The notes beneath the pieces were generated by a model. That model did not search any database. It was not told the origin of the DNA and worked only from the letters and a program-made list of their open reading frames with translations. Shown here piece by piece: positions 1 to 64,000 of a DNA stretch of 64,000 nt; position 1 is the stretch's first letter; each line of letters begins with the position of its first letter. Made by a program: the position numbers and the translations under genes. Source of the DNA: an uncultured Clostridia bacterium (GTDB lineage: Bacteria; Bacillota; Clostridia; Christensenellales; UBA1242); contig CAKVLP010000001.1 of assembly GCA_934757825.1 (NCBI GenBank), positions 93,834-157,833 of the forward strand, in the 5' to 3' direction.

Positions 1-201
1 CTTAATGCCGTCGGAAATAGGAATATACAAACACACATAAAGCGCCACAAATCCTAACGTAATGTAAATTTTGTATGGTAAATTGGACGTGATAATAACA
101 GCACATATCGCAATACCAATAAGCGCAACTATCAAGTCTCCAATCGTAAAATTGTTGTAAATTTCGGTCTTAACCCTACTTTTTCTAGGAATATATCGCA
201 T
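1..201 (-). CDS. PrgI/VirB3-like small T4SS membrane protein, N-terminal 67 codons only (gene runs off the left edge)
   Basis: Absent from the ORF track because it is open at the window edge. Reverse-strand ATG at 199-201 is preceded by GGAG. Translation: MRYIPRKSRVKTEIYNNFTIGDLIVALIGIAICAVIITSNLPYKIYITLGFVALYVCLYIPISDGIK. A short basic N-terminus, a K-T-x-I-x-x-N-F-T stretch and two hydrophobic helices match Gram-positive PrgI/VirB3-type proteins that normally precede VirB4. Confidence 0.4.
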   Translation of the reverse strand, partial: MRYIPRKSRVKTEIYNNFTIGDLIVALIGIAICAVIITSNLPYKIYITLGFVALYVCLYIPISDGIK

Positions 202-502
202 TTGTCTACTCCCTTTTTATGTTACTATCTTTTTGCCATAAAAGTGATGGCACATAACTTTACATAATATTATATACTATTTAATAAAACTTAACAAATT
301 ATTAAAAGCAAATTTTTACAAAATCCTCGCAATCCACACTCCGCACTCACAAGTTATTTACAATAAAATGCCCTACACATAATATGCGGTCTATTAAGCA
401 CTACATAGAATACACAGCACATTACACAAAAACATATAAAACGTCGCCCACTGCATAGAATTTTAATATCACAAAACATAACCCCTTTAAACATCACAAA
501 AC

Positions 503-553
503 ACAAAAAAACACTGGGAAATCCCAGTGTTTTTAATATTTTGCATAGTACTA
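503..553. repeat. Composite terminator-like repeat, copy C (hairpin + TTGCATAGTAC)
   Basis: A-run, hairpin ACACTGGG-AAAT-CCCAGTGT (511-530), T-run, then TTGCATAGTAC at 541-551. Sits immediately downstream of the 912-aa minus-strand gene and has bidirectional terminator geometry. Confidence 0.6.
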
Positions 554-3289
554 TTTTTTCTTCTTGAATTCTTTTAACAAGTCTTGCATAGTCTTAGCCA
601 TTTCTTTTTGAGTTCTAGTAGCATTGGCTTCTTCTGTTTTTCTTTCCAACTCTTTAATAGCATTAACAAATTGTTTACTATCAACTTCAAGAGGTTTACC
701 ATCAGTCCCTCTAATTGTAACGCCTTTGGTAAGTGCTTCTTCCATAGCCTTTCTGAAATCTTCATCAGACTTACCGCTACCACTAGCCATTTTTTCAGAA
801 AACTCAGACACAGCAGAGTTTACACCCTTATTATCATTAGCATTCTCAATTTTTGTATGAGCATCTTTCTCTTCATTGTCAACTCTTAATGTATCTGCAT
901 GTAAATTATTCATAGCCCTCTTTGTTTCATCTGCCCTCATCGCGCCAAACAATTTAGACAAAAACTCGGTTTGGTCAGCATGCTCAGTCATAAACGCTAC
1001 ACCATTTCCAGCGGCTGCCGCCGTCTTATATTCTTGGATAAATTTATAAACTTCGGAATTTTTATCCTCATTTGTTGTAAGCATCCTTTCAACTGTATCA
1101 AAGGCACTCGCGTTACCAACAGCACTAGCCGTAGCAACAGCAGAGCCAAACCCCCGCTTGTATCGATTGTATCCCGAACCAGCTATTGCGCCCTGAGAAT
1201 CTTCTGCCGATCGTACAGTATCTTGTATTTCTGATGTAACCTGCGACCTTCTTGCATTAGCCTGATCTTCTACTGTTTTGTGTGCGTCTAATCTAGCACG
1301 GCTATCTGATGCAGCAGATTCATTGGATGAACCATCCCAATAATCGCCAGAAGTGAAACTACTATATCCAGCATTGAATCCTTTGTAGGAACCCTTGAAA
1401 CCTTTTCCAAAGCCATCCCCACTCTTAGCACCCTTAACACCTCCAACGATACCAGATATAAGAGAAGGTATTTGCATAGCAATTTCACTCAAACCACCAG
1501 TAGCGACTGCAAAACCAGCCCTATTCTTTCTGTTTTCATAGTTTTGTGCTTGTTTCTTGGTGTATTTACCTGCTTGTTCTTTTACGTTACCAGTCATATC
1601 TTTCATGGTATCTTCATCCATACTCTTGAATGCTTTACCACTTAGTACAGAAGTTACACCACCAGTCACATCGCCAAGCATTTTTCCAAAGCCAGAATTA
1701 TCAAATATTCCCTTTGCTCTACCAGCATTGATTTGCCTTTTTGCCTCACGTGTTTCAAGTCTTTCAGTTAATTCTGCTCTTCTTGATTTTATATAGTTCT
1801 CATCGGTTATTTTACCACTCTTAACATCAGCCTCAAATTTAGCAAGGTCATCTTTGGTTTTGGCTGTGGAGAATTTCCCAGCAATTGCTTTTGCACCACT
1901 TACAGCGAATGCACCACCTTTTGCAATTCCGCCAGCCATTTTGCCCATACCCTGAGCCAATTTGCCTACTTCGCCTACTGCGGAAGCACCTTCTTCCATT
2001 GCATTGGCAGCACCAATCATATCGCCTACCATTTTAGCCAAGCCTTTAATTTGCGTAGCACCCACCACAACAAATAATGCTTGCATAAATTTGTTTAATC
2101 CGTAGTTATACCAAATTTCTGGATCCCAAAGATTGATTTGAGTAACAATTCCAGATACTGTAAAGAACAAGTTAAGTGCAACTATTACACCATATGCACC
2201 TAGTACATTTGATATAAAACTGCCTTTCCACTTTTTATAAGCAGCGCCGTCGTCAAGAGGTTGTAATCCAATTGCCGCTGGGGCGAGCACAAATAACGCC
2301 GTACACTTGTACATTCTTACCACCAGCCCCATCGAGGCATTAAATAGCGATTGAAGTACGAGGTACGCACCTATGTATAACACTAGCATATTCATAGAAG
2401 CAAACGAATAGAAGTAAGACACCGCATCCGTATTCATATAGTTAAGACGTAAGCGTTCATCACCAACAACAGAAATGTTTCCGCCAGTATTTCCATATCC
2501 ATCTTGATTAACGCGCATTGCTTCGCTTGTTTTCATTGCCATAAGTTGGTCTATTTTTGCACCTAGAACTTGTCTGGCCTTAGTCTCAGAATTGGCGTTT
2601 GTATACAATTTATCATCAAAGTGTTTAATGTACCACCCTGAGCCTGCGTTTCCTCCCAAACGGGCTCTATTTGAATCCGAGTTGAATAATGCAGCCAGCA
2701 AATTGCCAATGTTTATTTCAGTAATAGCAAACTCGTTTTCTTTGTTATTTGCAATTCTATTTGCGTCCACTGTGGCAGCATTAAATATTGCACCCGACAT
2801 AGAACTTGCACCACCACTAGAAGTAGCATAATCTACGGCTTGAAGTAAGTAATTACTTACCCTTATTCCAAAGAAACATACAACTGGGATAAGTACAAAC
2901 ATTATAAGCGATTTTAGAGCCTTGCCAAGGATACTTTCTTTACTGTTTTTGCTACCCTCGGTGGTATACTCTGTACGCACCATTTGCACAATTGAGCCAA
3001 TTATTACAAGGGCTACTGCAAATACAGAAACAGCGATAAGCGTGTCTACGACAATAGAACTTCTAAATATAGACGTAAGAATATCGCCTTGTGTTTCTAC
3101 TCCATCTACCCATACAGTTTCAAGACCGGCAAGTTTTCTGAAAATCTCTTGAAGGGTGTCAATAACCCAAAACAGCATCGTTCCGATGATATAGAAAAAT
3201 GTCTTAAATAAGTGCATCGCTGTCAAAATGCCTACTGGAACCAAGATTGACCAGAAAGCAATTTGCATAGTTGCTCCGACTATCGCCAT
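551..3289 (-). CDS. Polytopic membrane protein, VirB6/TrbL-like T4SS channel component with a long hydrophilic C-terminal extension
   Basis: 912-aa ORF with AAAGGAG 8 nt upstream of the ATG. The N-terminal ~430 aa carry about 7-8 hydrophobic helices (IAFWSILVPVGILTAMHLF, LIAVSVFAVALVIIGSIV, LIMFVLIPVVCFFGI, VLGAYGVIVALNLFFTVSGIV). The C-terminal ~480 aa are G/A/K-rich and then charged. It lies between the pilin-like genes and the VirB3-like gene. Family assignment rests on architecture and context only. Confidence 0.45.
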   Translation of the reverse strand: MAIVGATMQIAFWSILVPVGILTAMHLFKTFFYIIGTMLFWVIDTLQEIFRKLAGLETVWVDGVETQGDILTSIFRSSIVVDTLIAVSVFAVALVIIGSIVQMVRTEYTTEGSKNSKESILGKALKSLIMFVLIPVVCFFGIRVSNYLLQAVDYATSSGGASSMSGAIFNAATVDANRIANNKENEFAITEINIGNLLAALFNSDSNRARLGGNAGSGWYIKHFDDKLYTNANSETKARQVLGAKIDQLMAMKTSEAMRVNQDGYGNTGGNISVVGDERLRLNYMNTDAVSYFYSFASMNMLVLYIGAYLVLQSLFNASMGLVVRMYKCTALFVLAPAAIGLQPLDDGAAYKKWKGSFISNVLGAYGVIVALNLFFTVSGIVTQINLWDPEIWYNYGLNKFMQALFVVVGATQIKGLAKMVGDMIGAANAMEEGASAVGEVGKLAQGMGKMAGGIAKGGAFAVSGAKAIAGKFSTAKTKDDLAKFEADVKSGKITDENYIKSRRAELTERLETREAKRQINAGRAKGIFDNSGFGKMLGDVTGGVTSVLSGKAFKSMDEDTMKDMTGNVKEQAGKYTKKQAQNYENRKNRAGFAVATGGLSEIAMQIPSLISGIVGGVKGAKSGDGFGKGFKGSYKGFNAGYSSFTSGDYWDGSSNESAASDSRARLDAHKTVEDQANARRSQVTSEIQDTVRSAEDSQGAIAGSGYNRYKRGFGSAVATASAVGNASAFDTVERMLTTNEDKNSEVYKFIQEYKTAAAAGNGVAFMTEHADQTEFLSKLFGAMRADETKRAMNNLHADTLRVDNEEKDAHTKIENANDNKGVNSAVSEFSEKMASGSGKSDEDFRKAMEEALTKGVTIRGTDGKPLEVDSKQFVNAIKELERKTEEANATRTQKEMAKTMQDLLKEFKKKK

Positions 3290-3470
3290 AAACTAAACTC
3301 CTTTTTTCATCCCAACTTAATTACTTAGTATTATTAAACATATTTTATATTATTTTGTCACATTTAGCAACAAAATACAACGAATTGTTTAAAAAGTTGG
3401 GGTCAAGTGGGTCGGAAACGGGCGCAAAGTGGTTTTTGAGGCGGAGGCGGTAGAAAGGTGGTGTTTTTTT

Positions 3471-3499
3471 TTGACAATGAAATGAAAAATAAATATAAT
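3471..3499 (+). promoter_or_regulatory. Sigma-A-type promoter of the coupling-protein gene
   Basis: TTGACA (3471-3476), 17-nt spacer, TATAAT (3494-3499), about 32 nt upstream of the RBS-led ATG at 3532. Confidence 0.55.
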
Positions 3500-3531
3500 G
3501 TAGTAAAACACAATATATTTAGGGGAGAAAA

Positions 3532-5601
3532 ATGGACGAAGATAAGAAAAAGAAAGGGTTTGCCGAAAAACTGCTGGTCGGCGCCATTAAATTTATGCTG
3601 GTACTGGGGGCGTTTTTCCTAGTGTCGGTGTTGGCGGTGAGTTATATTGAAAACCAAAAGTTGTCGTTTGACATAAACTCGATAACAAGCCAATATTTCC
3701 TATACATTTTTGGTGGGTTGACGCTGGTGTTTTTGCTAATCAAGTTGTCGGCGGCGACCAAGCCTAAGACGGAAAGTAGCGGAGCAAAGAGCGTGCAAAA
3801 GGGCAAAGTGAAGAAGTTTTACGACACCAACTGGCTTACTGAAAAGGAACTTGTGAGCAACCCTACCTACAAGTATTGCGATTACAGCAACCTTAAAAAT
3901 TCGCAAAACATAGGTATTCCAATAAGGGCTGAATATAAGGGCGGAAAACTTCACATAAATATGTATCAAAACATTCACACGCTGGTAATTGGTACTACTG
4001 GTTCTGGTAAAACGACGCAGTTTGTAGATCCAGTTATGCAGATACTTAGCGAAAGCGGAAAACATCCTTGTTTTGTAGTGAGCGACCCTAAGGGCGAGAT
4101 TTACACAAACCACAGCCAAAAACTAAGGCGACTTGGATACAACGTGCTGGTGTTTGACTTGCGTGAGCCGTTTAAGAGCACGTGCTGGAACCCTATGACG
4201 CGTGCATACGACCTTAACCAAGAGGCCATAAACCTACACAAACACGTGATTGTGCATCACAATGAGGACCCAAGGAAAACCAACCTAAAACTTGCGAGCA
4301 CCACATATTACAGTGAGTGGTACGAGTTTAAGGGGTTTGCATTCGGGGTGCGTGCCGAACTTGAAAGTTATATGAACGGGTTAAAACAAAACCTTAAAAA
4401 CGAGGCCTTTGAGGATCTTAGAGACATCGCAACCACCCTATGCCCTATCCAAAGCCAACAAGACCCTATATGGGACAGAGGCGCCAAGGATATGGTGCTA
4501 GCGACTATGCTTGCTATGCTAGAAGACAGCGAAAACCCTGCGCTTGGAATGACAAGAGAAAAGTACAATTTCTACAACCTTAGTAAAATTCTTAACATCA
4601 AGGACAACGACCCATACAACCCTATTAAAACACTAACCGATTACTTCAAAGGGCGTGATCCATTATCGCTATCCATTCAACTTGCCAACCAGATTATCTC
4701 CAACAACGAAAAGACCGCAAGCAGTTATATGGGTATCGTAACCGACCGTATGTCGCTATTTAGTGATATGGGCATATGCTACGCGACCAGCGTAAACGAG
4801 ATGGAACTTAAAACATTCTGCGACAAACCTACTGCGCTATTTATTAAAATTCCAGACGAAAAACAAACGCGTTATCCTATTGCCACAATGTTTATATCCC
4901 AACTTTACAAAACGCTTGTTGATATTGCAACAAAGCACGGCGGAACTCTGCCAAAAGACGTTTACTTCCTACTAGACGAGTTTGGAAACTTGCCTAAAAT
5001 AGAAGGATTTGACGCTATGATTACCGTAGCAAGATCAAGAAAAATTTGGTTTTTACTTATCCTTCAATCGTACGCCCAACTTACCATAAAATACGGTCAA
5101 GAGGTGGCGCGAACGGTTGAGGACAACTGTAACATTCACATTTACATCGCTTCCAACGACCGCGAAACTCAAAAGAAGTTTAGCGAGCGATGCGGAAACA
5201 TTTCGGTTGAGACCGAAAGCACTTCTATCTCCAAAGGCAAAGACCCGGGGAAAGACGGCAAAGACAACAAGACCACAAACGTGTCGGTTCAAGTTGAGTC
5301 GCGTCCGCTTATCTACCCTGAGGAACTTGGCTCTCTAAAAGACGATTTTATCGTTTCTATATTAAAACAACCACCTCTAAAAGCCGTGTTTACACCTGCA
5401 TATATGATTAGAAACTACGACGACCCTAGATACGGCAAACAAAGTGTTGCTAAAATTTACGATATGATCCCTGCTCCACCTGACAATACCCTTCCAAAAA
5501 CTTTTAGAGAACACGAACTTTATTACGACATCAAAAAACGTAATCAAATTATCCTAAAACCTCAATCCTCAAACAACTCTTCTGCCGATTTTGAGTGGTA
5601 G
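3532..5601 (+). CDS. Type IV coupling protein (VirD4/TraG/TraD family ATPase)
   Basis: 689 aa with RBS GGGGAG. Two N-terminal TM helices, Walker A LVIGTTGSGKTTQF, Walker B-like VYFLLDEFGNLPKI, followed by RSRKIWFLLILQSYAQL. This is the typical T4CP layout. Confidence 0.85.
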   Translation: MDEDKKKKGFAEKLLVGAIKFMLVLGAFFLVSVLAVSYIENQKLSFDINSITSQYFLYIFGGLTLVFLLIKLSAATKPKTESSGAKSVQKGKVKKFYDTNWLTEKELVSNPTYKYCDYSNLKNSQNIGIPIRAEYKGGKLHINMYQNIHTLVIGTTGSGKTTQFVDPVMQILSESGKHPCFVVSDPKGEIYTNHSQKLRRLGYNVLVFDLREPFKSTCWNPMTRAYDLNQEAINLHKHVIVHHNEDPRKTNLKLASTTYYSEWYEFKGFAFGVRAELESYMNGLKQNLKNEAFEDLRDIATTLCPIQSQQDPIWDRGAKDMVLATMLAMLEDSENPALGMTREKYNFYNLSKILNIKDNDPYNPIKTLTDYFKGRDPLSLSIQLANQIISNNEKTASSYMGIVTDRMSLFSDMGICYATSVNEMELKTFCDKPTALFIKIPDEKQTRYPIATMFISQLYKTLVDIATKHGGTLPKDVYFLLDEFGNLPKIEGFDAMITVARSRKIWFLLILQSYAQLTIKYGQEVARTVEDNCNIHIYIASNDRETQKKFSERCGNISVETESTSISKGKDPGKDGKDNKTTNVSVQVESRPLIYPEELGSLKDDFIVSILKQPPLKAVFTPAYMIRNYDDPRYGKQSVAKIYDMIPAPPDNTLPKTFREHELYYDIKKRNQIILKPQSSNNSSADFEW

Positions 5602-5651
5602 GATTAAAATAAATAAGGATAAAAAACACAAGAAATAAACCTTATAAAAAA

Positions 5652-5713
5652 AGACAAAAAGCACGGAAATTCCGTGCTTTTTTGATGTTTTGCATAGTAC
5701 CTAAAATTTAGGT
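5652..5713. repeat. Composite terminator-like repeat, copy A
   Basis: A-run, hairpin GCACGG-AAATT-CCGTGC (5661-5677), T-run, TTGCATAGTAC (5690-5700), second small hairpin ACCTAAA/TTTAGGT (5699-5713). Lies between the convergent T4CP and pilin-like genes and is about 90% identical to copy B over ~55 bp. Confidence 0.7.
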
Positions 5714-6171
5714 TATTTCATTAGCGACAACACTGCTCTTATAACCGTACCCGCATTAGGAACACTTCCTTGATTTGGGTTTTGTTTTACGTCGTTGCCC
5801 GATTTGCCGATAACAGTATCTAGCCAATCAACAATTCCTCCGCCATACTTCACGAATAGTTCTAGCAGTACAAGCAGTACCATTACGCAGATAAAACCAA
5901 TTAGGAAGTTGACTATCCTCTTTTTGGCTTCTGCCCTAGCGTCACCTTCGCTCTTTGAGTAGTTTACGCCCAGCCAAATTGCATATATTGTGCCCGCTGC
6001 CCCAATCGCAAATAGGAATGGTAACAATAGTTCGTTAAGCATATTTCTTATGGTGTCTAGGATTCGCGCGATTCGAGTAGTACGATCGGGTGTCTCCTTG
6101 GTATTCGTTTCACCCAAGAATTGTCCTGCCGAGCCTAAGCCCCAGTATATTTTCGATAAAAAGTTTATCAT
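5713..6171 (-). CDS. Pilin-like (VirB2/TrbC-style) helical-hairpin membrane protein, paralog 1
   Basis: 152 aa with RBS GAGGAAG. Core LLPFLFAIGAAGTIYAIWLGVNYSKSEGDARAEAKKRIVNFLIGFICVMVLLVLL is TM1, a short charged loop and TM2. It shares this core pattern with the two downstream paralogs. Confidence 0.5.
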   Translation of the reverse strand: MINFLSKIYWGLGSAGQFLGETNTKETPDRTTRIARILDTIRNMLNELLLPFLFAIGAAGTIYAIWLGVNYSKSEGDARAEAKKRIVNFLIGFICVMVLLVLLELFVKYGGGIVDWLDTVIGKSGNDVKQNPNQGSVPNAGTVIRAVLSLMK

Positions 6172-6194
6172 ATTCTCTTCCTCTTAGTTTAATT

Positions 6195-6560
6195 TTAAGT
6201 GTTGGAACCAGCATTGCCTTGATCTACAATCCAACCAGCAACATTTGCTGCTTGTTTGATAAATATCTTCATTGCAATAAGCACAATCAAGGAAATTACA
6301 ATACCAATAACCGCGTTGATAAGGCGCTTTTTGGCTTCGTCACGCTTATCTGCGCTCTCTGCTTTTGCAAATTGCACACCTAGCACGATTGCATAAACCG
6401 CACCAGCGACGCCAATCAAAATAATTATTGGAATTAGTAGGCTATCTAGAATTGTGACAAGTGGTCCTATAATTTGCGACCACCAAGAGTTATCATATTC
6501 ACCTTTCAATTTTTCGCCAGTATCTAGCAAAAATCTGCTCATAAACGCCAAAAACCTCAT
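6195..6560 (-). CDS. Pilin-like helical-hairpin membrane protein, paralog 2
   Basis: 121 aa with RBS AAGGGGA. Core LIPIIILIGVAGAVYAIVLGVQFAKAESADKRDEAKKRLINAVIGIVISLIVLIAMKIFI. Confidence 0.5.
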   Translation of the reverse strand: MRFLAFMSRFLLDTGEKLKGEYDNSWWSQIIGPLVTILDSLLIPIIILIGVAGAVYAIVLGVQFAKAESADKRDEAKKRLINAVIGIVISLIVLIAMKIFIKQAANVAGWIVDQGNAGSNT

Positions 6561-6620
6561 ATTTTTCCCCTTAAATTCACGCTTTACTTATTTTATAATA
6601 TCATAGCGCGCGCATTTTGA

Positions 6621-6660
6621 CAAACAAAAAAAGTCAATTTGTTTAAAATTGACTTTTTTG
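6621..6660. terminator. Bidirectional rho-independent terminator between pilin paralogs 3 and 2
   Basis: AAGTCAATTT (6631-6640) pairs with AAATTGACTT (6646-6655), flanked by an A-run and a T-run. Confidence 0.6.
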
Positions 6661-6679
6661 TAAATAATTTTTTCTAGAA

Positions 6680-7048
6680 TTAACTTTGAGTTTTACTTGA
6701 ATCTTCAACCCACTTGAAGATTGCAGCCGAATTAGAAATAAACAACTTCATACCAATCAAAGCAACTAGCATAATTACAATACCAATAACCGCATTGATA
6801 AGACGTTTTTTGGCTTCATCACGCTTGTCTGCACTCTCTGCTTTTGCATATTGTACACCTAATACAATTGCGTATACCGAACCAGCAACACCCAACAAGA
6901 TAATAACTGGAATTAGCAAATTATCCAATACTTCCAAAATAGGAATCAATATTTTTTTAATCCATTCTGGCATACTCCCTGTATCCAACGACTTCCAGTC
7001 AGTTGCGCCCACAAATCTATTCATTACACTTAACATAAAGTTCATCAT
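6680..7048 (-). CDS. Pilin-like helical-hairpin membrane protein, paralog 3
   Basis: 122 aa with RBS GGAGGA. Core LIPVIILLGVAGSVYAIVLGVQYAKAESADKRDEAKKRLINAVIGIVIMLVALIGMKLFI is nearly identical to paralog 2, but the N- and C-termini differ. Confidence 0.5.
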   Translation of the reverse strand: MMNFMLSVMNRFVGATDWKSLDTGSMPEWIKKILIPILEVLDNLLIPVIILLGVAGSVYAIVLGVQYAKAESADKRDEAKKRLINAVIGIVIMLVALIGMKLFISNSAAIFKWVEDSSKTQS

Positions 7049-7420
7049 TTTATAATTTCCTCCAAAGAGTTTTATCCATTTTTATGTTATGATAATATCA
7101 CACTTTTTATTTAACTCAAAACGATTTTCATTATTTTTTTAATTTTTAGTGCTATTGTAGGGATTTAATTTTTACACAAAATACAACTAATGCCCTGCAA
7201 TTTTTTGTTGTTTTTTGTGGCGCAGTTGTTTATGATAGCGCCAATACTTTTTACCGCAGTGGTTATGTACTTTCTTTCACTTAATTATCTTAGTTTTCTG
7301 CCGTCTTAAAACCCCTCACAAAAATAATCGCAAGAATTTCCCAAGTTTTAAATTATTGATATTTATAAAATAACAAAGTTTAGTAAAAGATAAAATTATA
7401 TATAATATATATTTATTTAT

Positions 7421-7449
7421 TTGGTGATAAAAAAAAGATGTGGTAGAAT
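7421..7449 (+). promoter_or_regulatory. Putative extended -10 promoter of the giant gene
   Basis: TTGGTG (7421-7426), 17-nt spacer, TG-g-TAGAAT (7441-7449), in a ~470-bp AT-rich divergent intergenic region. Confidence 0.35.
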
Positions 7450-7522
7450 ATGTAAGACAAAATGTTATATTGTCGAAAAATGAAAAATGTATGTAAGTAT
7501 GAACAAATGGGAGAATGTTAAT

Positions 7523-10500
7523 ATGAAAAAAAGCGGTTCTAAAAATATTTTTGTAAATATTATTTTAGGAATATCGATGATGCTATCTATGGTGGGTGGC
7601 ACTTTTTTAATGGTTGACGCAAGGCAAAACCAATTAAGAAAAGCGTATGCCGACGCCACAAGCAATCCTAACGACAACGGGATTACTTTTATATCGACTA
7701 GCGACAGTCAAAACGCCACTGGTCTAAACGGCGGTACATATGTATACAACAACGCCTCAATTAACTACATCGACGTTAAGGGTCTGGTGTATTATGTGAA
7801 AGACGGCAAAGTATACACCTCCCCTTCCCTAGACACAGAAACATCGGACTTAGAATACGAAATAAACGGCTCGTATGTGACAATTGGTGGGATAAATCAC
7901 GAAATCAAAAAAGACATCAAAATGTTTACATACAAGGGCGCGACTTGTTATTACAAGGACGGAATTGTATACGACTCCATAAACTGCCGTAACTCTATCA
8001 CAAGTGACTACGACACCATATACACATATACATACACAAATGGCGGAAACACCTATGTAGGCAAAAACACTATTGACCGCATTTACTTTGGTGCAAACCC
8101 TTATTACAAGATTAAAATGGTTAACGACGCTGACCCTAGCGACACTAAAACAATGTACGCGCTTGTTAAGTCTATTAACTACTACAAATTATACGAAGAA
8201 GAGACAGAAGGGAGCAAAGTCCTAGTAGAGTGTGTCAACGACAACCAAGATATGCCAACGCTAGAAAACATTTTGATCCACTCCAACCTACCAAGTTCGG
8301 GCACTATTGTAGAGGATTATATTAACGTTTTCAATAAACCATACTACATTCACGACAATAAATTGTATGCCAACGCATACTATATTGATATTGACAAAAC
8401 TAATGAATTCGACAGTAAAATTATAGAAAACACAAACAACACAATCACATTTGCCGAATCTGCCACCACAAACACCAAGACACTTCTAGTGTCGGGTGTT
8501 AACCACACTATGTCGGAAGTGGTTATCAACGGCGATGGGTACTATATTGACACATCGGCAAGTGGTCGCTTGACCAAGTTGTACAAAGAGTACACCGCTT
8601 CGACCGCCCACTCGCAATACATTACTATTGACGAAACAAACTCCGACGATACTAGCGCATATGGCGATTATTATACATTAGACGCTTTTAAAGTTGGGCA
8701 AGGATATTCGTATTATGTTAAGGCTGGCGTAACCAACAAATTTTACTCCTTATCTTCTTACGACGAGGAAGGCAGTGGCATCACTATTGACGGCGTAAAC
8801 TACCCTGTTGTAAATAATAAAGTAAAAGTAAACGGCACTTATTACAATGTGGCCGAAAACAAAGTAACAATTGACGGCGAAGACTATCAAGTTGGGAATG
8901 TTGTGTACAGCAAATACAATGTTACCGAAGCAAGTGTAGATGATGCATACATTCTTTCTAGCACCGTGGCAGAAAGAGACGTAAATGGCACAATAACCAG
9001 AGACGGAAGTGCCAGCGTGTTTGCCGAGCCAAGCAACTTGGATTTTAGTTATGTAATTGACTATTCTCCTGAAACCCCAGTAGTGAAAGCGACATTCTCC
9101 ACTGAGACTTTGGACGGGCACGAATTGCCAGGAGTAAGTTATACTTTTAACAGCACCCCAAAAACCACAATCCAGTATTTTATTAACAAATCAAACGACA
9201 TTAAAAAGGCTGGCACCGAAGCGCCTATTGCACAAAAAGCAGATGGTTCGTACGAACTAGAAAGCGATTTTGACATCTCGACTTACGAGCGCGATAAGGT
9301 TAGGATCCAAAAGTTTTCTGGAACGATAAACCGCGGAGCAACAGTGCCAAGTGTTGTACTTGATGAAAAGACTTATTACATTAAGGACGGAGAAAACAGC
9401 ACTCTTTACACCAGCAACACTCTTACACCTAGTACTCAAACAAGAGACTTTAAGGGTCTAACAATTGTTATTGGAACCAATTATGTAAATGTTTACAGGC
9501 TTTTCTCCCCTGTTACGATTAACCGAGTTACCTATTATGTTGCTGACAATGACAACACAAACCTTTACATTATCACAGGCGATGGTACAGCCAACAACCC
9601 ATACAGCGAACGAATTGCACAGCCTGATGAGTTTAGTTATACAATTGAGAAAACAACTAACAAAGTAACTACAACGTTCCGTTATCAATTGACCAACAAG
9701 TTGTTGAAAATCCTTACCTACACAAACAAAGTCGATGATGATGGCACCATTACAAAACTTAACATCGCATCGGATTACTTTACTTACGACACTCAATTCT
9801 TCTATTTCGACAACAAACTTTACACAAAGCAAGTTGACGACAGCACAACGAAAGAAGATTTGCTAAACTACCAGATGAAAGACTTCACTTTTTCAAGTGT
9901 TGTTACCGCAATTACAATTGGCAACGTTAACTACCCTGTTGAGGCTGCCGAATACACCACTGTTTCCATTAACGACAAGCAATATTATGTTGACGGCAAC
10001 AAGTTGTATGCGACTATGCTTTTGGGTTTTGAGGACGGAAACCGCAACCGTCTTATCACATATCAAGACGAAGTTAAAAACGGATTTTTCGACTACAAGA
10101 TTAACGCTTCTAAGAGACTTGTAACCATATTCACCGGCAGTGCGATTGTGACCGACAATGACACGACCGTTACACTAGCCAGTGGAGTTACGTCCAGAAG
10201 CACTTTTGAATCGGACGGAAAAACTTACTATCTTGGCGACGACAACAACATTTATCAAAAGGTTTCTAAAAAGACCACATCAGTGTCGTACAATTCGCGT
10301 AATTACTTTGCATTGAAAGAGCCTTACAAAGATACTACTTATTACATTTCAAAAACAACCTCTGCCAGCAACCCAGAGAACGCACTTAGCATTCCTGCAA
10401 ACACCGCTACTCCACTTGCTACTGTTGCTGGACAAACTTATTCGGCAACTTTCAACAAGGATACTTATAAAGTGACACTAACGCTAAGCAATGGTACTCC

Positions 10501-13500
10501 GGAAATATTTTCTGCTAAAAAAGACGATAAAACTCAGTCGTATTATTTGAGCACATGGGCTTATAACACTACAACAAAATACCCAATGCGCCTTTATATG
10601 TTTGATCGTCTTAGTGTTACATATTATTTCCAAATTCCTGCCGACGGCGACAGCACAATTAGTTATCTATACAGACTGGCAGAAAGAACTACTACAAACA
10701 AGGTATTTGCGGACGTATTAAAAGTTGAAAGCGGAAAGTTTTACTTACCAAATTACTACATCAAGGCTGAATACAGTGAAACGACATATTACTTAAATAT
10801 CCACACAAAAGTGCTTTATGTTGCAGAAGGAAGCAGTTTGAACCCTGTTGACGCCAGTACACTTGAAGCCGAATACGATGCAATTGAAGGAACTATCAAG
10901 TTCACAAAAAGTGGCGAGACAACGATTAAGACTCCAGCCCACACGCTTGACTCCACTGACACTGTGGCAAACAATGCTTGTTTCAGTGTTGAAAATGGCA
11001 GTGTATCCAATCAAATCGCTGAGATCACGATTGACAACTTTAATGTTAACTTTACCGAAAGCACTGGTACCACCTCAATTACCCACACTGATGTAACCTA
11101 CTTACTTCAAGACATTTTGGATTTAAACATTGAGTTTGGGTTTGAAAACGGCCACGAATTCTTTGTGAATGATGCATTTAATGCTCCAAAATCCATCAAA
11201 ATCAACAACACCTCGCTTAAATCATATGGTTATGATTCCGCGACAACAGATACAGATGACGATCCTTACAACAACGGTACTGATTCTTTTCACTTTAAAA
11301 ACAATGTCCAAAACACCGAGAACGCATTTGTTGTAACAAGCAATAATACTTTTGATGAAAATGGTCGGCCAAACAAAATTTATTACAATGTTTATATTCG
11401 CTACAATAGCAGATATTACGTTGTATACTGTGGCACAGAAACCGATCCTAACGAGATACATGTGTATTATATGGAATCATCTCCTATCGCTGAAAATAAA
11501 AGTGGTTCCCCAATATATTTTTCAGCATTCTATAAAGATTTACCATCAATTGAACAAGCAGCCTACAACAACGCTATTTTAAAGGTTTACAGCCCTGGCG
11601 ACAACGACAGTCAACTTGACCCTAAGGGAACTGCATATACATCTAACACCATTACATTTACTGGATTCAAGGACTTTTTAGTAAGGGATTCTTACGTTTA
11701 CAACACAAGCGACTTCTACCTTTACGGCGAAGAAAACAACACTATCACTTACAACGGGCACGATTACACAATCGTTGTTGATGATGCGACAAATGAATCC
11801 CAACTTTATTACAAAACTGACGCTCTAAATCAAATCGAAGCAAGGCAAGTTTATTTCAGTTACACCATTACAGCAAACACTGTTACGGTTGACAACAATG
11901 TAATTGCCACCGATTTAAAGAGTTTTAAGTATATCGAAGTAGGAAGTTCACACTTCATACTAGACGAGGCAAACCAAGTATACGAAAAATTCTCTTACGG
12001 CATACACAGCGTTACACCATTTGAAAAGGCGGGAGATAAAAACTCAGAAAATGCAAAGAGAGTCGCTAGTCAGGTTTACCTTACCCCTACTGCTCAAAAC
12101 TACGATATCTTGAATTCCAACAATCGCGAATATCTTGACAACCAAGCAGATTTAAAGACCCGAGCACAATATGAAAATGGCGCTCAGATAATGCTTCAAA
12201 ACTACCTAAACAGTTATGAACTTCAACAAGGCAATGCAAGCGAACTTGGAAAACCTATCCAAAACGTATATATCCAGTTTGGCGAACAAAAAGACCAAGC
12301 AGGTGCGGGCAATCTAACCGTTAAGAGCGGTGTTACCCTACTTTCTGTTCAAGCATTCCTTAAAAACAAAGAGACCGCTCAGTATTCGACAATTTCAGAA
12401 GGCTACGACATAAACTACGGTGTAAGAATTAAAATTGACGACGTAAGATCGGAAGCAGTTTATTACAATGGTCAGACTGTTATTAACACAAACTACTATT
12501 GGTTCCAATATTTTGACCTTAAAAATATAAAAGCACTTGTTGGGTCGGCCATTGGCACTAGCACCGACGCTATTCCAATTTCGGAGGCATCGGGCAAATA
12601 TACTTTGATTTTCAAGTACTCCTACATTGATGAAAACGGCAGATCTCAATCGGGAAACGAATATGTTTATTCCTTCTATCTAAGCGATGACAGCAACTAT
12701 GTTGAGTACCCTACCCTTAACACCACAATTACCGAAGAAACCGCTCCAACAACTGAGGATCAACTATATGATGTTGTTAAGAAAGTTACAAGTGAAACCG
12801 AAATTAACTACTACTACAATTTCCAAACATTCGATACACCTATTTACACATTCAACGCTTCTAGATATGGTGTGGAATACGACTTTACTTACAACCTTGA
12901 CAACCGCGTTTACACCACCGACTTTAAGATCTACAACACCGCAAGTCAAAGTGCTACAAACGGCGAATACGGCGTTCTAACGATTTACAGAAACGGAGCG
13001 TTCGACGAGTCTATCAAAATGGTGCTAAACCAAGCAAATAGCGCTATTGACTATTACAAAAACGAAATTCTATATGGAAGTTTGTATATTGATAGCAATG
13101 GCAAATTCTATTTGTCACTTGAAAACAATTATTATTACAACGACAAAAACAGATCAGAATACAGCGACGATGCAAGTTATTATCAAAAAGGTAGATTGAT
13201 TAAAAACGGTGCTAAGTCCACTGCCCTAGATTATTATTTCGTTTTGGTACTTGAAGAACTTGGCGATTACACATTCAAAAATATCCGCTTGATTTCTTCC
13301 GGCAACGACCTATCACTAACGACAAGTTTTGAAAACTATCCAGCGGACGTTAAAGGTAACGGCGCAAATAATATCCTAGAAGGATTTAAACAAAAACAAA
13401 TCGGTTCCAAAAAACTTTCGGGGTCGGAGACAATGCAATTTGGTACATTTGTAAATGGCGTGTTCTATTACGACAAAGACGCAGTTGCACCAGCAGACAG

Positions 13501-16500
13501 AAGTGTTTCTAACACCAACGGAAAGTTAAAGATCTATGGTGTAAAAACAGTGTTTAAGAAAGACGGGGTTATGACAAGTTTTAGAAAACTTGACGACAAC
13601 ATCTACTCAAACATTACACAAAATACCATATTTAAAGACGGGACTGGAAACGATATTGATGTAAGCAATAAATCCAACATCAGTGCGCAAACAGCGATTG
13701 AATTTGATCAGGCAAACTACTACTCTGTTCCACTTACAAACTTGCAACCTATTTACTTTAATTATTTGGGCGAGATGATATACAGTCAATCGGAGTACAC
13801 TAGATATCCTGACTTTACTTACGAGACTTACGACGACGGCTCATTAAAGAGTGTTACTCCTGGACCTACATTCTCCACCCTTCAATTCACAAACAAAACC
13901 TCTATCAACAAGTCTGGATTCTATGTAATTAAGGTTACATACAAAGACGAAAGTGATAGCACTGGACAACAAGTCCAATACTTTATGTTTGTTATCGACA
14001 ACACCGCTCCTAATATGCAGATTATGACCCATACGTCCACTACGGATACAGGCTCAATCTTTGTTTCCAACAACGAAATTGCATCTACTAGCAGGTATAC
14101 AAACAAACCATATCTATCGGTTAATTACATTAAACCTACATACTTCCAAGGCGACGTTAGAGTAAGCTACAAGGTGCTTAGTTATGACAACAAAACCACA
14201 CTTGTAAACGAGACCGTATACAATGGTGGACTATTAACAACTCGCGCTGGCAAATATGTATTTACTATTTACTACGGCGTAAACTCATCGAGTTATAACA
14301 CAACATATGTTGTTATTGATAAGTCGACACCTACGGGCGAATTATACAATGTAGATCAATCGAGCACAAACGGCAACGCGTCGTACTACTACACTACTGC
14401 GTACGACAAATACGCGTTTAACTCGCCAAAAGTATTTGTTTCAAACCGACTAAAAGAGTCGGGAGCCCCAGTTAGCGCTAAAATTAAAACCATTACACTA
14501 GAATCGTACTTGCAATTCGCAGAACAACTTGAAGATTACAAGGCGATTACAACCAATGTAATGATTAAAGCAAACATTGAGTTGTTTGACAACACTAGCC
14601 TAGATGACTCCCCTGCTTACAACTTCAAACACCCCGACATAAACGACCACTCGCTTACCAACGGGCAATTACTTGGAATAACCGACCAAACCACAATTTA
14701 TGTAATCAAACTTTATGACAGTGCCGGAAACGAATCGTACTATTTCTACTTCTACGACACAAGCAAGCCATATACACTATTTGAAGACGTAAACACAGGG
14801 GCGGTTAACAAAACCCTTGAAAACAACACAACACAAGGCAACACCAAGGTTATTTGGGGCGACAACAAGGCAATTTATGTAGATACAACCAATGTAGAAA
14901 GCGACACCAACAACCTATACACGCAGTTTATAGCAAAAGTTCGTGCAGATGTTTCTAAATTCAACGGAATTACAGTTAACACCGTAAATGGAAGTACTTA
15001 CTTGTATGTTCCTATTGAAAGCACAGTAGTTGAGAGCGAAAACAACAACGCAGCCAAGATTTCTGCCACCACATCAATAAGTGGTTCGTTTGCAAACAAT
15101 GCGGTTATTTACACCACCAAGTTTGCTTCAAAAAACAACACGCTTAGCAACGCTCCTGGCAACTGGACACTTGTAAACACCGAACTTCGCGCTATGTTTA
15201 GCGGTGACAAAACATACACCTTTACAATCCTAGACAGTGTGGGCAACAAGTTGGTAAAACGCGTGAAAATGAATTCTAGTTTCGCACAAGAGACATTTAG
15301 CGGAAGTTATTTAGACTCCAATAGCGACGAAACGCTAAAAGGCAAAAAGGCCGATCTTGACAAAAACAGGGCTTACACTATTGATACAATCAATGTTAGA
15401 TACCGCGCGCTTGAAGACAACGCAATATTCAAGCCAAAGGTTACTTACGATTACTACTATTTTGCTTATGATCAATTCCTAACCGAGGGTGCTAAATCCT
15501 CCACCAACTTGCCATACAGTGATTTGGCATACGATTTGGAGACGGGAAGTTTGTACAAATTCCACGACGAGAGTTATTACAAATGTACCGATATTAACGA
15601 ATACTTGACCGAAACCAATGCTACTTCCTGGGATACTATCAACAATATCGCAGGAAAATCAAACTTGTTTGTTGCGGGTTATCCTTTCAAACTATCCACA
15701 TCAAATCAAGAGATAACAACAGTTCAAACATCTGTGACCGAAAGTGGCAAAAACGTTTACTATATGGAAGCCAATGGCATCAACCTACAAGGCTCAATCA
15801 CCGCTCCGGGATTATATGTATTCCGCAGAGTGTATATGTACAACGCCGATGGCACATTCGTAACCGAAGAGGATATTGAAAACGCTAGTGACGATAGCGG
15901 GCTAAAAGACCTTGGCGACGACTTCGCTGTAAGATATTACGTTTACTATATCGACCGAAACAACATCATCAATCTTACCTACTCCGACGGCAAGGTAGAC
16001 GCTATTAACAGCGTAGGAAACTTGCTATCAATTGCACTAGGTTCGGTGGAAGATGACAAGATTACTTCGGAAATACTTAAAACTTATGAAACAGTAGTAA
16101 GCGATGAAACTGTAAGTATAAACACCAGCAAGTTAAGAGTTAAGACAGAATTTCCTATCGACAAATATGCTTCAACCGAAAAACTTAACGCATTAAGAGA
16201 TTACGACAACACAAGCAATCAACCTCTTAACAATTTTGCCGAAGCATACACAATCACTAGAAACGAAAACATATTCAAATACAATGTCACACTATATAAG
16301 ATTGGTGTCACAGAGCCTTTAATTAAAGACAACGTATTAAATACAAGCGCAATCGAGCAAATCAACCACAATTACAGTCTTTACGAAAATGGCTCATATA
16401 GGCTTGTAATCACCGACAATGCAGGGCTTAGAGTGATTAACGAAAAAGACGGAACACTTAACGAAATAGGTCAAAACAAATATGTGTTTAACTTTGGAAT

Positions 16501-19500
16501 CAAGTCGGAAAGTCCACTTGGCACATTCCAAACCAAAGCAGACGACTCAGTAGGCACAATTGTTGACCTAGAACTTAGAGACAATTCCAACACGACAGTT
16601 CCAGCAAGCGGAAGAAATTACATCTACAAAAACATCAACAAAGATTATTTGCAGTTTAGTTTCACTCAAAGCCTAAGCATCTACGACGCACAAGTAAATC
16701 CATTTAACGTGAGAATCACTAAAAACGGCACACAAATTCTTCAAACCAACGAAAGCGAAGGCTACGGCAAAAACGAAGCCACCAAGTTTGAGCATTCCGT
16801 GTTACCTACTGGCGTCAAATATGAGGACGTAATTAGCGTCGAGGGTGACGGAACAATTACTCCAAAGACTTACACATTCAAGATTTTTGATAGAAATAAC
16901 ACAAACTACTTGCTATCAAGCGCCGACGACAACGCGACCTACAAGGTTACGCTTGAATTTATAGGTACAGCAAGTGACTATCTTGTTAACTCCGACGGTG
17001 AGGCCCACAACTACTTCACTTCTTCGTTTGAAATCACAGTGGACAATATCGCGCCAGAAAACAACTTAGCAGAACTTGCTTCCAAGGATAAAAACCTTGA
17101 CAACTATTGCTTACAAACCTACGGCAAGACATATATGCAACTTACCAATGGCGAGAGAAGCGAACTTCTTAAAAAGTATGTATTCCCTATTAGTTATCTA
17201 AAATGTCCAACAAGTGAATCCGGCGGAAAAACAATAGGTGTCGGCAATTCAACCACTAACAGCCTAAGATATTATGCTGAAAAAGACGGATATGACGAAG
17301 ATATGGTTAGTGCTATTCTTGACCTTAGTTCAACGTCTGGCAGAGGCTATGAGGCACGTAACTCGCTTATCAAAAAGTACTCTACTGTATTCAACAAAAA
17401 CTACAACGACAGTGTTAAGGTTTACTTAAAGAGCATTGACAGCAATCTTAGAAATTACGAGATTTCGTATCTTCCAAATGAAGAGGGTGACAATCAAAAA
17501 CTTGTGTTCAACAAGTATGACAACGAAACTTATTCACCATACAACTATGACCACACTATCGACAACATGCCAGCGCTATCGTTTACATATCAAAATATGT
17601 CTTCTACGAAAATCCAGCCTGGATACTACGAATTATTTGAGGAAGACGAGGCTGGAAACCTAACTAGATATCTAGTTTATGTAGCCGACAACACGCAAGT
17701 AACTTATGGCATTGACTACGCTTCTTACAATCAAGCCACACAAAGTACCGCAACAAAAGAAGGACTATATTTTGTAAAACTTAACAACGGCAATTATATT
17801 TATATTACCGTTACAAAAGATGCAACAAAAGAAAACACTTACAATAAAAGTTTGAATGACCAATATGGCAACGCCCTATCTTCTAGTGAATATCAAGTTG
17901 TGTACAACAGTGACATTCCTACTTCATTAAAATATGGCGATGTGACCTACTCTGTTGATAAGGTTTACAACACTTCGGATTACACATTTAGATATCAAGA
18001 AGAAAATGGAGCATTTACAAATCTAAGACTTGTTCAAGATGCCAATGGTCAATTCTTAATCTACGACGGCAGTCAACCACGCAATTTTACTGCAACAGCA
18101 GGTTATAGTTATAGTGTGCTTTACAATAAATACAATGTACAAGGAAGCACCACAGAAAAAGTTGTTCCTTATGGAATTACATTGATAACTTATAACACGC
18201 AATACTGCGAAGTATATGGATTTAACGCATACGACATAAATGTTAGTAGCAACAATAAAGAATTAGACCTATTTAAAGTTACAGCATTAAATGCACTTAA
18301 ATATACAAGTGGTGGCGAAGTAACAAATGGTGTGGCAGCCGCTGCTCCTGGGACAGTGGAAGAATATTACTTTGACCAATTTATCACAATCAAGTTGTAT
18401 TCAGGCGTTAAAGGAAGCGACAATCGCTACAACTTTACACTTCTTAACACCCTAGTTTCCGACCCATACAGGTTAACAACTACCAAGTTTATGCAAAACT
18501 TCACAACAATTCTTCAAAGCGTTGTTAATGAAAACACAGGCGTTTACTCTTACAAAATAGAAGTTGTCAATAGATTTGGCGACAACTATGAGTTTATCGT
18601 AAACTTGCCAGATGCAAACCTAGTACTTTCTTATGCAACAATTGATTCAAAACTTCAAGTTTCGCTTCCTGACTCTTCTAAAAACGTTCAGATCACACAG
18701 TTTAATGTTGAGCGCTACGAAAATGGTGCTTGGGTTAAGGTTATCCGTGACGCAAACGGCACCCCTATCCTAAACAAAAACAGCGACGACGAAAAGGCTG
18801 GACTTCCATCAACAAGATATGTGTTTGGCGAAGGTTCCTACAGATTTACTATTCAAGACAACTACCTACGTCAAACAATCGACTACAAGTTTGTAGGCAA
18901 CAAAGACGACTCAATGAGTTTTGACTTTGCTTCTAAAAAACACATTAAAGAAGGCAACAACTACGTTACTTCAGGCGATATGTACATCACATTAGACGAT
19001 AGCCTTTACGAGGTTAACATTGGTCTAAGAGATTGTATTGAGTTTAACAAAGGCGATGATAAACTAAAATTATCCGTATTCAGCGAACATCAAGTTGTAA
19101 ATGGTCAAGTGAGAATTGTAGGACGCGTAGGTACATTTGACGTCGACAACAAATTTAGCGACTACGAATATAAATACGATAACACTACTACTTACCTACT
19201 ATACTACTACTTAGGCAAACTTTATGTTGACAAAAACTGCACAAGGTCGTTATCTGACGCCATTGGGACAGATGCAAACAACTTTAAGTGTTTGATTAAC
19301 TCCGAGCATTGTTATAAGTCAGATGTTCGCCTTGACGGCAAAACGACTTACAGGCTATCGTCTACTATTCTTGGAAACAATGCACTTATCAACGACTTTG
19401 TATTTACTATCAACTGGGCGGTTGACCCTGACAATGTGACATACTACACATTGAAAATCGACCAAACAAAGCCAGTTATTACACTAATATCCGAAAACGA

Positions 19501-25288: not shown

Positions 25289-26809
25289 TCAATACTCTAC
25301 TTGCTTTTGGCGATAGATTGCAATTCGCTGTCCAGCAGTAATAGGTTCGGTCAATCCGGGATTTTGCTCAACAAGCATTTCAGGAGAAACCTTCAATTCT
25401 TTTGCAATTTCCCAGATAGTATCGCCATCTTTTGCCAAATAGATTGACAAAGCACATTCCTCTTCTGGTACCTCATCTTCTTCGGTAACCGCCGTGATAA
25501 TGGCGTCTTTATCTGTATCATAAAAGTTTGCAAAAACATTTAAGTTTGCGTTTACTTCAATTTCTTTTCCACGCCTTGCTCTTGCAGACACATCGGTCAT
25601 TGAAATTTGAACAAGTGGTACAACATTGTCGTTTAGATCTACCTGGCTGGAAATCGAGAAAGGCATCTCCACCTCAACCGAATACACTCCGCCAAGTTCT
25701 TTATTTAAGTAAAGGGCTGTTGTATGAGCCACACCTTCAACTGAGAATGTTCCATCTTGAACGCTCGCATTTGCAAGCGCAACATTGCTACAACAAACAC
25801 CTAACATTTCATCGATAAATGGCGCAGTGTCTTGAATAGTAACGCTACCATTTACCTTATCATCAAACACAACCGCTTCAAAATTTTGCATACTAGGCGT
25901 GCTATTTACCGCCATATTGATAAAGTGTGTAGTACTAAACAAATCGCCCACAATTTCGGTTGAATTGTTGTTAAACACATAGCCTGTAAACAAAATAGGT
26001 AGATTTACATTAACAATTGCCGAATCGGTGTCAATAGATGTCGTGATTTTGATATCATTGTATGCCACTTGCATATTACTTTGCACAAAACTTGTTGGAT
26101 TGATTTCGTCTTGTGCGATTTCTTGCTCAAAATCAAATTTGCATTGTGTAGTGCGAAGAATGTTGTTGTCAGTAACATAACACACGTCGACAAAAACCCC
26201 ACCTTTTAATGTCAAAAACCTATCGTTAATTGTGATTTCATCAATATATGTAGACGGACAAACGGTTAAGATTTTACTTACTCCGTCTTTTATCTCAACA
26301 TCTAGCGACTCTTCAAATTTATTTTGAACAGTGGCTACAAATGTCGAGTAGTCAATTGTTTCACTTTTTGCAAAAACATTGTCGCCGTTTACTCCCGTTA
26401 GAGCGTTTTGACTTTCGCTAAATATTCCGTCTATTACGCTCTCAACAATGGCAACAACCCTAATTTCGCCATTAACTACTTGCGTGTTTACATCAACTAC
26501 CCCCACGCTCACGGCCGGTGTCATTTCGGCGTCTCCTGTCGCATACGAGTCTTTAAACTCGGCAGTATAGTCTATCGCTGAGATTTCGTTTTCGTTGGTT
26601 TGATACAAAACCGCATACGACACAAAGCCACTATACTGCACCTCTTTACCCACAAGGTCGGCTGTTGTTACATACGCCTTAGCGCTGGCGCAAACAACCT
26701 TTGCCACCTCATCATTTATTGGTAGTTTACACTCGATTTGGGATTGGGTATTTCCTAAATTTTTTCTATAACTTGCTGTAATCTTTTCGAAGTTTGGTTC
26801 GAATGCCAT
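25289..26809 (-). CDS. DUF3794 (SPOCS)-type repeat protein with a C-terminal LysM domain
   Basis: Start MAFEPNF at 26809 after AGGGGG. The C-terminus YLAKDGDTIWEIAKELKVSPEMLVEQNPGLTEPITAGQRIAIY is a LysM domain. Position next to veg is typical of Clostridia. Confidence 0.6.
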   Translation of the reverse strand: MAFEPNFEKITASYRKNLGNTQSQIECKLPINDEVAKVVCASAKAYVTTADLVGKEVQYSGFVSYAVLYQTNENEISAIDYTAEFKDSYATGDAEMTPAVSVGVVDVNTQVVNGEIRVVAIVESVIDGIFSESQNALTGVNGDNVFAKSETIDYSTFVATVQNKFEESLDVEIKDGVSKILTVCPSTYIDEITINDRFLTLKGGVFVDVCYVTDNNILRTTQCKFDFEQEIAQDEINPTSFVQSNMQVAYNDIKITTSIDTDSAIVNVNLPILFTGYVFNNNSTEIVGDLFSTTHFINMAVNSTPSMQNFEAVVFDDKVNGSVTIQDTAPFIDEMLGVCCSNVALANASVQDGTFSVEGVAHTTALYLNKELGGVYSVEVEMPFSISSQVDLNDNVVPLVQISMTDVSARARRGKEIEVNANLNVFANFYDTDKDAIITAVTEEDEVPEEECALSIYLAKDGDTIWEIAKELKVSPEMLVEQNPGLTEPITAGQRIAIYRQKQVEY

Positions 26810-26884
26810 ATTAAAACCCCCTAAAAGTTTTGTTGCTATATTGTACGAACAAGGGTTGGCAATTATAACCAAAAAAATTAAAAT

Positions 26885-27103
26885 TTACAAAAACTTTATA
26901 TCTCCGCAAAGGACATCACTATATGAAAAACTTTTTCTATCCAAATCCACTATTTCAAGCGGTTCTATTGTAAACATTGACGAATACACTTGATTGATGA
27001 TTACGGGCACCTTAATAATTTTGTTTCTGCCCTTATTTATTTCGCAAAAAATTTTCTTGCCGTGCATTTGTTGCACCATACTTCTAACTTCCGAATACGA
27101 CAT
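26885..27103 (-). CDS. veg: Veg (biofilm/sporulation-associated small protein, DUF1021)
   Basis: Start MSYSEV at 27103 after AAGGAGAG. 72 aa. KIIKVPVIINQVYSSMFTIE...RKSFSYSDVLCGDIKF parallels B. subtilis Veg. Confidence 0.75.
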   Translation of the reverse strand: MSYSEVRSMVQQMHGKKIFCEINKGRNKIIKVPVIINQVYSSMFTIEPLEIVDLDRKSFSYSDVLCGDIKFL

Positions 27104-27191
27104 CACTCTCTCCTTACTTGTATTATTTCCATTTTTTACCAAATTTATGCGATAAAAAAAAGACCCGCCATAATTAGCAGGTCAACTATTC

Positions 27192-27707
27192 TTAATATTC
27201 GTCGTCGTCCTCGTCATCTACATTGTCAGGATCATCTTCGTCTTCATCGTCATCAAGGTCATCATCATTAAGTGCCTCGTCAAAGTCGTCATCAAGGTCG
27301 TCGTAATACTCCTCGTCTTCCTTTTCCTCGTCGGCAAAGTCCTCATCAAGGTCCTTAGAGAATGCGTTGTCCATTTCTTCGCTTATCTCGTCGTTGTCCT
27401 CAACTGGCAACAAATCCATATCGTCGTCCTCTTCGGTCTGATTGTCGACAACAGCCTTCCAATCCACGTCCTCGTCTTTGTCGTAGGCAAGTTGCTCTTC
27501 TTGGCAAGTTGGGCAAATTGTTTCGCCCTCGGACAAATAGTTAACTTTGCATATTGGGCAAAGTTCCATTCCCTCTTCAAAATCATCTATATCACTTTCT
27601 TCTAGACAGCCTGCTTTCATTTCTTGTTTGCAAACGTCGCAAAATTTATCTTTTTTAAGGATATAATTCAATTCGCATCTTGGACATTTTATGTATTGTG
27701 GTTTCAT
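27192..27707 (-). CDS. Double zinc-ribbon protein with a ~95-aa poly-acidic tail
   Basis: Start MKPQY at 27707 after AAGGGAG. CPRC...CDVC and CPIC...CPTC pairs, followed by a D/E-dominated C-terminus ending DDDEDEDDPDNVDDEDDDEY. Confidence 0.6.
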   Translation of the reverse strand: MKPQYIKCPRCELNYILKKDKFCDVCKQEMKAGCLEESDIDDFEEGMELCPICKVNYLSEGETICPTCQEEQLAYDKDEDVDWKAVVDNQTEEDDDMDLLPVEDNDEISEEMDNAFSKDLDEDFADEEKEDEEYYDDLDDDFDEALNDDDLDDDEDEDDPDNVDDEDDDEY

Positions 27708-27902
27708 AAAGTATCTCCCTTTCAATTTTTTCTACCATATTATACACTATATACTAAATTTGTAAACTATTTAATATAAAAAAATTAAAAAATATACTTT
27801 TATATAATGACTTAATTAAGTTTATACTTTTTTATGATATATTATGCGATATTGTGTAAAAAAAACACTATCCTTTTGATAGTGCCTTTTTTAATTATTA
27901 TT

Positions 27903-29342
27903 TTAGTAAACCCACTTAGGAGTAACGCCAGTTTCCTCGTTTTTAGTAGGTTTTTCAGGAAGACGGTCGTCGTCCATTTTGCCTACAAACTCTGCCACCA
28001 TATCGCTTGCAAATGTGTCGATTCTATTTAGGTAATTAGAAGTGATATTTGTGGTTTCTCCGTCAGAATTGGTTTCACTTGTAGCAGATTTGTACGAAGC
28101 AAACACATAAACATATCTGCCGTCCAAATCTACACCCTTAGCGTCAGACAACATAAATGTCTTATCAGTAGCCTCGCCTACGCCAGAAACTGTTTTGTCT
28201 TCCAAAGTATCCATATCAACCGATTTCAACAAAGAGTCTGCGATATAGTAAACTTTATTGTCGCTAATTCCCACAACAGTCGAGATTCCGCTTGCAATGT
28301 TTTCGTGCTTAATTTCGCCGTTTACATTGTATAGTTTAACTAGGTTTTTGTTGCTATCAAGACCAACAACTGTGTATTTTACATCATCAATAAAATAGTA
28401 GTTGGAATAATCCGCATCACTTAATTGAATTGAATTTTGATTTTTCAAATTGATGTTTGCATTCAATGCAAATAAGTAAGTTGTTTTGTTAGATAACTTT
28501 CTTGTGTAATAAACTTGATTATTTACATATGCTTTGATTTCAAAAGTGGAACTATTGTCCATTTGATAAGCGGTCTCCTCGCCTGTTACAAAACTTGCTT
28601 TGCAAAGCAAATTGCCCGATGTCGAGAAGCCTTTTTCGTCGTCTTTAACCGCACGAGTGTAGTATACATACTCATTAGTTGGATTAAGGTCTTCATTTAA
28701 TTTACCAGCAGTAAAGTCAGAAGCAACTTTAATTGTTTTTGTTTTCTTGCCGTTAAATTCGATTGACGTAATTTTTGTATCTTCTTGTACAACTAAATAT
28801 GCTTTTCCATCATAGTTGTACACTTTCCACTCAATTGACGATACATCTTCGCCTGAAACATATACTTCTTTGTTGTCGGTGCCGTCAATTTTAATGCGGT
28901 TAAAGGATACTCTGTCGTTTTGTAGCACGCCGTCAGCGTTTTTCTGCATATATGGTGTGCCATAGTAAATGTAGTCGCCTACGATATAGAATCCGCCATT
29001 TTCAAAGCCAACAACCTTAGGAACAACACACTCTGTCTTTGTCAAAAAGCCCTTATCGTCCTTCTCAACCCCATTGTTAACAAGTTTTGTACGATATACA
29101 GCGCCATATGTTACTTTCCCAAACACGTTGTGTTTTCTGTAATCGGAAAGTTTTGTTTTGTAGTCGCTTAAGTAGCCATTTACGTAGTATAGATAATCGC
29201 CCTTTTGGACTGCATAGCCACCATTGCCAACAATTGTGGCGTTAGTATCAGGATTGTCTTTTAAGCCTTGTTTACCACAGCCACAAAGTAGCGCCGCGCA
29301 AACACAGACAACTAAAACCAATGTTCTTAAAAATTTTTTCAT
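27903..29342 (-). CDS. Lipoprotein with repeated YY-containing beta-propeller-like motifs (DUF5050-like)
   Basis: Start MKKF at 29342 after GGAG. Lipobox ALLCGCG. Recurrent motifs GDYLYYVNGY, GDYIYYGTPY, NQVYYTRK, NKVYYIADS, GRYVYVFASY. Confidence 0.55.
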   Translation of the reverse strand: MKKFLRTLVLVVCVCAALLCGCGKQGLKDNPDTNATIVGNGGYAVQKGDYLYYVNGYLSDYKTKLSDYRKHNVFGKVTYGAVYRTKLVNNGVEKDDKGFLTKTECVVPKVVGFENGGFYIVGDYIYYGTPYMQKNADGVLQNDRVSFNRIKIDGTDNKEVYVSGEDVSSIEWKVYNYDGKAYLVVQEDTKITSIEFNGKKTKTIKVASDFTAGKLNEDLNPTNEYVYYTRAVKDDEKGFSTSGNLLCKASFVTGEETAYQMDNSSTFEIKAYVNNQVYYTRKLSNKTTYLFALNANINLKNQNSIQLSDADYSNYYFIDDVKYTVVGLDSNKNLVKLYNVNGEIKHENIASGISTVVGISDNKVYYIADSLLKSVDMDTLEDKTVSGVGEATDKTFMLSDAKGVDLDGRYVYVFASYKSATSETNSDGETTNITSNYLNRIDTFASDMVAEFVGKMDDDRLPEKPTKNEETGVTPKWVY

Positions 29343-29512
29343 AGTCACTCCAAATAATGTAATTGATAATTGCAAAATTATATTAGCAAATAATTAAACC
29401 TAAGTCAATTGTTTTGGGTTATATTTATGTATAAGTATAGCCTTTTTAAAAGTAATAAATACATAAAAAAGAGAGGCCTTCGCCCCTCGTGTAAAAAACA
29501 ATTATTTGCCTT

Positions 29513-30430
29513 TTAAGAAATTTTCAAATCGTCAATTTCTATGCTATCGCCAGTAGTCGCATCTTGAAACATAACCCAATAGCCGTCTTCGGGATTATTT
29601 AAATCAATTGGCAACCACTGACTAAACTTTTCTAGTTCCTTAGGTGGCGCCTTAGAAAACTGTCCTGGGACACCATAACATATGTATTTAATGGCTCCAC
29701 CCTCGTTTATAATTCCAAGTAAATACTCCTCGCCAGTGTGGTCGTAATCCACTCTCACCCACTTAGAATCGGGAATCATTTTTGCCAAATTTTCGTCGTG
29801 CGGGAATGTGGCAAAAAGTTCGTCAATCTGGTCGCCAACAAGGTCAAAAAAGTCGCTTGGCTCGCTTAAATTTTTGTCGATTTCGCGCTCAATTTCGTCG
29901 TCGCTAAACTCAAACAAGTCGGCTTTTGAGGGCTTGCATTCCGTCACGGCTTCCGGGTTTTTAGAAGCGATTACTTCATCGTTTTTAACACTTTGCATAG
30001 TACTATGCGAAACACTAAATTCTGGCTTTATTTCAAAGGGTTTTGTACTTGGTTGTTTTTCGTAAACATCACGTTCTAATAGCGAAATTACATCGTTTAC
30101 AAAGTGTGCTTTTTTATCACTACTTCCCCAAAGTAAGGGCGTATATTTTTCTTTTTCAAACTTGCAAAGCACACACCCAAGAGGAGCGTCTAAATCAAAG
30201 TTGTTGTTAAGTTTAAAGGTAAACAAATTGTCGTTTGAAAGTATTACATTTTGCTTAATCACCTTACCGCCATTCTCGCTCAATGCCAGCACCAAATTGT
30301 CGCTATTAAAGTCAAACGCCTTTAATGTTCCAAAAACACCGCTGTTGTTTTTTTCAATGCTTAACACCGTTATGCCCTTATCATAATTTTGTTTGTTTGT
30401 AAGCAAAATCGTTTTTTTGTAAAATCCCAC
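29513..30430 (-). CDS. Hypothetical protein (305 aa, acidic central region)
   Basis: GTG start after GGAGGAAGG. No motif recognised. Occupies the position taken by yabG in the Bacillus ksgA-yabG-veg arrangement but lacks YabG-like motifs. Confidence 0.5.
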   Translation of the reverse strand: MGFYKKTILLTNKQNYDKGITVLSIEKNNSGVFGTLKAFDFNSDNLVLALSENGGKVIKQNVILSNDNLFTFKLNNNFDLDAPLGCVLCKFEKEKYTPLLWGSSDKKAHFVNDVISLLERDVYEKQPSTKPFEIKPEFSVSHSTMQSVKNDEVIASKNPEAVTECKPSKADLFEFSDDEIEREIDKNLSEPSDFFDLVGDQIDELFATFPHDENLAKMIPDSKWVRVDYDHTGEEYLLGIINEGGAIKYICYGVPGQFSKAPPKELEKFSQWLPIDLNNPEDGYWVMFQDATTGDSIEIDDLKIS

Positions 30431-30547
30431 TTTCCTTCCTCCTATTTACTTAATTATATATTATTTACTAAATAAAAAGTTGAATAAAACATTAAGAAAA
30501 GTAGCGAGATTTGTTGAATAAAAAAATAAATTGAAGAAAACCTCAAT

Positions 30548-31372
30548 TTATTTTAGTTTTGTCATTAAGTTTGATAATTCCACAAATTGCTCCGTGGTTA
30601 GCACTTCACCCCTAACGGACAATGGAACACCGATTTGAGTAAGAAGCGTCTCGCGCTGTTCAGGCGTTAGTCCAAACGAACTTTTTAAGTTGTTGGCAAG
30701 TGTTTTGCGTCGCATTTGAAATGCGCTTTTTATAACATTGTTAAGCAGTTTTTCGTCTAAAATATCATATTTCTTTTTGAAGTCTATTCTTACAACTGCA
30801 CTATCCACATTCGGTGCTGGCGTAAACATATTGCGCTTTACTATTCGCGTAATTTTCGCGTCGGCTCGATATCGAATTTGCGCCGTTATTGCGCCGTAGT
30901 TCTCGGTATTTTCCTTTGCGATAAGTCGCTCGGCAACTTCAAGTTGAACCATAATTACAAGTCTTTTTAGGTGTTTTGCCCCTTCCAAAAACTTAAAAAT
31001 AATTGGAGTTGTGATGTAATATGGAAGATTTGCAATTATCACATAGTCGTCACCTAAAAGTTTTTCAATGTCCTCGGTATTTTGCTCCATAATGTCGCCG
31101 AAAACAATTTGAGCGTTTGTTACACCCTCCAAATTTTCCTCCAACAGAGGTTTTAGATTTGTGTCAATTTCATAACCCACAACCCTTTTCGCTTTGGACG
31201 CAATTTGCCTAGTAAGCGTGCCCGCCCCACAACCAATTTCAAGCACACTCGTGTTGTCGTCAATGTCAGCATCGCCCACGATTGCGTTAAGCAGGTTTTT
31301 ATCGAAAATAAAGTTTTGACCGTACTTTTTATTAAATTTAAATCCGTATTTTTTTATTACATCAGCGCTCAT
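30548..31372 (-). CDS. rsmA: 16S rRNA (adenine1518/1519-N6)-dimethyltransferase
   Basis: KKYGQNFIFDKNLLNAIV, the SAM motif VLEIGCGAGTLT and ANLPYYITTPI. Its start overlaps the tatD stop (TAATG). Confidence 0.9.
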   Translation of the reverse strand: MSADVIKKYGFKFNKKYGQNFIFDKNLLNAIVGDADIDDNTSVLEIGCGAGTLTRQIASKAKRVVGYEIDTNLKPLLEENLEGVTNAQIVFGDIMEQNTEDIEKLLGDDYVIIANLPYYITTPIIFKFLEGAKHLKRLVIMVQLEVAERLIAKENTENYGAITAQIRYRADAKITRIVKRNMFTPAPNVDSAVVRIDFKKKYDILDEKLLNNVIKSAFQMRRKTLANNLKSSFGLTPEQRETLLTQIGVPLSVRGEVLTTEQFVELSNLMTKLK

Positions 31373-32133
31373 TATTTACCCAATTTTTTAAATAATTTAT
31401 ACACATTATTATTACTTGCTCGGATTACATTGTCGACGTTTGTTTGTTTTAAATCCGCAAAATGCTGTGCAGTGTATCGCACAAATTTAGGCTGATTTAC
31501 CGCCTTGCCACGCATTGGCTCGGGCGTCAAAAACGGGCAGTCCGTCTCAAAAACCACGTCATCTAGCATACAGTTTTTGATAAGTTCTACGCTAGTGTGA
31601 GCGTTTTTGAAAGTTGTAACACCGCCAAAAGCGACCAAAAGTCCAAGTTTTCTAGCCTCTTTAAACACTTCATAACTTTCGTTAAAACAATGCCATATTC
31701 CGCCGTATTTTAGGAAGTCCTTATTTTGTTTTAGCACTTCAAGCGTATCCCCCACTGCGTCGCGAGAGTGTATCTCGATAGGAAGTTGGTTGTCGTAAGC
31801 GATTTTTAGTTGTTTTACAAACATCGCCTTTTGCTCTTCCTTGTTGTCTTTTCGGGTATGATAGTCAAGTCCGATTTCCCCGACGCCAATTACTTTTGAA
31901 TTTTTCAAGTTTTCAAATATGCTTTCGTCGTATTCGTCCACGTTATCTGGGTGGAAACCGATAATTGCATACACATTGTCGTATTTTTCCGCCAATTTTA
32001 CGGTTTCTATTGCGGATTTTTTATCGCAACCCACCGCAAAAACCATTTCAAGCCCGTCGTTAGCGAAGTTTTTTATCATTTGATCCGCGTCGCCATAATA
32101 ATCTTCTGTAAGGTGCGCGTGAGTGTCTATCAT
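31372..32133 (-). CDS. tatD: TatD-family metal-dependent DNase/hydrolase
   Basis: MIDTHAHL, GEIGLDYH, PIEIHSRDA, FETDCPFLTP. Its ATG overlaps the metG stop (TAATG). Confidence 0.9.
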   Translation of the reverse strand: MIDTHAHLTEDYYGDADQMIKNFANDGLEMVFAVGCDKKSAIETVKLAEKYDNVYAIIGFHPDNVDEYDESIFENLKNSKVIGVGEIGLDYHTRKDNKEEQKAMFVKQLKIAYDNQLPIEIHSRDAVGDTLEVLKQNKDFLKYGGIWHCFNESYEVFKEARKLGLLVAFGGVTTFKNAHTSVELIKNCMLDDVVFETDCPFLTPEPMRGKAVNQPKFVRYTAQHFADLKQTNVDNVIRASNNNVYKLFKKLGK

Positions 32134-34082
32134 TAACAAATTATGCTCCCACTTGGCACACCATCTTCAACGGTCGCCAATTTCAAAATTCCATCGTTTT
32201 CGGCACACAAAATCATTCCCGTGCTTTCAATTCCTCTTAGTTTTATAGGTTTTAGATTAACTACAACCAACACTTTTTTGCCCACCATTTCCTCTGGAGT
32301 GTAATGCTTGGCAATTCCGCTAACAATTATCCTAACTTCGTCGCCAATTTTTACGGTGTTTTTAAGTAGTTTGTCGCTTTTTTCGACTTTCTCGGAAGCC
32401 AAAACCTCGCCTACTTTAATCTGAACCTTATCAAACTCTTCAATTCCAATCAATTTGTTTTGCTCGTCCATTTTTTCCTCAATTTTGTTGTCTTTATTGT
32501 ATTCTTCAAGTTGTTTTTGTTTAATTATTTCCGCCTTTGCCAAGATTTCTTTCAAATCAAGACGTGGGAAAAGCGCGTCCAATTTTTCGCATACTTTGGT
32601 CTCTTTAAGTAGTCCAAATTTGTCCAAATCGGCGAAGTTGCGTTCTTTTACATTTAGTGCCTTGAAAACTTTTTCGGCTGTATCTGGCATAAATGCGGAT
32701 AGAAGACTTGTTCCCACAATAATAGATTCGGTCAAGTTATACAAAACAGTCGCAAGTCTATCGTGGTTTTTCTCGTCCTTAGCCAAAACCCAAGGTTCGG
32801 TCTCGTCAATGTACTTATTAGCGCGCCTAAACACTGACCAGATTTCACTAAGCGCATCGGAGACTCTTAGGTCGTCCATTTTCGCTTGAACACGACTTAA
32901 TGCGTTTGATACAACCTCTTTTAGCGAGTCATCAACACTCTCATACACTCCACCATCTTTCACAACGCCACCAAAGTACTTGTTGCTCATTGCGATTGTA
33001 CGGCTAACAAGGTTGCCGTAAATATTTGCCAAATCGGTGTTAACCCTTTCGGTGATGATGTCCCAGCCAACTTGTCCGTCGTCTGCCACGCCCATTTCAC
33101 TTAGCACATAATATCTAACAGCATCGACGCCAAAAACGTTAGCCAAGTCGTCGAAATATAACACATTGCCCTTAGATTTGCTCATTTTTTCGCCGTTTTG
33201 CAAAAGCCAGCCGTGAGCGTAAATCTTTTTAGGAAGTGGAAGCCCAAGTGCCATAAGCATAATTGGCCAATAGATAATGTGGAACCTTGCTATATCCTTG
33301 CCCACAACATGCAAATCGGCAGGCCAGAAATCCTCAAACTTTTTGTCGCCGTGCCCATCAACGTCGTAGCCTAGCCCAGTGATATAATTTGAAAGCGCGT
33401 CAATCCAAACATAAATTACGTGCTTTGGATCAAATGGCACTGGCACGCCCCACTTAAACGAAGTACGGCTCACACACAAATCTTGCAATCCGTTTTTGAT
33501 AAAGTTGTTGACCATTTCAGTTTTTCTTGTTGCTGGCACAATAAAGTCTGGGTGAGAATTGTAATAATCCAACAACCTATCTACGTACTTATTCATTTTG
33601 AAGAAATAACATTCTTCCTTTTGTTTTTTTACTTCGCGACCGCAGTCTGGGCACTTGCCGTCAACAATTTGCGAATCCGTCCAAAACGATTCACAAGGAA
33701 CGCAATACCACCCTTCATAACTGCCTTTATATATGTCGCCATTATCGTAAAACTTTTTAAAAATTTTCTGCACTTGCTCTTCGTGTTGTGTGTCGGTTGT
33801 GCGGATAAATTTATCATAACTTACATTAGCATTGTCCCAAAGCGATTTAATCTCGCCCGAAACTTTATCAACATAATTTTTAGGTGACATTCCATATTTT
33901 TTAGCGTATTCCTCAATTTTTTGACCATGCTCATCGGTTCCCGTCTGGAAAAACACGTTGTAGCCCTGCTTACGCTTAAATCTTGCCAAAGCATCAGTAA
34001 AAATAACCTCATAGGTGTTTCCAATATGCGGTTTGGTAGATGAGTAAGCGATTGCTGTTGTAATGTAGTAATTTTTATTCAT
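32133..34082 (-). CDS. metG: Methionine--tRNA ligase with a C-terminal tRNA-binding (Trbp111/EMAP-like) domain
   Basis: Start MNKNYYITTAIAYSS at 34082 after GAGGTG. HIGN motif (KPHIGNTYE), KMSKS present, zinc knuckle CVPCESF...CPDCG. C-terminal segment VGEVLASEKVEKSDKLLKNTVKIGDE. Confidence 0.95.
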   Translation of the reverse strand: MNKNYYITTAIAYSSTKPHIGNTYEVIFTDALARFKRKQGYNVFFQTGTDEHGQKIEEYAKKYGMSPKNYVDKVSGEIKSLWDNANVSYDKFIRTTDTQHEEQVQKIFKKFYDNGDIYKGSYEGWYCVPCESFWTDSQIVDGKCPDCGREVKKQKEECYFFKMNKYVDRLLDYYNSHPDFIVPATRKTEMVNNFIKNGLQDLCVSRTSFKWGVPVPFDPKHVIYVWIDALSNYITGLGYDVDGHGDKKFEDFWPADLHVVGKDIARFHIIYWPIMLMALGLPLPKKIYAHGWLLQNGEKMSKSKGNVLYFDDLANVFGVDAVRYYVLSEMGVADDGQVGWDIITERVNTDLANIYGNLVSRTIAMSNKYFGGVVKDGGVYESVDDSLKEVVSNALSRVQAKMDDLRVSDALSEIWSVFRRANKYIDETEPWVLAKDEKNHDRLATVLYNLTESIIVGTSLLSAFMPDTAEKVFKALNVKERNFADLDKFGLLKETKVCEKLDALFPRLDLKEILAKAEIIKQKQLEEYNKDNKIEEKMDEQNKLIGIEEFDKVQIKVGEVLASEKVEKSDKLLKNTVKIGDEVRIIVSGIAKHYTPEEMVGKKVLVVVNLKPIKLRGIESTGMILCAENDGILKLATVEDGVPSGSIIC

Positions 34083-34196
34083 TTTATCACCTCTTGTAAT
34101 CATACGATATTTTAGCACAAAAAAAACTACAAGTAAAGAAATAATATTTATTATAACCATGCAAAAATGGTGAAAATAAGCCATTTGGAGGGCACG

Positions 34197-34766
34197 ATGA
34201 ACATAATTTGGATTTCAATAATAGTTGTAGGGCTAGGGCTACTGCTCATAAACCGCCCAGAACTAGCGTTTGCCAGCATTCAAACCGGCAGTGAAAAAGC
34301 AATTGCGCTCTGTCTAAAACTTTGGGCAATCTACGCGATATGGCTGGGACTTTTAAACATTTTGGAAGAAACAAAACTCGACCGAAAAATAGCAAAACTT
34401 ATGCGACCGATTATTAAGTTTTTGATAGGCGAAACCGACGAGTACACGCAAAACCAGATTGCAATAAATCTAACCAGCAACTTGCTCGGAATGGGAAACG
34501 CGTGCACGCCGAGCGGCATAAACGGAATGGCAGGGCTAGGGAAAGGCCAGAAGTACATCACAAACGCAATGGCAATGTTTATGATCTTAAATGTTACAAG
34601 CCTCCAACTTATCCCAACCACAGTAATCAGCCTACGCATCACACACGGTTCCAGCAACCCGACGGACATAATACTGCCCACTCTTATCGCCACAATAGCC
34701 AGCACATTATGCGGGATTATCTTAGTCAAAATCTGCAAAAAACTATTTAAGGACAAGCATCAATGA
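34197..34766 (+). CDS. spmA: Spore maturation protein A (nucleoside-recognition membrane protein)
   Basis: Start MNIIW at 34197 after GGAGGG. Polytopic and paired with spmB by a 4-nt overlap. Confidence 0.75.
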   Translation: MNIIWISIIVVGLGLLLINRPELAFASIQTGSEKAIALCLKLWAIYAIWLGLLNILEETKLDRKIAKLMRPIIKFLIGETDEYTQNQIAINLTSNLLGMGNACTPSGINGMAGLGKGQKYITNAMAMFMILNVTSLQLIPTTVISLRITHGSSNPTDIILPTLIATIASTLCGIILVKICKKLFKDKHQ

Positions 34767-35269
34767 GTTCGTATGTTATTCCATTTTTTATAATTTTTCT
34801 ACTGCTTTACTGTCTTTTTAGAAAAATAAACGCATATGATGCGTTTGTTAAAGGAAGCAAAACTTCGTTTGACCTAATACTGACAAGTCTTCCCTACATC
34901 GTTGCGATTTTTATAGCACTGCAAGTTTTTTCTGAATCAGGACTAAGCACATTTATTGCAAACTTGCTTAATCCTGTTTTGACAGCGCTTGGCATTCCAA
35001 GCGAACTAACTGAGATGCTTCTTATAAAACCTTTTAGCGGGTGCGGAAGCCTTGCTGTGCTGGAAAATGTATTTACAAAATATGGGGTCGATAGTTATCT
35101 TGCGCGTGCAGGTTGTGCAATAGCAGGATCAAGCGAAGCAATATTTTACATAACAGCAGTATACTTTTCAAAAACTGACATAAAACACTTTCGTTATGCC
35201 ATTCCAGTGTCACTTATTGCCAATTTGGTGGGTGCAATTGTTGGTTGCTGGGTGTGCAGGTTTATATAA
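34763..35269 (+). CDS. spmB: Spore maturation protein B
   Basis: 168-aa polytopic protein translationally coupled to spmA. PFSGCGSLAVLENVF is a typical SpmB region. Confidence 0.75.
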   Translation: MSSYVIPFFIIFLLLYCLFRKINAYDAFVKGSKTSFDLILTSLPYIVAIFIALQVFSESGLSTFIANLLNPVLTALGIPSELTEMLLIKPFSGCGSLAVLENVFTKYGVDSYLARAGCAIAGSSEAIFYITAVYFSKTDIKHFRYAIPVSLIANLVGAIVGCWVCRFI

Positions 35270-35284
35270 AAAAATCAAGGCAAA

Positions 35285-36088
35285 CTAGCCTTGATTTTTT
35301 AAATATTCCTTATACACAATATCTTTTTTAAGCCCTCTTAATTTTGCCACTTGTTTTATGGCATCGTTCTTACTAACACCGTCTTTTATAAGCCCATCTA
35401 TCTGTTCGGATATCGTTTCACTAAACTCAGGCGCACTCTCCACAGCCCCCTTTACAACAAGTACAAATTCGCCTTTAACAAGCCCCTCATAACCGCGCTT
35501 CAAAGTCGAAAAACTAACTTCTTCAAACTTTTTACTTATTTCCCTTACAACACATATGTCTCTATCGTTTATGACATCAAATATGGACTTTATGTCAGAA
35601 AGTATACTATGTGGTGACAAATAGAATACCAAAGTACTTTTTAAATCCTTATATGGCAAAAGTAGTTTTTTTATGTCATTTTTCTTATTTGGCAAAAATC
35701 CAATAAATGTAACAGGCGTAGGAAACCCGCTTAAAATAAACGCATTAACAAATGCCGAAGGCCCCGACACAACGGTGTATGGAAGATTATTTTCAATAAG
35801 CGCATTAACCAAAATATTGCCCGGGTCGGAAATGCAAGGCATTCCCGCATCTGAAATAACTGCGAGATTTTTGCCTTCTTTTTGCTCGGCAATAATTTTG
35901 TCTATCATACTTTTTTCATTAAATTTGTGATAGGAAATAAGAGGTTTTTTAATGTCATAATGACTAAGCAAAGTAAGGCTTGTGCGAGTGTCTTCGCACG
36001 CAATAGTGTCCACGTTTTTTAGCGTCTCAACAGCACAGTATGTTATCTCTTTTAAGTTCCCAATTGGGGTGCCAACAAAATAAACCAT
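35285..36088 (-). CDS. rsmI: 16S rRNA (cytidine1402-2'-O)-methyltransferase
   Basis: YFVGTPIGNLKEITYCAVETLKNVDTIACEDTR and ISDAGMPCISDPG. Confidence 0.9.
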   Translation of the reverse strand: MVYFVGTPIGNLKEITYCAVETLKNVDTIACEDTRTSLTLLSHYDIKKPLISYHKFNEKSMIDKIIAEQKEGKNLAVISDAGMPCISDPGNILVNALIENNLPYTVVSGPSAFVNAFILSGFPTPVTFIGFLPNKKNDIKKLLLPYKDLKSTLVFYLSPHSILSDIKSIFDVINDRDICVVREISKKFEEVSFSTLKRGYEGLVKGEFVLVVKGAVESAPEFSETISEQIDGLIKDGVSKNDAIKQVAKLRGLKKDIVYKEYLKNQG

Positions 36089-36090
36089 AT

Positions 36091-36756
36091 CTATCTAGTG
36101 ATTATTTTTAAACCACTTTTCCCTCCTTTTTTTGCTTCCATAAGTATAACGCACGCACCTTTTTCGCTATGGATAAGTTTTATGCGTTTTGGCTCAACGC
36201 CATATTTTCTGCAATACACAAACATATCGGTCAAGCGTTCTTCTTTGTTGACCATATACAACCTGCCACCAAATTTTAATAGCGCGCTCGACTCTTTTAT
36301 TATCTCTTCAAGTGTGACTTTTACTTCGTGTTTTGCGATGTTTATATTTTCTTTTTCGGACAATTTTCCAGCGTCTTTGTATGGTGGATTACATACGACC
36401 ACATTGTATCCCGTATCAATTTTTAAGTGAATGTTTTGAAGGGGCGCATTAACAACTTCAATGTGATCCTCTTGCCCATTGTACTCCACACTTCTTCTGC
36501 TCATATCGGCAAGGTATTCTTGAATTTCCACACACACCACTTTTTTTACGTGGCATTTTGTTTCTATCAAAATTCCCACAACTCCACTGCCACTACAAAG
36601 GTCGACCACCGAGTCGTTTGGTTTGCATTTTGCAAAATTTGCTAACAAAACAGAATCCGACGTGAAACAATATTCATTCGGATTCTGAATTACATACTTA
36701 TTATCTATTTGCAGGTCGTCCAACCTTTCGTTATTTTTTAGAATGTTGTTTTTCAT
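36091..36756 (-). CDS. SAM-dependent N6-adenine methyltransferase (YabB / tRNA m6A37 TrmN6-like)
   Basis: VVDLCSGSGVVG (SAM motif I) and the VVCNPPY catalytic motif. Synteny with ricT and rsmI as in Bacillus yabB. Confidence 0.75.
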   Translation of the reverse strand: MKNNILKNNERLDDLQIDNKYVIQNPNEYCFTSDSVLLANFAKCKPNDSVVDLCSGSGVVGILIETKCHVKKVVCVEIQEYLADMSRRSVEYNGQEDHIEVVNAPLQNIHLKIDTGYNVVVCNPPYKDAGKLSEKENINIAKHEVKVTLEEIIKESSALLKFGGRLYMVNKEERLTDMFVYCRKYGVEPKRIKLIHSEKGACVILMEAKKGGKSGLKIITR

Positions 36757-37567
36757 TTTTGCTATCCATTTTGATTTCGGCTAGCGGATATTCCTCAATT
36801 TTCACCGAATCGTCGTTTACGTATTTTACGGTTACGGTTTGTTTTAGAAGGTTGTTGTACACAACAATGCCTTCGCCGTCTTTTGTGGTTACTTTCGAGT
36901 TTAGTTTTGGCATTTTGGCGCTTACTTCGCTATAATAATCGTTTTCGTATGCTAGGCAACACATTAGTCTTCCACACACTCCACTTATTTTTGAAGTGTT
37001 TAGCGACAATCCTTGCGTTTTTGCCATTTTGATGCTAACCTTGTCAAAATCGTTAAGATATTGTTTACAACAGCATTCCTTTCCACACTCGCCTATTCCG
37101 CCTACAAGTTTTGCTTGATCGCGAATGCCGATTTGTCTTAGTTCGATGCGTGATTTTAGAATGTTTGCAAGATCCTTAACCAAGTCTCTAAAATCAACCC
37201 TATCCTCGCACACAAAGTCGATTATGACCTTTTGCCCGTCAAGCGTAAATGACACGTCCACAACCTTCATATCTAGGTTATATTTCTTTACAAGTTTTTC
37301 GGTCTCTTCCATTACTTTTGGGCGTTTTTTATTTAGTTCCGCAACTTTATTAAGGTCTTTTTCTGTTGCCAGTCTCAAAATTGGCGCAAGTGGCAAAACG
37401 AGTTTTTCGTCGTCTTCCTCGTACACTTCGGTCGCAATATAGCCCACTTCTTTGCCTCGCGAAGTTTCCACAACGACAGCCTTGCCCTTTTCAAGCCCAT
37501 CAACAGTCGGCATAAATGTAAAAATTTTGCCACCGTCCTTAAACTTAACACCTATTACTTTCGGCAT
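36731..37567 (-). CDS. ricT: PSP1-domain protein RicT/YaaT
   Basis: Cys cluster GECGKECCCKQYL...GVCGRLMCCLAYE, characteristic of YaaT/PSP1. Lies downstream of holB. Confidence 0.85.
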   Translation of the reverse strand: MPKVIGVKFKDGGKIFTFMPTVDGLEKGKAVVVETSRGKEVGYIATEVYEEDDEKLVLPLAPILRLATEKDLNKVAELNKKRPKVMEETEKLVKKYNLDMKVVDVSFTLDGQKVIIDFVCEDRVDFRDLVKDLANILKSRIELRQIGIRDQAKLVGGIGECGKECCCKQYLNDFDKVSIKMAKTQGLSLNTSKISGVCGRLMCCLAYENDYYSEVSAKMPKLNSKVTTKDGEGIVVYNNLLKQTVTVKYVNDDSVKIEEYPLAEIKMDSKNEKQHSKK

Positions 37568-38487
37568 AAATATTTAACCTCCAATATTCCCATAAGCAAC
37601 CCGTCGATTACTGCGTTTGGGTTGCAATTGCTCTTAATTTTCTTGATTCCTTCTTGTACTTTTTGAGTGATTAAAACCACTTCTTTGCTGGAAATTCCTA
37701 CGTTTTCGCCGTTTACAATCTTCGCCATTAGTTCACCCAAGTATTCTACAAGTAGGTTTAAAAACTCTTCCATATCACTTGAAATTTGTGTCAAATTGTA
37801 TCCGCATTTTAGCACGTTTTCGCTTGAATTTAGCCTTAAAACAACATCTTCGCACATCTGTTTTAACGAAATAAGGTTTGAATTTTTAATATACTTCATT
37901 GCGGTGGTGACACTGCCCGCGCTAAGATGCGCAATCTCACTAGCCTCTGCCTGAGTTTCGCCAAACGCGCGCACAATGTAGTCCGTCAAATCCGCATCTT
38001 CAATCTGCGGAATTGTAATTTTTTTACACCTCGATTTCACAGTCGGCAACACGTTGTTTTCATTGCTTGTTGTTAGGATAAAAACAACGCTTTTAGGCGG
38101 TTCTTCCAAGGTTTTTAGCAATTTGTTTTGCGCCTGAATTGTGGCTAAATCAAAGTCTTTTAAGATATATATTTTCTTATCCGCTTCGAGTGGCAAAACG
38201 TAACTTTCGCTCACAATTTTGTTGACGTCATCGGTCAAAATCGGCTTGTCGTTTTGCGGATAGGTTTCCACATCGCTATGCGTGCCGTTTTTCACGCGGT
38301 TGCATGTTGTACACACAAAACAAGGTTCTGGTTTGTCGCACATCAATTCGCTTGCCACGCACCTAGCAAACTCGTTTCCAAGCGCCCTGTCGGTGGATAT
38401 GAGCAAATATGCGTGGTTTAACATTCCACCCTGCTTGTCGCGATTGATGATTTTATGAAGATTTGACTGCAAGTACAATTTTTCCAT
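37555..38487 (-). CDS. holB: DNA polymerase III subunit delta'
   Basis: HAYLLIS, zinc module CDKPEPCFVCTTCNRVKNGTHSDV, LLKTLEEPP and SRC (VKSRCKK). Confidence 0.9.
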   Translation of the reverse strand: MEKLYLQSNLHKIINRDKQGGMLNHAYLLISTDRALGNEFARCVASELMCDKPEPCFVCTTCNRVKNGTHSDVETYPQNDKPILTDDVNKIVSESYVLPLEADKKIYILKDFDLATIQAQNKLLKTLEEPPKSVVFILTTSNENNVLPTVKSRCKKITIPQIEDADLTDYIVRAFGETQAEASEIAHLSAGSVTTAMKYIKNSNLISLKQMCEDVVLRLNSSENVLKCGYNLTQISSDMEEFLNLLVEYLGELMAKIVNGENVGISSKEVVLITQKVQEGIKKIKSNCNPNAVIDGLLMGILEVKYLCRK

Positions 38488-38583
38488 AGTTCCATTTTAA
38501 CACAAAAACACCCAAATACAAATACTTTTTTAGTTAAAATTAACAACATAATCGCCTTTTATCAATATTTTTGCCCAAATATA

Positions 38584-38613
38584 TTGACACCAATGCCACA
38601 AATTTAATATAAT
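38584..38613 (+). promoter_or_regulatory. Near-consensus sigma-A promoter reading into the tRNA-half / tRNA-Thr array
   Basis: TTGACA (38584-38589), 18-nt spacer, TATAAT (38608-38613). Confidence 0.5.
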
Positions 38614-38834
38614 ACATATGCAAATTTATGTTGTGGCTTGCCGGATCTCAAATTATACTTCGACAATTGATGTAAAAATCACCCCTTACACTACTCCATC
38701 GGAATTATAATTTGCACTTTGCTAGGAATAAACAAAAACGCTCTCTAATCAAAGTCCAAATCACATTTCCTGGTAAAGCAAAACAACATAATTTAGCAAA
38801 CAACAAGCTAAAAATTGCAGAACATTTGGTTCGT

Positions 38835-38871
38835 GCTGGTGTGGCTCAGCGGTAGAGCACCACCTTGGTAA
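38835..38871 (+). pseudogene. tRNA-Thr(GGU) 5' half, ending exactly after the anticodon loop, copy 1
   Basis: GCTGGTG-TG-GCTC-AGCGGTA-GAGC-A-CCACC-TTGGTAA. No complementary 3' strands follow. Confidence 0.8.
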
Positions 38872-38934
38872 AACAAAAACAGCACTTTTTCATCACTAAA
38901 TTTCACCGCAAAAATCGTTCAAAAACAGCACTAT

Positions 38935-38971
38935 GCTGGTGTGGCTCAGCGGTAGAGCACCACCTTGGTAA
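38935..38971 (+). pseudogene. tRNA-Thr(GGU) 5' half, copy 2 (37/37 identical to copy 1)
   Basis: Same 37-mer, starting exactly 100 bp after copy 1. The flanking 63-nt spacers are unrelated to each other. Confidence 0.8.
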
Positions 38972-39034
38972 GATTTGAAATGTCTAAAGTTACCGACTTA
39001 AAAACTTAATAAATTAGCCTATTTTTATAGATAT

Positions 39035-39109
39035 GCTACTGTGGCTCAGCGGTAGAGCACTGCCTTGGTAAGGCAGGGGTCACGGGTCCGATTCCCGTCA
39101 GTAGCTCCA
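39035..39109 (+). tRNA. tRNA-Thr (anticodon GGU), with encoded CCA
   Basis: Manual cloverleaf. Acceptor GCTACTG/CAGTAGC, D-arm GCTC-AGCGGTA-GAGC, anticodon arm CTGCC-TTGGTAA-GGCAG, variable loop GGGTC, T-arm ACGGG-TCCGATT-CCCGT, discriminator T, then CCA. Confidence 0.85.
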
Positions 39110-39316
39110 CTCATTAAAAGTCGCTAAATCCCTTTATTTTCCTAGGGTTTTGGCGATTTTTTATTCTTATTTTTTAACGAAGATTTTAAGTCTAAAAAAC
39201 ATTTGCTGTCAATTTTTGGTGCAATTGCTGTCAATATTTGCTCCATAAAAAAGACCGATAGTCAAAAAATCAACTCTCGGTCTAATTCGCTCTAAAACTC
39301 CCTAAAACTAGTGTAA

Positions 39317-39340
39317 TAGGTGTAAACTAGTGTAGTAAAA
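39317..39340 (+). repeat. Left copy of the imperfect direct repeat flanking the island
   Basis: TAGGTGTAAA-CT-AGTGTAGTAAA. The right copy reads TAGGTGTAAA-AAAA-GTGTAGTAAA. The upstream ~17 nt are also similar (CCCTAAAACTAGTGTAA versus CACTAAAATTGTTAATT). Confidence 0.45.
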
Positions 39341-39341
39341 T

Positions 39342-39725
39342 TTATTTTAATACTATCCAACCAGCGCCATTGCTACGCCTAACTTTTATTGGTTTTATCT
39401 TTTTAACATAATCAAGCCAAATTAAAGTACAATATTTCTTTTGAAGAGTTGTTTGCCAGTCTTCAAACTTATCGGTTCCAATTTCTTTGCCATATTTTAT
39501 TCTTATGTCTTCAACAATATGTGGTGTGAGTTCGAAGTATTTTACATCTTTCACTTTTGCAGTTGCCGTTACATCTTTGCCAGTTTCTTTTAATAGTATC
39601 TCGTCTCCAACAGAGACTTTGTTGTATGGTGCAACTTTATGCATACTCCATCTGCTTTCTATTGTTTTTTCTCCATTTAAAACCATATTAAAAAACGGCT
39701 GTTTTAAAATTGCAATATGTTTCAT
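39342..39725 (-). CDS. ASCH (PUA-like) domain protein
   Basis: Start MKHIAILKQPFFNMVLNGEKTIESRW at 39725. This N-terminal pattern and a size of ~127 aa are typical of ASCH domains. Confidence 0.65.
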   Translation of the reverse strand: MKHIAILKQPFFNMVLNGEKTIESRWSMHKVAPYNKVSVGDEILLKETGKDVTATAKVKDVKYFELTPHIVEDIRIKYGKEIGTDKFEDWQTTLQKKYCTLIWLDYVKKIKPIKVRRSNGAGWIVLK

Positions 39726-39741
39726 CTTTTTTACCTTTTCA

Positions 39742-40578
39742 TTAATTTTGTTTACAATACAATTCATATTTAGCAAGCATTCTTTGCATTGCTTTGTCTT
39801 CTTTGTTTATTAGGTTTTTTGCTTCTTCAATAGATACCCATTTAATTTCAGTCGATTCATTTGAAATTTCAAAAGACTTATTTTTAACTAAAAATAAAAA
39901 ATTTATATCATAATGGAAATGTTCAGGTTCATTTTTCTTTGCACTATAAGCAATTTGTTGAACATCAACATCAAATATGTCGTTTGAAATAAGTTTACAA
40001 TCATAAATTCCAGTTTCTTCGCTTATTTCTCTGCGAGCGACATTAATACAATTAGCATCACCATCACTATGTCCACCAAATTGGAACCACATTCCTGTCT
40101 TTTTGTGATGATTTAGTAATACATTGCCTTTACCATCAACAACAAGCCCACCTGCTGTTACATGACCTTTCAAATTAGACCTATCGTAACAGTTTGTATT
40201 ATTTGTTAAAAAATTCTGAACAATTCTAACATTCTCTTTTTCTTGTTCGTTAAATGGCTTGTAGTTGTTGAGTTCGCTAATAAGGTTGAATTCATGATAA
40301 ATAATTTCCTTGCCTAATTTATTCGCATACTCTATTTCAAGTTTAGTAGAATTACCAATATATCCGTCAATATTTACAACATAAATAGCATCTGAAAGTT
40401 CTATTCTTTTTAAATGTTCATTTTTTAATGAATTCAAATCTTCACTTGTTAAGTTTGCAAAATCCAAATCATAAACACATTGTAAAACACACCAGCCTTT
40501 ATCTATCGCCAAAATCCCAGCAATTCTTTGCATTTCTTTTGCAAATTTCATACTTCCACAAATAGTTACTACTTTCAT
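39742..40578 (-). CDS. Fusion protein: nucleoside 2-deoxyribosyltransferase-like domain + Nudix hydrolase
   Basis: The N-terminus MKVVTICGSMKFAKEM...SDAIYVVNIDGYIGNSTKLEIEYANKLGKEI is an NDT/DUF4406-like Rossmannoid. The C-terminus carries the Nudix box GGHSDGDANCINVARREISEETGI. Confidence 0.65.
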   Translation of the reverse strand: MKVVTICGSMKFAKEMQRIAGILAIDKGWCVLQCVYDLDFANLTSEDLNSLKNEHLKRIELSDAIYVVNIDGYIGNSTKLEIEYANKLGKEIIYHEFNLISELNNYKPFNEQEKENVRIVQNFLTNNTNCYDRSNLKGHVTAGGLVVDGKGNVLLNHHKKTGMWFQFGGHSDGDANCINVARREISEETGIYDCKLISNDIFDVDVQQIAYSAKKNEPEHFHYDINFLFLVKNKSFEISNESTEIKWVSIEEAKNLINKEDKAMQRMLAKYELYCKQN

Positions 40579-40636
40579 AATATATTCCCTCTAATGAGAG
40601 TATATCATATTATTAGGGATTTTGTATAAATAATAA

Positions 40637-40984
40637 CTACATCTCAAAATCTTTTTCTCGTTTGCGCTTTCTTTCTTTTCGTTCTTTTAACATTTCTTCT
40701 AACATTAAATCAAAATCTTCATCAGACAAATTTTCCAGATTAGATTTCTTTTCTTTTTGTTCTTCTTTATTTTGATTGTTTTGCTTTCTCAAAATCTCAT
40801 TTTCATTTAATTTATCGTTTAAACGATTTGTGCTTTCTTTTACATAATCACTATTGACATTTTGTAGACAGTTATTGTGGTTTTCACATCACGATGACCT
40901 AAAAGATGTTGAATTACTTTTGGCCTTTATTCCCTTTGATTTGAGAAAAATTAAATTTGTGCCTGTGATATGTAATAATGGGGT
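40637..40984 (-). pseudogene. Tyrosine recombinase (phage-type integrase) C-terminal remnant, frameshifted
   Basis: Reverse-strand frames read PIITYHRHKFNFSQIKGNKGQK* and then, in another frame, VIQHLLGHRDVKTTITVYK (the LGH...TT..Y catalytic-Tyr motif). A third frame reads NSDYVKESTNRLNDKL...KRKREKDFEM*. No N-terminal part or start codon remains. Confidence 0.6.
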
Positions 40985-41133
40985 CTATGTTTTAACAAAA
41001 AATATTAAATATCAAAGTAAAAATTGTTTTATTTTTAATTATTTAACAATTTGTATTTATGAAAATAAATTTTATTGTGATTTTTTATTTAATATGATAT
41101 AATTTATTCATAATATTACATAAGGGAGTAATT

Positions 41134-41553
41134 ATGAAATTTTTTAGAGGTTTAAAGGCAACGTTTGAAGCTATCGGAAAACTTTGGAGAATAGAAAGAA
41201 AAAGAGATACCGAAATCAATCGCAATCCAACAGAAGAAGAATTAAAAGATAATAAAAAAGGGAAATTATCTATTGTTGTAACTATTGTCAGCACCATTGT
41301 TTATTTGATTGCATTCATATTGGTTGCTAGTTCATGGCAGGTAAATATTGGCTTGGGTATTTTTGTTTTAGTTTTGGTTTTGATTTTTACACCTTCAATT
41401 CAAATAAAAGCAATCAATTTAGCAAAACAACAACGAAAAATCAACGGGAAAGGCACTACGGCATTGATTCTTGCAAATGTTTTACCAACCATTGCATTGG
41501 TTGGTGGTGTGCTATTCTTTGCATTAGGTGGAATGTATATTTTCTTTAAATAA
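41134..41553 (+). CDS. Hypothetical membrane protein (3-4 TM)
   Basis: 139 aa with RBS AAGGGAG. Hydrophobic helices follow a charged N-terminus, and a terminator hairpin sits at 41573-41594. Confidence 0.6.
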   Translation: MKFFRGLKATFEAIGKLWRIERKRDTEINRNPTEEELKDNKKGKLSIVVTIVSTIVYLIAFILVASSWQVNIGLGIFVLVLVLIFTPSIQIKAINLAKQQRKINGKGTTALILANVLPTIALVGGVLFFALGGMYIFFK

Positions 41554-41618
41554 GAAAACAAAACACAAAAAAATACAACCTTGCTCGGTTGTATTTTTTT
41601 TGCTTTGATAAAAAGTTG

Positions 41619-43682
41619 TTATATTGTTTTATTCTTATATATTTGAACAAGTAAATATTGTACAAAAGGATCCCAGTTGTCATCACCAGAATAAGAAATT
41701 TCTATAACTAAATTACAATAATTTTCTGTACTTTTATCGGTTGTTAAAGTAAACTTTTGATACCTTGAATCTTTACCAACAATTGGTTCAAAATTTCCAG
41801 TAATATCGCTTGTAACTCCGGCAATATTATTTGCTCCAACTTCCATTGCTTTCCACTTAAAATTTACATCTTTATAATTATCATGATCAAGTGCTCCAAA
41901 TTTTAATTCAACAGTATTATCTGTATTGAATTTAATTGATTCACCGTTTGCAGGAGAACAAGATTGTTCAGCAATATTTCCTTTTGAAATCGTCCAGCTA
42001 TATTCAATATATCCTTCATTTTCGCCCGTTTTATCGTGTTTTGTGATTGTTATATTTTTATGAGGAGAATTAGTTGAATATTTTTCTTTATAATATAAAT
42101 TTGGATTAATATAACATTTTATAAAATAACTACCAACAGCTGAAGAATAAACATAGTTTTCAAAACCATCTTTTTCAAATTTAGCATTAGTATAAATACA
42201 ATAAGCTTTATTCGCTTCAAATGCTGTTTTCAAGCGTTGTGCAAGTTCTGTTTGCGTTGCGTCAGAAGAAATTAATTCATAATCTGATACATCTAGTTTG
42301 AATTTCATTTCTTGAGGATTACCATTGTTATCGGTTGAATACTTAAAGTTGTTTGGATCGTGTGAAACATCTAATATAGGTGCTTCATATGCAGATCTGT
42401 GAAGAATAATTGTAATTTCAAATTCTTGAGATTCAGCATAAAATTTTTCATAATAATTTTCATATCCTTTAGGCACAAACTTAACCCTAGTTGTTATTGT
42501 GTTTGTTTCACCTTTGGTGCTATCAAAGTTATATGTTTTAGGATTGACTTCCGCAAGGATGCCATAAATAGCAATTCTATCATCAATTTCGCCAGACAAT
42601 GTAAAATCCCACTCGGAATTTTCAAAATTATGCCATACTAATGTTTCATTTGTTAACTTATCATCATTTACTAAATTATTATTATTTTCGTCATTAAGGT
42701 CAGAATTGAAAAGTAATGATAGTTTACCATTTATTTTTGAATTATTGAAAAGTGAATTACCATTACCATTTGATATGCCTTTTAGTATTTCTTCAAGAGT
42801 GATACCTTTACAATTATCATGGTTAAAGGTGAAATCAATATTAAAGTTCTCTGCAGTTGCAACGATTTTTGATTTTTCTACAACAAGATGTTGATAAGCA
42901 GAATATGATTTAAGGTAATTTTCTTGTTCTGTTATTTCAGCAAAAATTAAATATTCACCTGGTCTCACGCTCTCTAAATTTGATAAATCAAAAGCACTAT
43001 AACTTTGAGAATTGTAAATTTCGTTTGGTTTTGGCAAAGCTTCGATTTCTTCTTGTTTTAGTGAAGAAATGTCGTAATTATAATAGTTTGTTGAATCATC
43101 ACTTTTATTTAAAATATAAATTTTTTCAACAATACTATCGTCTAATTTGGTATTGCCATTAAAAACGCTATAGTTGATACCTTTAAACTTTGTTCCATAG
43201 TAAATTTTATTTTCATCAATATTTCCCACTTTACTTGTAACTTTTAAAGTGTAGTTGCTATTGTTGTTTACTTTTGAAACATAGATATTAACTTCGCAAG
43301 AATTGTCTTTATAATTTAAAGTTAACCTCCAAGAGCCAGCTGTAAGATTTGAATCTTCACACATTTGAGTGTATTCTTCAAAAGTTTTAGTAACTCTACT
43401 TTCCTCTAAGCCATCAGCCGAAAAACTTACGGTTATTTGAACATTAGACAATTCAACATTTTCCTCAGAACCATCTGAATAATATGCTTTTATTTTTATA
43501 TTGTTAAGTCCAGTAGTATTACCAAAATCTCTGGTCTCGTGAATTGTTGTTGAATATTCAGCATCAGCCAAAGATACTTGAATGTTATTTAACTTTTTAT
43601 CATTACCGCAGGCACTTAACAAAAACACGCAAGGAATAATTAAGCAAAAAGCAAAAATAAAGCTCAACAATTTCTTTTTCAA
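41619..43682 (-). CDS. Large lipoprotein, N/Y/T/S-rich, unknown function
   Basis: 687 aa. Signal MKKKLLSFIFAFCLIIPCVFLLSACGND with a lipobox. No other motif recognised. Confidence 0.7.
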   Translation of the reverse strand: MKKKLLSFIFAFCLIIPCVFLLSACGNDKKLNNIQVSLADAEYSTTIHETRDFGNTTGLNNIKIKAYYSDGSEENVELSNVQITVSFSADGLEESRVTKTFEEYTQMCEDSNLTAGSWRLTLNYKDNSCEVNIYVSKVNNNSNYTLKVTSKVGNIDENKIYYGTKFKGINYSVFNGNTKLDDSIVEKIYILNKSDDSTNYYNYDISSLKQEEIEALPKPNEIYNSQSYSAFDLSNLESVRPGEYLIFAEITEQENYLKSYSAYQHLVVEKSKIVATAENFNIDFTFNHDNCKGITLEEILKGISNGNGNSLFNNSKINGKLSLLFNSDLNDENNNNLVNDDKLTNETLVWHNFENSEWDFTLSGEIDDRIAIYGILAEVNPKTYNFDSTKGETNTITTRVKFVPKGYENYYEKFYAESQEFEITIILHRSAYEAPILDVSHDPNNFKYSTDNNGNPQEMKFKLDVSDYELISSDATQTELAQRLKTAFEANKAYCIYTNAKFEKDGFENYVYSSAVGSYFIKCYINPNLYYKEKYSTNSPHKNITITKHDKTGENEGYIEYSWTISKGNIAEQSCSPANGESIKFNTDNTVELKFGALDHDNYKDVNFKWKAMEVGANNIAGVTSDITGNFEPIVGKDSRYQKFTLTTDKSTENYCNLVIEISYSGDDNWDPFVQYLLVQIYKNKTI

Positions 43683-43877
43683 TTTATTTTCCTCCTTAAA
43701 ATTGAATTCCTATTTTTATTATAGCATATATTTTAAGAAATCTTATACAAAATTTTAATTTTTTCAAAAATATTTTTGTTTAATATTATATTCATAAATA
43801 CATACAATTTCTCACAAATAAAAATAGCATTAGGTTATGTTCCTAGTGCTATTTTTTGATTTATGTATTTATTTTTA

Positions 43878-44711
43878 TTATTTATCTTCATTAGGTTTTA
43901 TTTCAAGTAAGTTTTTATTGTCTGCATTGAGTGGGGAGATTGCCTTTTTGCCAGTTTCTTCTTCATATCTTTTCTTGGCGTCACTAGCAACACTGCCACC
44001 ACGACGAGCAATCTTTTTATTTTCTTCAAAAGATTTTGGATTTTCTTGTTTTGAAATGGCTGTTGTTGTAACTTCTGCAAGCATATTAAGGACAAGTTCA
44101 ATGTTGGTCATATTGTCCCTTAGGTTTTCTTTTTTTAAGCCTTTAAGTTGTTTGTATTCTTGAACGCTCATTCCAGACCAAGCCTTAGTCATTTCATTTG
44201 TGAGTATTGCATAGTCTTTTTCTTGCGTAACTCCACGATTTTGCCATTCATCAGTGAGTTCTTTTCGCGTTTTAATAGTCATCATTCTTTGGGTTATCCA
44301 TTCTTCTGGATAGCCTTTTTGTCTATAAGTTTCTACGGCTCTATCAATAGCTTTTTGTGGGTCGGCAATTTCATCTAGTCTTTCACTTCCACACGAAGCA
44401 AGCCACATTTTGAAAGGTTCTGCTTTTTTGCTTGGAATAGATTGAACAAGACGAAGTAAATCTTTTGTATTAACCACATCTGTTAATCTTGATTTGCCAT
44501 CTTTTGCAATCATTTTCAAAGCGTTACAATTTGTAACGGTTTCATTTCCTTCATCTTTTAATCTCTTTTTTAGAACTCTCCAATAAGTTTGTGGGTTGGG
44601 ACTATCTGTCAATGCTTCAACAACATCAACAACCGAAAAATACCAATCTTCTTCATCAGCATTCCATTGTGTCCTAATTTTTTTATCTTCAAATACCTTA
44701 ATGTTAGACAT
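43878..44711 (-). CDS. Bro-N domain / DinD-like (DNA-damage-inducible protein D family) protein
   Basis: N-terminus KIRTQWNADEEDWYFSVVDVVEALT is Bro-N-like. C-terminus KGLKKENLRDNMTNIELVLNMLAE parallels E. coli DinD KGLKKNQKILDHMGSTELAANLF. Confidence 0.65.
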   Translation of the reverse strand: MSNIKVFEDKKIRTQWNADEEDWYFSVVDVVEALTDSPNPQTYWRVLKKRLKDEGNETVTNCNALKMIAKDGKSRLTDVVNTKDLLRLVQSIPSKKAEPFKMWLASCGSERLDEIADPQKAIDRAVETYRQKGYPEEWITQRMMTIKTRKELTDEWQNRGVTQEKDYAILTNEMTKAWSGMSVQEYKQLKGLKKENLRDNMTNIELVLNMLAEVTTTAISKQENPKSFEENKKIARRGGSVASDAKKRYEEETGKKAISPLNADNKNLLEIKPNEDK

Positions 44712-44883
44712 AACATTTTCTCCTATGGTTTGATTATATCATAAACATTAACTATTTGCATTGAATTTTAGTTGATTTTACTTTTAATTTTTTGTATTAC
44801 ACCACTTTTTTTAGAAAGTATCAAAAGGTATTAGGCAGTTTTATATAGTTTTAGAACACTCAATTTCACTAAAATTGTTAATT

Positions 44884-44907
44884 TAGGTGTAAAAAAAGTG
44901 TAGTAAA
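44884..44907 (+). repeat. Right copy of the imperfect direct repeat flanking the island
   Basis: TAGGTGTAAAAAAAGTGTAGTAAA. Its GTGTAGTAA also pairs with TTACTACAC at 44917-44925, forming a 9-bp hairpin. Confidence 0.45.
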
Positions 44908-45185
44908 CTAAAATCTTACTACACTAATTGATTTTTTATATCTCAAATTCTCTTATTTTATGGGCGATTTAGGAGATAGAGCGAAACTCTTTGCTTTCAG
45001 AACAGAGTTTTGGCAAGCACGTGTACCATAGCATAACTAGCATTATGGTTAGTGAAACAATATAAAGATGCTTTTTAATAAAATTTTATTTTCAAAAGGA
45101 AAAAGTTATAATAAAATGAAAAGTTATGATATAATAAAGTCACTGAAAGTATAGTAATATTTTTACACAACAAGGAACAACAAAA

Positions 45186-45935
45186 ATGACGAAATCAAAG
45201 CAATGTTTAAATTCTAATCATTTGAAATTGATTGCTATTATCGCAATGACAATAGACCACATTTGCGATTTAGTTTATCCCGGGTTTCCAGCCGAACCAG
45301 CGACAATCACCCTACACATTATTGGGCGCCTAACTGCTCCGATTATGTGGTTTTTCATATGCGAAGGATATCACTACACGCACAATGTCAAAAAGTATAT
45401 GTTACGATTGGGAATTTTTGCATTCATTTCTCACTTTGCCTATTGTTTTGCATTCGGAATAAATATGATTCCTTTTAGTTCTGGAATTTTCAATCAAACA
45501 AGCATTATGTATCCATTATTTATTGCAGTTGTGGTTATGTGGATGCAAGACAACGAATTACCAATGAAGAATTGGGTAAAAAACATTCTAATTGTCCTAT
45601 TGATTTTAAGCACTTTTCCTGCCGATTATAGTTGCATCGCGGTGTTTGCAATTCTCGGCATGCATAAACACAGAGGAAACTTGGAAAAACAAACGCTCGC
45701 AATGCTATTTTGGGTCACAATATACTCGATAGTATCGTTTATTTTTGTGAGCAAAACGTACGCCTTTGCGCAAATCGGTGTTTTGCTAGTATATCCAGTT
45801 TTGAAACTATACAACGGTGAAAAAGGAAAAGCAAAGTGGATGAAATGGTTTTTCTATTTATATTATCCTCTACACCTTATCGTCGTCGGCATCATTCGTA
45901 TTTGCGTATATGGAAACATTAGCCTTTTGTTTTAG
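45186..45935 (+). CDS. TraX-family membrane protein (acyltransferase-like)
   Basis: LKLIAIIAMTIDHICD motif. Polytopic, 249 aa. Confidence 0.7.
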   Translation: MTKSKQCLNSNHLKLIAIIAMTIDHICDLVYPGFPAEPATITLHIIGRLTAPIMWFFICEGYHYTHNVKKYMLRLGIFAFISHFAYCFAFGINMIPFSSGIFNQTSIMYPLFIAVVVMWMQDNELPMKNWVKNILIVLLILSTFPADYSCIAVFAILGMHKHRGNLEKQTLAMLFWVTIYSIVSFIFVSKTYAFAQIGVLLVYPVLKLYNGEKGKAKWMKWFFYLYYPLHLIVVGIIRICVYGNISLLF

Positions 45936-46236
45936 TAATTTGCAAATTTTCCAATATTAAGGTTGTTTTTGTTTGGTCGACGAACTAACAAAATAAAGAT
46001 AAAATAACATAATAGTTCCCAAAAATCACAAGGTTTTTCAGCGACATAAATTAAAAAACAAATAAAAGTATTGGGCAATTTTACATAGTTTTTGACCACA
46101 TAGACACACTTAAACGCGCGCGTTCGCTGGAATACTTGGCGCTGCAAAAAGGCTAAAAAAGAAAAGATAAAAAAGCGACTAAATGTCTCTTTAAAAAAAT
46201 GAAGTTTTATTACAAAAAATTAAACGAGGTGAAACA

Positions 46237-46770
46237 ATGATTTACTTTGTAAGGCACGGGCAAACCGACGACAATGCAAACGGGAATTTGCTAACCGGCT
46301 GGTCGGCTACCCCGCTCAACTCAAAAGGAATAGCGCAAGCGAAAGAGACCGCTCTCAAACTAAAAGATGTCAAATTTGACATTTGTTTCTGCTCCCCGCT
46401 ACGCCGAACCAAGCAAACTCTTGATGAGATTTTAAAATATCACAAAGACCTTAAAGTTGTTTATGATGACAGACTAAAAGAGCGTGATTACGGCGAAATA
46501 ACTGGAAAGCCCGCTGACATTTGCAAGTTTAGGAGATGGAACGCCAACGACGAAATCCCCTTTCAAATGGAAAGCATTCCTAAAATGTACGAAAGGGTCA
46601 AAAGTTTTTATGACGACCTAAAAGCAAACTACTCCAACAAATCAGTTTTGATAGTTTCGCACAGTGGCGTTGGGCGATTATCGTACTTTTATTTTAATGG
46701 GCTACCCGAAGATGGCGACTATTCAAACTTTGAACTTGGCAACGCTAAAATTATGGAATTGGAGTTTTAA
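46237..46770 (+). CDS. Histidine phosphatase family protein (phosphoglycerate mutase-like)
   Basis: MIYFVRHGQTDDN (the RHG motif) and a second catalytic His in IVSHSGV. Confidence 0.8.
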   Translation: MIYFVRHGQTDDNANGNLLTGWSATPLNSKGIAQAKETALKLKDVKFDICFCSPLRRTKQTLDEILKYHKDLKVVYDDRLKERDYGEITGKPADICKFRRWNANDEIPFQMESIPKMYERVKSFYDDLKANYSNKSVLIVSHSGVGRLSYFYFNGLPEDGDYSNFELGNAKIMELEF

Positions 46771-46976
46771 AAGCGCGTGACTAGGACGTTTTTTAACAAG
46801 ATAAACGCGCGAAATACCTTTAAATTTTCACAGCACTGAAACCCACTAAATATAATGATAATTTTAATAATAGGAAAAACAAAAAAGCAGGTTAAATAGC
46901 CTGCTTTTTGTTTTTTATTGAGTTGATTTTTGGATAAAACTTGATTTGAGTTAAAGTAAAGTTGTCGAGCAAAAAA

Positions 46977-48011
46977 CTAAAAATCTTTAAATATTTTTTC
47001 CATTTTTTCTAATGCTATTTTCAACTTTTTCCTAGGCAAGGCAACATTTAGTCTTTGGAAGCCTTTACCAGAGTTTCCAAACATTTTTCCATTATCCAAC
47101 CATAGTTTTGCCTTTTTAACCATAAGTTCTTCTATTTTTTCGTCTGACAAATTAAGCCCATTAAAATCCAGCCAAAGTAAATATGTTCCCTCTGGATAAA
47201 TTAGTTTAACTTTTGGAAGTTTTTCTTTTAAAAAACTATCAACAAAATTTATGTTGTCCAAAAGATAATTCCTTAACTCATTCAACCATTTTTGACCATT
47301 TTCGTAGGCTGAACGGCAAGCAACTAACCCCATTATGTTTATAAGGCTATAACCAGTGTTCCATAGTTCCAACTGGAATTTTTCTCTAACTTTTTCATTT
47401 GAGATAAATATATTTGAAACTTGCAATCCAGCCAAGTTAAAGGTTTTGGTTGGCGCGGTGCAAAGTATAACTTGGTTTTGAATAGCATCACAACTTAAAA
47501 TGCAAGTATGTTCCCCTCTCCACACAAAATCGCTATGGATTTCGTCACAAACAATAAAAACATTGTGCTTTTTACAAATCTCAATGATTTTGTTTAGTTC
47601 CTCTTTTGTCCATACTCTACCCACGGGATTGTGGGGCGAACACAACAAATACGCCTTAACATTATATTGTTTAATTTTATTTTCCAAATCCTCAAAATCT
47701 AGTTCATAGTGACCATTTTTTAACACCAAATCACTACTAACAATTTTCCTTTTGTTGTCTTGCACAACCTCGCTGAAAGGATAGTAAACAGGATTATTTA
47801 TTAGTACATAATCATTTTCTTTAGTAAGGCTTTTCACTGCTGTCGCCAGTGCAAAAACCACCCCTGGCGTTGTTATAAGCCAATCTTGTTTTAACTCTAC
47901 ATTATGGTTTTGTTTATACCAATTCTTAACCGCGTTAAAATACGTAGCGTCGTTTTTGGAATATCCAAACACGCCGTGGTCGATTTTTTTATTTATCAAT
48001 TCAAAACACAA
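46977..48011 (-). CDS. PatB/MalY-type PLP-dependent C-S lyase (aminotransferase class I/II), apparently 5'-truncated
   Basis: HGVFGY..., NPVYYPF, CSPHNPVGRVW, DEIHSDF and APTKTFNLAGL motifs. The ORF opens with TTG only two codons after an in-frame TAA, so the ~40 N-terminal residues usual in this family are missing. Confidence 0.6.
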   Translation of the reverse strand: MCFELINKKIDHGVFGYSKNDATYFNAVKNWYKQNHNVELKQDWLITTPGVVFALATAVKSLTKENDYVLINNPVYYPFSEVVQDNKRKIVSSDLVLKNGHYELDFEDLENKIKQYNVKAYLLCSPHNPVGRVWTKEELNKIIEICKKHNVFIVCDEIHSDFVWRGEHTCILSCDAIQNQVILCTAPTKTFNLAGLQVSNIFISNEKVREKFQLELWNTGYSLINIMGLVACRSAYENGQKWLNELRNYLLDNINFVDSFLKEKLPKVKLIYPEGTYLLWLDFNGLNLSDEKIEELMVKKAKLWLDNGKMFGNSGKGFQRLNVALPRKKLKIALEKMEKIFKDF

Positions 48012-48081
48012 CCCATTTTAAACTATGCACAAAGGCACAATTTATCTTAGAGCTTTAATTTTTTATAAACACCACACAAAT

Positions 48082-48732
48082 TTATTTTAGCACGGCCGAA
48101 TTGTAATTTTTTTCTACAAAGTCTTTTAAGATTTTTATTTTTCGGGAAGCCATTTTTTGACCCGTGGCGGTGTGCATATTTTCACCTTGTGGAATCATTG
48201 TGCGATAAATATAATGGCAAGTTGAAATCGGGTTAACATCTGGCGCATATTCGCTACAATCAAGCGGATATTTAGTGTCCACAACGGGAATTTTGTGAGT
48301 TTTGCAATACTTTAATGTTCTATTAAGCCCAATTTTCCCAAGCGCATCCAAAGCATCAGCATCTTGCAAAACCTGCCACTCAATAGGGATGTTTTTTACA
48401 TCCTTCTTTTCGTGTGTTTTCACCGCATCAAGAATAGCTGGAATTTTATCTTCATTAACACCGCACGCCACCAAGATTTGTTTTACTTCGTCAAGGCTAT
48501 CTTTAGGTGCAACATACTTGCCTGCCCTATTTTGCATTAGCCTATGAATATCGTGAACCAACGCTGATATGGCAATAACATATTCGTCACCGCCTTCCTT
48601 TTTTTGAATAATAATGGCATTATTCAAAACCCTTTTTAGGTGTTCTATATCGTGTCCCGTGTTTTCGTCCTTAAAAAGTCGCTCTATTTCACAATAAACT
48701 TTATCAATGTCTTGTTGTAATTTTGCATCCAA
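48082..48732 (-). CDS. HD-domain metal-dependent phosphohydrolase
   Basis: GHDIEHLKRV ... ALVHDIHR (the H...HD...D pattern). Confidence 0.75.
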   Translation of the reverse strand: MDAKLQQDIDKVYCEIERLFKDENTGHDIEHLKRVLNNAIIIQKKEGGDEYVIAISALVHDIHRLMQNRAGKYVAPKDSLDEVKQILVACGVNEDKIPAILDAVKTHEKKDVKNIPIEWQVLQDADALDALGKIGLNRTLKYCKTHKIPVVDTKYPLDCSEYAPDVNPISTCHYIYRTMIPQGENMHTATGQKMASRKIKILKDFVEKNYNSAVLK

Positions 48733-48903
48733 AATATATTTTCCGCCTTTTTGTTTATAAATATATTATATCAAAAAATAGATCAATCAAAAAACAAATA
48801 TCGGCTTTTCACACGCTTTATTTAACGCAAAATTCTAAAAACAACATAAATGTTTTTACTTTTTCACACCATAAATGTTATACTAAATTTATAGGAGACA
48901 CAA

Positions 48904-49407
48904 ATGAATACATTTTTAAAGCAACTAATCACTGACTCAAAAAATAGGAAAATAAAAATATTTTTTGATATGGACGGAGTTTGTGCCGAGGAAATTTGCG
49001 ATCCATATGACGCCGAACTTGTAAAAAACAACGAAGAAGATTTCTATTTTAAAAAGCGCCCAATCAAGACGATTATAAAAGTTATGAAAAAACTTAACAA
49101 ACAGCCAAACATTGAAGTGTGTGTTTTAAGCAGTTGCGATTACGAAAATCAAGCGGAACAAAAACGCAGTTGGCTAAAAATTCACATCCCTTTTATTGAC
49201 ATTAACAAAGCCTACTTTGTAGTGTGGGAAAATGTTAACTGCAAAGAAGACGAACGCCCAGTCCAAAAGGCAAAAGTAATGGAAAGAGTCAATCGCGACT
49301 TTGACGGCGACACGTATCTTATAGAAGACCGCCACAACACAATTATCGCGACCAACAACTATTTTGGCAAACCAGTTGCATTTGACGCTGTTAGATTTAT
49401 TCCATAA
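48904..49407 (+). CDS. HAD-superfamily 5'(3')-deoxyribonucleotidase-like protein (NT5C/YorS-like)
   Basis: IFFDMDGVCAE (DxDxV motif I), VLSS (motif II) and LIEDRHNT (motif IV region). Confidence 0.55.
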   Translation: MNTFLKQLITDSKNRKIKIFFDMDGVCAEEICDPYDAELVKNNEEDFYFKKRPIKTIIKVMKKLNKQPNIEVCVLSSCDYENQAEQKRSWLKIHIPFIDINKAYFVVWENVNCKEDERPVQKAKVMERVNRDFDGDTYLIEDRHNTIIATNNYFGKPVAFDAVRFIP

Positions 49408-49864
49408 TAATTAGTGAATATAAAAAAGGCCTTGTGAAAAACAAGGTTTTTTATTGTTTACAGAGTATTAACTAATAAAAATTTCGATATTTAACGCACT
49501 AAAATACGCGTCAAGCCACTTGCTGGTTTTCCTAAATATGGGTAAATTTTTTCTTCACACTCTCCTATATGTTTGCTGGCGTCTTTCGACACCAAAAACC
49601 ACAGTCTAGTCAAAAACTCGCCGTCGCTTTTCATAATAATATAATATCCGAAAATTCACTTGATGTGCGATATGTAAAACAATAACATTTAGCCACTCAA
49701 AACTCCTTTTAGGCATTATATCACACAATCGCAACTTTTTGCATGGAAAAAATAAATAAAATACAAGTAACCACTAAAAAAATAGCGCCTTTTTATTTGT
49801 TGATTTATTAGCCATTATACGATATAATTAGTCAAACCTAAGATAAAATAGTGGGAGACAAAAG

Positions 49865-50917
49865 ATGCAAATAAGTTCTAAGATTAAAAGGATTATAGAA
49901 TACGACCGCTACATCGACCTAAAACTTGCAAAAAAGAAGTTAAGGACGTCATTTACAACCGCCCTAATTATCGCTTTTGCGTTTGCGCTATTATCTATTG
50001 CAAACATTATCCAACAATCTTTTACAATGTTATATCTTACAATTGCGGGCGCAGTTGTGGAGTGCATTGGTGCGATTGTGGGATATCACTTTAAAAAGCC
50101 ATTTATTATCGACTTAATAAGCACCCTAACTTGCACCGCGCTATTTACATGCTTTACAATAATCGGCGGAAACAATGGTTTTGCTATCCTTTGGATTATC
50201 CTATTGCCAGGCATCTCAATTGCGCTTTGCGATATGAAAATGGGATTTATTAGCAGTTTATATTTTTGGCTATTCACTGTGATTTCGTTTTGGACACCAA
50301 TTCACACCCACTATCTTTTCTCTTATTCCGAAACATTAGCGCTAAGATTTCCACTACTCTACACTGTGAGTTTTGTGTTTTCATCATACTTGGTAATCGC
50401 GTTTAAGAAAACTCAGTACGAGGTTTTAAAACAACACGAACAACTTTCCATCGACAAGGATTTTGATAAGATGACGGGCGTTTACAACCGCTCCAAATAT
50501 GAGGAAATGCTAGAAAAAGAGTTTGCAAACTACGAAACAATTGGCGTAATTTTCTTTGACGTCAACTACCTAAAAGAAACCAACGACCACCACGGTCACC
50601 AAGCAGGCGACCACCTGCTTACTCAGGTAGCAAAAGGACTGCTTGATTGTAGCGACGTAAAACATATGGTGTTTAGAATAGGTGGCGACGAATTTGTAAT
50701 AATTCTGCCAAATTGTACAAAAGACGATTGCGAAAAATATTTGTCCGATTGGGACACCACTTTACAAGCACTAAAAAAGTCTGACCCTCAAACCACCTAC
50801 TCTATTGCAAGCGGAATGTGTTTTGGAAACCACGGCTACAACATAACCGACCTAATCACAAACGCCGACCAGCAAATGTATAGGTCAAAAAACACTATGA
50901 AAAACAAAGGACTTTAA
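49865..50917 (+). CDS. Membrane-bound diguanylate cyclase (multi-TM N-terminal domain + GGDEF)
   Basis: About 6 hydrophobic helices followed by DKMTGVYNR...FFDVNYLKETNDHHGHQAGD...RIGGDEF. No RxxD I-site five residues upstream of GGDEF. Confidence 0.85.
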   Translation: MQISSKIKRIIEYDRYIDLKLAKKKLRTSFTTALIIAFAFALLSIANIIQQSFTMLYLTIAGAVVECIGAIVGYHFKKPFIIDLISTLTCTALFTCFTIIGGNNGFAILWIILLPGISIALCDMKMGFISSLYFWLFTVISFWTPIHTHYLFSYSETLALRFPLLYTVSFVFSSYLVIAFKKTQYEVLKQHEQLSIDKDFDKMTGVYNRSKYEEMLEKEFANYETIGVIFFDVNYLKETNDHHGHQAGDHLLTQVAKGLLDCSDVKHMVFRIGGDEFVIILPNCTKDDCEKYLSDWDTTLQALKKSDPQTTYSIASGMCFGNHGYNITDLITNADQQMYRSKNTMKNKGL

Positions 50918-50928
50918 AATCCTCGCAC

Positions 50929-50962
50929 AAAAAAACACCAGAAATTCTGGTGTTTTTTTATC
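50929..50962. terminator. GAAAT-loop-family hairpin terminator
   Basis: AAAAAAACACCAG-AAATT-CTGGTGTTTTTTT between the convergent GGDEF and XRE genes. Confidence 0.7.
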
Positions 50963-50989
50963 CTCTAAATCATCAAATCTCCACATATT

Positions 50990-51304
50990 TTATTTCAATT
51001 TTTTCATTAGGTCAATGATTGTTTGCTTGCTTTCAAACGAAAGAGCGTTATACAAATCTAGCACATTTTTATCCTCTTTGTTGTAGTTTTCGCCCATATA
51101 GAAAAAATCTTGTGGCGTAATTCCAACCAACTCGCAAAAGTCCAAAAGCGTTTTAACTTTTAATTCAATGCTTTTATTTTCTATTGTTGAAACAAATTGA
51201 GGGTTATAGCCAAGTTGGAGACTTGCCTCTCTCATAGATAAATTTGCCTTTGTTCTAAAATACCCAAATCTTTTAATGACTTCATCGTAAGTAATTTTTC
51301 CCAT
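50990..51304 (-). CDS. XRE-family helix-turn-helix regulator
   Basis: 104 aa. KANLSMREASLQLGYNPQFVSTIENK is a Cro/C1-type HTH. Confidence 0.75.
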   Translation of the reverse strand: MGKITYDEVIKRFGYFRTKANLSMREASLQLGYNPQFVSTIENKSIELKVKTLLDFCELVGITPQDFFYMGENYNKEDKNVLDLYNALSFESKQTIIDLMKKLK

Positions 51305-51503
51305 AACATTCTCCTCACTTACATTTTAAGTTAACTTTTCATTAAACCCGTGTGAGTCATTACATTAAAATTATTGAAATTATGATATTTTAATACACCC
51401 ACTCAATTATTTGTGCTATACTGATTGTATTATTGATGTATTTTGAGTTAATCATTGACACAAAACGACAATAATATACCAATAATTTTTTTAGGCAAGG
51501 CAA

Positions 51504-52052
51504 ATGAGTATGGGAAATGCGTGTTGTTTTATTGGACATAGAAAAGTAGATTTAACGGAAGCAGAACTACAATATCTAAGAAATTTAATAGAGAATCTAA
51601 TTTGTAATGGGATAGTTACATATTTATTTGGCAGTCGGAGTCAATTTAATGACATTTGCCATAAAATCGTTACAGAATTAAAACAAACCTACCCCAATAT
51701 TAAAAGAGTACAGTATTCTTGTAAGAGCGAATCTTGTCTGCTCGAAAAAGATAAGGAAGAATGGAAGAGACTATATTCATATATAGACAAAGATGAACAG
51801 TTGCTTTGTATGGACGAAGAAGTGGAATTTGACACCAAATTTACTTCGGGCAAGGCTAGTTACGTTGAGCGTAATCAAGCAATGATAAACGACAGCAATT
51901 ATTGCATTTTTTACTATAAGGAAGATTATTTGCCTAATCCAAGAAGAAATCCCCAAAAACTGCTTGGATTATATCAACCAAAAAGTGGAACCAGAATAGC
52001 ATATGTCTATGCTAAGAGTAGGAAGAAAAAAATAATAAATGTTGCTTTATAA
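51504..52052 (+). CDS. SLOG-superfamily DUF1273 (YpsA-like) protein
   Basis: N-terminal CCFIGHRK motif and a Rossmannoid pattern LFGSRSQFNDIC. 182 aa. Confidence 0.55.
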   Translation: MSMGNACCFIGHRKVDLTEAELQYLRNLIENLICNGIVTYLFGSRSQFNDICHKIVTELKQTYPNIKRVQYSCKSESCLLEKDKEEWKRLYSYIDKDEQLLCMDEEVEFDTKFTSGKASYVERNQAMINDSNYCIFYYKEDYLPNPRRNPQKLLGLYQPKSGTRIAYVYAKSRKKKIINVAL

Positions 52053-52084
52053 AAAAACACCAGGAAATCTGGTGTTTTTTTATC
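52051..52084. terminator. GAAAT-loop-family hairpin terminator
   Basis: AAAAAAACACCAG-GAAAT-CTGGTGTTTTTTT, almost identical to the hairpin at 50929-50962. Confidence 0.7.
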
Positions 52085-52158
52085 GAACAGCCTAATAGGG
52101 TTTTTAATTTGACTAAAAATGGTGTGAATGATAATATTAAGAGTATTAAGGATTAAAT

Positions 52159-52686
52159 ATGAGATATATTGAGTGTTTTGATTTAAACAATGCGCACGAG
52201 TTTAAAAAGTTGTACTATGAGAGTTTTCCAGAGTGCGAGCGCGTGGAATTTGAGGGATTATTTAGCGGAGTTTTTGTGGGTTCAAAACTTATTGGGCAAT
52301 ATGACAATGGAAAACTTGTGGGAATGATGCACATTATAATGAAACCCGAATTTATTCACTTAAACTACTTTGCTGTGAAGCCCGAATGTCGCGGGCGCGG
52401 ATACGGAAGCAAGTGCCTTACTTGGTTAAAAAGGAAATATGGTATGCCAATAGTTGTGGACGTTGAGGAACTCGACCCGACTAGCGACAACAACGAGGTT
52501 CGCATTAAGAGACAACATTTTTATATGAAAAACGGAATGGTTCACGGCAAGTTTACGTTTGACTGGCAAGGTGTGTTTTTCACATATTTGCACTACAAAG
52601 ATGTTGAGCCTGAGCCTTTTAGAAAACATATTACTTACATCTTCCCTACTATCACAAATATTCAACCATATATTCCTAAAAAATAG
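52159..52686 (+). CDS. GNAT-family N-acetyltransferase
   Basis: VKPECRGRGYGSKCLTWL (acetyl-CoA binding R/Q-x-x-G-x-G/A motif). Confidence 0.75.
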   Translation: MRYIECFDLNNAHEFKKLYYESFPECERVEFEGLFSGVFVGSKLIGQYDNGKLVGMMHIIMKPEFIHLNYFAVKPECRGRGYGSKCLTWLKRKYGMPIVVDVEELDPTSDNNEVRIKRQHFYMKNGMVHGKFTFDWQGVFFTYLHYKDVEPEPFRKHITYIFPTITNIQPYIPKK

Positions 52687-52858
52687 TTTTCGACAATTTA
52701 TATAATTAAAAAGCACCAAAACTCTTTAAAATTAAAAAAAATGCTTTGAAGGCTTGAAATAAACACCAAATAGAGATTTAATTGCCCATTTGATTTGATT
52801 ATTTTTAGCTTATGTGGTATAAAAATAAAAAAAAAATTAAATATCAAAGGAGTGGAAA

Positions 52859-53578
52859 ATGAAAAACAAAAAGAGGATTTTTAGCTTTGTGCTATCACTA
52901 CTGCTTATTATCCCTGCATTTTTTTGTTTGACCGCTTGTGGAGGCGATAATTACAAGACCGAATACGCTTGGGGCAAAACATTCACGTTTCAAGGGACTA
53001 TGCTAGATGACAGATCTAATTGGGGCAACAACAGCACAAATTCAAAGCTTGATCTAATGAAATTGGCATATAGTAACAATAATTTAAACTTTGCTGAGGC
53101 GACCGTTAATGATACTTTGAAAAACATTTCTGAAAGCAAAGGCAACAATGTAAACGAATTTTTAAACAATCTTGATACGATTGCAATACAAACACTAGCA
53201 AACAAATATAAAGACTTCTCATTTGTTGTGGGAAGCGAACAAGAACTTACTTTAAAGATAATTAAAGGCAACAACGAAAAAACTTACAGCCTTGTAAAAA
53301 CGCAACTAACATTCTACAATATTGTTGACGAAGAGGGTACTCAAATTGGTTATCTTAACAGCAAATTGGAAAGAAACAACAAAACTGACGGAAATCTATT
53401 TATAATTATAACAAGCAGTGCCTATTTTCCCGATTTCGCGTACAACTGCAAAATTTCCGTACCAACAATCACACCAATCACTGATGGATCGGCAGATTTA
53501 GAATACCTTGAAGACGGGACTGTTGGGAAAAGTAGTATCTCATTTACTTACACTGCTTATTTTAACGTGAAGAAATAA
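52859..53578 (+). CDS. Lipoprotein, unknown function
   Basis: MKNKKRIFSFVLSLLLIIPAFFCLTACGGDN with a lipobox, RBS AAAGGAG. The signal peptide resembles that of the 687-aa lipoprotein. Confidence 0.7.
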   Translation: MKNKKRIFSFVLSLLLIIPAFFCLTACGGDNYKTEYAWGKTFTFQGTMLDDRSNWGNNSTNSKLDLMKLAYSNNNLNFAEATVNDTLKNISESKGNNVNEFLNNLDTIAIQTLANKYKDFSFVVGSEQELTLKIIKGNNEKTYSLVKTQLTFYNIVDEEGTQIGYLNSKLERNNKTDGNLFIIITSSAYFPDFAYNCKISVPTITPITDGSADLEYLEDGTVGKSSISFTYTAYFNVKK

Positions 53579-53639
53579 TAAGACAAAGATAGCAGTCATT
53601 TTCGACTGCTATTTAATTCTTAAATTAGGAAGCAACAAT

Positions 53640-54509
53640 ATGAAAGTAGAAATATGCGAGAAGTGTTGTCTATGTTATGGCTCGAGCCGAGCCCTCAACA
53701 CAAGCATTGAGACAAGCAAATCTCACAACACAAAAGTGTACAAAGAACTTCTTCACAACAAGCGCGTTATGGACACGCTAGATCAACACGGCATAAAACA
53801 AGAAAACAACATTGAAAATTTCACACCCTCCGACCACGTAATTATTCGAGCACACGGAGAGCCTAAGAGCACATTTAAGTACTTAGATGACAAAGGGATC
53901 CCCTACACCGATTGCACTTGCCCGAATGTAAAGTCAATCAACAAACTCGTGGAACTTAAAGACAGCGATGGATACAAGATAATCATTGTGGGAAACTACG
54001 GACTGCACTCTGAAAAAATGCACCCCGAAGTTTATGCGACCTCACACTGGTGTCACGACCCAATTTTAATAGAAGACATAAGCGAAGTAAACAAAATCGA
54101 CCTTAGTTATGACAGATACTTTTTGGTGGTGCAAACAACCTTTTCAAGAGATAAAGCAGAAAAAATAATCACCGCGATTGAAAACCTTATGGCAAAAAAC
54201 AAGTTGGAGTTTAAATTTCTCAACACCACTTGCAGGTCACAAATCGACATAAACGAAGCGAGTGCAAAACTAGCAAGCAAGGTGGACAAGATGATAGTTG
54301 TTGGAGGGAGCAATTCTAGCAACACGCGCGAACTTTTTAACAATGTTTCTAGCCTTACTACAGCCTATCTTGTAGAGGGATTAGCAGAAGTAAAAGTGCT
54401 TGTAAAAGACGGAAAGCTAGCCTCTAACGACCACATAGGTCTTACTGGCGGAGCCTCTACAATGATAGAGGAATTATATGAAATTAAGGATTATTTAGAG
54501 AAAATATAA
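53640..54509 (+). CDS. ispH: 4-hydroxy-3-methylbut-2-enyl diphosphate reductase
   Basis: Three Cys-ligand regions: LCYGSSRAL, IIRAHGEP...DCTCPNV and NTTCRSQ. Also MIVVGGSNSSNTREL. Confidence 0.85.
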   Translation: MKVEICEKCCLCYGSSRALNTSIETSKSHNTKVYKELLHNKRVMDTLDQHGIKQENNIENFTPSDHVIIRAHGEPKSTFKYLDDKGIPYTDCTCPNVKSINKLVELKDSDGYKIIIVGNYGLHSEKMHPEVYATSHWCHDPILIEDISEVNKIDLSYDRYFLVVQTTFSRDKAEKIITAIENLMAKNKLEFKFLNTTCRSQIDINEASAKLASKVDKMIVVGGSNSSNTRELFNNVSSLTTAYLVEGLAEVKVLVKDGKLASNDHIGLTGGASTMIEELYEIKDYLEKI

Positions 54510-54533
54510 AAACCACCCGTTGGGTGGTTTTTG
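54507..54533 (+). terminator. Rho-independent terminator of ispH
   Basis: AACCACCC-GTT-GGGTGGTT followed by a T-run. Confidence 0.7.
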
Positions 54534-54578
54534 TCATTTAATACCTGCTTTTTGACAATACTAAAGTATTTATTGCCC

Positions 54579-55337
54579 TTATGCTCCCTCTATCAACATT
54601 TTATCTGCAACAAGCGCAATAAATTCGCCATTGGTAGGTTTTTCGTTGTTGCTATAAACTCTTATACCAAATAGCGAATTGATGTTTTCGATTTTACCTC
54701 TATTCCAAGCCACTTCTATTGCGTGTCTTATAGCACGTTCGACTTTACTAGAACTTGTTTCAAATCTCTCCGCAATACTTGGATACAAACGCTTTGTAAT
54801 AGAGTTAATGATATCTGGATTATCAATTGCCATTTTTATTGCTTCACGCAAAAATTGGTAACCTTTGATATGTGCCGGAATGCCAACAGTAATAAAGATG
54901 TTTGTTATCTTTTCTTCAAGTTGTTTGTTCCTAATTGGGCGCTTTTTAATCTCCAAATTTTCTACATTGCTTAGCACTTCGTTTAGCCTTACGTCTAGCA
55001 GTTTGAAGTCGATAGGTTTTATCATATAATAATTTACGCCCATCGAAAACGCGCGTTTTATAAACTGGTCTTCAAATATCGCCGAAGCCACAATTATCTT
55101 TGGGCAATTCGGCAACGCCTTTAATTTATCTATGAGCACATAGCCGTCGGCATTTGGCAAGACCAAATCGGTAATTACCACATCAACAGGCGAACTACTA
55201 ACATAGTTTACTGCGTCATCAACGTTTTTAAATGTGTCCATAACTTCAACAGTTGAATTATCTTCATAAAACTTCTTTATCCCCTTTTGTAAATCTTCAT
55301 TGTTGTCCACAACAACAATTTTGCAATTTTCTAACAT
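54579..55337 (-). CDS. spo0A: Sporulation master regulator Spo0A
   Basis: Start MLENCK at 55337 after GGGAG. Receiver domain (VVITDLVLPNADG). The C-terminal domain has the Spo0A signature ITVGIPAHIKGYQFLREAIKMA...SKVERAIRHAIEVAWNRG. Confidence 0.92.
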   Translation of the reverse strand: MLENCKIVVVDNNEDLQKGIKKFYEDNSTVEVMDTFKNVDDAVNYVSSSPVDVVITDLVLPNADGYVLIDKLKALPNCPKIIVASAIFEDQFIKRAFSMGVNYYMIKPIDFKLLDVRLNEVLSNVENLEIKKRPIRNKQLEEKITNIFITVGIPAHIKGYQFLREAIKMAIDNPDIINSITKRLYPSIAERFETSSSKVERAIRHAIEVAWNRGKIENINSLFGIRVYSNNEKPTNGEFIALVADKMLIEGA

Positions 55338-55461
55338 AATCAATCTCCCTTCAATTTTTTAATGACACAATCATCTTAACACTACTGCAAGGGTTATCCA
55401 ACACTTTTGGGGGAAATAAAATGAAGTAGTTTGCAACATTTTGCAAAGTATATTAGAATAT

Positions 55462-55468
55462 TGTCGAA
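55462..55468 (+). promoter_or_regulatory. Candidate 0A box upstream of spo0A
   Basis: Exact TGTCGAA about 125 bp upstream of the spo0A start. A single 7-mer hit, which could occur by chance. Confidence 0.25.
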
Positions 55469-55787
55469 AATTATTTGAAATTATCTTTATGGTTCGGTTT
55501 ATGCTACAAAAGTAAGTAAAAAAATGTTTTTTACAAATCTTAAAAACAATTGATCAATATATGGCACTTTTGTTTTTTTATTTGGGATAAAAAGAATTTT
55601 TTGAATGAATTACTTAACTTACATTATTGTTTTTTTACTCCTTTAAAAATTTTAACTTTGCACAGTTGACTAAAATTGATTACGATGCTATTATAGTAAC
55701 AACGATAAAAAATTGTACATGCAAACAAGTTGCACCTGTTCAAAATTGGACAAAGGCGTGCCAAAATGTTTGAAATTGGAGAAGCAT

Positions 55788-56318
55788 ATGAAAAAAGCGC
55801 CATACAAAAATGCGATTAGGTCAAAACAACTTATAAGACAAGCGACCATTACCCTACTAGATAAAAAGGGATCTTACGATGAAATAACCGTGTCGGACAT
55901 TTGCCACGAGGCAGATATAAATCGCGGAACTTTCTACAACCACTACGGCAACCCGATTGAGGTACTAGAAGAGATTAAGGAAGAACTTATGAATAGGCTT
56001 ACCACCACCTTAAAACAAAACGCGGGCAAAAAAGACATCAACGCGCTAGTTGATACGGCAATTGAGCACATTCAGAAAAACGATACCGAATACCGAAAAA
56101 TTGTAAAGATTATCCCACTATCGGTTATTGACAAATTAAAGCAAGAACTTATCACACACATAAGCGCATTCCGCCTTGACATTGACGAGATGACTTTGTA
56201 TTTAATTGTTAACGGTATATCGGGATTATATTTTGACTTTTTAAAAGGCTCACTAAATTTGTCATATGAAAAACTTGCGCAAATCACAAAGCAATTTATA
56301 AAGAAAAATATTCAATAA
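55788..56318 (+). CDS. TetR/AcrR-family transcriptional regulator
   Basis: Start MKKAPY at 55788 after GGAGAAG. HTH TVSDICHEADINRGTFYNHYGN. Confidence 0.8.
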   Translation: MKKAPYKNAIRSKQLIRQATITLLDKKGSYDEITVSDICHEADINRGTFYNHYGNPIEVLEEIKEELMNRLTTTLKQNAGKKDINALVDTAIEHIQKNDTEYRKIVKIIPLSVIDKLKQELITHISAFRLDIDEMTLYLIVNGISGLYFDFLKGSLNLSYEKLAQITKQFIKKNIQ

Positions 56319-56362
56319 ATATAAGCCTATTATATAATAATAAATAAACATGCTTGCAGAAA

Positions 56363-56402
56363 TAAAAAAAATCAACCTCGTCTTGAGGTTGATTTTTTTT
56401 AT
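56363..56402. terminator. Rho-independent terminator
   Basis: ATCAACCTC-GTCTT-GAGGTTGAT flanked by A- and T-runs. Confidence 0.7.
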
Positions 56403-56722
56403 TTTCAAATATAGAAATTTTTAAATTAAACAACATAAAAAAATTGATGAAATAAGAAATTTAATAATATAAAGATTTATAACACATAAAGTTTAATAAT
56501 TTAAAAATTACAAATCTAAAATATTTGGCTTCTTAATTTCATTAAAATTTTTACAATCCGAAAAATCACAAACAAGACATTTTGCAAATACTAGCACATA
56601 CATATTTGACTAATATCTACAAATAATTTAACAATAATGTTTTTGTCAAAAACTTATGGTATATTGTCAAAAAGCATTATGTATAAGACAACACCACACA
56701 ACAAAATGACAAATGCCAAAAT

Positions 56723-57946
56723 TTACTTTTTTCGAAGAGGAGAAAAAACATTCATAAGTGGAAGAGTTTTCCCCTCAATTATTGCTTCGATTATTTCTAT
56801 TCCATACATTGCATTTATTATCCCATTCGCTCCACAACTTACAAACCAAATAAGCCCTTTTCCATCTTCGCCAATTATACCCATATTGTTTTCAGTGGAG
56901 CCAAATGCGCCACAAAACTGATAATCCGCCTTAATAGTTTCGGCGTGTTCCTGAAAGAGATTTTTTAGCCAGTTTAGCAGGGCGTCGTATTTTTTAAGCG
57001 CAGTTTTTTCATCAATAACGCCCTTTAACTTTACGTCTTCTCCACCGCAAATAATTCGGTCATCAGGGAGAAATCTCATATAATGATATGGTTCCATATT
57101 ATCTTGAACCAACGCCAACTCCTTCCATTTCAATTCCGGCAAAGGATTTGTGACAATTGTATAGGAAACATAATTATCACAAAGGTCACAAGTTTCAAGT
57201 TCGAAATTAAACCCTGTGGCAAGCACAACTTTTTTGCACTTTATGGTTTCGCCAAAACTTGTTTCACACAAATAAAAGTCGCCCGTCTTTTCAATTTTAA
57301 CAATCGTGGTATTTTCAAAAATACTATCTTGATTTTTACTATTTTCAATCAACATTTTGCAGAACAAATACGGATCAATTTCACAACCGCCATTTGGAGC
57401 ATATATCCCACACTTTGTTTGGAAGTTGTAATCACCATCATTTACAAGGCTACATTTTAGTCCGTTTTGTTTTCTAAACAGATACTCCTTTTCCATATCC
57501 TTTTTGTCGGATGCCGAATTGGAAAACAAAAGCGTTGGGCGTTTTGAAAACGCGCAAGGGTTTTTAAACTTTGCCGTCAGAAGTGAGAGTTTTTCAATTG
57601 AATTTAGACCCATATTGTATATGTCGATTATATCCCGCTCGGACAAATTCTTAGACAAGTCGCCAGCAAAATCATCAAGTTGATATTCTAGTAGACAGGT
57701 TGCACACGACGTACAACCCGCGCCAATTTTCGAGCGATCGACCAAAGCGACATTGTATTTTTCAGCAAGGTAATAATTTGCGATTACGCCATCAATGCCA
57801 GCGCCAATTATTAAAATGTCGCACTCCAAATCCTTATTTAAATAAGGAAAAGATTTGATTTTTTGATTAGTTTTGTAAAAATAAGGCACACCTTTAACAT
57901 ATTCCATACATTTATGTTTCACATTTTTAAAAGTTTTATGATACAA
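56723..57946 (-). CDS. FAD-dependent oxidoreductase (DAO family)
   Basis: Dinucleotide-binding motif DILIIGAGIDGVIANYYLA. 407 aa. Confidence 0.7.
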   Translation of the reverse strand: MYHKTFKNVKHKCMEYVKGVPYFYKTNQKIKSFPYLNKDLECDILIIGAGIDGVIANYYLAEKYNVALVDRSKIGAGCTSCATCLLEYQLDDFAGDLSKNLSERDIIDIYNMGLNSIEKLSLLTAKFKNPCAFSKRPTLLFSNSASDKKDMEKEYLFRKQNGLKCSLVNDGDYNFQTKCGIYAPNGGCEIDPYLFCKMLIENSKNQDSIFENTTIVKIEKTGDFYLCETSFGETIKCKKVVLATGFNFELETCDLCDNYVSYTIVTNPLPELKWKELALVQDNMEPYHYMRFLPDDRIICGGEDVKLKGVIDEKTALKKYDALLNWLKNLFQEHAETIKADYQFCGAFGSTENNMGIIGEDGKGLIWFVSCGANGIINAMYGIEIIEAIIEGKTLPLMNVFSPLRKK

Positions 57947-58038
57947 TTAAATACGTGGTTTGAAATAATATATATTTTTAAATTGAGTTTTTAGGTCAAA
58001 CCATTATTTTTTTAATAACAAGTACATAAGGAGTATTT

Positions 58039-58980
58039 ATGGAAAAACAAAAAACCTTAGTTATTATGGCTGCCGGAATGGGAAGCAGATTTGGCGGTTT
58101 AAAACAACTAACACCTATCGACAAAAACGGAAACTTTATAATCGACTACTCTATCTACGACGCAATCCGCACCGGATTTAGCGAAGTGGTCTTTATAATC
58201 AAACAGGAGCACTACGACCTATTTAGAGAGACCGTTGGAAAACGCGCGGAAAAACAAATCAAAACAAGTTACGCTTTCCAAAACAACTCTAACGTCCCAG
58301 CGAAGTTTAACTTGCCAGAAGGCAGAAAACCACTGGGAACCGCGCACGCGATTCTTTGCGCCAAAGACAAAATTAAGTCCGACTTTGCAGTAATCAACGC
58401 AGACGACTTCTATGGCTATGACGCTTTTAAGACCGCATCGCAGTTTTTGGACAAAAATCTCGACCCTAGCACTTACGCTCTTATCGGTTACAAGGCCATT
58501 AACACCATAGGTGAAAATGGTAGTGTGAAGCGCGGAATTTGTGAGACGGAAAATGGACACTTAAAGAAAATAACCGAATCAAGTCTTTGGGTGGAGAATG
58601 GTCAGATTATGGCAAAAGAACTTGAAAACCCAGACGCAAAAACAATCGCTATCCCAGACCAAACAACTGTTTCAATGAATATGTTTGGACTAACTAAGGA
58701 ATTTTTAAATCAACTAGACCCTCACTTTATGACTTTTTTACATAAAAACAAAAACAACCTTAGTACTTGCGAGTTTTACTTACCTATGCTAATAGACGAC
58801 CTTGTAAAATCAAAAGACGCCAAAGTTGAAGTAATCCCAACCAAAGCAAAATGGTACGGAATGACCTACAAAGAGGATTTACAAAAGGTTGAAAACTCAA
58901 TCAACGATATGGTAAAAGCAGGCGAATACCCAAGCGACCTTTGGAACGCCAAAAATTCATCGAAATGCACAAAACATTAA
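58039..58980 (+). CDS. Sugar-phosphate nucleotidyltransferase
   Basis: LVIMAAGMGSRFGGLKQL (the G-x-G-t-R motif of the NTP_transferase fold). RBS AAGGAG. Confidence 0.7.
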   Translation: MEKQKTLVIMAAGMGSRFGGLKQLTPIDKNGNFIIDYSIYDAIRTGFSEVVFIIKQEHYDLFRETVGKRAEKQIKTSYAFQNNSNVPAKFNLPEGRKPLGTAHAILCAKDKIKSDFAVINADDFYGYDAFKTASQFLDKNLDPSTYALIGYKAINTIGENGSVKRGICETENGHLKKITESSLWVENGQIMAKELENPDAKTIAIPDQTTVSMNMFGLTKEFLNQLDPHFMTFLHKNKNNLSTCEFYLPMLIDDLVKSKDAKVEVIPTKAKWYGMTYKEDLQKVENSINDMVKAGEYPSDLWNAKNSSKCTKH

Positions 58981-59054
58981 AATAATATAGCAATCGTTTG
59001 ACCGCAATCACACAATTTTGCTAAAATGAATACAACAAACAAGGGAGGAAAAAT

Positions 59055-59909
59055 ATGAAAAAACTTAAAAATGCATTGGTTGCATTGGTTTTGGTGTTCT
59101 GCACATTCGCACTTGTTGCTTGTGGCGGAAAAGCACAACTTGACCAAGAAGCCAGCGTATCTAAAAAAGGCTTTGTAGCATCTAACAAAGAAGAAGTTGC
59201 AGCCGTATTCGAAGGTGACACTACACCGGAAGAATTTGAAACCACCAAGTTTCAAGCCACTATGACAATGAAAGGAACCACGACAATGGGTGGTATATCT
59301 GTTACTATGGACATCTTGATGAATATGTATATCACTTGTGACGAACAAGGAGAACCTACTAGTTTCGCAATTAAATTGAAATCTGGTGATGATTTTGTTA
59401 CAAATATTTATTTCCAAGATAAGAATGCATACTTCTACTGCAAATCAGAAAAAACAGAACTAAAATACAAAATGCCACTTGATCCAACAAGCGATAAGCC
59501 ATTAACTTCTGTTGCTTCAATTGTGTCAATGTCAAGTGCTATACCTTCATTAGCTCAGTTGGCATTCTCAAATGCCTTTGATGTAGAAATAGAAGGTATG
59601 AAATTCGAAAAAGCAATTAAGGGTGACAACGCAAGATATCACATTGCTTATACACAACCAAAAAGTGAAACGGAAAAGGAAGCAACTTACAACCTTTATA
59701 TTCAACTTAACAAAAATACAATTTCTGCTATTGAAGCAAATGTTGAAAGTGACGGCATTAACGCAAAAATGGCCGCATCTCAATTTAATGGAGAAATTAA
59801 ATTCCCATCATTCAAAGACTATAAAGAAGCTAGCGAACTTGAAATGACTGTATTAAACACTCAAATCGACGCTATTCTCAAAAGCATTAACGGTGGTATT
59901 GATCTATAA
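59055..59909 (+). CDS. Lipoprotein, unknown function
   Basis: MKKLKNALVALVLVFCTFALVACGGK with a lipobox. RBS GGGAGG. Terminator at 59921-59953. Confidence 0.7.
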   Translation: MKKLKNALVALVLVFCTFALVACGGKAQLDQEASVSKKGFVASNKEEVAAVFEGDTTPEEFETTKFQATMTMKGTTTMGGISVTMDILMNMYITCDEQGEPTSFAIKLKSGDDFVTNIYFQDKNAYFYCKSEKTELKYKMPLDPTSDKPLTSVASIVSMSSAIPSLAQLAFSNAFDVEIEGMKFEKAIKGDNARYHIAYTQPKSETEKEATYNLYIQLNKNTISAIEANVESDGINAKMAASQFNGEIKFPSFKDYKEASELEMTVLNTQIDAILKSINGGIDL

Positions 59910-59920
59910 TAGATCCAACT

Positions 59921-59953
59921 AAAAAACTCGCTTGAAAACAAGCGAGTTTTTTT
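59921..59953 (+). terminator. Rho-independent terminator
   Basis: ACTCGCTTG-AAAA-CAAGCGAGT followed by a T-run. Confidence 0.7.
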
Positions 59954-60286
59954 ATATTCTGCCACCCATCAAACTTCCCCGAGTTGTATTTTCTAAGCCC
60001 CAAATTAAAACTTAAAAATGCAAAAAATCATCTTAAAAAAGAGTGCTTAGGGAATCCTAAACACTCCTTAAAAAACTAAAAACATCTTAAAATAAGAAAT
60101 AATAATGCTAAATTACATTTTTTAGGACAGTCATTAAGGCAACAATTGTTTTTGTCGCTTATCGGAATTTCTTTGATTTTTGTTTTCCTTACGACTGGAA
60201 TGCTCAAAACATTGCTTTTAAAACACAATGTTTTTCCCGCTCTATTGCACTCGACTAACGCCTGAAACCTTAATGTTTTGCCCATC

Positions 60287-61057
60287 CTAGTTTACTTTAA
60301 CCTCGAAAGTAACTGTAATCTCGGCGTTAGGCGCTAAGTCGTTTAACTTAAATCCAACGGCTGGGTCGTAACCCTCTTGTTTTACGCCGTCAATCTCTAC
60401 GCTATTTTCAATAAATGTGGTGCCCTCTGGGATTGGGTCCTTGAAAGTAATGTCAGTGTTGGTGGTGTTACCAATATTTCTGACAACGTTTTGGAATTTA
60501 AGTGTTTCGCCCGAAATAACGGCACTCTTATCACTTGTTTTGGTAATTGTGACATCTTCCTCAACAAGTTGAACTGATACGGTATTGGAGTTTTCCACCA
60601 AGTTGTCTCTTTCGGCAACGGTATATGTCACCTGAGAAACCGCATTGAGAATATCGGTTGTAGGATTTTCTACCACTGTTACGGTGTACTCAATTGTTGT
60701 AGTTCCGCCGTTTTTGGTGATGTCGTCGGTTAGTTCGAAGCCAGTAACTGGGTTGTACTGATCGTATAGGGTTCCATTGATCGTAACCGTGCCAGTGTTG
60801 AAGGTCGCTTCGTTGTTAAGAATGTCTTTAATTGACACATTGCTTATATCGTAATCGCTTTCGTTTGTAAGCTTTAAAGTGACTTTAACCTCGTCGCTTG
60901 GCTGAGCAAATTCTTTATCTGCCGACTTTTCCTTCTTAAAAGATGTTGTCATATATTCTGTCATTGACTCGTTGCTTTCTATGGTGACAGTCTTAGTACT
61001 ACTGTCTGGCAACTCATAAGTGCAAGTGACATTGGATTTGTTTAAAATCTTTGACAT
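60287..61057 (-). CDS. DUF11-type repeat protein (two beta-sandwich repeats), no signal peptide
   Basis: Two repeats of the pattern V-T/K-L-T-N...N-V-S-I-K-D...F..G-T/S-V-x-I-N/D-G...Y-D/N-P..G-F-x-L. Examples are KLTNESDYDISNVSIKDILNNEATFNTGTVTINGTLYDQYNPVTGFEL and VRNIGNTTNTDITFKDPIPEGTTFIENSVEIDGVKQEGYDPAVGFKL. Confidence 0.6.
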   Translation of the reverse strand: MSKILNKSNVTCTYELPDSSTKTVTIESNESMTEYMTTSFKKEKSADKEFAQPSDEVKVTLKLTNESDYDISNVSIKDILNNEATFNTGTVTINGTLYDQYNPVTGFELTDDITKNGGTTTIEYTVTVVENPTTDILNAVSQVTYTVAERDNLVENSNTVSVQLVEEDVTITKTSDKSAVISGETLKFQNVVRNIGNTTNTDITFKDPIPEGTTFIENSVEIDGVKQEGYDPAVGFKLNDLAPNAEITVTFEVKVN

Positions 61058-61187
61058 ATAATCTCCTATTGTGGCTCTCGCCTATTTCATAATATGCAAA
61101 AAAACAAAATTTGTTTGTGTTTTGCGACCCAATTTCACAATTTTTTTTCCCATTCGATATAATGATATAGACTCCTTTGGAGGGATT

Positions 61188-62147
61188 ATGAGAAAAAACA
61201 CAAAGATTTGCGGAGTATGTAAAAACTATTTTAGTACGCCACAAGGTTGTCCTACAAGTATAGTAGGACCAAGAGGTCGAACAGGCGCAACTGGGGCTAC
61301 GGGAGCCACCGGCGCAACTGGGGCAACTGGCGGAGAATTTTTGGTGCGTTCCACTACGACCACCGCCCCTACCAACAACGCCAAAGTGGACATAATATTT
61401 GAAAACAACAAAAATATGCTCGATTTCTATATCCCCCGCGGGCAAACGGGCGCAGTCGGGCAAGTTTTTGCGGGAGACTTAACCATTCTTGACCCAAACG
61501 AAATGGCGCACGTTGAGGACAGAGTCGAGGGCGACACGCACTTTTTTGACTTTTATGTGCCACGGGGGTTTGCGGGAGAAAAGGGCGAGCGCGGAGAAAA
61601 AGGCGACAAGGGGGACACCGGGCCTGCGGGGCCGGCGGTCGAACCAAGAATATTGTCCGCTGAGATACTATCCTACAACGACGACCCCACACACTTTCCC
61701 GTTGAGGGGCAAAAGATTCCGTCAAACGAGAGATTGCCACTTCTTAGGCTAGAACTTGACAGTGGCGGACTTATCAACCTTGACCCAGTCGACAACATAA
61801 TTCAATTTAACAAAACCGGCGTATATATGGTGACTTTTAGCGTGAATGCTTATGTAAAAAAGAGCGCACAAGAATTCAATCCAGCGACCGATTTTGTGTC
61901 GGTTGCATTTAGAGAAGTCGACAGCGACAATATTTTGGCCGCATCGACCACTTGGACACCCACCGAATGCGCGTCGAATATGTATGGGCAAGGCGTGATT
62001 GTTGTGACCGACCCAGCCACCCCATACGAACTTGTAAACACCCAGAAAAAGAGCATTTATATAAACGGGTGCAATGTCACCCAAACCATTTCGCACTCTT
62101 ATTTTTCGGTGCCAATGGTTTCTATTGTCATTTTAAAACTCATATAA
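61188..62147 (+). CDS. Collagen-like protein with a C-terminal jelly-roll-like domain (BclA/exosporium-type)
   Basis: Start MRKNTKIC at 61188 after GGAGGG. G-x-y runs GPRGRTGATGATGATGATGATG and GFAGEKGERGEKGDKGDTGPAGPA. The ~180-aa C-terminal domain contains FNKTGVYMVTFSV. No signal peptide. Confidence 0.7.
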   Translation: MRKNTKICGVCKNYFSTPQGCPTSIVGPRGRTGATGATGATGATGATGGEFLVRSTTTTAPTNNAKVDIIFENNKNMLDFYIPRGQTGAVGQVFAGDLTILDPNEMAHVEDRVEGDTHFFDFYVPRGFAGEKGERGEKGDKGDTGPAGPAVEPRILSAEILSYNDDPTHFPVEGQKIPSNERLPLLRLELDSGGLINLDPVDNIIQFNKTGVYMVTFSVNAYVKKSAQEFNPATDFVSVAFREVDSDNILAASTTWTPTECASNMYGQGVIVVTDPATPYELVNTQKKSIYINGCNVTQTISHSYFSVPMVSIVILKLI

Positions 62148-62172
62148 AAAAGCCAAGATTAAATTCTTGGCT

Positions 62173-62856
62173 TTATTTTTTAAACTGCACATTTATTTTA
62201 TCTTTTTTATAATCGTACGAGGCAAAAATTACTTGTTTTACGCTCTTTTTATTGAGTTTTGCCTTATTATACAGCCATTTTACGTCCTTTTTAAGTTCGT
62301 TTAGGCTACTATATGAGATGTGCCCATCGACGATTAGGTAATATGGAAGTTGTGCTTTATCGTATTTTTTAGTGAGGTCTTTTATTACCACTGGGCGCTG
62401 GTCGCCATTTGGCATAACGCTAAGTTTTCCGCTAGTTTCAAACACCGCAAATGCGACATCTGTCATATCAAAATATCCTTGCTCTCTGCACATCGACAAC
62501 ACGTCGTTAACGTCGAGTTTGCTTTTTCTAAGCGCCTTATACTGGAGAAGCCCGTTGTAGATAATTACCTCGGGCCTTCCTTTAAAAAAATGTTTCATCG
62601 CCGGACCCTTTCGTCCCAAAAATGACACCATCAAATCAAAAAGAAAGAACACGGTCATTCCAATAAGATAATAGTAAAACGGAGTCTCTCCTACATCGGT
62701 CGCCATTTCTGACGCAATTGAGCCAATGGAAATTCCCATTACATAGTCTATAAATTCCAGTTGGGCGATTTGTTTTTTGCCCATAAACTTGGAAATTACA
62801 AACAAAAACACAACCGCAACTGATGAAAAAATTAGTAATTTTACAATCTCTGACAT
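62173..62856 (-). CDS. DUF421 (YetF-like) membrane protein
   Basis: N-terminal TM helices with GKKQIAQLEFIDYVMGISIGSIA, then a soluble C-terminal domain. Confidence 0.7.
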   Translation of the reverse strand: MSEIVKLLIFSSVAVVFLFVISKFMGKKQIAQLEFIDYVMGISIGSIASEMATDVGETPFYYYLIGMTVFFLFDLMVSFLGRKGPAMKHFFKGRPEVIIYNGLLQYKALRKSKLDVNDVLSMCREQGYFDMTDVAFAVFETSGKLSVMPNGDQRPVVIKDLTKKYDKAQLPYYLIVDGHISYSSLNELKKDVKWLYNKAKLNKKSVKQVIFASYDYKKDKINVQFKK

Positions 62857-62893
62857 AATGTTAAATTATTGACATTATGCATTTTTTAATACG

Positions 62894-64000
62894 CTACTCC
62901 GGGCTATACAACAATTGACTTGAATAATTTGGTTCCATAGTCAAATTAACTCCAAGCGCGTTTAGCGTGCTTTGATCGGAAGAGTTAAGCATTGACGAGG
63001 AGTGTGCTTCACACCCTTTTAGTTTGTCAAGTTTTCCAAGGATTACTGACGCAACAGGATTGGTGGACGTGCTGATTGATAAAAGCATAAGCACATCTTT
63101 TAGTGACAACTGCGCGCGTCTAACTTTTAGTTTGTCACGTTTTAGTTCCAACACAGGTTCCAAAAGTTGTTTTGGGATAAGTTCGATGGAGTCATCAATT
63201 TTTGCTAAATGTTTGACAGCATTAAGCACGCAAGCGCATGCGCTCGTCATAAGCCCCTTTTGCCTTCCAGTAATAATTTTTCCGTTGGGCAATTCAAGCG
63301 CAACAACTGGAGAGTGTGTTTCGCGCTGTTTTTCCTTAGCAACACCCACAACTTTTCGAGACATTGGATCAATGTTAAATTCGCCCATTAGGTATTCTAT
63401 CCTACTAATTGTATCTATCGTGGTTGTGCCCTTTTTGTACTCGCATTGAGCCTTATAATATCTTCGAATAATTTCATCAATACTGGCTTTTCTGACAATA
63501 TCGTCGTCGTTTATGGCAAAACCTACCATATTTACGCCCATATCCGTGGGGGAACGATAAATTCCATCGTCGCCAGTAATGCGCTCCAATATATTTCTAA
63601 CAATGGGGAAAACTTCTAAATCACGGTTGTAATTAACCGCCATTTTGCCATATGCGTTAAGATGAAAGTTGTCTATCATATTCACATCTTTTAGGTCGGC
63701 AGTGGCAGCCTCGTATGCAACATTCACAGGATGTTTTAGGTCGAGATTCCACACTGGGAAGGTCTCAAACTTGGCATAACCCGCTTTTACGCCACGCTTG
63801 TACTCGTGATACAATTGCGACAAACACGTTGCCATCTTTCCGCTTCCCGGTCCCGGAGCAGTTACGATTACAAGAGGTGAAGTGGTTTCAATATACGGAT
63901 TAGCGCCATATCCCTCATCGCTAACAATTGTGTTAATGTCATTAGGATAGCCCTTAGTGAATTTATGGAAATACACCTTTTCGTTGCGACGAATTAGCCT
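62894..64000 (-). CDS. DUF1846 (UPF0371) family protein, N-terminus beyond the right edge
   Basis: VTAPGPGSGKMATCLSQLYHEYKRGVKAGYAKFETFPVWNLDLKHPVNVAYEAATADL. The frame stays open to position 64000. Confidence 0.7.
   Translation of the reverse strand, partial: RLIRRNEKVYFHKFTKGYPNDINTIVSDEGYGANPYIETTSPLVIVTAPGPGSGKMATCLSQLYHEYKRGVKAGYAKFETFPVWNLDLKHPVNVAYEAATADLKDVNMIDNFHLNAYGKMAVNYNRDLEVFPIVRNILERITGDDGIYRSPTDMGVNMVGFAINDDDIVRKASIDEIIRRYYKAQCEYKKGTTTIDTISRIEYLMGEFNIDPMSRKVVGVAKEKQRETHSPVVALELPNGKIITGRQKGLMTSACACVLNAVKHLAKIDDSIELIPKQLLEPVLELKRDKLKVRRAQLSLKDVLMLLSISTSTNPVASVILGKLDKLKGCEAHSSSMLNSSDQSTLNALGVNLTMEPNYSSQLLYSPE

Follow-up and report, generated by a model that had tools for sequence, protein, structure and literature searches.

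The pilin-like array and its surroundings

Three small tandem genes, designated par3, par2 and par1 according to their order in the array, lie between the gene of a VirD4-type coupling protein and that of a giant surface protein in the window, the whole stretch of 64,000 nucleotides from an uncultured Clostridia bacterium that was analysed (Table 1). The open reading frames were found exactly where the initial annotation had placed them, and its description of three tandem paralogs sharing a core of two transmembrane (TM) helices and a loop is borne out by BLASTP, which gave 56% identity between par2 and par3 (E=3e-43) and 37% between par1 and par3 (E=2e-24). Judged by these similarities, which are far above chance, the three proteins are true paralogs. 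Their common core consists of a hydrophobic helix, AKAESADKRDEAKKR and another hydrophobic helix; in par1 the loop has the form SKSE-GDARAEAKKR. A ribosome-binding site, GGAGG, is seen in the sequence of par3.

The core DNA of par2 and par3 forms a 188-nt repeat (6259-6446 versus 6738-6925) with 79% identity, and over the 63-codon core the two proteins share 84% of their amino acids, with dS of ~1.1 and dN of ~0.10. The near-identity formerly ascribed to the DNA of these cores was overstated. The tails had been regarded as unrelated, a view that should be abandoned: they are divergent, yet they have in common an N-terminal motif M-x-(N)-F-[LM]...[RG]-F-[LV] and a Trp ahead of helix 2, and the BLASTP alignments of the paralogs run nearly end to end. 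The C-terminal extension of par1 comprises 35 aa and has a short helix at its end.

Table 1. Positions of genes, variable tails and transcription signals in the window
Feature	Coordinates	Strand	Description or evidence
VirB4-like ATPase gene, 5' end	1-201	minus	First 67 codons, two-TM N-terminal domain; gene runs off the window
VirB6-like polytopic membrane protein, Mbov_0396-like	551-3289	minus	912 aa; NF045848 122.9 bits versus 90; NF045889 70 versus 70
VirD4-type coupling protein	3532-5601	plus	689 aa; PF02534 1.2e-50; NF045973 (CD1115 family) 290 bits versus cut-off 250
Bidirectional terminator common to par1 and the convergent VirD4 gene	5656-5682	both	12-pair stem, -18.5 kcal/mol, z=-4.9
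par1	5713-6171	minus	152 aa, third in array; pilin-like paralog, position-3 ortholog group
par2	6195-6560	minus	121 aa, second in array; pilin-like paralog, position-2 ortholog group
par2 variable N-tail, residues 14-24	6489-6521	minus	L082: tail 75%, core 100% identity; L086: all identical
Promoter-like site of the par2-par1 unit	6595-6623	minus	TTGTCA-17-TGnTATTAT; consensus scan 10/12
Intrinsic-terminator-like hairpin after par3	6627-6659	minus	Arms 6627-6640 and 6646-6659, perfect 14-nt match
par3	6680-7048	minus	122 aa, first gene of array; pilin-like T4SS protein, putative major subunit
par3 hypervariable C-tail, residues 105-122	6683-6736	minus	39-72% identity; 100-nt bins down to 76-81%
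par3 hypervariable N-tail, residues 19-32	6953-6994	minus	64-72% identity (L082, L086), 4-aa indel, tail dS ~1.2
Promoter-like site upstream of par3	7092-7119	minus	TTGAGT-16-TATTAT with TG; consensus scan 9/12
Giant surface protein, putative adhesin	7487-21295	plus	4602 aa; divergent from par3; N-terminal hydrophobic segment, C-terminal TM segment

The divergent intergenic region upstream of par3 is 100% conserved between strains. A terminator hairpin had been proposed at 6631-6655, between par3 and par2; a hairpin does occur there, but its extent is different (Table 1). It is AT-rich, is preceded by an A-run and followed by a T-run (-12 kcal/mol, z=-2.1), and falls short of the G+C content that the terminator scan requires. 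In six related species (L003, L004, L005, L007, L087 and L090) the hairpin keeps its position with different stems and is followed by a conserved TTGTCA-N17-TATTAT promoter; the hexamers of the par2-par1 promoter are also visible in L003, L004, L087 and L090. The conservation of both the hairpin position and the second promoter across species agrees with the earlier suggestion that the genes may be expressed independently. Because par3 is provided with a promoter and a terminator of its own, its product is probably the abundant major subunit, and the co-transcription of par2 and par1 from the second promoter makes their products probably minor or specialised subunits. The search of the intergenic regions for structured RNA with Rfam gave a distant tRNA only.

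The VirB4-like protein is available in full length from locus L001, where it consists of 883 aa and scores 584.7 bits against NF045975 (Mbov_0397; cut-off 590). No family match was obtained for the giant protein of 4602 aa; in almost every related locus an ORF of >2300 aa stands alongside the T4SS genes. This set of genes is found again in some 60 or more species of uncultured Clostridia. The pilin gene is accompanied by VirD4 in 62 of 81 related loci and by the VirB6-like gene in 58 of 81, and of 82 sources (81 related loci and the window), 68 have the pilin family as a single-copy core gene. The most common gene order is the giant ORF, VirD4 and then, divergently, pilin, VirB6-like and VirB4 genes. 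In most relatives the pilin gene is located upstream of the VirB6-like gene in one operon, directly or past one ORF of ~600 aa, and in the clade of the window VirD4 is interposed between the pilin genes and the VirB6-like gene. Neither a relaxase nor an integrase or DDE recombinase was found in the roughly 30-kb island, and no relaxase or integrase recurs in the surroundings of 19 related loci, for which 77 ORFs and the 25 commonest of 83 families were considered.

Family membership and predicted structure

The T4SS_pilin family PF18895 has a gathering cut-off of 26.6 bits, which each paralog exceeds, with 29.6 bits for par1, 30.8 for par2 and 32.9 for par3, and the same annotation is precomputed for most of 110 homologs. 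Against NF045849, the NCBIfam model of the Mbov_0395 family pilin-like conjugal transfer protein with a curated cut-off of 40 bits, the scores were 38.7, 39.8 and 39.6 bits for par1, par2 and par3, respectively, or 0.2-1.3 below the cut-off, and the match spans profile positions 2-79 of 80 (E from 3e-10 to 6e-10). Profile comparison therefore indicates proteins homologous to NF045849 but under its equivalog threshold. With a PF18895 assignment, a full-length match just below the NF045849 cut-off and Mbov_0396-like and Mbov_0397-like neighbours, the proposal of pilins in the style of Mollicutes integrative and conjugative elements (ICEs) is well founded. The proposal of VirB2/TrbC-style pilins finds no counterpart at the level of sequence: no paralog gave a Pfam match to TrbC/VirB2 (PF04956) or TraA (PF05513) at E<=1, and hhalign assigned a probability of 0.2-0.3% to the relationships with VirB2 of A. 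tumefaciens and F TraA, the query sequences of which were verified against PDB entries 8cue, 8exh and 5ler. Maff2 (PF12750) was absent among the Pfam matches at E<=1, as were VirB3 and PrgI (PF05101, PF12666) for every paralog. Foldseek gave no significant match to solved pilins, and no match to par3 was obtained by tblastn in a set of 72,556 plasmids.

The two hydrophobic helices are seen in the paralogs as hydropathy peaks with a K/R-rich loop between them. The AF2 model of par3 (pLDDT 80.9) contains helices 2-14, 28-68, 73-105 and 107-120, the second and third of which have pLDDT of 81-94; the model of par1 (pLDDT 67.8) contains helices 2-19, 30-73, 77-125 and 140-151. No recognisable signal peptide was found in par1, par2 or par3, which have a short conserved hydrophobic start without a basic n-region. 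In the relatives L013, L017, L030 and L018_2 a signal peptide of the Sec type and a Cys-rich domain precede the core, so that the N-terminus of these proteins is exported.

Strain variation and the age of the triplication

The window was compared with conspecific strains, L082 and L086 among them. VirD4 and VirB4 are 100% identical between them (dS 0.03-0.05, with 0.04 as the background of the locus), and the core of par3 is 92-97% identical, whereas its tails are identical by only 39-72%. Taken together, the pilin tails have 39-75% identity versus 92-100% for the cores in strains with 100% identical ATPases, and the difference in variation between tails and core is significant (p=1e-6, Fisher's test). 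The VirB6-like protein is 59-67% identical between conspecific strains, and its loop and C-terminal domain are hypervariable. In fact, hypervariability is limited to the tails of par3 and par2 and the loops of the VirB6-like protein, the locus being otherwise identical. The strain comparison supports the earlier idea of diversified exposed ends, and the dN/dS ratio, which had been recommended as a check, is higher in the tails (0.3-0.7) than in the core (0.06-0.13). Since dS of the tails is saturated or elevated, positive selection on them is not demonstrable, but allele replacement is. That alleles of the tails and the VirB6-like loops are exchanged suggests that something outside the cell favours diversity; phage, host antibody and partner specificity are examples. 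Silent cassettes with alternative tails in the style of Neisseria pilS were not found by tblastn or blastn-short in the window and the L001 extension.

Three positional ortholog groups were found across L003, L004, L005, L007, L008 and L010. Because of these groups and of dS of ~1.1 in the cores of par2 and par3, the triplication is, on the evidence of sequence comparison, old, and protein identity of 84% at such a dS value indicates that an old duplicate has been kept under purifying selection. Recent gene conversion between par2 and par3 was also considered and is ruled out by the same core dS and by nucleotide identity of 78-79%.

Possible function and significance of the pilin-like proteins

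In our opinion, the three proteins, which belong to the PF18895 family, are probably pilin-like subunits of a monoderm T4SS, one being the major and the others minor subunits, with variable ends exposed on the surface. Each protein would form a helical hairpin in the cytoplasmic membrane, with the invariant basic loop (AKAE..KRDEAKKR) in the cytoplasm and both ends outside. A machine of VirB4 and VirB6-like proteins may extract or organise these subunits into an envelope-spanning or surface structure, perhaps a short pilus or conduit, in which the conserved hairpin would provide the contacts between subunits and with the lumen and the N- and C-tails would be exposed. par3 would probably serve as the abundant subunit, par2 and par1 in minor or specialised roles, and the tails of par3 and par2, like the soluble VirB6-like loops, would be swapped between strains as divergent alleles. 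Polymerisation, the major and minor roles and the selecting agent are all points that we infer.

An appreciably less probable explanation is that the proteins are non-polymerising channel subunits, that is, VirB3-like or CDS15-like assembly or anchor factors in fixed stoichiometry with VirB4 and the VirB6-like protein, each paralog having a distinct position. Small two-TM proteins adjoining VirB6-like and VirB4 genes would fit such factors, the CDS13 and CDS15 proteins of Mycoplasma ICEs have been called VirB3-like in a review (PMC12857230), similarity to solved pilins is not detectable, and the old and stable positional orthology of the three copies suits fixed structural roles. However, the VirB3 and PrgI profiles are absent at the threshold given above, and the VirB4-like protein has its own two-TM N-terminal domain at positions 9-116 of the Mbov_0397 model, so that a VirB3-type anchor is arguably already there. 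Hypervariable extracytoplasmic tails and exported domains in relatives are in better agreement with surface exposure than with a partner of a cytoplasmic ATPase, and the separate transcription of par3 with its own terminator suggests unequal, high expression.

The hypervariability confined to the tails of par3 and par2 and to loops of the VirB6-like protein, and the fact that a new par3 allele is accompanied by a new VirB6-like allele in every such strain, would also be expected if par3 and par2 were self/non-self or entry-exclusion factors pairing in an allele-specific manner with those parts of the VirB6-like protein that vary. The known factors TraS and Eex, whose partner is TraG, are likewise small inner-membrane proteins whose genes adjoin that of a VirB6 homolog, and the variable regions of both partners are allele-specific (PMC11493245). 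Such a role is nevertheless quite improbable: there is no homology to these factors, their determinants and those of TraG are cytoplasmic (PMC11493245) and the variable parts considered here are predicted outside, just four allele combinations were observed, and the pilin family is a single-copy core gene, while exclusion factors are dispensable for transfer and the Mycoplasma counterpart is required in the donor (PMC6030558). The idea of holins or unrelated small membrane proteins that are chance neighbours of secretion genes is effectively refuted. The small two-TM architecture and the matches to PF07332 (13 bits, E=0.11, cut-off 28.4) and a PHROG holin (E=0.066) could be cited in its favour, but both matches are far under the thresholds and the profile searches gave no confident holin match; moreover, the structural comparison with viral proteins gave nothing significant, neither endolysin nor phage genes adjoin, PADLOC gave zero matches to defence systems, and the genes, rather than being absent from homologous T4SS loci, are retained with conserved synteny in ~60 species.

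Returning to surface-exposed pilin-like subunits as the preferred explanation, a close parallel is provided by Mycoplasma ICEs, whose gene order CDS14-CDS15-CDS16-CDS17 is mirrored by the Clostridia loci (PMC6813540). From gene order and size we infer that Mbov_0395 corresponds to CDS15, the disruption of which abolishes transfer of ICEA (PMC6030558). CDS15 and NF045849 proteins are, like those of the window, small two-TM proteins of 95-152 aa, and in both systems the pilin-like gene occurs with Mbov_0396-like and Mbov_0397-like genes and a large surface protein (PMC6813540). Differences include three copies instead of one, a walled spore-forming host instead of a wall-less one, and an island in which no DDE recombinase, relaxase or integrase was seen. 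In the Patescibacteria T4SS (Southlakia epibionticum, TM7x), VirB2-like pilins were likewise detected with PF18895; there, too, tandem arrays of 2-11 divergent pilin genes are situated near virB4 in a chromosomal system of a monoderm host, usually without relaxase (PMC12102498, PMC12857230). The pairwise identity of paralogs is 37-56% here versus a mean of 25% there, some of the Patescibacteria arrays are Sec-secreted whereas the copies in the window have no recognisable signal peptide, and the phylum and lifestyle, those of a sporulating gut Clostridium, are different.

With VirB2, TrbC and TraA the proteins share an N-terminal segment followed by a hydrophobic helix, a short basic loop and a hydrophobic helix, the predicted N-out/C-out topology and the company of VirB4, VirB6 and VirD4, but not sequence-profile similarity, a significant Foldseek match or a recognisable leader peptide; cyclisation, acetylation and a pilus are not known for them. 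A separate point, which speaks against pilins, is that no filament has been seen for any family member. Tandem amplification and variable exposed parts are also characteristic of the VirB2 paralogs of Anaplasma and Bartonella, the variation of which is read as antigenic or host-range variation in work cited by PMC12102498. Those proteins are, however, PF04956 VirB2 of diderm intracellular pathogens, and the variation described here occurs between strains at orthologous positions, not just between paralogs.

A more far-reaching picture, which we regard as speculative and on the whole unlikely, is that of a chromosomal T4SS, for which no relaxase can be detected, in a widespread group of uncultured gut Clostridia (Christensenella-like MAGs), with a giant adhesin and truly polymerising pilin-like subunits. 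Such a system would correspond, in walled Gram-positive bacteria, to that of Patescibacteria and would serve interaction or exchange between cells instead of classical conjugation, with alleles of pilin tails and VirB6-like loops kept by an arms race or partner specificity.

According to a review of December 2025, VirB2-type pilins are absent from Gram-positive T4SSs, Patescibacteria being the single exception (PMC12857230). In the data considered here, the PF18895 pilin-like family is a constant component of a T4SS that about 60 or more uncultured Clostridia species possess, with genes homologous to the channel module of Mycoplasma ICEs. The combination of a conserved core with hypervariable tails, together with the VirB6-like loops, marks the outward-facing parts of a monoderm T4SS, and the variable tails become concrete targets for asking whether a filament is assembled on the surface by Gram-positive T4SSs and which forces exert selection on it.

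Three paralogs of one pilin-like family

Three small open reading frames were found on the minus strand exactly where the initial annotation had placed them; they are called par3, par2 and par1 (first, second and third gene). Their paralogy is well past chance (BLASTP E = 3e-43 for par2–par3 and 2e-24 for par1–par3), and in each protein the loop AKAESADKRDEAKKR is flanked by two hydrophobic stretches, the par1 version being SKSE-GDARAEAKKR. The core DNA of par2 and par3, described at first as nearly identical, is a 188-nt repeat of only 79% identity. Because their 63-codon cores combine 84% amino acid identity with dS of about 1.1 and dN of about 0.10, protein identity has been kept by purifying selection since a duplication long ago, and recent par2–par3 gene conversion is ruled out by this dS. 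The tails had been called unrelated; they are indeed divergent but not unrelated, since they have in common a short motif at the N-terminus and a Trp that precedes helix 2.

All three proteins scored 29.6–32.9 bits against PF18895 (T4SS_pilin; gathering score 26.6). They also matched the whole 80-position model NF045849, the NCBIfam "Mbov_0395 family pilin-like conjugal transfer protein", with E of about 3e-10 and 38.7–39.8 bits, just under its cut-off of 40 bits. These matches bear out the proposed pilins of the Mollicutes-ICE style. The VirB2/TrbC-style kinship suggested along with it was not supported at sequence level: profile searches with the three paralogs gave no match to TrbC/VirB2, TraA, VirB3, PrgI or Maff2 at E ≤ 1. 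Holin families, the alternative named initially, gave noise-level matches only and none that was confident; as there was also no fold match to viral protein structures, holin identity was rejected. Defence systems gave no match either.

Coordinates of the features in the window
Feature	Coordinates	Strand	Remarks
VirB4-like ATPase, start only	1–201	-	883 aa whole (L001), runs off leftward
VirB6-like polytopic protein	551–3289	-	912 aa; passes NF045848 and NF045889
VirD4 coupling protein	3532–5601	+	PF02534 1e-50; NF045973 above cut-off
Bidirectional terminator	5656–5682	both	stronger than par3 hairpin; closes par1 and convergent VirD4 gene
par1	5713–6171	-	152 aa
par2	6195–6560	-	121 aa
Promoter-like TTGTCA-17-TGnTATTAT	6623..6595	-	after par3 hairpin; consensus scan
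Hairpin between par3 and par2	6627–6640, 6646–6659		AT-rich; -12 kcal/mol, z = -2.1
par3	6680–7048	-	122 aa
Giant protein	7487–21295	+	4602 aa; hydrophobic anchors at both ends, no family match
Rho-like protein	21371–22498	-	375 aa
tRNA-Thr	39035–39109		
TraX-family gene	45186–45935	+	PF05857 E 7e-28

The secretion island and its relatives

The models passed by the neighbouring VirB6-like protein are those of the MMCAP2_0566 / Mbov_0396 VirB6-like families. L001, the same contig from a public metagenome, extends to the left (window coordinate = 13290 minus L001 coordinate), and there the VirB4-like ATPase scored 584.7 bits against NF045975 (Mbov_0397 VirB4; cut-off 590), its two-TM N-terminal domain included. 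Beyond it follow a 1553-aa protein, a 78-aa open reading frame (L001 20760–20996) and fructose-bisphosphate aldolase, the first two forming the left end of the island. On its right, the giant gene is followed by the Rho-like gene, which adjoins the island directly, and then by the sporulation genes YpeB, SleB, SpoIIR and SipL. Flanked by aldolase and sporulation genes, the type IV secretion system (T4SS) genes constitute a roughly 30-kb chromosomal island of a spore-forming Clostridium, in which no relaxase, integrase or transposase was detectable.

The giant protein had no Pfam or NCBIfam match. The 1553-aa protein (L001 16060–20721) contains an internal duplicated segment, had no Pfam, NCBIfam or PDB-sequence match, and gave phmmer homologs in the same species only; related loci have a different open reading frame of ~1000 aa there. 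The Rho-like protein has Rho N-terminal and RNA-binding domains, with no ATPase domain detected. The tRNA-Thr is followed, within 39035–44711, by a low-G+C stretch (28% vs ~38%) encoding a NUDIX protein, a 687-aa unknown protein and a Bro-N domain protein, which may be a small integrated element. The TraX-family gene lies 38 kb from the pilin-like genes; TraX of the F plasmid acetylates the pilin N-terminus.

A scan of relatives, with one genome per species, gave 183 matching stretches. The best 79 of these 183 loci all come from metagenome-assembled genomes of uncultured Clostridia, sampled from the gut of humans, chickens, goats and sheep; many are labelled Christensenella sp. and a few Oscillospiraceae or Lachnospiraceae. 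The pilin gene is accompanied by VirD4 in 62 of 81 related loci and by the VirB6-like gene in 58 of 81. Had the gene been missing from homologous T4SS loci, this would have counted against the pilin reading; that objection thus fails clearly, and the pilin-like gene is a core component of these loci. Their usual layout is giant ORF(-), VirD4(-), then divergently pilin(+), sometimes an ORF of ~600 aa, VirB6-like(+), VirB4(+) and an ORF of ~1000 aa; an ORF of >2300 aa occupies the position of the giant gene in nearly all of them. In four loci (L037, L049, L060, L077) the giant ORF, VirD4, pilin and VirB6-like genes are present, and VirB4 is not within the next 7–10 kb. The flanks of 19 loci consist of housekeeping genes; no relaxase or integrase recurs there among the families listed, and no homolog was found in PLSDB plasmids.

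Among 82 sources (81 loci and the window), 68 have one pilin copy, five have two, eight have three and one has four. The nearest relatives of the window (L003, L004, L005, L007, L008, L010) share its layout, namely giant(-), 3–4 pilin(+), VirD4(-), VirB6-like(+) and VirB4(+), and L008 carries an extra duplicate of position 1. In a neighbour-joining tree the copies cluster by position, not by genome; the triplication therefore predates these species, and each copy has kept its identity.

The hairpin between par3 and par2 that was reported initially is real. The wide spacer after gene 1 in relatives always contains an A-run, a hairpin and a T-run; the stems vary by species, e.g. ACCGCAUAUAAUUGCGGU in L005 and GAGGCCUUUCGAGGUCUC in L007, and a TTGTCA-N17-TATTAT promoter follows the hairpin in the closer relatives L003, L004, L087 and L090. 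This conservation argues for conserved separate expression of gene 1 (par3). Such an arrangement is usual where an abundant major subunit precedes minor ones.

Strain-level variation and topology

Two contigs of conspecific strains, L082 and L086, have VirD4 and VirB4 proteins 100% identical to those of the window (dS 0.03–0.05).

Protein identity (%) to the window strain in L082 and L086
Protein	Whole	N-tail	Core	C-tail
par3	78	64–72	92–97	39–72
par2 (L082/L086)	88/100	75/100	100	75/100
par1	96–97	100	97–98	91–93
VirB6-like	59–67			

In a sliding 100-nt comparison, the strains showed a background of 98–100% broken by sharp troughs, which coincide exactly with both tails of par3, both tails of par2 and three blocks of the VirB6-like gene; the bin over the par3 core remained at 98%. 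The difference between tails and core is significant (p = 1e-6), and a further contig, L090, has a fourth par3 tail allele with VirD4 96% identical. Tail dS of ~1.2, about thirty times the locus background, reflects divergent-allele replacement, via recombination or long-maintained polymorphism, rather than in-place positive selection; no donor cassettes for the tails were found within the 64-kb window. Between species, dN/dS is 0.06–0.13 in the core and ~0.3–0.7 in the tails, where dS is saturated. Between strains, the VirB6-like protein keeps 93–100% identity in its transmembrane blocks and only 26–56% in a ~120-aa loop (~aa 181–300) and the C-terminal 300–430 aa; this pattern of conserved blocks and variable loops mirrors the pilin tails. 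The giant protein is 98% conserved, bar one small spot.

AF2 models gave a confident long hairpin (par3 helices 28–68 and 73–105, pLDDT 81–94), with an additional short N-terminal helix and a C-terminal helix in par3 and an extra disordered linker and terminal helix in par1. By the positive-inside rule, the K/R-rich loop would be cytoplasmic and both ends outside. Relatives in L013, L017, L030 and L018_2 possess a classic Sec-type signal peptide and an extra domain of ~100–130 aa directly before the conserved Trp and core. It is Cys-rich in L013, L017 and L030, and the same Cys-rich domain is present in L025, whose gene is truncated by the end of its contig. Judged from these family relatives, whatever lies N-terminal to helix 2 must be exported, and in par3 and par2 the variable tails most likely lie on the surface side. 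In several orphan pilin-like genes, the Cys-rich domain fused ahead of the pilin core bears the motif CPxCxCT[VI]Y[AG]CS[KR]CW. Orphan copies (L006, L013, L017, L025, L030 and L018 5463–6179) occur amid housekeeping genes (GAPDH/enolase, MgtE/hydrogenase), and the same genomes hold a T4SS locus.

Proposed role and significance

In our opinion, the best-supported reading is that the paralogs serve as pilin-like subunits in a monoderm T4SS akin to the channel of the Mycoplasma ICE. The gene order in relatives parallels that of the Mycoplasma ICE, i.e., CDS14 (surface lipoprotein), CDS15 (95–121 aa TM protein), CDS16 and CDS17 (PMC6813540), and ICEA transfer is abolished when a transposon disrupts CDS15 (PMC6030558). 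The lack of any profile similarity to VirB2/TraA pilins counts against strict VirB2 membership of the paralogs; a fold search gave nothing informative. The subunits would be membrane-inserted hairpins with an invariant core, exposed tails and a basic loop facing the cytoplasm or lumen, with par3 in the major role and par2 and par1 in minor ones. By analogy with VirB2, TraA and the pilin arrays of Patescibacteria (PMC12102498, PMC12857230), we infer that they may polymerise, forming a filament or a conduit through the wall.

The main rival is that the paralogs are VirB3-like subunits of the channel that do not polymerise; Mycoplasma CDS13 and CDS15 were called VirB3-like in a recent review (PMC12857230). 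This rival is weakened by the two-TM N-terminal domain that VirB4 already has, by the confinement of strain variation to the exported side and by the separate expression unit of gene 1. The joint hypervariability of the pilin tails and the VirB6-like protein could also reflect allele-specific exclusion or recognition pairing between them, and known exclusion genes abut VirB6 genes (PMC11493245); however, such pairing is a poor match for a core gene present in single copy and required for Mycoplasma transfer.

Pfam and NCBIfam already include the pilin-like family itself, and arrays of tandem pilin genes have been described in Patescibacteria (PMC12102498, PMC12857230). Apparently undescribed in the searchable literature are the constant presence of a PF18895-type family in the T4SS of walled, sporulating Clostridia, its chromosomal, apparently relaxase-less setting with a giant putative adhesin, and the core-versus-tail strain hypervariability common to the pilin-like and VirB6-like proteins. 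The presence in Clostridia is of interest because Gram-positive T4SSs, Patescibacteria excepted, are held to lack VirB2-like pilins (PMC12857230).

What the first reader, a model, noticed from the sequence alone, without database searches (positions are those of the whole stretch)
38584..39109. Two identical tRNA-Thr 5' halves and an intact tRNA-Thr phased exactly 100 bp apart behind one strong promoter
The three starts are at 38835, 38935 and 39035.

What the halves are:
- The first two units are 37/37 identical: GCTGGTGTGGCTCAGCGGTAGAGCACCACCTTGGTAA.
- That covers the acceptor 5' strand, the D-arm, the anticodon-stem 5' strand and the full anticodon loop (GGT). Both stop precisely after loop position 38.
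- The two 63-nt spacers are unrelated to each other. They lack the complementary GGTGG and CACCAGC strands, so neither unit can fold into a tRNA.

Origin:
- The halves differ from the intact gene at 6 positions: acceptor GGT versus ACT, and anticodon stem CCACC versus CTGCC.
- In the intact gene those positions are compensated on the 3' side, so the halves derive from a different tRNA-Thr(GGU) allele.
- Integration into tRNA genes normally duplicates 3' portions, not 5' portions.

Other repeats:
- More degraded copies of the same junction lie upstream: CTAGGAATAAACAAAAAC at 38722-38739 and CCTGGTAAAGCAAAACAACA at 38769-38788. Compare CCTTGGTAAAACAAAAACA at 38863-38881.
- A 13-nt direct repeat, CAAAAACAGCACT, brackets spacer 1 (38874-38886 and 38920-38932).

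Everything lies downstream of TTGACA-18-TATAAT (38584-38613), so it would be co-transcribed.

Hypotheses: stacked scars of recombination at the anticodon loop, decoy att sites, or deliberately expressed tRNA-half-like RNAs. The identity of the repeats against unrelated spacers argues for either very recent events or selection.
Basis: seen in the sequence. Interest (0 to 1): 0.65.

Follow-up and report, generated by a model that had tools for sequence, protein, structure and literature searches.

The report
Stacked scars of tRNA-replacing mobile elements
The two tRNA-Thr "halves" are the leftover front ends of earlier tRNA-Thr genes, each cut in its anticodon loop by an integrating mobile element that brought its own replacement tRNA; this strategy is already known from phages ("tRNA-dependent lysogeny") and here leaves a neat 100-bp ladder in a gut Clostridia genome.

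Summary
Two identical 37-nt tRNA-Thr(GGU) 5' halves (38835, 38935) and one intact gene (39035) lie 100 nt apart behind one conserved promoter, identically in two independent assemblies.

They are attL scars. A sister species has one intact gene with exactly the halves' allele at this site. The two "unrelated" 63-nt spacers are conserved modules that recur in more than 30 metagenome loci, each tied to the tRNA allele that follows it.

Fully delimited elements (L051, L065, L064) show the mechanism. A tyrosine-integrase element recombines within the 7-nt anticodon loop TTGGTAA and does not rebuild the target. It carries its own complete tRNA-Thr(GGU) 61-64 nt inside its left end, and it leaves the target's 3' half at its far end. 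Each new element enters the previous element's tRNA, so 5' halves stack in phase.

In the window the incoming element's body and the orphan 3' half were lost. The loss came from recombination with the resident element; a chimeric joint lies at ~39271-39276, and only an integrase remnant survives (40640-40923).

This is the known "tRNA-dependent lysogeny" logic, here in non-phage, relaxase-bearing elements. I found no evidence that the halves themselves have a function.

The parts
38584..38613 (+). Resident sigma-70-type promoter (TTGACA-18-TATAAT) that would drive the whole ladder and the intact tRNA
   Evidence: It scores 12/12 and is conserved in sister species L006. Three other arrays likewise have a single near-consensus promoter upstream and none in the spacers.
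38769..38776 (+). Decayed anticodon-loop remnant (CCTGGTAA): an older, third junction whose 5' half is no longer recognisable
   Evidence: Together with 38777-38834 it aligns to the loop+spacer junction of L069/L070 with score 55, against a shuffle maximum of 28 (0/2000). An nhmmer profile of 5' halves finds nothing upstream of it.
38777..38834 (+). Spacer of type D (58 nt): left-end module of the element that delivered the gene now seen as half 1
   Evidence: It is homologous to the 62-nt spacer that precedes the terminal tRNA in L069/L070 and ends with the same ...gaacatttggttcgt.
38835..38871 (+). tRNA-Thr(GGU) 5' half no. 1 (allele GCTGGTG/CCACC), positions 1-38: attL scar
   Evidence: It is identical to the 5' part of the intact gene at the syntenic site in L006.
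38872..38934 (+). Spacer type A (63 nt): left-end module of an element, always followed by the GCTGGTG allele
   Evidence: It recurs at 88-100% identity in about 20 loci, always directly after a loop and directly before that allele.
38935..38971 (+). tRNA-Thr(GGU) 5' half no. 2 (same allele): 5' part of the tRNA carried by the type-A element, later split by the type-B element
38972..39034 (+). Spacer type B (63 nt): left-end module of the last element to arrive, always followed by the GCTACTG allele
   Evidence: It is 93-97% identical in L043, L053, L055 and L056, always before that allele.
39035..39109 (+). Intact, element-borne tRNA-Thr(GGU) (allele GCTACTG/CTGCC with compensated 3' strands): the working gene
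   Evidence: ARAGORN; Rfam RF00005, 68.7 bits.
39116..39161 (+). Terminator hairpin of the element-borne tRNA
   Evidence: The fold gives a 17-pair hairpin followed by a U run. It is conserved after the tRNA in L043, L055, L065 and L070.
39203..39234 (+). Two TTGCTGTCAA repeats (39203-39212, 39225-39234): putative arm-type integrase sites of the type-B element
   Evidence: The same motif occurs four times in the left ends of L043, L055, L065 and L070, and in the right (P) arm of the L065 element.
39245..39310 (+). Conserved hairpin block containing the chimeric joint (~39271-39276) between a TTGCTGTCAA-type and a GTGTAGTAA-type element
   Evidence: In alignment A2 the window follows L043/L055 up to ...AAAAATC-AACT and L051/L053 from CTCGG... 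onward. The hairpin has one mismatch (gaccgaTag/ctCtcggtc), whereas both parental types pair perfectly.
39311..39338 (+). GTGTAATAG / GTGTAGTAA repeats: putative arm-type sites of the older resident element
   Evidence: The arrangement is identical in L051 and L053, next to a 461-aa integrase.
39342..40578 (-). ASCH and NUDIX genes occupying the cargo slot between the arm sites and the integrase stop codon
   Evidence: Pfam. They are absent from this position in L051. The NUDIX protein is 90% identical to the one in the same slot of L064.
40640..40923 (-). Remnant of the element's tyrosine integrase gene (codons 367-461 only)
   Evidence: tblastn gives 94.6% identity to the L051 461-aa integrase over residues 388-461, and 90% over residues 367-386.
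40924..44711 (.). Remnant cargo: a 139-aa and a 687-aa hypothetical protein and a Bro-N protein; GC 27-31%
   Evidence: Composition profile; Pfam. The Bro-N protein is 67% identical to a cargo gene of the L062 element.
44898..44924 (.). GTGTAGTAA motifs (one direct, one inverted): probable right (P) arm of the resident element
   Evidence: AGTTTTGGCAAG at 45006-45017 resembles right junctions elsewhere (aagttTTGGTAAg), but it is not significant on its own.

Best explanation
The array is a ladder of attL scars. It was left by successive integrations of tyrosine-integrase mobile elements that target the anticodon loop of tRNA-Thr(GGU) and replace the gene instead of repairing it.

How it works:
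- Shown in related loci: the element recombines within the 7-nt loop TTGGTAA. The common core with the target is only 7-10 bp.
- Shown: the target's 5' half (positions 1-38) stays behind the resident promoter. The target's 3' half ends up at the far end of the element.
- Shown: 61-64 nt inside its left end the element carries a complete tRNA-Thr(GGU). After it come a terminator, arm-type repeats and the integrase gene.
- Inferred: the new tRNA has no promoter of its own and is transcribed from the resident promoter through the old half.
- The next element integrates into this new tRNA, so every round adds one unit of 37 + 63 = 100 nt.

History of the window (order inferred):
1. A type-D unit arrived. 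Its junction at 38769 has since decayed.
2. A type-A element carrying GTGTAGTAA arm sites arrived.
3. A type-B element carrying TTGCTGTCAA arm sites and the GCTACTG allele arrived.
4. Homologous recombination in the conserved hairpin block shared by the two stacked elements (joint at ~39271-39276) deleted the type-B integrase, its cargo and the orphan 3' half.
5. The surviving integrase later decayed to a 95-codon remnant.

The halves are by-products. Nothing found here indicates that they have a function.
For: (1) Sister species L006 has, at the syntenic holB-proximal site and behind the same promoter, one intact tRNA whose 5' half is identical to the window's halves.

(2) The native 3' half is absent from all 64 kb of the window.

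(3) A metagenome scan for 'half not followed by its stem' gave 20 loci with 1-3 halves spaced 91-103 nt apart, mostly 99-100 nt. A catalogue across 32 loci shows that every truncated copy ends at position 38. Of 42 spacers, 38 are 62-64 nt. Spacer families are tied to the allele that follows them. Both orders occur, A into E and B into N.

(4) In L051 a 3,931-bp insert lies between a 5' half and a perfect 3' half, with TTGGTAA at both junctions. It carries its own tRNA-Thr 61 nt inside, a 388-aa tyrosine integrase, and an AAA_21/RloB pair. Removing it in silico restores an intact tRNA and a flank 94.7% collinear with L053.

(5) In L065 the orphan 3' half, with the loop, lies 12.8 kb downstream of the element's own tRNA. 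In L064 a second element abuts the 3' half of a resident element's tRNA, which is a nested integration.

(6) A related integrase lies 0.2-2 kb downstream of the terminal tRNA in most loci that extend far enough. Ten of the 11 integrase-anchored loci also carry a tRNA-Thr(GGU) or its orphan 3' half. The family has 482 homologues at E <= 1e-30.

(7) The arm-repeat motif co-varies with the integrase subfamily, and the window is a chimera of two subfamilies with a mismatched hairpin at the joint.

(8) The window keeps an integrase remnant and element-type cargo.

(9) Each of four arrays has a single strong promoter upstream and no promoter-like site in the spacers.

(10) The mechanism class is experimentally established in mycobacteriophages (PMC10865867).
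Against: - The window has no intact integrase, no orphan 3' half and no demonstrable right junction; the candidate at 45006 is not significant. Its history is therefore reconstructed by analogy with other loci.
- Only three right-hand junctions were seen. None belongs to a type-A or type-B element.
- No excised circular attP form was found.
- Arrays with identical consecutive units (L049, L058) could have grown by unequal crossing-over rather than by separate integrations.
- The strong conservation of spacer length (62-64 nt) is not explained.
- Transcription of the ladder and dependence on the resident promoter are inferred from consensus scans only.
- All data come from metagenome assemblies.
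Confidence: 0.85

Rival explanations
1. The halves are ordinary deletion remnants of a local tandem duplication of tRNA-Thr genes, with no mobile element involved.
For: The repeats are tandem and evenly spaced. Some arrays have identical consecutive units (L049, L058), which unequal crossing-over could produce.
Against: - The spacers are two unrelated modules that recur in other genomic contexts, each tied to the allele that follows it.
- Both orders of A and B units occur.
- Every truncation is at exactly position 38.
- Integrases follow the arrays.
- Occupied and empty site pairs exist, as do orphan 3' halves carrying the loop.
Confidence: 0.03
2. The units come from 'reverse-orientation' elements. 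Their attP would carry the 5' part of the tRNA and rebuild the gene with it, displacing the resident 5' part, as described for a few elements and for Caldiarchaeum tRNA-Thr(GGU). The cargo between half and spacer would then have been lost.
For: 5' fragments upstream of an intact gene are what such elements leave (PMC3293823). Most arrays show no cargo between units.
Against: - At all three right junctions the sequence left of the core has no 5'-half identity: aagtt, cattc and ttaaa before TTGGTAA.
- The spacer plus a complete tRNA directly follow the displaced half at the left junction of L051 and L065, which is the opposite of that model's prediction.
- Precise loss of all cargo in dozens of loci would be required.
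Confidence: 0.04
3. The halves are kept by selection. They might serve as co-transcribed tRNA-half-like RNAs, as a leader that modulates maturation of the downstream tRNA, or as decoy or secondary att sites that affect further integration.
For: They lie between a strong conserved promoter and the tRNA with no terminator in between, so they should be transcribed. Each retains the target-side arm and the core of the att site. The halves are sequence-perfect while the spacers vary between loci.
Against: - Perfect identity is expected without selection, because each half was a conserved working gene until it was split.
- The oldest unit in the window has decayed beyond recognition, and several older halves elsewhere carry point changes.
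- Copy number varies from 0 to 3 or more between loci.
- The halves match no Rfam family.
Confidence: 0.07
4. The array is an assembly artefact caused by repeat collapse or expansion.
For: Short-read contigs do break in these repeats (L003, L004). One public contig ends in an Illumina adapter right after a half (L048).
Against: The sequence is identical in two independent assemblies from different samples. Arrays with the same architecture occur in more than 30 contigs from many studies.
Confidence: 0.01

Closest known systems
tRNA-dependent lysogeny of actinobacteriophages (Fionnbharth, Cluster L, Gaia and others; Guerrero-Bustamante & Hatfull 2024, PMC10865867); Lj965 of Lactobacillus johnsonii is cited there as a probable case
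   Same: - A tyrosine integrase acts at an attB inside a tRNA gene.
- The common core is only about 8-17 bp, so the host tRNA is not rebuilt.
[quoted passage not shown]
- Arm-type repeats flank the core.
   Different: - The elements here are not phages. They have no virion genes and give no hits in viral collections. They carry a MobL-type relaxase and defence-type cargo.
- The replacement tRNA lies 61-64 nt from the core, inside the attP arm, and has no detectable promoter, so it appears to use the resident promoter. Fionnbharth's tRNA lies elsewhere in the phage genome and has its own demonstrated promoter.
- The target is tRNA-Thr(GGU), and the host is a gut Clostridia lineage.
- Serial replacement leaves a phased ladder of 5' halves, which that paper does not describe.
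Canonical tRNA-targeting integrative elements, anticodon-loop sublocation (Williams 2002, cited from my own knowledge and via PMC7192596)
   Same: A tyrosine integrase crosses over in the 7-nt anticodon loop flanked by the stem's dyad symmetry. The integrase gene lies close to the tRNA end of the element.
   Different: Canonical elements carry the 3' part of the tRNA in attP and rebuild the gene, leaving a 3' fragment at the far end. Here attP shares only the loop (7-10 bp), and the gene is split and replaced.
'Gene replacement' by integrative genetic elements (Mageeney et al. 2020, PMC7192596: a tmRNA-encoding island in a Rhodobacter tmRNA gene; hrpB islands)
   Same: The target gene is disrupted, left unrestored, and supplanted by an element-borne homologue.
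   Different: Those cases concern tmRNA and a protein-coding gene. No ladder of fragments is described for them.
Tandem arrays of integrative elements and recombination between neighbouring elements (Mageeney et al. 2020, PMC7192596, section on tandem arrays)
   Same: Repeated integration at a regenerated site, with hybrids formed by recombination between neighbouring elements. The window's chimeric left end is such a hybrid.
   Different: Here the site is regenerated by the element's own tRNA, so integrations are nested rather than side by side. Recombination erases the 3' fragments while the 5' fragments accumulate.
5'-fragment cases: Caldiarchaeum subterraneum tRNA-Thr(GGU) with a 5' fragment 1.8 kb upstream and a recombinase between them (Sugahara et al. 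2012, PMC3293823); 'reverse orientation' elements (Zhao & Williams 2002, known to me and cited in PMC6563490)
   Same: A 5' fragment of tRNA-Thr(GGU) lies upstream of an intact copy as a result of element integration.
   Different: In those cases attP carries the 5' portion and rebuilds the gene, giving a direct repeat of the 5' part. Here the right junction has no 5' identity, and a complete gene is delivered.

Membership tests
tRNA-dependent integration (tRNA-dependent lysogeny type) | The element encodes a tyrosine-family integrase with arm-type sites flanking the core | tested here: met
   Pfam domains Phage_integrase, Phage_int_SAM_3 and Phage_int_M are found in the L051 integrases and throughout the family. 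Repeated motifs co-vary with integrase subfamily on both arms. The window itself keeps only a 95-codon remnant.
tRNA-dependent integration (tRNA-dependent lysogeny type) | attB lies inside a tRNA gene and shares only a short common core (about 10 bp) with attP | tested here: met
   Reconstructed from junction pairs, the core is TTGGTAAGGT (10 bp) in L051 and CTTGGTAAG (9 bp) in L065. The 7-nt loop is present at both junctions in L051 and L065, and at the visible right junction in L064.
tRNA-dependent integration (tRNA-dependent lysogeny type) | No functional tRNA is rebuilt at attL or attR | tested here: met
   Halves at attL are followed by non-complementary spacers, and neither ARAGORN nor Rfam calls them as tRNAs. 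Orphan 3' halves at attR are preceded by unrelated sequence.
tRNA-dependent integration (tRNA-dependent lysogeny type) | [quoted passage not shown] | tested here: met
   A complete tRNA-Thr(GGT) lies 61-64 nt inside the left end in the window and in all arrays that extend that far.
tRNA-dependent integration (tRNA-dependent lysogeny type) | The element-borne tRNA is required for survival of the host after integration | not testable with these tools
   This needs genetics. It also needs the full tRNA complement of the host genome, and only 64 kb is available, containing one tRNA.
tRNA-dependent integration (tRNA-dependent lysogeny type) | The element is a temperate phage | tested here: not met
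   No virion genes appear in L051, L062 or L064-L072. Instead there are a MobL relaxase, defence systems and Bro-N. Seven scans of viral contigs and one phage-database search found nothing specific.
Canonical tRNA-restoring integrative element | attP contains the 3' (or 5') portion of the tRNA, so that an intact recombinant gene forms at one junction | tested here: not met
   Identity between the junction flanks and the tRNA is limited to the loop plus 0-3 nt.
Integrative and mobilizable element (IME) | An integration module plus a relaxase/oriT, with no conjugation pore of its own | tested here: inconclusive
   Integrase, an 85-aa ORF and a MobL relaxase (PF18555) are seen in L062, L063, L065-L067, L069 and L071, and no type IV secretion genes appear within 10 kb. 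The 3.9-kb L051 element has no relaxase. Transfer was not tested.
CRISPR array | Short identical repeats with unique spacers, a leader, and associated cas genes | tested here: not met
   The repeats are tRNA 5' halves. The 'spacers' are a few recurring conserved modules, not unique sequences. No cas genes were seen among the neighbours annotated between 35 and 51 kb.

The most novel reading that the evidence does not exclude
The ladder may not be inert. Every replacement lengthens the leader of the cell's tRNA-Thr(GGU) transcript by one tRNA half, and each half keeps the target-side arm and the core of the att site. The accumulated halves could therefore act in two ways. As RNA, they could mispair with the 3' half of the precursor or yield stable tRNA-half-like species. 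As DNA, they could act as partial att sites. Either effect could influence tRNA maturation or competition between incoming elements. Carrying a tRNA allele with different stems (GCTACTG/CTGCC versus GCTGGTG/CCACC) could then be selected, either to avoid such mispairing or to escape tRNA-directed defence cargo.
Probability: 0.1. Interest if true: 0.7.

Novelty: new variant of a known kind. Interest (0 to 1): 0.4.

Why it matters
- **Annotation:** it explains a type of feature that annotators will meet again, namely phased tRNA 5' halves upstream of a working tRNA. It gives a simple rule for reading them: each unit records one past gene replacement.
- **Scope of the mechanism:** it extends tRNA-dependent integration from actinobacteriophages, where it was shown experimentally, to a large family of non-phage elements in uncultured gut Clostridia. 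The integrase family has 482 homologues at E <= 1e-30. These elements carry relaxases and defence systems.
- **Island-finding software:** tools that look for a displaced 3' tRNA fragment matching an intact tRNA would misread these loci. The intact tRNA next to the integrase belongs to the element, and the matching fragment lies upstream of it.
- **Host tRNA turnover:** a host's tRNA-Thr(GGU) allele can be swapped repeatedly by mobile DNA.
- **A possible tool:** the compact module of core, 63-nt spacer and promoterless tRNA could be used as an integration cassette that selects for itself, as proposed for the mycobacterial systems.

Tried and rejected
- **Phage origin.** Neither the 37-mer, the intact allele, the generic truncated-half pattern, the orphan 3'-half pattern, the integrase, nor two predicted attP junctions occurs in viral contigs. 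The phage database gave only generic tRNA similarity.
- **Split tRNA with a 3' half elsewhere.** No matching 3' half exists anywhere in the 64 kb.
- **The whole low-GC stretch 39.1-48.9 kb as one island bounded by tRNA fragments.** Synteny with L006 resumes only at ~48.1-49.4 kb. However, element-type sequence can be traced only to ~44.9 kb, and the genes beyond it (TraX, histidine phosphatase, aminotransferase, HD) have no counterpart in the elements sampled.
- **Right junction at 45006 (AGTTTTGGCAAG).** It lies where expected but is not significant.
- **Second upstream 'degraded junction' at 38722.** Not significant.
- **Ancient scar in the sister species' leader.** Not significant.
- **Strains of the same species with a different number of units.** None of the metagenome loci shares the window's holB flank. 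The five contigs that do are identical to the window.
- **MFE folding of the 551-nt leader + tRNA.** It was informative only for the terminator.
- **CRISPR-like reading.** Rejected; see the membership test.
Full report
**1. The observation**

The region reads as described. The 37-mer GCTGGTGTGGCTCAGCGGTAGAGCACCACCTTGGTAA occurs at 38835 and 38935. A related copy at 39035 is the 5' part of an intact gene. Starts are spaced 100 and 100 nt apart.

ARAGORN and Rfam find only one tRNA in the 64 kb: tRNA-Thr(GGT) at 39035-39109, 68.7 bits.

The promoter-like site at 38584-38613 matches 12/12. No terminator-like site lies on the + strand before the tRNA. A strong terminator hairpin follows the tRNA at 39116-39161.

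The complete holB-to-ASCH intergenic region (855 bp) is identical in two assemblies from different samples. Two short contigs end inside the repeats, as expected for a real repeat.

**2. Context and the key comparison**

Upstream, on the opposite strand, lie holB, a PSP1/RicT-type gene, a methyltransferase and rsmI. Downstream the GC content falls to 27-31%, and the genes are ASCH, NUDIX, two hypotheticals and Bro-N.

HolB relatives place the organism among uncultured gut Clostridia.

The closest species representative is L006, with 73% HolB identity. At the same site, behind the same TTGACA-18-TATAAT promoter, it has one intact tRNA-Thr(GGT). That gene's 5' half is identical to the window's halves, and its 3' strands (GGTGG, CACCAGC) complement them.

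The halves therefore represent the allele seen intact elsewhere, and the window's intact gene is the different one. The matching 3' half is absent from the whole window.

**3. The spacers are modules, not junk**

I scanned metagenome contigs for a tRNA-Thr(GGU) 5' half that is not followed by its stem. This returned 20 loci with one to three such halves, spaced 91-103 nt apart and mostly 99-100 nt.

The window's two spacers each recur:
- Type A (aacaaaaacagcact...cagcactat) is always followed by the GCTGGTG allele.
- Type B (gatttgaaatg...tatagatat) is always followed by the GCTACTG allele.
- Further types exist.

In a catalogue of 74 half-type matches in 32 loci, every truncated copy ends exactly at position 38. 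Of 42 spacers, 27 are 63 nt, 8 are 62, 3 are 64, one is 61, and three are 51-54 nt. Both orders occur: an A unit inserted into the GCTACTG allele (L053, L056) and a B unit inserted into the GCTGGTG allele (window, L055).

This rules out local tandem duplication. It also explains the 100-nt phase as 37 + 63.

**4. Delimited elements show the mechanism**

*L051.* A 5' half is followed by a 61-nt spacer, a complete tRNA-Thr(GGT) of a third allele, a 388-aa tyrosine integrase and an AAA_21/RloB-like gene pair. Then comes ...ctaagtt-TTGGTAA-GGTGG..., a perfect 3' half of the split gene. The 7-nt loop is present at both junctions. Removing the 3,931-bp insert in silico gives an intact tRNA and a flank 94.7% collinear with L053.

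*L065.* The orphan 3' half, again preceded by the loop and by unrelated sequence, lies 12.8 kb downstream of the element's own tRNA.

[quoted passage not shown] This is a nested integration.

Identity between junction flanks and the tRNA is limited to 9-10 bp, so attP does not carry a tRNA fragment able to rebuild the gene.

**5. The elements**

A related integrase (31-96% identical) lies convergent with the terminal tRNA, 0.2-2 kb downstream of it, in most loci that extend far enough. The family has 482 homologues at E <= 1e-30.

Of 11 loci retrieved through three of those homologues, nine carry a tRNA-Thr(GGT) next to the integrase. A tenth, L064, carries the orphan 3' half of one. The last, L072, ends too early to show this. 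Where upstream sequence is held, these loci have 5'-half-like segments there.

Gene content is as follows:
- an 85-aa ORF and the integrase;
- a MobL-type relaxase;
- variable cargo, including MmeI-type and type I restriction-modification, AAA_21/RloB, AbiEii, reverse transcriptases and Bro-N.

No virion genes were seen, and viral collections hold nothing related. These look like small integrative, probably mobilizable, elements.

The closest solved integrase is Tn1549 Int, and only distantly (E = 7e-9).

**6. Left-end architecture and the window's history**

Left ends are modular. The order is: tRNA, terminator, two arm-type repeats, a conserved hairpin block, two more arm-type repeats, and the integrase stop codon.

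The repeat motif co-varies with the integrase subfamily:
- TTGCTGTCAA in L043, L055, L065 and L070. It also occurs in the right arm of the L065 element.
- GTGTAGTAA-type in L051 and L053.
- TTAGGTACAC in L060.

The window is a hybrid. It has TTGCTGTCAA twice (39203, 39225). Between 39271 and 39276, inside the hairpin block, the sequence switches type. After the switch come GTGTAATAG/GTGTAGTAA (39311-39338) and the remnant of an L051-type integrase: codons 367-461, 94.6% identical, at 40640-40923. The hairpin at the joint has one mismatch, whereas both parental types pair perfectly.

The simplest reading has four steps:
1. A type-B element integrated into the tRNA of a resident GTGTAGTAA-type element that carried spacer A.
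2. Homologous recombination between the two conserved hairpin blocks deleted the type-B integrase, its cargo and the orphan 3' half.
3. Later the remaining integrase was truncated.
4. ASCH-NUDIX came to occupy the slot next to the arm sites. The same slot holds NUDIX-acetyltransferase in L064 and reverse-transcriptase genes in L065-L072.

This route also explains why 5' halves accumulate while 3' halves vanish.

GTGTAGTAA motifs at 44898 and 44916 probably mark the right arm of the resident element. A junction-like AGTTTTGGCAAG at 45006 is not significant.

**7. Older events**

The supposed native leader just before half 1 (38777-38834) is itself a spacer of another type. It is preceded by a decayed loop, CCTGGTAA, at 38769. 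Its homology to the L069/L070 junction is far above chance.

The half that should precede this junction is no longer detectable. The second candidate at 38722 is not significant. L006's leader shows no significant scar.

The window therefore records at least three replacements. The oldest unit has decayed, which argues against selection on the halves.

**8. Expression (inferred)**

In the window and in three other arrays there is one near-consensus promoter upstream of the whole ladder. No promoter-like site lies in any spacer on the tRNA strand.

The incoming tRNA thus appears to be promoterless and to be transcribed from the resident promoter, with the old halves as part of a long 5' leader that RNase P would remove. 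This has not been shown experimentally.

**9. Comparison with what is known**

The logic matches 'tRNA-dependent lysogeny', shown experimentally for mycobacteriophages. It has four elements: a tyrosine integrase, a short common core in a tRNA gene, no reconstruction of the gene, and a cognate tRNA on the element. The authors of that work cite Lj965 of Lactobacillus johnsonii as a probable further case (PMC10865867). Mageeney et al. also note 'gene replacement' for a tmRNA gene and for hrpB, and they describe recombination within tandem arrays (PMC7192596).

The differences here are:
- The elements are not phages.
- The target is tRNA-Thr(GGU), and the host is a gut Clostridia lineage.
- The replacement tRNA is built into the attP arm at a fixed 61-64 nt from the core and apparently uses the resident promoter.
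- Integrations are serial and nested, which produces a phased ladder of 5' halves.

The archaeal Caldiarchaeum case is of the other type, in which a 5' fragment in attP rebuilds the gene (PMC3293823). My literature searches found no description of such ladders. The searchable library is incomplete, however.

**10. Verdict**

The feature is a decayed remnant of a known integration strategy in a new setting and with a new architecture. It has moderate interest. Its value lies in the rule it provides for reading such loci, and in the large, undescribed element family it points to.

Noticed in passing
window 39342-40578; L064 2033-3367; L065 11702-12913: The short stretch between the arm-type repeats and the integrase stop codon is a variable cargo slot. 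It holds ASCH+NUDIX in the window, NUDIX+acetyltransferase in L064, and a 70-aa ORF plus reverse-transcriptase genes in L065-L072. In L051 and L053 it is empty.
   Followed up: partly
L051 5798-9721 (+ strand coordinates): This is a very small (3.9 kb) integrative element made of only a tRNA-Thr, a tyrosine integrase and an AAA_21 ATPase + RloB-like pair, which looks like a defence system. The same gene pair is cargo of the 12.9-kb L065 element. A tRNA-carrying element that also carries a possible nuclease system might be worth a closer look.
   Followed up: no
window 39183-39237, minus strand: The reverse complement of the arm motif TTGCTGTCAA contains TTGACA. This creates a promoter-like site (TTGACA-18-TAAAAT, 11/12) pointing back towards the tRNA, and it also accounts for the 22-nt inverted similarity to the resident promoter region (38581-38602). 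I could not tell whether this is a real antisense promoter or a coincidence.
   Followed up: no
L064, reverse-complement coordinates 8300-8340: Two TTGGTAA cores lie 13 nt apart at the right junction (agttTTGGTAAaaatatttttaaaTTGGTAAggcgg). This may be the right-end counterpart of a nearly completely deleted element.
   Followed up: no
L048 1350-1397: This public metagenome contig ends in an Illumina adapter (AGATCGGAAGAGCACACGTCTGAACTCCAGTCAC) directly after the second half. That is an assembly artefact in the deposited data, not biology.
   Followed up: yes
L049 4376-4629; L058 (reverse complement) 3340-3614: Consecutive half-plus-spacer units are identical to each other in these arrays (three in L049, two in L058). 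This suggests either repeated integration of the same element or growth of the ladder by unequal crossing-over.
   Followed up: no
window 38872-38934 and spacer A copies in other loci: Spacer length is strongly constrained: 38 of 42 spacers are 62-64 nt, even across unrelated spacer families. Type A also carries an internal 13-nt direct repeat near both ends. The reason for the fixed distance between the core and the tRNA is unexplained.
   Followed up: partly
window 45186-48732: Between the element remnant and the point where synteny with L006 resumes lie TraX, a histidine phosphatase, an aminotransferase and an HD-domain gene. The HD gene has a homologue in L006, but in a different position. 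I did not resolve whether this block is native or the remains of yet another insertion.
   Followed up: no
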